DNA of 36,124 nucleotides from Nemertoderma westbladi (GCA_032718475.1 JAUCBJ010005240.1:1-36124); one strand, 5' to 3'; shown: positions 1 through 36,124, counted from the first letter of the stretch. Notes: generated by a model not told the origin, from the sequence alone. A program made the numbers and translations.

Positions 1-616
1 TGTACACTATTCAATGTGGACAATGAATATGGTGTTTTAAATAAGGGATTTACGGAAACAGATCTTGAAATAACGAAGTGCATACTTCCAGATATGGTGA
101 AGGAAGACATTGAAAGAGAATATGAGACTGAAGTTTTCGAGCAAATTAATGGTAAGATGGTACTATTTGCCGCTCATTCTTTTATTGGGGAAGTTGGTTG
201 GTTCTTTAGTTGTATTCTACGAATCACTGGAGATTTTGAATCAAGTGATGCCAAGTATGATAAGGTGAGCAATCCACCAGCTACAAACCTGTTCGCACCA
301 TACACGATGTTTATCTTACAATTCCTGCAAGGGAAGTACCACTATATAATCTACACTGAATCACCAATATTCAATGGCCCTCAAACACATTCTCGTGTGG
401 CTCGTTCCTGCCAAGGTGAACCTCATGGAAAAAATTTTTCGACATTCGTGAAGGCAGATATTTCATCATCCTGTCGGTTTGAGTCAGAGAAGTATGTCGA
501 CACTAGCGGCCAGTCATGGTACAGACGGGTCTTGGATTCGTATTCAATTACTTCAGCACATGTTGTGGACGACGGGGGTGATACTTATATCTATACATTG
601 TTTACCATGCTTAGAG
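1..616 (+). CDS. Coding exon(s) of a Sema-domain protein (semaphorin/plexin-like); 5' boundary not resolved
   Basis: Frame of ORF 16..711 reads YHYIIYTE...HSRVARSC...FSTFVKADISSSC...IYTLFT, matching the Sema pattern YFFFRE...SRVARVC...TTFLKARLxC...YGVF. Strong splice donor AG|GTAAGT at 617 (phase 1). Other GTRAG sites at 152 and 265 could be donors but could not be confirmed. Confidence 0.8.
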
Positions 617-791
617 GTAAGTTTCTTAAGTATCAAACATTGCCTGACTTGTTCATGTTCATATGTTTTTACTTGGCCTACCACTCCCTTCTTTATTCAA
701 AAATTCCATAACGCATGATAAAAGGAATGGGTCAACTGCCCATGCATGGATGTTTTCAGAGGATTATAGGAAGATGAAGCAAAAACTTTAA

Positions 792-2010
792 CCATATTAA
801 ACCCCCCCCCCCCCCCCCCCCCCACCCCCGGGGGGACCAACCCCCGTGGTTTTTTTGCTATAACTCTGAAACAAACGCAGTTGGGAATGTGACATTGTAT
901 GACTTTTGCTAAAATAATATTGTCTTCATGATTGTGAAAACGGTTTTCAAAGATATTGGGAAGTTTTCGAGTTATAGCACCACCATTTCTCATTCCTACT
1001 ATTGGCACTGTTTTGTTACATTTTTTGAAAATTACATTTCATGACATTATTATGACATATCATTCATTAAACATCTCTATTTTTGATTTACACCGTTTTT
1101 TTGGTGTTTGCAATTACATGGAACTCATATAAAATAATTTAGAAATTTCAAACTTGTTTTTTAGGCGTGTGTCAAATTTTGGTGCCAGCACCAAATTTTG
1201 AAATATGTCAATTTTGTAAATTGATTATTTAACCTGTTTTTTGAGCAATAAGGGTTTTTGGGTTTCTCGTTTCGATGGAATATATACGAGTTGTACCAGG
1301 CGTATCAAACTTGTATTTTTCGGTGCTGTGTGCAAAATTTGGTGGCGGCACGAAATTTTGAAAATCCATTCAATAGTTCAATTGATTGTGACAACTTATT
1401 TCTCGCATTTTAGCGGTTTATGGCGGTTCTAAATTTAATGGAATATAAATTTATCTTACAAGACATCTCAAACTGTATTTTTTGGAAGTGGGTGCAAATT
1501 TTGTGCTAGCACCAACGTTTAAAACCCATCATATATATCAATTGAAAGTTCTTGTTCCTTGCGTTATACAGGATTGTGAGGGTTCTGAATTCAATGGAAT
1601 AAGTAAAAATTGCATATGAGTTCTGAAAGTTGTATTTTTCGGTGGTAGTTGAAATTTTTTGTGCCAACACTAAATTTTGAAAAAAAGCAAGTTGATCAGT
1701 AGATAGTAACATCTTGTTTCTTGCGTTGTACGGGTTTATGAGGGTCCTGAATCCGATGGAATCAATAAAAACACCACTGGACATCTCAAACTTGTACGTT
1801 TTGTTGATGGGTACGAAATTTGGTGCTAGCACCAAAATTTGCAATAAGACGCCGAAATATACCATTAGCAATGATCTGGATAATTTGAAATGTATTCCAT
1901 TAGAATCAGCGCACCCGAAAACCTCAAAATATGAATTTATAGCATCGTATAAATCAATTAAAATTTTTGAGTTCAATCTACGTACAATAAAACATCAGAC
2001 GTTTTCGTTA
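792..2010. mobile_element. Truncated non-autonomous piggyBac-like DNA element (copy A)
   Basis: Starts TTAA|CCATATTAAACCC and is colinear with the complete copy at 29073-30643 (e.g. ctgaaacaaacgcagttgggaat, recurring ggtgctagcaccaaattt, cagacgttttcgt near 2000). The right terminus is missing. Confidence 0.8.
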
Positions 2011-2699
2011 AAATCTCTCATCTCGATGATATATGATTTATACCCATAGATAACGACGTATAATGCTTTTATTAATACATTTTACATATTTTACAATACG
2101 GTTTTACTGCTCCTGCTGGCACCTATAGGCCTACTGCTTACATAGGAGATATTATTCTTTGAAGTCGCCGCACTGGTATACGACTAGGCTGTTGAGATGT
2201 CTCTGTGTCCTAGGGCGCCCGCTTGTTGCGGCTGCCACGCTAAGAAAGGGCGATGCATTCGTTGCGTGTGCGTCAAACAGGGTCGCCCTTGCACGTCATG
2301 TGCCCCTTCGATAAGCAGTCTGTGCGAAAACGCGTTGGGGTCCGTTAATTCGCAGCCAAACATTTCCTTCGACGACAAAAGCGCCGATCGATGCTCTCCA
2401 TCAAGGAGTTCGACGCAGCCAATGGTTAACGTGCATTCGGGAGATGTATATATCCTAGATGAGACTCTTCTAGATTCGGACAGGACGTTAGATGGGTTTG
2501 ATAGCGTTGTCACGAGCTCTTCTCCTTCAACTACAATGAGGGCGGTTTCCCATTCTAACTCTTCCTGGATAACATCTCCCACGAAGGTAGGGAGAGATCT
2601 GTCCCCAGGCGAGGCACAGGCTCGAGCAACAGCAATACTTGACAGGGCCCGTCGTGGTAGTGAAGCAATAGCTTATCAGTCATCTTCCTTGGGTGAGGG

Positions 2700-3990
2700 A
2701 GTGTCGGAAGTTGGTTCGGTACTTCCCGTTTCTGGCGTCGGTGAGTCGGTCCCTTCGGTATCTGGGATTGGTGAGTCGGTTCCCCTAGTGTCTGGATTAG
2801 GTGAGTCGGTTTCTTCGGTGTCTGGGGTTGGTGAGTCGGTTCCTTCAGTGTCTGGAGTCGGCGAGTCGGTTCCTCGGGTGTCTGGGGGCGGTGAGTCAGT
2901 CAGTTCAGTGTCTAGAGTCGGTGAGTCGGTTTCTCAAGTGTATGGAATCGGTGAGTCGGTTCCTCAAGTGCTTGGGGTTGGTGAGTCGGTTCCTCAGCTG
3001 TCTGGAGTAGGTGAGTCGGTTCCTTCGGTGTACGGGGTCGGTGAGTCAGTTCCTTCACTGTCTGGAGTAGATGAGTCGGTTCCTTCGGTGTCCGGAGTTG
3101 GTAAGTTGGTTACTCAAGTGTATGGGGTCGGTGAGTACGTTCCTCAAGAGTCTGGAATCGGTGTGTCGGTTTCTCAATTGTCTGGAGTCGGTGAGTCAGT
3201 TCCTCAAGTTTCTGGAGCTAGTGAGTCGGTTCCTCAAGAGTCTGGGATTGGTGACTCGGTCCCTTCAGTGTCTGGAGCTGGTGAGTCGGTTCTTTCAGTC
3301 TCTGGAGTCGGCGAGTCGGTTCCTCATGTGTCTGGGGTCAGAGAGTCAGTTCGTTTAGTATCTAGAGTCGGTGAGACGGTTTCTGAAATGTATGGATTCG
3401 GTGAGTCGGTTCCTCAAGTGTCTGGGGTCGGTGAATCGGTCCCTTCAGTGTCTGGAGTCGGCGAGTCGGTTCCTCATGTGTCTGGGGTCAGAGAGTCAGT
3501 TTGTTTAGTGTCTAGAGTCGTCGGTGAGTCGGCCCCTCAAGTGTCTGGAATCGGTGGGTCGGTTCCTTCATTGTCTGGAGTCGGTGAGTCGGTTCCTCAA
3601 GTGTCTAGGGTTGCTGAGTCGGTTCCTGAAGAGTATGGGGTCAGTGAGTTGGTTCCTTTTGTGTCTGGAGTCGGTGAGTCAGTCCCTTCAGTATCTGGAG
3701 TCGGTGAGTCGGCCCCTCAAGTGTCAGGAGTCCGTGGATCGGTTCCTTCATTCTCTGGAGTCGGTGAGTCGGTCCCTCGAGTGTCTGGGGTTGGTGAGTC
3801 GGTTCCTCAAGAGTATGGTGTCTGTGAGTTGGTTCCTTCAGTGTCTGGAGTCGGTGAGTCAGTCCCTTCAGTATCTGGAGTCGATGAGTCGGCCCCTCAA
3901 GTGTCTGGAGTCGGTGGGTCACTTCCTTTGGTGTCTGTTATCAGTGTGTCGGTCCCTTCGGTGTCTGTTGGTATTGGTGTGTCGGGCACT
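2700..3990 (+). repeat. 30-bp coding minisatellite (~43 units, SGVGESVPxV)
   Basis: Repeated tctggagtcggtgagtcggttcctcaagtg variants, in frame with no stops in ORF 2197..6738. Confidence 0.95.
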
Positions 3991-5730
3991 CAAGGGTCTG
4001 AGGTCGGCTCGTCAGGGCCTCCAATGTCTGGAGCTGGCACGTGTCCAGTATGTTTGAGGGTCTTTGGAATAAAAGCCAATGGGACTCTGCGCACACATGG
4101 CCCACCTGCCAACCGGTGCCTGGGATCTAGTGTCCAGCCAGATGCTTCAGCCTCCTTGCAAGGTCCCCCCGTGCCCGTATTCCTCTCACAACCTCCACAA
4201 CATTCATCAATAATATACCATTCACTACCTTCTGGCTCTCTCACAAGTCACCACCGGTTAGACCCTCCCTCGACTAATGACTCTTACGTCAGTGACATTT
4301 TCTGTGACAGTTTACTGGACGAAACCGTTATTGCACAGAACATCACTTCCAGTACGACTCTGATTGCCCCATCATCCCTGCCGGAGGTCCCCACCCCGGC
4401 ACTCCCAGACTTCCACTCATGCACGCTCGCGTTTAACTGGAACGGTATTCCCGGTGAGGTTTACCTGAGTCGCCTCAAACTAGCATACGACGAGATAGCT
4501 CACTGGAACTCCAGTTTGTTCGAGATTCCTCGATCTCAGGCGGGTAAAGAGTTTATATCGGCGATGACTAAACTGCTAAATGCGTTTGGCGAGGGTTCCA
4601 GTATGGAGGGCTTGGCGATGTATGCAGTCATGGTAATGCCCAAATTAATGCTGCAAGCTGCGACGAGACTGGTTGAACCTGGTGGCAGTGTGAGTAAGAC
4701 TCTGCAGTGGAGGTTGGAACTATGGCGGGAAGTAAACATTGAGGAACTCTTACTTGAAGGGCGCGCTCTGGTTGCTCGCAGGAAGGGCTTCGGGAATAAA
4801 ATACACCCGGACCATTCCCGGAAGCGGTTTATTCACGCTATGAACAAAGGCCGAGTCGGCGCCACGGTAGATATCGTTGAAGATGGCACTGGTTCCAGAG
4901 TCCTTGGGATTGATGAGGAAATCGGTGGAAAAACGGTAAAGGATATTCTAATAGAAAAACACCCTGAACCGGGTCCAATAGATCCCTCTTTAATCGAAAC
5001 CTCCTGGCCAGATTCTGTAGATTTTCATCCCGCGGTCTTTGATAGCATCAATAGTGACGCTGTGCTCTCCTGTGTACTCCACTCCCACGGTTCCCCAGGT
5101 CCCTCCGGCCTCGATGCAGACGCCTGGCGATGCGCCATGACAGCCTTCGGTAATGTATCCTGCGACCTTAGGAAGGCCGTGGCAGGGGTAGTGAGGCGTT
5201 TGGCGACGGAACACATCGACTCCGCGAGTTTACTTCCCTACAACGCGAGTCGGTTAGTGCCACTCGATAAACAACCAGGGGTTCGACCAATTGGTGCGGG
5301 CGAGGTATTACGGAGGATTATTGGGAAGGTGGTCGGGAGGATAGCGAAGTTCGACCTTGGTGAGCTGGCGGGTAACACCCAACTGTGTGCGGGGCAAGTC
5401 GGTGGTATAGAACACGCTGTGCATGCCCTACGGGAACACTTTGAACAGCCTGAATGCGACGGCCTCCTTTTGATTGACGCAAAGAATGCGTTCAACGCCT
5501 TGAATCGCCGTTTAACCCTTCTGAACTGCCATGTACTTTGTCCAGTTCTCTTCACCATCCTAACCAATTCCTATCGGGAACCGTCGCCGCTTTTCGTAGG
5601 AAATGACGTTATCTGGTCGCAAGGGGGGTCAACCCAAGGGGATTCTCTGGCGATGCAGATGTTTGCAGTCGGCACATTGCCAATGGTTAAGAAACTAGAA
5701 CCTATTCTTATGAATTGCCACACGTATGTG

Positions 5731-6690
5731 GCTTCCCCCGTCCAACCTTTGGGTTCCCCCCACCAACCATCGGGTCCCCCCCTCAAACCGGCGGGTTTCC
5801 CCTTCCAACCGGCGGTTTCCCCCCTCCAACCTCCGGATTCCCCCCTCCAACCGGTGGGCTCCCCCCTCCAACCTTTGGAATCCCCCATCAAACCTTCGGG
5901 CTCCCCCCTCGAATGGGCGGTTTCCCCCCTTCAACCATCGGGTTCCCCCCACCAACCTTTGGGTTCCCCCCTCCAAACTTCGGGTTCCCCCCTCAAACCT
6001 CCGGGTTCCCCCATCAAACCTACGGGCCCCCCGCTTCAACCGGCGGTTCCACCCTCCGACCTTCGGGTCCCCACCCCCAACCAGTGGGTTCACCCCTCCA
6101 ACCATCGGGTTCCCCGCTCCAATTCTCGGGTCCCCCCCTCCAACCATCAGGTCCCCTCCTTCAACTATCGGGTACCCCCTCCAACATTTGGGTTCCCCCC
6201 TCCAACTATCGGGTTCCCTCTTCCAATCTCCGGGTTCCCCCTTCCAACCTTTGGGTTCCCCCCTCCAACCTTCGGGTTCCCCCCTCCAACAGGCGGGTTC
6301 CCCCTTCCAACCTTTGGGTTCCCCCCTCCAACCTTCGGGTTCCCCCCTCCAACAGGCGGGTTCCCCCTTCCAACCGGTGGGTTCCCCCCTCCAAGCGGAG
6401 GGTTCCCCCCTCCAACCGGTGGTTCCCCCCTCCAACTGGCGGGTTCCCCCCTCCAACCAGGGGGTTCCCCCCTCCAACCTTCGGGTTCCCCCCTCCAACC
6501 TTCGGGTTCCCCCCTCCAACCGGCGGGTCCCCCCAACAACCATTGGGTTCCCCCCTCCCAACGGCGGGTTCCAAATTCCAACAGGCGGGTTCCCCCTTCC
6601 AACAGGCGGGTTGCCCCCTCCATCAGGCAGGTTCCCCCCTACAACCACAACCGGCGGTTTCCCCCCTACAACCGGCGGTCTCCTCCACCC
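5731..6690 (+). repeat. 21-bp minisatellite (~45 units, GSPLQPx heptad) inside the RT domain
   Basis: Repeated ggttcccccctccaaccNNNN units between the QGD and YADD motifs. Confidence 0.95.
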
Positions 6691-8845
6691 AACCAGGGGT
6701 TTACCCAGACCGAGAGGCGGTTTCATCGGATCCGATGACCTTTCCGGGTATCCACAAGTGGTATGCGGATGATGGCAGCGCTGCTGGTAACCTCGGAATG
6801 CTACGTGACTATTGGGAGGAAGCGGCTACCATCGGGCCTGGCTATGGATATTACCCCACAAAGGCATTTCTTATTGTGAAGAACTCAAAGCGCGAAGAGG
6901 CCAACGCGATGTTCTCTGGCCTCCCTGTTGAAGTGGTCGATGGTCATTGAGTCCTGGGGTCCGTAATAGGGTCCACATCCTACTGTGCTGGGTATCTGGA
7001 GAAGCGAGTTGATGACATCTGTCGCCAACTAAAACACCTCAACGATTTCGCAGTGACTGCTCCCCACCCAGCTTACAGATGCCTGGTCCGTGGCTTACAG
7101 CCGAAGGTAAACTTCTTGGCTCGCACCACACCCGGGTTAGTCGGTCACTTGGATCGAGTTGAGGAAACGCTCTCCAGCACAGTCATCCCGACACTCACTG
7201 GCAGATACCCACCCGGCCTTTCGGAACGACAGCTGCTGGCACTCCCTGTGAGGGAGGGGGGGCTAGCTATAAATCAACCTCAGGATGAGGTGGAAAGCTA
7301 TGAGAAGTCGTTGCGACTCTGCGAGCCCCTACGGTGTTCGGACCCAGCCGCTCGTACAACACAGCAGACCATCCTGTGTGAGATCCGCAAGGAGCAGGAT
7401 GAGGCTGTGAAGACTCGATGTGCGGCGGTTGATGCTCAACTGTCCGGAGACGCCCTCTACCATCGGACACTGGCGAAGGAGCGTGGAGCGTCAGCATGGC
7501 TCTCGGCCCTACCCATTTCCAGATACAACTTTTCCCTACACAAATCCGCTTTCCAGGATGCGTTGTGTCTGCGATTTGGGTGGGAGCCCCCGAGGCTGCC
7601 CACCAACTGCTCCTGCGGTGCTGTATTCACCATCTCCCACTCCCTCCATTGCCCTATGGGAGCCTACCCGATCGTGCGGCACAACGAGGTCCGCGATTTC
7701 CTTGCCGAGCTCCTCCGCGAGGTCGCACACGACGTTGAGGTGGAACCACATCTCCAGCCGATCGAGGGCGAGTCTTTCCGCCTGAGATCTGCTACGGTAG
7801 ACCCGGAGGCCCATCTGGACGTTGCGGCGAGTGGGCTGTGGGGTGGGCGCTTTGAGCGGGTGTATATCGACGTCAAGGTATTCAACCCTCTGTGCTCCTC
7901 CAATCCTCGCTCCATGGATGCTGCTTACAGCAAACATGAGCGAGAGAAACGGAGGAAGTACGAGGAGAGAATCAATGACGTCGAGCACGCCGGCTTCTCG
8001 CCTTTTGTAATTGCTACAACTGGTGGGGCCAGCCCCTCAGCCCACGCGCTCCTCACACGCATTGCGCTCCTACTGTCGGCGAAACGGGACGCTCCCTACT
8101 CGCAGACTCTCTCCCTCATCAGGACTCGGTTGAGTTTCGCCCTCCTCCGTTCCTCCATCATGTGCCTCCGGGGCGCACGGAAGCCGAAGGCTAGGCTGGC
8201 AACGAGACAGACGATGCGGGAGACCGGCGTGAGCACGGCTGTAGCCGAGGCTGGGATTGCGTTAAATAGTTTCAACAATAATTATTAATTACCTACAATT
8301 TGTTGACATTAATTAATTCATTATGCTGCTTGTTTGTTAATGTTTATTTTATTTGTGATTGAAATAAAGAAATTGTTCATTTGGTTGAGAATTAATACAT
8401 ATTTTATTTCACTTCACATCCACTCTGGTCCTTTTAATACGCATACATTTCATATAAATTTAAATTTAATACCCATATATTTTATCTCATTCCATATGAC
8501 ATCCAGTCTGTCTCATAATTATTAGCAATGCCCCAATAGTGGAATATTTCTTATCTATTACAGTATATTTTTCAGTCTAACATTAAAATACAGTAATAAT
8601 TTTAATTCGGTGTAGTTTAAATGTCTCTGCTGGATTACGTATGGATTTCTAGAGAGGCGAACATCAGATAGGGATAATCCCGTAGCACCGGAGATATACA
8701 GTACATAAGATTTATTAAATTTTAATTTACAGAATTCTTAATTTTATTAAAAATATATATTTTACAATGTGTGCTTCAAATTTTACTATATTGATGAAGG
8801 ATAATACTAATATTTAAATTCAAATATCTGAATTTATGTTATTAG

Positions 8846-8984
8846 GTTCCAGTAATGCCTCGAGTGTTTGCGTTTTCAAACTATCCAATATTGATAAAAT
8901 GTTTGATAAAGGAGATTTCTATGGTGTGGAGAAGATACCATCACCTCGCCCTGGATCTTGTAATGTATCCACTGCTACAACCGA
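8846..8984 (+). CDS. Next coding exon of the Sema-domain gene (not in the ORF track)
   Basis: Translates GSSNASSVCVFKLSNIDKMFDKGDFYGVEKIPSPRPGSC, matching Sema SAVC.F...I...F..G.F...P.PRPG.C. AG acceptor at 8844-8845; donor is either GTTAGT at 8985 or GTAAT at 8960. Confidence 0.85.
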
Positions 8985-9239
8985 GTTAGTTATTTAAATA
9001 ATAATTTAAATTGTTTCACTAATATTTTCATAAATTTATATTAAATGTAATTAGACAAGCTATGCGACTGGTAACTTACAGTATTTATAATTACAGTCAT
9101 TCTAAAAAAAACCCTAAAGAAATTTGTATTCAAAATTTGCGATTAGTTTTGGGTAGCCTCCTATTTATTGCTATTGACTCCACTACTCCAATGCATCCAA
9201 TGCATTTCCAAGTGCATTAATTAATTATGCCATTAAAGT

Positions 9240-9600
9240 ATTACAGCTCTAACGATCACAAATTTTCGATTAAAAATTTCAAGGTTATTTGCCCGGCCAG
9301 GAAATTAACCGACCTCCTCATTATAGAGTCATTGTTAATTAAAAAAATTAAAATCCAGCGAGCCTCAATACCCAATAAAATTCCGTACCGCTTTATCTAT
9401 TATAATATAGTTACAATTTTTGATATATTTGTTGATATATTTCTAAATGGAATTATTTATACAGTATATAATAATAGGCCTCATTGTTTATATTTAGTAC
9501 CGTACCGTACACATTACTGACTTTGTTTCTGCTGTAACAGTATTTTCTATGCACTGATGATGGTTGTTCTTGTATGACGCGAAACGTTTGCAATATTAAC
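9240..9600 (+). mobile_element. Degenerate Penelope-like element 3' remnant (end of GIY-YIG domain plus ribozyme)
   Basis: HKFSIKNFKVI...LLIIESLLIKK resembles the C-terminal ESLxIK motif of Penelope GIY-YIG endonucleases, followed ~200 nt later by a hammerhead core. Confidence 0.65.
9550..9592 (+). ncRNA. Minimal type I hammerhead ribozyme motif
   Basis: tgca-CTGATGA-tggttgttcttgtatgacgc-GAAAC-GTT-tgca: both core boxes, palindromic AACGTT stem III, 4-bp stem I; stem II imperfect. Confidence 0.65.
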
Positions 9601-9945
9601 CGGTATTTGTTTTTTTTATACTGTTTTTTAAACGATGAATTTTAAAAGTTTTATGTTGGTTCTAATTGCGTTGACTTCCCTCAGATTCCTTAAAAACAAT
9701 TCAATAATTAATTAGATATAATTAATATAATTATCATTAATTAATTATAATTAGATACTAATTAAATACAATTTCGTAGTTGGTGATACGCAATAAACTT
9801 CGCCTTCAAGAAAGAGCGAAGTAATTGACTCACGTTCCTATCTTCGCCATGAAACTGTATACCTACCCGGTCATTTTATTCATTCAATATCAGGATGGGG
9901 AATTTACTAGTACTAGGATCGGCATGCTGTATTGCAGCTGCATTT

Positions 9946-10203
9946 TTAAGAATGCTGTACTGTCTTGTCGACAAAATTGTGGCGCCACAACTCCCTATCA
10001 CCAATGACATTTGCTAGATCATCCGTATCTTCAAGGCCAGTTACCTTTGAGATGCCACTCAAAAAAGTCATGGGCTATCCACCAAGCTTATTCACTCCAT
10101 GAGGCTGCCAAAGCACAAAATAATGCACTGGCTCGTCCTCACGGCGAAAGCAATGTCCTGCAAAGCGGAGGCAACTTTGTTCTAGTGTCAAGCTTGAGGG
10201 AAC
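9946..10203 (-). pseudogene. C-terminal fragment of an RTE-type LINE ORF
   Basis: Manual minus-strand translation LRFAGHCFRREDEPVHYFVLWQPHG...GG*P...GDRELWR matches the RTE tail RLR(W/F)AGH...GRP...DRxxWR; one in-frame stop. Confidence 0.75.
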
Positions 10204-10538
10204 CATTAGCTACTACAAAAAATTTATAGAAGAAAGTAGGATGTAGGAACCATTGTCAAAATTACTAGCTAAACCTACCTAAAACACTAGCTACCATAAA
10301 ATTTAGTATCTTGCTTAACGAGGAGACTTCAATTCAGTCAAATTAAATAATTATATCAAAATATCAAACTGGTCTCTTTTTTAATGGCCTCAAAATGCAG
10401 CTTATTAGGTCGTGTATATATATTAGGCCATGGGAGCGTTATATAAAATGCTATATCTCAAAAACGGCACGACAGATTTGGAAAAAAATTTAGCAGCGGT
10501 TTTCTGTCAACCATATCAATCGTTTTATAAAATAAAAA

Positions 10539-11191
10539 TGTGACGGGATCAAGGGATCCCGACCGGGTTGATCGTTTCGTACGCGTCACCGCAGGCTGGG
10601 ATGTCACTGGTTGTTTGGCCGAGGCCGTTAGAGAAAATTGAATTGAGTTAATGCTGTTGTTCGACGGTCTGATATAATACCGATAGCACAGTTGATGTAA
10701 TGTATTAGGTTAATTAGATGCAGATGAGTAAACCGGTAATAGTGACTAAATAGCCAATGTTGTTAATGGCGATGATGACGGTGAAACAATATCGCCCGTC
10801 TGCACTGAAACTGACAACTGAGTAAACTGATTCACAAACCGGTAGCAAGTAGATAATATACGACACACCAATATTACTCTACTACTACATTACTGTGGCC
10901 TCTTACCTAGTGGATGCTATCCTTCGCCCCTATTGGCTAATAACCTACTTCACGCCTTTCACTCTATGGGAGTGTCCCCCCCCCCCCTGTTACTAGCCCC
11001 TGCTGGCTGTTTCCCTTTCCGAGGTGGATTGACCTCTAACCTCCCTTTGTGTGGCTTTGGGGTTTGTACTGTCCCCCGATGTTGGTTGTGATACGAGAAT
11101 AGTTATTGCTAATCTCGTATCTCCAACATATTGCTGAAAATGCCACTTCCCATTTTATGAGGGTAATGCGGCGGAATTGAATCCACTTACA
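10539..11191 (-). repeat. 3' LTR of BEL copy 1 (653 bp)
   Basis: TGT...ACA ends with imperfect inverted repeat (TGTGACGGGATC / GAATCCACTTACA), repeated at 24167. Confidence 0.88.
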
Positions 11192-11200
11192 CTCCCCCCC
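11192..11200 (-). promoter_or_regulatory. Polypurine tract of copy 1
   Basis: Minus strand GGGGGGGAG directly before the LTR start TGTAAG; same arrangement at 26783-26790. Confidence 0.8.
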
Positions 11201-11917
11201 ATGCTATCTTCCCGGTGGGAAGATAGCATCATCTACAAGTGCGCTTCAATGCGGAACCCGATCTACTATCGGGTGTGGGGTGGAGTTCTTTTCTTGGAGT
11301 CGGCTTTCTAGGCCGCTCCCTCTGGGTATGATATTACTACCCCTTCTTGGTGCAACCTCAACCTATGTTGCACCAAGATATCTGATGTCTCTGTTCGAGA
11401 CAATTGTGGTCTCTTCTCACTCAATTTCATATCTCCTCACTCTAAACTGACTCTAACTTCACTCTACTCTAACTCCACTCTACTCTATCTTACTCTCGGA
11501 CTTGTCTGTCCCTTACTCTGCTTCATACTGTTCGCTCCCCACACTTGAATTGCACCCGTATACTTTCCACACGCGTCAACACCTCATCTCACTATCTCCC
11601 TGCGCTCCTGTACTCAACCCTTACTCGTTTCGCTCCACTCACTCCTGACGAGCCTCACCCTCCCCTTTCATGCCGTCGCACTCAAGAAGTGTGATTCGTC
11701 TAGTGTCTCATCCTCCTGTCATAGTCAATTGGTCCCCAGTCCCAGTAGCTAGTTGGAAAAGGTTACATGACTATAGTACTTACTTTGATTATATTGATTC
11801 TAATTATACTCTATTGATTATTACATACGTACATACTAATTGCACTTTTATTAAATTTGCACGTATTACTTCGAATGTGGTGCCTTCCAGGCATCCCCAC
11901 ATCTCCTCCTCCAAGAC

Positions 11918-14525
11918 CTAGTTCGCTCCTCCCGTCTTTGGGAACCATCTCAGTTCCTTCCCTTTGTTGTCGTCCTGTCTCGGTCGCTTCCTCATTGTCA
12001 CCGCTTATTTGTTCATATCCTCCTTAAGGCTCCTCATCCTTGCCGTTACCTCCTTACTGATTCCCGTGGACGATTCTTTGGGTGCTGGTGTTATTAGCCC
12101 CGGATCGCTTCGCAGGCGGCCCTTCTGAATGCCCCTCCTGCTTTCCCCTAGTAGCGTCCCACAAGATCATCTTCATGGCCGCCGGCAGATGCTCCGCCAG
12201 GAAATCTATGAACTCTCCCCTGTTCTCTGGCACCCATCTATCTAAATACCTCTGCGTATTGATCACTCCACCATACGATGCTGCAGTCGCTACTTCTTGA
12301 TAAGTAAACGGAAGTCTCTGCTTAATGATTTCCAGGTGGGCCTCCTGGTTAATATTAAGAAACTCCACCGGAACTCCTGGGCCTTCATTAACTGCCGCGT
12401 CATGACGCCGACATCGGCCCACTCCTCGAAGATCTTAAACTTCTCCTCATTGTCCATCCAGTCGCACTGGCGCCCGTAGTGCCCCCGGAAGTTACACTTA
12501 GAACACCGGTTGTGCAACCGCGGACACGCCCCCATCCTATGACTCGACTCGCGGCAGTAGAGGCAACTCGTCCCCTTCTGGAATCGATACAAGCAGCTCT
12601 TTTCCTGGTGAGTAAGCCTCCCGCAGTAATTGCAGCCGTGTATCAACGCATCCCGCCCCAAGTCGTCTTTTGCCCCAAGCGATCTCCTGGGTCTATGGAG
12701 CCATTGGTAAGCAAACTTCTGGACGTTAATGTCTCTATCCATATCTACGTCCTCGTCTTGCCCCGGCATCGTCTCTCCGAACACTACCTTACCTGTGGTG
12801 CCGTTCCCAGTTGCTCGCCCAACCTGATGGTGCTCCCCGCGAAATCCATCGCCGGCTCCTCATGCACCCAGGCCCGCTTGCCGGGTTTATCCCAGAAGGC
12901 CCTCGCCCCGCTGGCCGTCACCACTCTCCCGCCAACCCAGTCCGTGTCTGAGTGGCCGATCCTCTCGATGGGTGGCATCTCCCCGAACTCGTCGTCATCC
13001 TCGTCTCCCGCTGGGAGTGGATCCAATCCCGGTATCCCGGCAGACCCACTGAGTCCCTTCCCACCTTGGCTCTTGCCCATAACTTTCCATCCTTCCAGTT
13101 CTCTTGGTCTCTTTCTCGCGAAATCGCACTCAGAGCCCGCTGGCATGGGTATCGCTTGAAAACCTGATGTCGACTGTTTCGGCGATTCTTCGGTCCATCC
13201 TAGCTCCTGCCCCAGAGACTCGCCCGAGCTCCCTGATCCCCACCGTAACTCATCCAAGTTCTGGGCCTCAAACCCATAGTCCTCTCCTCTAGCTTCCACC
13301 TCTCTTTCATCTGCCTCCCTCCTTTCTCGTCTGGCGATTTCTTCCAATCGCTTCTCCTCTAGTCTATCCGCCTCTAGCTTCTCCCACCTCTGATATGGTG
13401 TATCCACCTCCCTGTCTACTAGATATCGGCAGTTGTAGTATACCGACTCAACCTTCAGTCCCGGGTGGTCTGCCAGACCCTCGAAGGCCACCTTGAAGGC
13501 TCTTCTGTAGTTCAGGGGTGATCCTGACAGCAGAAAAGCCGTTGTTCTCTTCCGATAGCCACGGCCATGAATAGGTTTAGTAAACCTATCATTATCCAAT
13601 CCTCCTGCAGGATATATTTCTTCTGATATATCTTTATCGCTCCTCTCCGGAATTGATACACCTCCTGTTTCCCTGGCCTCGCTCCCCACTTCAGCGAGTT
13701 CACCAACTCCGCTCCGTACTCCTCCCTGAATTTACCCCAGTCCATCGGCTTGTGGCAGACGAGCCCCATGAGCTGACCCATCGCCACTGCGCCGCAATGT
13801 CCTGTGTTCTCTACTAATCCCAACCCGGCTGGCCCTGTCATGGCCATGTAGACCGTTTGCATGTCCAGGAGGTTGGGGGTCTCCAGTCCGACGATCCTCT
13901 CCGCATTGTCGCGGATCGCCGATCCCACCTTCATAGTCGACTTCTCACTTACTAGGTTCTGCACCGCCCTTAGCAACCGGTTCAACTTCGGCCCGCTCTT
14001 CTTCCTATACATTTCCAGATCGAACAGGAATATGTTCCCATTTGGCGCAGCCAAATGCAGAAGTATCATTCTGGCCGACCCCGCCGACCCTCTTCTCAAA
14101 CCCTCGTCATCTTCCACGGTCCCTTCGTCGTCCAGGACCATGTATCCTCCCCTGCTGACGGACTCTACGAACCTCTTCCAGTCCTTTCTCGGTGGTTCCC
14201 TCGGATACTTCGGTATCCCAGACTTCGCCTCGTCTCCCTTCACTACGTAATGGAAATGTTTGAGGATCGCATTGTCTAGCGACGGCGTCCCATAGGTCCT
14301 GACCAGCAGCCTCTCGTGCACCTCCCTGAAATTGTCCTGCAGCGCTCGCGCCTTGTGACCCTTCTCTAACCGCTCGTAGTATCCCCTCGTCTTCTCCTCC
14401 GGATGCCTCTGGGTGAAATATACTAGTATCTCCTTTCCACCTCTTTCCGCCTTTCTCTTTCTGACAAGTCTCTCCACCATTTCGAACACTCCCGATCGCT
14501 CACCTACAAGGTGGTGCCTTACCAT
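11918..14525 (-). pseudogene. Extra ORF of BEL copy 1: DEDD-type 3'-5' exonuclease domain plus three CCHC zinc knuckles (~870 codons, frameshifted)
   Basis: Pieces 13512..14525, 12784..13689, 12290..12784 and 12054..12422 join by comparison with copy 2. Motifs MVLDDEG, ILLHLA...IFLFDL, KVGSAIRD(N/D), LLDMQ, KWGARP, QKKYILQED; knuckles CNYCGRLTHQEKSC, CLYCRESSHRMGAC, CSKCNFRGHYGRQC; ends ELRWFPKTGGAN*. Confidence 0.8.
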
Positions 14526-14969
14526 GGCTCAAAGTAGATGAGTGATGTAGTTAGGATGGTCTGTGCGGTCCGATAATGGCCTATCTCTCTCAGAACACTT
14601 GGTTTTTACACTATATTTGCCTATGTACCACCTAAAGTGCTAAATTTTTCTAAATTCCCTAAATCTGTCAGTTGCTTTTATTATGTTCTACAATTTCCTA
14701 CCTACTGTTACTATAATTTATTGAATTTTAATTTAATTATAATTTTTAAATCTATTACTGTGCTATCAATACTCATAATGGATTATTTGTTTAAATAACC
14801 CCTATGGTTTGCATACAGGGTAGACTAGCTATTCCCTACTATGCTAGTCTGCACCAGGTAACCTTTTGGCCCTGTATCAAACATTCTGACCTACTCTACG
14901 GGCTGTGCAGTACAGTAGTATGTCTCGTGCAGCCAACACAGTCTGTCCTGCTGTACCCATGACCCTCTC

Positions 14970-15560
14970 ACTTCTTACTACTAACCCTACTAACTCTCTA
15001 ACTCTACTAACTCTCTAACTCTTACTAACTCTCTAACTCTTACTAACTCTCTAACACTTACTAACTCTCTAACCCTTACTAACTCTCTAACACTTACTAA
15101 CTCTCTAACTCTTACTAACACTCTAACTCTTACTCCACTAACGGTACTATGTACCCTCTTACCCTCTAACTCTTACTAACTTCTACTAACGGTACTGCGT
15201 ACCCTCTTACACTCTAACTCTTACTAACGGTACTACGTACCCTCCTACTTTCTAACTCTAACTCCACTAACGGTACTACGTGCCCTCTTACCCTCTAACT
15301 CTTACTAACTTCTACTAACGGTACTGCTTACCCTCTTACACTCTAACTCTTACTAAATTCTACTAATGGTACTGCGTACCCTCTTACACTCTAACTCTTA
15401 CTAACTTCTACTAATGGTACTGCGTACCCTCTTACACTCTAACTCTTACTAACTTCTACTAACGGTACTGCGTACCCTCTTACACTCTAACTCTTACTAA
15501 CTTCTACTAACGGTACTGAGTACCCTCTTACTCTACTAACTCTTACTAACTTCTATCTGC
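14970..15560. repeat. Tandem repeats in the pol / extra-ORF spacer (~18-bp units merging into ~45-bp units)
   Basis: (ctaactcttactaactct)n followed by units containing aacggtactgcgtaccctcttacactct. Confidence 0.9.
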
Positions 15561-15723
15561 CTACTTACTTACTACTACGTACTATCTACTATTACTTTCT
15601 CTTTCTAACTTTCTAACTTTCTTTCTACTTTATTTTATTTTTATTTTTTTTTATATTTTGTGTGGGAAGGGCGTCTCGCCCTCAATCCCACCCCCCTCAG
15701 TCCAACACTTGGACGACTAAACT

Positions 15724-18700
15724 CTATGGTGCCCCTTCTAACAGGCAGCATTTCCCTACAGCCCTCCTGTAGGTCTTCCTGTCCTTTGCTCCTATCTTAC
15801 CCCCTATCCGCACTTCCACCGATCGGACTCTTCCGTCGTCGTCGGGGTAAGTGTCAACTACTCTCGCTAGCCTCCACTGATTGTTGATGATTGTGTCGTT
15901 GGTGACGATCACTAAATCACCTTTCTTTAACTCTCTAGTGGTGTTTCTCCACTTGCTCCTCCTGTGTAATGTGGGTAGGTATTCCTCGACCCACCTCCTC
16001 CAGTACTCTGCGCTTATCGCGTTGGCGACTTTCCAACTCTGTCGGGAGTGTATGTCATCTGGGTCTACACCCCGCATGTCAATGGTCGCCGGCCTTTCCA
16101 TCAGAAATTGGCTCGGCGTTAGCACGTCTAGTGATTCCGGGTCGTCATTTTCTGGATATAGTGGTCTGCTATTGATGATTCCCTCACACTTAGCTAGCAC
16201 TGTCCTTAGTATGTCCTCTGTTACCATGTGGCTGTTCATCAACTTCGTCATCAGATGCTTGGAACTACCCACAAGCCTCTCGACACATCCTAAAGTATGC
16301 GGCGCATACGGCGTCCTCCTTTCCCACTTCACCTGTCGTCTCCTCATGGCTGCTCTGACCTCTTCTCCTTCTAGGATGTCAAGGCCTCCGCCAACTCGTT
16401 CTCTGCTCCCACAAAGTTGGTTCCATTGTCGGAATAGATCACTGCGATTGTCCCACCTTTGCAGTCTCTGAATCTCTCTAAGGCATTGATGAATGCCGAT
16501 GCCGTAGCATCCTGGGCGAGTTCTATTCCTACCGCCCTCGTGTTGTTACATACGAAGATGATGCCGTAGCGTTTCTCTATGTGTCGCATCACCTTGATCT
16601 TAATCGGCCCGAACATGTCTACGCCGCAGTGCGTGAATGGCGGCTTGAGCTGTCTCACCCTAATGGCCGGTAATGGCACCATCTCCTGTACGGCCCGCTC
16701 CTTTCTCGTTCGTCGGCAGGTCTGGCACTGCCCCACTACTGCCTTCACCTTCTTTCTTAGCTGCGCGATCCAGAAGGTCCTCCGTATCTCTGTGAGGGTC
16801 TGGTTGGTGCGTCCGTGCAATATCAACTTGTGGGAGTCTGAAATAATCTGGTGGACTATCGGCGATTGGTTGGGGATGATAATGGGTTTTGGTGGAATGA
16901 TAAGGCTGTTGTTATTCAGCACTCTGGAATTCATCACCAGAATCCCGTCATCGTTGAGTTGTGGCGACAGCGTGATGAGCTCGCTGTCCCGACAAAGATG
17001 TTGTTGTTTGCTAACCCGATCCACTTCGTCGCCGTAGTTCCTTCTTTGTTCGTACCGTATCACGGCCTTAGCCGCTCCCTCCAGATTGATGTTTGGTTTC
17101 CTCTTGGCGTCCTTGCCAACTCCCTTGAGGAAATCCCCGTAGGCCCTCCAGTATGCTACCAACTTCTTGGTCTTGTACCAGCTTGAGCTGTAGCTGAGCA
17201 GCTTATCCGTCGGGTTATCGCATGGCTCTTCTAATTTCGGTTGCACCTCCCTGACTTCCCTCACCATCTGACTATATATCTCTTCACCTTCTGAATCTTC
17301 TCCTTCTCCCTCTTCCCCTGGTGCTACTTCCTCTTAACCCGGGTCCACCTTCTTCATTGGTGGCCAGGCCGATCTATCGTTCAGGAAGTGCAGCCCGTGT
17401 TGCCACAACACTTCCTTCTTTGAGAAAGTTTGGTGTGCCACGCCCCTCGATAACAAGTCTGCTGGGTTCTCGTCCGTTGGGCAGTAGTGTCACCTTTCCA
17501 AGTCTGTCGTCGCCCTTATTTCGTCCACCCTATTTGGACGAATATAGGGTATCTCGTCTTCTCATTGTGTAGCCACCCGAGCACTACCATGCAGTCCCTC
17601 CAGTAGTGTGTCTCCACTATGTTGGGTATTGCCTCCATCAAGTAGGCTGTGGCCCTTACTCCTAATCTTGCAGCTGTCAACTCGAGTTTCGGGACTGATG
17701 CTGAATCCGGCAGCGTCGACTTTGCTTTACTGAATGCAAGTCTGGGCTTATGAGCCCCCTTTCGCTGTACTAGGTAGAGTGCCGCTCCGTATACTTCCAA
17801 TGATACACACGTGGCATGCTGTACATCCCCATCTGTTCTAAACTCCCCGTCCACTTACTCCATTGCTTACTGATTTCTTCCGGGGCCTCTGTATCCCACT
17901 CGTCCTTTAACTTATATACTTTCTTAAGTATCTGTTTCCCCGTGACTAACAGTGGGGATGCTAGGCATGAGGGATCGTATATCCTTGGTATGTACGATAC
18001 ATAGCCCCTATTTGTGTGGATCTCCGCGCCCTCCTGGCTCAGTTGGTACTTGAACTCGTCTGTCTCCCGGTTCCACACGATCCCCAGCGCCTTCTGCTGA
18101 GACTCCACTCTCTTGTCCACCATGTCCTGTCCCTTGGCTGTTGTGGGGTTGTCCATGGTCGACTCTGGCCGCCTGTCCTCTATGGCTTTCATAAACTCCT
18201 CTGAGCAGGATTCAAACTTGGTCAGGTTAAATCCAGATCCTTTCAGGATGTCGCGAACCTCGAGCCCTGTGTCCAGTAATTCTTTAACCGTGTTCCCAGA
18301 CTCCATCCCGTTGTCTACATAGAAGCCGCGTCGAATCATATCGATCACTTTCACGCTATACCTCCCCTCTTTCCTCTCTACAGTATCTCTTACAGCCACA
18401 GTCGTTGTGAATGAGGACGACTTGGCCCCCATGTTCTGCACCACCATCTTGTACATTGGTATTACTGACGGCTCCTCATCGCTGTTGTACCATAGGAAGC
18501 GCTGGCTGTCGCTGTCCTCCTCCGTCCCATGGACTTGGTTGAACATGCCTTCGATGTCGCAGGTGAAGGCGTGTCTCCCATTTCTAAATCTCAATAAGAC
18601 CTCAATCCCCAAGTTGTAGATATTGGGGCCCTCCAGCAGATAGTCGTTTAGGCTTTTGCCATTGGTTTTCGCCGATGCGTCAACCACCATCCGCTGTTTA

Positions 18701-21700
18701 CCCTTCTTTGGGTCTAAGGCCACATGAAGTGGCAGGTAGTAGGTCCTGTCCGTGTTCGGTTCATCGACCGGCAACTCCACGGCCCATCCTTTCTCGACGT
18801 ACTTCTTTATTGTCTTATGGATGTACTCATCCTTCTCGGGGCTCCGTTTCAGCGTTTTCTTCAGTTTGCGAAGCCTCGTAAGTACCATCCTCTTGTTCTC
18901 GGGTAGCGGAAGTTTTGGCTGTTTCCACACCATGCCTATGGTGTACTGCCCCTCGTCGCATCTCATCGACTCCTTCACACTCTGTACTGCTTGTTTATCC
19001 TCTACCGAGGTTCCAACCCCGGTCTCCTTTAGTCCCTCAAAATCCTGTCTCAACAGTCTCTTCAGCTGCTCCTCCGCTCCTTCATCTTCCATCTCCCTCA
19101 TAGTTCCCGCGAACATGCACCCTGATGTCTCCGATATCCTAAATGGAATTTTGGTTTTAATTGGGCCGCTCAGCGTCTATCCAAATGGTGTGAGAATTGC
19201 CATTGGATCGCGCTGTCTGTCTTCCCCGAAGATCGTCTGTATTCTTTCGTGGGCCGTCGGGCAGTCCATTCCCACTATGATGGATACCTTCCTGACATCC
19301 ACCTCCGGTATCGAGAAATCGATGTTGTCCAGGAATCTGTATTGCTCGACCTCGATGTTGGTTGGTCGCCTGGCGTTTATGTTGATCGATTCTATTACCT
19401 GGATGGGGTCAATGGTCGCCCCATAGTCACATCCCGGTGCTATCGCTGATATCTCGCACCTTCCCGTCCTCATCTCCAGGACCTCATCTTTGCTGGAGAT
19501 GGTAGTTACTGCCATCCTACTTGGCCTCGTTTTTAACCCTATCTCCTCGGCCACCCAATTCTCCACCAATGTGAAGGCTGCTCCGCTGTCGACCAGCATC
19601 AAAGTAGTAACTGATCGACCGCCTTCTCCTATCACCCTCACTGGCACTACCCCGAGTAGTACCGTTCCCCTTCTCTTTGCTCCTACGGTGCTTGTCGCCA
19701 TTGTCTGTCCTTTGCCTTGACCGAGCTTAATTGGTGTTTCTTTGCATTGATCAGATTTGTGTCCGCCTGCCACACATCGATGACAGATTCCACTCTTCCT
19801 TGCGTATTCTACCTGATCTTGTTTGGGCAACGCTTGCCAGTACCTGCAGTTCATGGTCTGATGAAGTGCGTTCGAATGCAATTGGCATTTGTTGTTTGGA
19901 TTATAGCTGTCCCTATACAGTGCGCTGCGTGTCGCACTCACATTCGTACCTAGTTCCCTACTGTTCTTATTGTTTGGGTTTGGCCTACTGGGCGTGTTGG
20001 GGTTATATTTGTTTGTGTTGTTATTTAGCCCCTGTCCACTCCATGGTGTGGCCCTACCCCCGGCTATATGTGGACTAGCAGTCCCCTGCATCGATGCGTA
20101 TGGCAGCGATTGTCTAAGCTTTGGTAATGCATTTGCCGTGTTGTGTTCCGGTTTCAGCCTGTTATATTCGGTCTTTGGCGCTGAGGAAGTTCGAAATTTC
20201 CTCTAGGCCCGGTTCCGCACCTTTCTTCTCCCGGGTGGAGAAGGCGATCTTTCTCCATTTATTGGGCAGCCAGATCGGCAGTGCCTGTGCTATCGTGGTG
20301 ATATTATTAGATGCATTGAGCTCGTATGGTGCATCTAGTGTTTTCAGCACGATTAACGCCTTTTCGACCTTGGTCGCGAAGGTCTTTATGCTAACAGGGT
20401 TATCCTGTAGGCCACCCGATGTTATACCCCTTAAGGTCTGCCGGATGATCTTGGCAGGGTGTCCGTATTCCCTGTCTAGGCCCCGCCATGCAGTCGTGAA
20501 GCCACCCTCGATGCCCTGATACTGCCTCACGATGTTGTACGCTGGGCCTCCTGTGTATACTTGTAGATATTTTAGGCACTCCGCCTGCATCAGGTATTTA
20601 GTTAATATTTTGTTGCTGTACATGCGTCGGAATTGTAGGTATTCTTCCGGCCTGCTTCCATCGAATTTAAATGGCTCTACTGGTGGTAATTCGATCCTGG
20701 TCTTGAGCACATCGATAAGTGTTGCCATTCCCATTGCCTGTGCTTCCAATGGGTTCGAAGGATGTTGTACAGATTCTCCCGTTGGGTGCGGTCCACCCAT
20801 CCGGCCTGTTGACTTTCTTTGCGTCGGATATATCATTGGGGGTAACGGCCCCCTCCATATCTCTGTGTCGCAAGATCTGTTCTCGTCCAGGGGGTTTGAT
20901 GTTCTTTGTCCTGTTTGGGTGTATTGTTGATATTGTAATGGGGGAATGTCACCCTGCCCCCCCCCCCCCCCCCCCCACCGGTGGTATGTTTGGTACTGGA
21001 GTTGATGTTAATATATTGGGGCCCATACACCTATCCGCAATAACTCTCCCCTCCCCTGGATATATGTTATGTCCCTGCATATTATAGTCATACTGCTGTG
21101 CTGGTACCGGTATAGGCCTATCCACTTCTTGCCTACCTACCGGTATATACGCCGCGACTTACGGATCTAATCCCGTTGTTCGCGCTACCCTATCGCCTAC
21201 ACTATCTCTCCCAGCATGGCTTATAGTATGTGCAGTAAGGCCTAAAGTATGTCCTGCAGTCTGTATGTGTCCTTCCGGACCGAAGTTTAACCTTCTCGAA
21301 TAGTCCAAGAAGTCCTCCCCGCAACTACCGTACTCTCGATCGGCAGCTATGTCCCGTCGGGAAGTTTCCCTTCGATGCGCATTTAAATTTAAATTATTTG
21401 AATTACTTTGTGTATTTGAATTTAAATTATTATTTGAATTATTTTGTGTATTTAAATTCGGGTTATTTGAATTATATTCTATATTTAAATTAGGATTATT
21501 CGGATTTAAATTATTATTACTGGGCAAAATATTATTTCCTGCAATGAAAGTTTGATTAGGGTTGTCTACTACGGTACTATTAATATTAATGCCTTCTGAC
21601 GTATAATTATTACCCCCCCCCCCCCCCCCACCCCCCCACCCGTACGGTTACACCAGTTTTGTATCTGTCGTCCGGTCCCTGTAAGTGGGGTATAAACAAA

Positions 21701-21850
21701 CAAACGTTTCCATTACTTCTGGCTCCTCGTAAATACTACCCGAGCCAGCCTCACTCTCAGATAATCCCAATTGCACCAGTTCTAGTAGGTGCTTCTGCTT
21801 GGCCTGATATTGCATAAGCCCCCTTAACCGGGGAATGCATATCATCCCGC
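15724..21850 (-). pseudogene. BEL/Pao gag-pol polyprotein (Gag, Zn knuckle, aspartic protease, RT, RNase H, integrase), broken by stops and frameshifts
   Basis: Gag ELPPVEPFKFDG...QF; CHRC...H...C; LVDSGA; LTPFG(W>stop at 19177); YYLPLH, RMVVDAS, DIEGMFNQV, QRFLW, FYVDN; KALGIVWN, YDP, PKLELTAA; IN CGVDMFGP, SDNGTNFVGA, VERLV, INSRPL, LTPSQFL, WRRWVEEYL. True start not determined. Confidence 0.93.
21380..21530 (-). repeat. AT-rich degenerate repeat encoding an Asn-rich tract in the Gag N-terminal region
   Basis: ORF 21159..21527 begins NNNLNPNNPNLNIEYNSNNPNLN...; absent at the equivalent position of copy 2 (~35855). Confidence 0.75.
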
Positions 21851-21864
21851 ATACGCTTTCCTGC

Positions 21865-22040
21865 TATCTCTCTCTTTCTATCCTCTCGTAAACTCTGGTT
21901 CGCTAGCTCTGTTTCTCTCGCCACCCGCTCTCTACGCTCGTTCTCTACTCTCGTCTCTCGCTCTTTACGCTCGTTCTCTACTCTCTTCTCTAGCTCTTTA
22001 CGCTCTTTACGCTCCTTCTCTACTCTTGTCTCTCGCTCCC
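21865..22040. repeat. Pyrimidine-rich tandem repeat
   Basis: Several copies of ctctttacgctcgttctctactct variants. Confidence 0.8.
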
Positions 22041-22839
22041 CGGGTTGAGAATCTTATCATATTAGTAAATTACTACCTAATGGCAAGGTACTGGCATGAT
22101 AATTTTACTAAATTTTTACAATTACCACATTTTGCATTATTTGTTAAGGAATTAAAAAATACTTGCCAAGTACAGTATAGATTTTAAGAAATATTTGGGT
22201 AGGCACTTATTATGCAATGCACTTACCAAATTCTTAACAAATTTTTTATACCTACTGTAGAACATACTTTCGGTGACTTTATAACTTGACAAAAATTTAA
22301 TAAGAACTTTAGTGGTGCTTGACACGCATTGCGGTTAAAAATCAGTCACATGATCCACTGCCAATAAATGACTCATTCAGTCATTATTGTGGTCAGTAGG
22401 CCTACTGCAGAGTTGCGTTTATTGAGGTTTCTTTATTTACGTTTAATTGCTTAATGAGTTTTGCTTACTGAAATAAATAGTGTATAACGTTTTGTATAAC
22501 GTTACTTTAATTTATACTGGTAGTTTTATTTCTGTTTGTTTACTTCAATTCAATTGTTTATTGTATTTTGTACTCTTTAATTCTGTAATTGTTTATCGAG
22601 TTTTGTAATCTTTAATTGTTTAGTGCCTTTAGTATTTAGTGCTTGTTTTGTTTATTTGTTTTGTTTGTACTGTCTATATTGTTAATGAAATATTTATGGT
22701 TTGCCTAATTGTCTGATTGTTGCTAATTGACAATTTAATTGAATTAATGCCTAATTGATACAATTAAAATTGAAATTATTTGAATGTTAGTGAAATTTGA
22801 TTAATAACAATTGAATTTGGAAGAATTGGAATATAAAAA

Positions 22840-23660
22840 AGGCCTCATAATCCAAAGACATATAATGAACTCCGTGATGTTGTTGGGGATCTGGCCTCTC
22901 TAGCATTTGGTCCACGAAACGTGACAGTCTGAACCCATAGTCAGAGACCAGCCTGGAAAAAGTGGAGAGGCAGGACTTTGGTGTGATGTAGGAGTTCCAG
23001 GGGCATTCAACCCGCAGATTGCGTTGTTAGATATCAGGGTCGTAAACCTTGACGCCGAGTCGTATGCGGGACGCCCCCCGATGAGGGTCCTAGAATCTGT
23101 GGAGGACGCTAAAACCGCACTATATGTGGAACCAGCGAGACAGAGGAGAGCGGACTTTGCACCCTTCGTAGTCTCTTGTCTCTCCGTAGAATGGAGTTCT
23201 GGCACCGCATGCCAACAAGCTCCCGAGGATCTTCGCTGATAGGTTACACCACAACTGGGACAGACCTTATAGCACCGTCATGGAATGGGTTCGCCGCCGT
23301 GTGCAGTTCGCATTCGCCATAGTTCGAGGGGCTTCTCATTGCATCAGGGGGTCGAGGCTAAAGTTGCGCAAAATGCGCAGTGGTCTGGGTACGGAGGATG
23401 GAGCTGGATTGCCGATCACTCCACTCGTCTGATGCTGTAAACTGAATCTGTAAACTATGTACTATGTACGTACTAAACTATGTATGTGCTTTCTCTTATT
23501 TGTATATGTGCTAGTTTTTGGAATTATAGTTACTGTAGGTTCTTGTAAAACTCTCAGAGTATAATATTAATTGTAATTTTGCTTTATATTATATTATTGT
23601 TAAAGCGGTTTCATTGTACTAAACGGGGGTTTGGCAGCGGCAGCTCCCAATAAAAAATAA
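22840..23660 (+). mobile_element. 5'-truncated CRE-type non-LTR element (endonuclease end plus 3' UTR), a different family from 2197..8288
   Basis: Frameshifted RH-NELRD, EPIVR, CDVGV, LLDIRVVNLDAESY, FAPFVVS, PYSTVMEWVR, HCIRGSR, stop at 23430-23432; A-rich tail near 23650. Confidence 0.8.
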
Positions 23661-24166
23661 CAAAATGAAGATAAAAAAGTAGACTTACTTTAAAAATATT
23701 TTCCCTGATTTTTTATTCTGTTTTTCCAGAAATTTTCCCAAGGAAACAACCATCTTTTCTCACCTACACCGGGTAGTACCGGTAACGAAATTGTAAAAAA
23801 ATGCCCTAAAATTCAACTAGACCACTACTGTAGCGCTTGATAAGATTACAAATTTGAATTAAATAGTTTTATTGCATAAACAGAAATGAGGAATACCATT
23901 TTTTAACTTTTTGGATAAATTTTTCCGACGTAACTGTGTTTTAGTGTAGACCTACAGTATTTACGCATTTAGATCTGATGTGTATAATAATGTAATAATA
24001 TGTTTGTTGATATGTTGTTTTTATTAAAAACATTAATAGTCTCTGTATTAATTTGTTTACATATGCCATGGGGGGGGGGGGGGGTTACACAGGGCTCTCT
24101 ATCACTCATCTTTGCTCTATCTCTTCCTGGCAGTCACAGTTTGTAGTGTTCTCGGGATTGTTTCAC

Positions 24167-24682
24167 TGTGACGGGATCAAGGGATCCTATTTGGTTAATT
24201 AGATGCAGATGAGTAAACTGGTAATAGTGACTAAATAGCCAATGTTGTTAATGGCAACGATGACGGTGAAACAATATCGCCTGTCTGCACTGAAACTGAC
24301 AACTGAGTAAACTGATTCACAAACCGGTAGCAAGTAGATAATATATGACACACCAATATTACTCTACTACTACATTACTGTGGCCTCTTACCTAGTGGAT
24401 GCTATCCTTCGCCCCTATTGGCTAATAACCTACTTCACGCCTTTCACTCTCTGGGAGTGTTTCCCCCCCCCCCCCCCCTGTTACTAGCCCCTGCTGGCTG
24501 TTTCCCCTTCCGAGGTGGTTTGACCTCTAACCTCCCTTTGTGTGGCTTTGGGGTTTGTACTGTCCCCCGATGTTGGTTGTGATACGAGATTAGTTATTGC
24601 TAATCTCGTATCTCCAACATATTGCTGAAAATGCCACTTCCCATTTTATGAGGGTAATGCGACGGAATTGAATCTGCTTGTA
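24167..24682 (-). repeat. 5' LTR of BEL copy 1 (~140-bp internal deletion, damaged outer end)
   Basis: Matches 10539-11191 with few substitutions; lacks ~10560-10700; ends gaatctgcttgta instead of gaatccacttaca. Confidence 0.85.
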
Positions 24683-25410
24683 TGATACTTTTGTCCTTCT
24701 GTCTATATTTAGTTTTCTATGTATCACCCCATCATCATTATGATGATCTCAGGACATGCGTAGAACATAGTCAACCACAATTATGAACAAGAATGGTGCA
24801 AGTGTGTCTCCCTGGATGACGCCCCATAACACTTCAAATGGTTCTGTGTCACCGTCAACAGTAGTCGAAAACAAATGTAGTCGAACCATCGAATAATGAT
24901 ATGATTGCTGCAATAATTACATCAGGAATCCCATATAATGAAAATATGCTGAACGAGCGAGAGACTGAATCAAAGGCCTTGAAGAAGTCAACAAAGATAA
25001 CAGCCAAGTGCCTGTCTTTCTTTTTTGAAAACTCTACAATATATCCTTCTAAGTGGCAAAATGGTCTCCATGGTCACACGACCTTTACGGAACCCATTCT
25101 GATTTCCACGAAGCAGTCTCTCAATGGGATCCCTGATGCGATTTAATAGAATCCTATTGTATAGCTTTGCAACAATCGATATCAATGAGATTCCCCGAAA
25201 AGAACCAAAGAATGTTAGGTTACCCTTCTTGGGAACTGGCACCAACTTATTTGTTTTCATTTCTTGTGGGACTCTTGTTGTTCTGTACATGTCTTCTAAG
25301 ATGGGATAGATGAGCTTTAAACACTCAGGTATTTTAAAGACCTCAGGAGGGACACCATCTATTCTACTGGCACGATTGGTCTTAATACTCTTTGCAGCAG
25401 CTTCGTCAAG
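24683..25410 (-). pseudogene. RTE-type LINE reverse transcriptase fragment
   Basis: VPVPKKG...RGISLISIVAKLYNRILLNRI...QNGFRKGR; then FVDFFKAFDSVSR and GVIQGDTLAPFLFIIV by manual translation; cut off by the LTR before YADD. Confidence 0.85.
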
Positions 25411-26129
25411 TCAGGTATTCTAGGTCATTGATCAAGAAAATTTATCACCTCCATGCAGCATAAAGGAGGTGCCACCTGTGGCTGCATAGACCCTCTTACT
25501 AGGGCAAATCTGGTCCTGTAACTAGGACCCCCTTCGCCTTCGTTCTGAGATAAGGACGCCCTTGATCCTGGATTAAGTACCCACATACTTGGCTGCATGG
25601 GAATATGGCCTGCTCAGGCAGATGGTGATCTACCAATGGCTGGTCAGGAGTAGAGTGATCTCATGTCCACTCTGAATGCACTTCACTACGACGACCTGCA
25701 CCTGGCAGCAAGGGTACAGTGTAGATAGAGCATCAGAGTAGATATGGGTGATGAGCCTCATATCTGACTCCACTGCGACACCCATCCTGAGGAATGGCAA
25801 ACCAGGGTGTGGACATTTGCCCCGAGAGCTGACTTGGCAAAAAGCACCCCCAACCCCCACTATGGATTACATTAGTAAGGCAGAGGCCAGTGGAATTACC
25901 GGACACATTTGGCCTCACTGGTGTCAGTTATCTCCTGACCGGCTGCCTGTCTCATCCCCTACTGGAGAGAGAGCGGCCAACACTTCTGTGAGTCCTTTTC
26001 TGATGACCTTTCTGGCCCAAACCCTGGCTCATCAGGGATGCCAGATTGTGAGGGGGGAAGGGATTCTGGATTTGGAGGCTACTCTCATGTTCCACCCTGA
26101 CCAACCAAGGCATTGGTGAATCTGAGGCA

Positions 26130-26300
26130 AGACTAACCTCAGTTAACACCCTAAAACTCGGGTGTCCCCAATGCGACAAGGTGAACTGCTGCCTTGGCAG
26201 ATAAGTTTCATCTTAGTGCTGTGAGTTTTCAAGAGCACCGAATGCAGACTGGGCAGACTGATGAGGTTCTGATTAAGGACATGGGGGCAACGTGGCCCAT
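26130..26300 (+). pseudogene. Possible start of a LINE APE endonuclease domain (preceded by putative 5' UTR from ~25440)
   Basis: Manual translation VNTLK...GE/AALADKFHLSAVSFQEHR resembles the N(V)xTL...EL...QE(H/T)R start of RTE endonucleases; short and frameshifted. Confidence 0.45.
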
Positions 26301-26479
26301 CTAATCAGCCGTGGTAAATCAGATGATTAGTGTACAGTTGCCAACGTGGCCGTTTCCCTGGTTACATGAGTTATTGTATTCCTATCTACATATTGCACAA
26401 TGGAAGATTCCCATGTGAGTTAGTGAGGCTACTTCCCCCTGCTTGTATATTGGATACCCAATACCCTTTGCTACCCAAT

Positions 26480-26782
26480 GGATGCTTTCCTATCTTTCCC
26501 CACATGCTCCCTTGCCCGCTATTGGCTTATATACTAATTGTCACTTTGGCACTCCCTGTAGGTGTTACCCCCTGCCACTAGCCTCGACTAGCTGGGTACT
26601 CCCTCTGAGGTGGTTTGACCTCTCACCTCTCTTTGTGGCTTAGGGCGTGTGTCGCCCCCCCCCCCCCCGAGTTGGTTATGGGGCAAGATTATTATTGGTA
26701 ATCTCGTATCGCCAACTATATTGGTAAAATGCCACTGGTCCCATTTTAGGGTAGAGAATGAAGGGAATTGAATCCGCTTACA
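26480..26782 (-). repeat. Recognisable part of the 3' LTR of copy 2
   Basis: Diverged match to ~10915-11191, ends gaatccgcttACA followed by PPT complement; outer end not identified. Confidence 0.7.
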
Positions 26783-27509
26783 CTCCCCCCATGCTATTTT
26801 CCCGGTAAGAAAATAGCATCAACCTTAAGTGCGCTTCAATTCCACTGGAACCTAATCTAATATCGGGTGTGGGGTGGAGTTCTTTTCTCTGGGTCGGCTT
26901 TCCAGGCCGCCCCACCCCCCCCTGGGTGTGTTATTACTACCCATCCTTGGTGCAATCGCGAGCTATGTTACACCGAGGTATCTGGTGTCTCTGTTTGAGA
27001 CTATTGTGCTCACTCTCCACACAATTTTCCTTTAACCTTACTCAAATCTTCCTCATGGACCTTGCTGTCCCTTCTTCTCTCACCAGTCCCTTGGGACTCA
27101 TCCTCCCTCACTGCTCGCTCTCCACACTTGAATTGCACATCTTTCACTTCCTCACACCTCTATGTACCCTCTCTGCACTTCCCCCGATTCCCCTGTACTG
27201 AACCGATATTTTGATTCGTTTTCCGTTCCCTCCTGTCAGGCTCCCACATTCTTATCAGTGCGGCCGCACTTGAGAAATGGGATCCGTCTAATGTCTAGTC
27301 CTCCTGTCGTAGTCAAGTGGTCCCCAATCCCAGTAGCTAATTGGAAGAGGTTATATGACTACAGTACTTACATTGATTATATTTTGATTATTAATTAGTT
27401 ATTTTACATACGTACATACCAATTGCACTTAATTATTTGCACTTAGGAGTTCGTTATTTACCCTACATGTGGTGCCTTCCAGGCACACCCACATCTCTGT
27501 CCCTGAGTT

Positions 27510-30500
27510 CTAGTTCGCTCCTCCCGTCTTCGGGAACCATCTGAGTTCTTTGCCCCTATCGTCGTCTTGTCTGGGCTGTTTCCTTCCCTCCGGCTTGTCC
27601 TCCCTGAGACTCGTCATTCTTGCCATTACCGTCTTGCTAAGCCCCGTCATTGGTTCTTTGGGCGCAGCTGTTCTCAACTCCCGGTATCGCTTTGCAAGTG
27701 GTCCCTCCGAGTGTCCCTCCTGTTTCCCCCTGGTAGCGTCCCACAGGATCATTTTCATCGCCCGCGGCACGTGTTCTTCCAGAAACTCCCTGAACTCGAC
27801 CCTGTTTTCTGACGACCATCTATCCAAGTATCTCTGAGTGTTAATGACTCCTCCATATGATGCCGCTGTCGCTACCTCCTGATATGTGAATGGCAGTCTC
27901 CTCTTGATAATCTCCTGGCGGGCTCCCGGATTGATATTAAAGAAGCCCCACCGGAACTCCTGGGCCTTCATCCTCTGCCGTGTCATGACACCGACGTCGG
28001 CCCACTCCTCGAATATCTTGAACTTCTCTTCGTCGTCCATCCAGTCGCACTGGCGCCCATAGTGCCCTCGAAAATTTCACTTTGAGCATCGGTTGTGCAG
28101 CCTCGGACATGCACCTATCCTATGGGTCGACTCATGGCAGTAGAGACAGGTCGTCCCCTTCTGGAATCGATACAAGCAGCTCTTTTCCTGGTGGGTTAGT
28201 CTCCCACAATAATCACAGCCATGTATCAATGAGTCCCACCCTAAGTCGTCCTTTGCCCCGTGTGGTCACCTGGGTCTATGGAGCCGCTGATAGGCAAACA
28301 TCTGGACGCTGTGGTCCCTACCCATATCGACGTCTTCCTCCACCCTCGGCATCATCTCCCCAAACACTACCCATGTTGCCGTTCCTGGTTGCTCGCCCAA
28401 CCTGATTGTATTTGCTGCGAAATCCATCGCCGGCTTCTTGTGCTCCCAAGGCCGCTTGCCGGGTTTGTCCCAGAAGGCTCTCGCCACGCTGGCCATCACC
28501 ACTCTCCCGCCCACCCAGTCCGTATCTGAGTGGCCGATTCTCTCAATGGGCGGCATCTCCCCGAACTCATCATCATCCTCCTCCCTCGCCGGGAGTAGAC
28601 CCAAACCCAGTACCCCGGTAGATCCACTGTGTCCCTTTCCGCCTTGGTTTCCACCCATGACCTTCCACCGTTACTGCTCCCTCGGTATCTTCCATGCAAA
28701 ATTGCTCTCAGAGCCTCCTGGTATGGGCATTACTTGCAATCCCGATGTCGACTGTTTTGGTGATCCTTCTGTCCATCCCAGTTCATCCTCCAGAAACTCG
28801 CCTGAGGTCTCCAATCCCCTCCTCGGCTCATCCAGGTTCTGGGCTACGAACTCGTATTCCTCTCCCCTTATATCCGCTTCTCTCTCGGCAGCCTCCCTCC
28901 TTTCTCTCCTTGCGACCTCCTCCAGTCTCCTCTCCTCGACTCTATCCGCTTCCAACTTCTTCCACCTCGTGTACGGTATGTCCACCTCTCTGTCCACTAG
29001 GTGTACACCGGTAGTACACCGACTCGCCATTCAGCCCCGGGTGGTCTACATATCTCTCAAAGGCCACCTTAACCCTATTAAACCCGGGGGGGGGGGTCAA
29101 TATGACCCCCCCCCCGTGGTTTTTTTTATTATAATTCTGAAACAAACGCAGTTGGGAATCTGAAATTTTATGACTTTTCCTAAAAATCTATTGTCTTCCT
29201 AGAAGTGAGAACCGTTTTCAAAAATATTGGGTACTTTTCGAGTTATAGCACCATTTTTTAACCCTACTTTTTGCACTTTTTTTGCGACGTTTTTTGAAAA
29301 TTACATTTCATTAAAAATGAATTGTAACATCTCTATTTTTGATTTACACCGGTTTTTTGGTGTTAGAAATTGGATGGAATTCATATAAATTGATTTAGAA
29401 ATTTTAAACTTGTTTTTTTCGGTGGGTGCCAAATTTTGGTGCCAGCACCAAATTTTGAAATAAGTCAATTTGGTAAATTGATTGTTTGAAAGTTGTTTTT
29501 TACGCAATTGGGGTTTTTTGGGGTTCTGGATTCGATGAAATGTATACGAGTTGCACCAAGCGTATCAAACTTGTATTTTTCGGTGCTGTGTGCAAATTTT
29601 GGTGCTAGCACGAAATTTTGAAAATCCATTCAATAGATAAAATTGCTTGTGACAATTTATTTCTTGCGTTTTAGAGGTTTATGGCTGTTCTGAATTCAAT
29701 GGAAAATATAATTATCTAACTAGACATCTCAAACTTGTATTTTTCGGATGTGGGTGCAAAATGTGGTGCTAGCACCAAATTTTGAAAACCATCAAATATA
29801 TCAATTGATTGTGTCACCTTGTTTCTTGCGTTATACGGGTTTGTGATGGTTCTGAATTCAATGGAATCAGTAAAAATTTCATAAGAGTTCTCAAACTTGT
29901 ATTTTTCGCCGGTGGGTGAAAATTGTTGTGCCAGCACCAAATTTTGGAAAATATGCAAATTGATAAGTAGATAGTATCACCTTGTTTCTTGCGTTATACG
30001 GGTTTATGAGGGTCCTGAATCCGATGGAATCAATAAAAACAGCACTGGACATCGCAAACTTGTACTTTTTGGTGATGGGTACGAAATTTGGTGCTAGCAC
30101 CAAAATTTGCCAAATTACGCCGAAAAATACAAGTAGCAATGATCTGGCATATTAGAAAAGTATTCCATTAGAATCAGCGCCCTCGAAAACCTGAAAATGT
30201 GAATTTATAGCATCGTATAAGTGAATTAACAATTTTGTGTTCTAACTGAAAAGTGCTGGTTACTTGTTTTTTTCATTTTTTTCCTACGCAGAGAGGACTA
30301 AACAACCATTTATAGTAATCATATCATTTTTAAATATTTTCCAATGTATTTTGCACCCCAGAAAACCTGTATTGAGAAATAATTAGCCGAAAATGTAACT
30401 TTCAAATTTTGTGAAAATTGTGCACTACTTGTAATTTTGGTGTTGCAATATAACCACTCCAGTACATTTTTTCGAAAATTTTTTTTTTCGGTCCGATCCA

Positions 30501-31643
30501 GAGAAGTGATACCTACGTACAATCAAAAAATCAGACGTTTTCGTAAATATTTGTAGATTTTAGAGGGGGGGGGGGGGGGGGGGGGGTCAATATGACCCCT
30601 CCCCGGCATTTGTACAACATTTTATAGCCCGGTACTAATAGGGTTAAAGGCTTTCCTGTGATTTAGAGGTGCTCCTGATAGCAGAAACGCTGTCGGCTCT
30701 CTTCGGATAACCACGGCCATGAATAGGTTTAATAAACCTATCATTATCCAATCCTCCTGTGAGATATATCTCTTCTGATATATCTTTATTGCTCCCCTTC
30801 GGAACTGATATACCTCCTGCTTCCCTGGCCTCGCTCCCCATTTCAGCGAGTTTGCGAGTTCCGCTCCGTACTCCTCTCGGAACTTGCTCCAGTCCATCGG
30901 CTTGTGGCAGAGGAGCCCCATGAGCTGGCCCATCGCCACTGCTCCACAATGTCCCGTGTTCTCTACCAATCCCAACCCCTCTGGCTCCGTCATAGCCATA
31001 TAGACCACTTGCATGTCCAGGAGATTGGGGATCTCCAGTCCGATTATCCTGTCTGCGTCATCACGGATTGCCGATCCCACCTTAACCGTAGTCTTCTGTC
31101 TCACTAGGTCCTGCACCGCCCTCGGCAACCGGTTCAACTTTGGCCCGCTCTCCTGGGTCCCCAGATCGAATAAAAAGATATCTCCGTTTGGTGTGGCCAA
31201 ATGCAGTAGTATGGTTCTAGCCGATCCCGCCAACCCTCTTCTCGAGCCCTCGTCATCCTCCACAGTCCCTTCATCGTCTAGGACCATGTACCCACCCCTG
31301 TTCACGGATTCTACAAACCTCCTCCACTCCTTCCTTGGTGGTTCCCTCGGATACTTCGGTATCCCTTCGCCTCCTCTCCCTTTACTATGTAGTGAAAATG
31401 CTCGAGGATCGCGTTGTCCAACGACGGCGTCCCGTAAGTCCCAACCAGTCGTCTCACGTTCATCTCCCTAAACTGGTCCTGTAGTGCGTGCACTTTGTGA
31501 CCCTTCGCTAGCAGTTTGTAGTATCCTCTCATCTTATCCTCCGGATGCCTCTGCGTGAAGTCCACTAGTAACTCCTTTCCAGTCTTCTCCGCCTTTCTCT
31601 TTTTTACTAACCTCTCCGCCATCACAAACATTCCCTCGCTCAC
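27510..31643 (-). pseudogene. Extra ORF of copy 2 (DEDD exonuclease plus zinc knuckles), frameshifted and split by a DNA transposon
   Basis: Pieces 31311..31643, 30622..31305, 28671..29030, 28266..28658 and 27510..28040 align with copy 1; retains VLDDEG and KVGSAIRDDA. Confidence 0.8.
29073..30643. mobile_element. Complete 1571-bp non-autonomous piggyBac-like element (copy B)
   Basis: TTAA at 29069-29072 and 30644-30647; termini CCCTATTAaacCCGGG / CCCGGtacTAATAGGG; removal restores AFKVAF as in copy 1; no transposase ORF. Confidence 0.9.
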
Positions 31644-32134
31644 CTAATTGGTGGGGCCTTACAAAGGCTCAATTTGGATGAGTGCCATTAAACAAGGTGT
31701 TCTGTGTTCCGTTCAGTAATGGCCTACCTCCTAGATTATAATTCCTTTCTATATTTTCCAAATATACCTTCCCAAAGTGCAAATTTTCTTAATTTCGAAA
31801 TTTAGTCAGTTACTTTAATTATGATTCTAGAACTCCCTCCTTCCAGTTGCTATAATTTATTAAATTTTATTTTTAATATCAGTTATTTTTCCCTCTCCCT
31901 GTGCTATTAACAACTGTCAGTGGGTTATTTAACTTAGATAACCCCTCTACTTTGTATACAGGGAAGACTAGCTATAATTTTACTACTCTAGCTTCTTACG
32001 AGACAGCTTTCTCGTCCTGTAACAAATAGCCTATACTTAGACTACGGGCTGTGTGGTACCGTAGTCTGTCTCGTGCGGCCTACACGGTCTGTCCTGCTGT
32101 ATCCACATGCCCCCCCTTTTCAACTTCATGGTGC

Positions 32135-32465
32135 TCTCAATGCCCACAACTTCTACGGTACTATGTATCCTACTACTACTACTATGGTTTGTGTACATAC
32201 CCTTTACTTCCTTACGTGGCACCCTCAGTGCCCACAACTTCTATGGTACTATGCACACTACTACTACTACTATGTAGTACCCTTTACTTCCTTACGTGGC
32301 GCCATCCGTGCCCACAACTTCTACGGTACTATGTACCCTACTACTATGGTATGCCTAAATACCCTTTAATTCCGCTTACTATGTGGCACCCTCAGTGCCC
32401 ACAGGTTTTATGGTACTCACTATGTACATTACTGCTATGTACTACCTACTACTACTATTACTACT
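32135..32465. repeat. Tandem repeats (~85-90 bp units with tac microsatellite) in the copy 2 spacer
   Basis: Recurring gtgcccacaacttctacggtactatg...tactactac...ccctttacttccttacgtggc. Confidence 0.8.
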
Positions 32466-32576
32466 TATTTTATTATTTTATTATTTTGCTTGTTTTATTT
32501 TTTGTTTTTATGTGTGGGAAGGGAATCTTGCCCTAATTTCCACCCCCCTCAGTCCAATATATTAGACGACTAAAGT

Positions 32577-32700
32577 TTAAGGCGACCTTTCCAATAGGCA
32601 ACACTTTCCTACAGCCCTCCTGTAGGTCTTCCTATCTTTGGCCCCTATCTTTCCTCCAATCCTCACTTCCACGGATCTAATTCTTCCATCTTTGTCCCCC
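32577..32700 (-). pseudogene. Isolated integrase C-terminal tail of copy 2
   Basis: Translates DKDGRIRSVEVRIGGKIGAKDRKTYRRAVGKCCLLERSP*, nearly identical to the end of 15724..16347. Confidence 0.85.
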
Positions 32701-32792
32701 CTCGGTCCAACTTATTGGACGACTCAACAACCTAAGGGCGATTCTTCCAGCAGGCAACTCTCCCACTGCCCCCCTATAGGTCATCTTAATCT

Positions 32793-35700
32793 TTACCCCA
32801 CTCTTCTTGTAAATTCCAACTCTTTTGGAATTGACCTTCCCTTCTCCTCCACCCTTAAATCGGGTCTTTCCGTCATCTCATGGACCCCTGGTAGCAAAAT
32901 GCCACCCTTCATCTTGTTGTCACTTGGCGGTAGAATGCCGCCCTTCATGTCATCCTCACTGGTACATGCCACCTCTGCTGGCCTCCCCCTCAATATGTGC
33001 GCCAGCATTAAAGCCCCCAATGACCCCTGGTCATCCTTCGGTACGCATATTGGCTTACCATTTAATGCCCCTTTGCACACTGCCAGCCCCATGTGCGTGT
33101 ACAACACGCCTCTTCCAAGTTTCCTGCCTCCTTTGTCACGCTTCGTTATCGGCTTCTCTGCCCCTGGTCTAATCTTCCCATGTCTTCTCCCCTTCCACCT
33201 TGTCTTCTTACTCGACCTCCTCCCTACCGACATGCCTCTCAACTGGACCGGCATCTGTTCCGGACATCTCTCCGGACATCCCGCGGTCCACTCTTCTCCA
33301 TCCTCACACCGATACTCACCAGGGACATCTATGTTCCATCCCATCGCCTCTAGGTCCTCTGCACTGAATCCATTCTCCTCTGCCCACTCCCTTGCTGTTG
33401 CTTCGCCTCCCAACTCATCTATCGGCGGTATTTCTCTGCACCCATCCTCTATCCTTTCACCCCGCTCCACTATGCGTGGTTCCAGATCCATACCCATCCC
33501 CGACTCCTGGTGTCCTTCCTTGGGCTGCTTCCCATATGGGACCTTCCCATCGTCTGTCTCTGGTTTCTCCTCTATGTCCTCAACAGTGCCGGACATCATG
33601 CACCGTGATGTCCCTGACACACCAAATGGTGTCCTCGTCTTAATTGGGCCAGTGTGCGTCCATCCAAATGGCGTGAGAATGGCCATCGGGTCTCGCTCCC
33701 TGTCATCGCCGAAAATGGTCTGTAGTCTCACGTGGGCTGTCGGGCAGTCCATGCCGACTATTAGAGATACTTTCGGGACATCCAGCTTGGGCACGGAGAA
33801 ATCAATGTTGTCCAGGTTGTCCCGGTATTGCTCGACCTCGATCTTCGTGGGTTGCCTGGCGTTAATATTAATCGATTCTATTATTCGGATCGGTTCGATG
33901 GTAGCGCCATAGCCGCACCCTGGTGTTATCGCTGATATCTCGCAACGCCCCGTGCTCATTCTCATGACCTCCTCCTTACTGGAGATAGTGGTTACCGCCA
34001 TCTTGCTAGGCCTCGTTTGTAACCCTATCCTTTCGGCCACCCAACTCTCCGTTAGTGTAAATGCTGCTCCGCTATCGACCAACATTAGTGTTGTGACCGA
34101 TAGCCCGTCCTCTCCTGTTATTCTCACTGGTACTACCCCGAGTAGTACTGTCCTCTTCCTCCTTGCTCCCATCGTGGTCGTTGCTATGGTTTGGCCTCCA
34201 GACTCCACACTCTTCGAATCTGTGTCCTCCTACCACGCATCGATGACATAGTCCATTTATACCTGCGTAGGCTACCCGATCTTGTTTAGGCAACGCCTGC
34301 CAATGCTTGCAATTCATGGTCTGGTGGAATGTGTTTGTATGTAATTGGCATTTGTATTTTGGATTGTAGCCTTCTTTATATAGCGCTTCACGTATCGCTT
34401 GTATATTTATACCTAGCGGTTTAGTGTTTTGGTTATTTGGACTCGGCCTACTGGGGGTGTCGGGATTATATTTGTTTGTGTTGTTGTTTTGTTTCTGCCC
34501 CTGCCACGGTGTGGCTCTAATCCCAGCTGTCTGTGGACTTGCAGTCCCCTGTGTCGCCGCGTATGGTAGTGACTGTCTTAATTTTGGTAGTGCATTCGCT
34601 GCACTGTGTTCGGGTTTAGGCCTGTTGAATTCAGCTTTCGGCGCCCTCCCCAGACTATCCTCGCTGTAGACTGGGTCTGTAATCAATTCCGCCTCATAGT
34701 TAAGGAAGTTTGACATCTCCTCTAGCCCTCTGGCTCCGCACCTATCGTCTCCCGGGTGGAGAAGGCGATCTTTCTCCACTTGTTCCTCATCCAGATCGTT
34801 AGTGCCTGCGCTATTGTGGTGATGTTATTCGATGCGTTAAGTTTGTAAGGTGCATCTAGGGTCTTTAGCACAATCAGCGCCTTTTCGACTTTATTCGCGA
34901 AGGTATTGATGCTGACAGGGTTATCCTGTAGTCCGCCTGACGTTATTCCCCTTAAGGTTTGTCGGATGATCTTCGCAGGATGCAAGAATTCCCTGTCCAG
35001 GGCACGCCATGCAGTTGTGAATCCACCTTCGATACATTGATACTGCCTTATGATGTCATATGCTGGCCCCCCTGTGTAAACTTGTAAGTATTTAAGGCAC
35101 TCCGCCTGCGTCAAGTTTTTCGTTAATATTTCATTACTGTACATGCGCCGGAATTGCAGGTATTCCTTGGCTTACTACCATCGCATTTGAACGGCTCCAC
35201 TGGCGGTAGCTCGATCCTGGTCTTTAGCGCGTTGATGAGTGTTGCCATTCCCATCGCTTGTACTTCCAGCGTTGGTTGTGATGCAGACTCCCTTCGCTTC
35301 GACTTTCTTTGTGTTGGATATATCATCGGGGGTAACGGTCCCCTCCATATCTCCATGTCACACGACTTGGGGTTTTCGTTCTTGGTTGAGTGTATTGCTG
35401 ATATTGCAATGGGGGAATGTCACCCTGCCCCCCCCCCCCCTCCCCCACCAATGTTATATTTGGTACCTGGGTTGATGTTACTATGTTAGGGCCCATGCAC
35501 CTATCGGCAATAGCCCCCCCCCCCCCCCCCTCCCCTGGGTATATATTATATCCCTGCATGTTATAGTCATACTGGTGTGCAGGTACCAGTATAGGCCTAT
35601 CCACTTCTTGCCTACCGACCGGTATGTACGACGCGACTTTTGGGTTTAATCCCGTTGTCCGCGCTACCCTATCGCCTACACTATCTCTCCCAGCATGGCC

Positions 35701-36094
35701 TATAGTATGTGCGTGCAGTAAGGCCTACAGTATGTCCTGCAGTCTGCCTGTGTCCTTCCAGGCCGAAGTTTAATCTTCTCGAATATTCCAAGAAGTCCTC
35801 CCCGCGACTACCATATTCTCGATCGGCAGCTACGTTTCATCGGGAAGTCTCTCATCGATCCCCTCTTCTGTCTTCATCCTCATACTGGTACATCCTGTAC
35901 CCTTCTCCCGGTGTGTGGTGTATCTCACCAGGTTGTGTTTCTCCGGTAGCAATGCTCCTTCGATTCTCCTCACTTTGTCTCACTTCAGTGCAGTGTTCCT
36001 CCTCGTGAGATCTCGCTTTGACCTCCCAGATAAACGCACCTGTTCTTCTTCTGTCTTCCGACTGGGCTCGACGTTTTCTCGCTCGCCTGCTCAC
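32793..36094 (-). pseudogene. gag-protease of copy 2 fused in frame to ~270 residues of unrecognised sequence
   Basis: Gag pieces 35123..35356, 34722..35144, 34072..34779; ORF 32793..34208 has LVDSGA and LTPFGW then diverges from copy 1 after CMMSGT. Confidence 0.85.
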
Positions 36095-36124
36095 GGCGCC
36101 AATGTCTCTCTCTCTGCCCGGTTG

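Follow-up and report, generated by a model that had tools for sequence, protein, structure and literature searches.

A BEL/Pao LTR retrotransposon in a 36,124-nucleotide stretch of Nemertoderma westbladi DNA (the window) was found to carry, downstream of pol, a separate third gene, here called ORF3, which is not Env-like and which has evolved under purifying selection. As far as its sequence can tell, the N-terminal half of the encoded protein is very probably a derivative of the DnaQ/WRN-like exonucleases, and it is followed by a charged linker and three zinc knuckles. What such a protein would do for the element can be proposed only tentatively, the trimming of short RNAs being the reading that we prefer.

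Copy 1 of the element spans 10539-24683 (minus strand, 14.1 kb), and the genes, LTRs and priming signals of both copies described below lie on this same strand. The initial annotation had placed the pol stop at 15724 and a further same-strand ORF between this stop and the polypurine tract (PPT) and 3' LTR, an anatomy that we confirmed, and its assignment to BEL/Pao is borne out by Pao-type Pfam domains above cut-off and by the protein matches of the reverse transcriptase (RT). The gag-pol part of copy 1 (15724-21850) consists of frameshifted pieces carrying DUF1759, protease, RT (YVDN), Peptidase_A17/RNase H, integrase and DUF5641, the last in the ORF that ends pol (15724-16545), and the domains above the Pfam cut-off (DUF1759, Asp protease, Peptidase_A17, Integrase_H2C2 and DUF5641) follow the canonical gag-PR-RT-RH-IN order. 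Among the 78 proteins matched by the RT piece, 76 carry PF05380 (Pao peptidase) and the other two PF03564 (DUF1759), the top matches being 32-33% identical. In an RT tree, a quick version of 74 rows built without an outgroup or named reference elements and omitting matches too short for the region, the element is at most 34% identical to every one of its 73 relatives, has a long branch and falls in no starred clade, hence no sub-clade was assigned.

The 3' LTR (10539-11191, 653 bp, TGT...ACA) has edges at which the contigs of one DNA run show loose ends (10539 and 11192), and is adjoined by a PPT recognised by its sequence (11192-11200); copy 1 therefore has both the LTRs and the PPT of a BEL/Pao element. 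The 5' LTR (24167-24683) has an altered start and is about 140 bp shorter, and the two LTRs differ at 11 of 481 aligned bases, or 15 of 489 if the altered start is counted. Because of the missing 140 bp, and because no target-site duplication was visible around copy 1, its pairing with copy 1 is likely rather than proven. A decayed non-LTR reverse transcriptase fragment (24700-25410, minus strand; RVT_1, E 4e-7) adjoins this LTR. An AT-rich stretch of about 2.3 kb, either a long leader or a nested insertion, lies between the primer site and gag (21900-24160, minus strand), and the N-terminal region of gag (21159-21647, minus strand) contains an Asn-rich tandem expansion with units of 33-36 bp. 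Tandem repeats with 18- and 48-bp units also occupy the spacer between pol and ORF3 (14988-15555), the array of copy 2 being found at 32136-32417.

The second copy (26568-35859) has 74-80% DNA identity to the first and has lost most of pol, retaining gag, protease and the integrase end (32429-35859); at 32793-33597 (minus strand), where RT and integrase are missing, its protease frame continues uninterrupted through some 270 additional codons, for which copy 1 has no match. Elsewhere in the window a long ORF was observed on the plus strand (2188-8288), reading 1516 aa in one frame and a further 445 aa in another. It contains 30-bp and 21-bp tandem arrays within the coding sequence and had no Pfam match, and we take its C-terminal piece to resemble the final part of a CRE-type non-LTR retrotransposon, with its zinc knuckle and restriction-like endonuclease. 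Rfam and ARAGORN gave no matches.

ORF3 of copy 1 (11918-14525, about 865 codons) covers 869 codons by span from the ATG at 14525 to the stop at 11918, and 863 residues can be read with X placed at the breaks. The position of the gene and its length of some 870 codons had thus been annotated correctly; the breaks in its frame had been understated, as copy 1 is divided into five frame pieces by frame changes near 13545, 12795, 12358 and 12100, with a stop at 12007. In copy 2 (27510-31635) the same gene is affected by indels near 31635, 31365 and 29010, by stops at 28673, 28268 and 28079, and is split by an insertion of 1.57 kb that has TTAA ends (29071-30643). The two copies have no lesion in common, which indicates that the ancestral ORF3 was a single ORF of about 865 codons. 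The insertion itself is non-coding; it has CCCT...AGGG termini, a TTAA at each junction and 163-bp repeats in its interior, and a related copy, 85% identical, is found at 841-1974; from these hallmarks it is presumably piggyBac-like.

Copy 2 has no equivalent of the ATG at 14525, whereas the ATG at 14480 (Met16) is shared by the two copies, so the protein may begin at Met16. Just before this shared ATG, splice-like signals (GTAAGG and TAG|GTGAGC) are kept in both copies (14480-14530 and 31620-31665, minus strand), and these may mark a spliced ORF3 message. ORF3 occupies the same place in both copies, after pol and before the PPT and 3' LTR, and its synonymous divergence (dS 0.95) is like that of gag (0.96) and protease (1.06), which indicates that it diverged together with the element. 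On the grounds of these two copies, their shared position and a dS like that of gag, ORF3 is counted as the element's own gene. That it lacks a signal peptide and other Env-like features, as initially annotated, was supported by tests of hydropathy, sequons and Cys content: the maximum 11-residue hydropathy in the first 50 residues is 0.76, short of an Env signal peptide, there are no N-x-S/T sequons and only four Cys outside the knuckles, and the sole hydrophobic stretch, at residues 311-333 (1.67), corresponds to the ExoIII helix, so that there is no C-terminal membrane anchor.

The two copies differ at 457 positions in ORF3, 280 of these being third codon positions, and dN/dS is 0.11 (95% bootstrap 0.09-0.14, 789 codons), an estimate that comes, like those below, from one pair of copies about 20% diverged. 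Wrong-frame controls gave 1.20 and 1.95, and in the same pair of copies gag has a dN/dS of 0.08 and the protease region of 0.14. Within ORF3 the value is 0.17 for the basic N-terminal region (residues 1-105, 14211-14525), for which no Pfam match was found, 0.11 for the nuclease-like domain, 0.15 for the linker and 0.07 for the knuckle region. The last 175 or so residues (11918-12463) are also conserved, with 83% and 72% amino-acid identity between copies, and had no convincing match in Pfam or in the ESM Atlas (best Atlas score 0.90, 152 features). The family to which the element belongs is abundant and varied in the DNA of one organism: with a likeness of at least 80%, the region 10400-16000 is matched by 10,469, 6,314 and 6,838 contigs in three public DNA runs (two samples), with depth in all 30 bins across the region, and by 100 contigs in a fourth, all four being from that organism and the contig numbers not amounting to a copy number. 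No RNA run was among those listed for the region, which carries no information on expression.

The exonuclease-like domain (13548-14189) contains the motif series that had been claimed for it, namely D132/E134, KVGSAIRD(N/D), LLDMQ, WGARP, Q301 and Y304, with the key residues placed by alignment at 14132 (D132), 14126 (E134), 13907 (N207), 13616 (Y304) and 13604 (E308). In an alignment with WRN-like proteins (14 members) both copies are colinear over the domain, including D132, E134 and the two strands that follow, and K-V-G-x-x-I-x-D-(D/N), the LDMQ strand, Q301, Y304, E308 and W310 are all in register. The ExoI D-x-E follows a hydrophobic strand in both copies, though two larger alignments place ExoI on a second D-x-E seven residues further on. 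At position 207, in ExoII, copy 1 indeed has Asn where copy 2 has Asp; a CpG origin for this Asn, with the site as CpG in copy 2, was considered and is not borne out by the sequence.

ExoIII, which is preceded by a 30-residue insert relative to the family, had been described as deviating from Y-x-x-x-D. This holds, since Y304 is kept with Glu308 at Y+4 in both copies, but in the register of the family alignment the acid position is nevertheless filled by this Glu, while Trp310 aligns with the family Trp, giving a D-E-D-E catalytic signature. As the Glu is present in both copies it is a trait of the lineage rather than the decay of one copy, and the domain is accordingly filed as a DEDD derivative and not as a canonical DEDDy enzyme. 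The earlier doubt over catalysis is therefore upheld with regard to the fourth acid, and of the two copies only the second has the ExoII Asp.

Evidence that this domain is of the WRN/EXD type comes from several comparisons. A profile dominated by stand-alone PF01612 proteins of Bacteroidota genomes, a family picked after the lead, has solved WRN, Mut-7 and EXD2 domains as its leading PDB matches and can therefore represent the WRN/EXD group. With a profile of 134 Bacteroidota WRN-like exonucleases, none of them a window sequence, copy 1 obtains 9.8 bits and copy 2 13.5 bits, scores that none of 1000 shuffles of either copy reached and that make the two copies the top two of 216 ORFs in the window. 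The per-target P values (2.6e-5 and 1.8e-6) correspond to about 0.6 and 0.04 at the scale of a Pfam-sized library. Whole-domain glocal z values are 6.0 and 7.4 for the two copies (0 of 150 shuffles), and most of the motif-wise signal is carried by ExoII (z 6.6-6.7), ExoI (1.8 and 2.5) and ExoIII (1.8 and 1.9) being marginal on their own, with 5-16 of 300 shuffles reaching them. Comparison with the WRN-like family by hhalign gave 83.8% and E 7.9e-6 over 64 columns. Most feature hits in the ESM Atlas (24 of 30) belong to the set of a "Werner syndrome-like exonuclease" cluster, which scores 0.94 with 176 of 256 features and has PF01612 on 38% of its members; two unnamed fungal clusters also adjoin. 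For scale, a score of 0.9 was attained by 4-10 of every 100 shuffled proteins.

Direct searches with the exonuclease part gave no matches in Pfam, NCBIfam or PDB sequences, none at E 0.001 among 1.84 billion representative proteins, none among 6371 candidates from longer proteins and nothing in a phage tblastn and a viral scan; neither copy scores with a 26-sequence PolA-exo profile, and none of the proteins of the 78 pol relatives scores with the WRN-like profile. Two metagenome loci (L001 and L002, out of 81 candidates; one 42-residue match) were dropped, L001 being an unrelated bacterial ORF. The Pfam and structure checks proposed at the outset thus gave a divided result: Pfam was blank, an unguided structure model (pLDDT 35.5; best fold-search Z 5.8, helical pieces) was uninformative, and a model guided by 14 WRN-like rows (pLDDT 63.6) matched DnaQ-family chains with Z up to 12.9 (rmsd 3.0, 149 aligned). 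Neighbours of the guided model at Z 12.9-11 are diDNase, WRN, RNase D, Nibbler, TbRND and EXD1, with Egalitarian also among its fold neighbours, and Foldseek places TbRND first (E 3e-5); as the alignment steered the model, this partly circular result speaks for compatibility with the DnaQ fold only.

The three CX2CX4HX4C knuckles were found as annotated, with exact motifs in copy 1 starting at 12634, 12565 and 12505 (residues 629, 652 and 672; region 12464-12634), while in copy 2 two are intact and one is broken by a stop. Over 30 shuffles, a shuffled window contained 0.07 such motifs on average; the zf-CCHC_4 match is weak and below cut-off (E 0.0066), and those to the LIN28 and TbRND knuckles are also weak (E 0.035-0.044). 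The linker that precedes them (12640-13547, about 300 residues) is, by its composition, charged, as had been noted, and rich in Gly, Pro and Ser.

Taken together, our preferred reading, put forward tentatively and with somewhat more doubt than conviction, is that ORF3 encodes an accessory, knuckle-tethered nuclease that trims the 3' ends of short single-stranded RNAs, most likely the host's silencing small RNAs. The protein would be made from its own, probably spliced, message, since ORF3 is a separate ORF about 1.2 kb after pol. By analogy with TbRND, in which the fingers raise both binding and cleavage, the three knuckles would grip short single-stranded RNA, and the WRN/EXD-type domain would cut the held RNA back from its 3' end despite the Glu at the fourth acid. 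Silencing small RNAs are suggested as the target by the env-like position of the gene and by the roles of Mut-7/Nibbler and EXD1, which act in small-RNA pathways according to the available part of the rotifer study discussed below (PMC5408684).

Of the other explanations, the one that survives best, though we regard it as rather unlikely, is that the domain derives from the DEDD nucleases but has little or no catalytic activity and serves as an RNA- or protein-binding scaffold, a localisation adaptor or a decoy for host factors of the Mut-7/Nibbler/EXD1 type, with the knuckles binding RNA. The ExoIII Glu of both copies and the insert before it are consistent with this, EXD1 and Egalitarian appear among the (circular) fold neighbours of the guided model, and Maelstrom and EXD1 are described, in the part of the source available, as inactive DEDD derivatives that retain RNA binding (PMC5408684). 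Against it, copy 2 has, over a dS of 0.63, retained the Tyr as well as acids in each of the four metal-ligand places. Pseudo-nucleases usually lose the metal-ligand acids. The rotifer ORF3s, moreover, which have a comparable Asp to Glu swap (DEED), are read as possibly active in the same portion of that source (PMC5408684).

Less probable still is a role of the nuclease in maturing the primer of the element itself. The ten bases directly after the 5' LTR (24157-24166), at the position of the primer-binding site, do not start with TGG as a typical tRNA-complementary site does, and are instead the exact complement of LTR positions 24275-24266 (10790-10781 in the 3' LTR), in the orientation needed to copy U5. 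The site resembles a self-priming signature like that of Tf1. Shuffling the LTR 5000 times produced a match of at least ten bases on 8 occasions, and among 2201 leader 10-mers there are 6 with a match in the real LTR; by these two controls the chance of such a match is about 0.002-0.003. Candidate TATA and TCAGT initiator motifs lie farther upstream within the LTR (24315-24293). Under this explanation the transcript would fold, the LTR 10-mer would pair with the primer site and be nicked, ORF3 would trim the 3' overhang to the duplex edge and RT would then start. The centroid fold, which pairs 8 of the 10 primer-site bases, agrees with it, but the fold is not unusually stable (z -1.21), the minimum-energy structure does not contain the full helix, and the argument depends on a single readable primer site in one copy. 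Tf1, furthermore, reportedly uses the RNase H of its RT for primer maturation, and a separately made protein would need a route into the particle. A broader picture, possible but held with slightly more reserve than the RNA-trimming reading, would combine a deep-branching BEL/Pao lineage, tRNA-free self-priming and a knuckle-guided 3'-5' RNA trimmer of the element's own, used either for finishing the primer or for chewing back host piRNAs or siRNAs.

A role on DNA, whether in trimming or proofreading cDNA ends or in removing cytoplasmic single-stranded DNA by-products that alert the host, appears distinctly improbable. The best-fitting profile is WRN/EXD2-like, with solved WRN exonucleases at the top of its PDB search, and CCHC knuckles are known to bind single-stranded DNA as well; ORF3, however, has no RT fused to it, it goes unscored by the PolA proofreading profile and the precedent for a nuclease with knuckles is RNA-directed. 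Of the three roles originally suggested, cDNA proofreading has the least in its favour, given the missing RT fusion and knuckles that are indicative of RNA. That the N-terminal half is not of the DnaQ family at all, its motif series being a chance resemblance in a gene of another kind, would fit the blank library-scale searches and the uninformative unguided model and fold search, but is very improbable given motifs that are colinear over 200 residues in the right strand and helix context, targeted tests that beat every shuffle and an Atlas result independent of the alignment.

The question to which the case speaks is how animal retrotransposons resist small-RNA silencing. If the broader picture given above is true, the element would be a case of a retrotransposon carrying an active enzyme for small-RNA counter-defence or for primer maturation. 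The case extends nuclease cargo to BEL/Pao, with selection on the gene as strong as on gag, and the RNA-binding module suggests a specific assay, while the abundance of the family in the DNA runs of one organism may make it feasible to obtain natural intact copies and data on small RNAs. A second hypothesis, separable from the first, is provided by the LTR-complementary primer site.

In comparison with known systems, the element shares with the Belpaoviridae its LTRs, PPT, gag-PR-RT-RH-IN order and Pao-specific Pfam domains, and differs in its length of 14.1 kb, its non-Env third gene and its LTR-complementary primer site, the ICTV profile describing elements of 4.2-10 kb with gag, pol, sometimes env and an 18-nt tRNA primer site (PMC8742986). 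The domain resembles those of the WRN exonuclease/EXD2/Mut-7 (Nibbler) group (PF01612) in motif order and spacing, in its K-x-G-x-x-I-x-D-D ExoII and in its Q-x-x-Y-x-x-x-acid-x-W ExoIII, and differs from them in being only 15-25% identical, in the ExoIII Glu, in the 30-residue insert and in lying below Pfam detection. A search covering openly accessible papers found no nuclease ORF in BEL/Pao, although an annotation could be present in Repbase, Dfam, subscription journals or supplements: by word search "exonuclease" does not occur in the available main texts of a further BEL/Pao reference, de la Chaux and Wagner 2011 (PMC3118150), or of PMC13524379 and PMC8556966, and the accessible text of PMC6338049 uses it once, citing the rotifer paper among others.

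Juno and Vesta are Ty3/gypsy-like elements. The precedent named in the initial annotation proved real, as the accessible part of the study by Rodriguez, Kenefick and Arkhipova (2017) describes a DEDDy ORF3 in the Juno and Vesta LTR retrotransposons of bdelloid rotifers and in Terminons (PMC5408684). Like the gene described here, the rotifer ORF3 is separate, non-Env and placed after pol, has a domain of the RNase D/WRN group with one Asp changed to Glu, and has been given the same candidate roles with, in that part of the paper, no function demonstrated and no clear link to copy number; its signature is DEED in contrast to D-E-D-E, its hosts are Juno and Vesta and not BEL/Pao, and a Cys-His-Cys motif is reported for two families with no mention there of a triple CCHC knuckle (PMC5408684). 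These descriptions suggest that the nuclease may have been captured independently in BEL/Pao and in the rotifer elements.

The claim that a nuclease-plus-knuckle cassette is new stands for BEL/Pao, where no other case was found in the papers searched, but not in general, as TbRND (Trypanosoma brucei RNase D, PDB 7c42) is a cellular precedent in which, according to the part of the source available, a DEDD domain is followed by tandem zinc fingers that boost RNA binding and the 3'-end trimming of small RNAs, both binding and cleavage of RNA falling sharply once the C-terminal zinc-finger domain is deleted (PMC7797062). TbRND, however, is a cellular enzyme described there as having four fingers and a 28-residue linker, whereas ORF3 has three knuckles some 300 residues away and additional N- and C-terminal regions, and the 16-18% identity of the two in structure alignments with the guided model is not evidence of orthology. 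Nuclease ORF3s in the rotifer Ty3/gypsy elements and nuclease-plus-knuckle proteins in trypanosomes are therefore already known, and the novelty of the present case lies in its host, a BEL/Pao element, in a domain of the WRN/EXD type with D-E-D-E, in the joining of this domain to three knuckles and in the selection measured on the gene.
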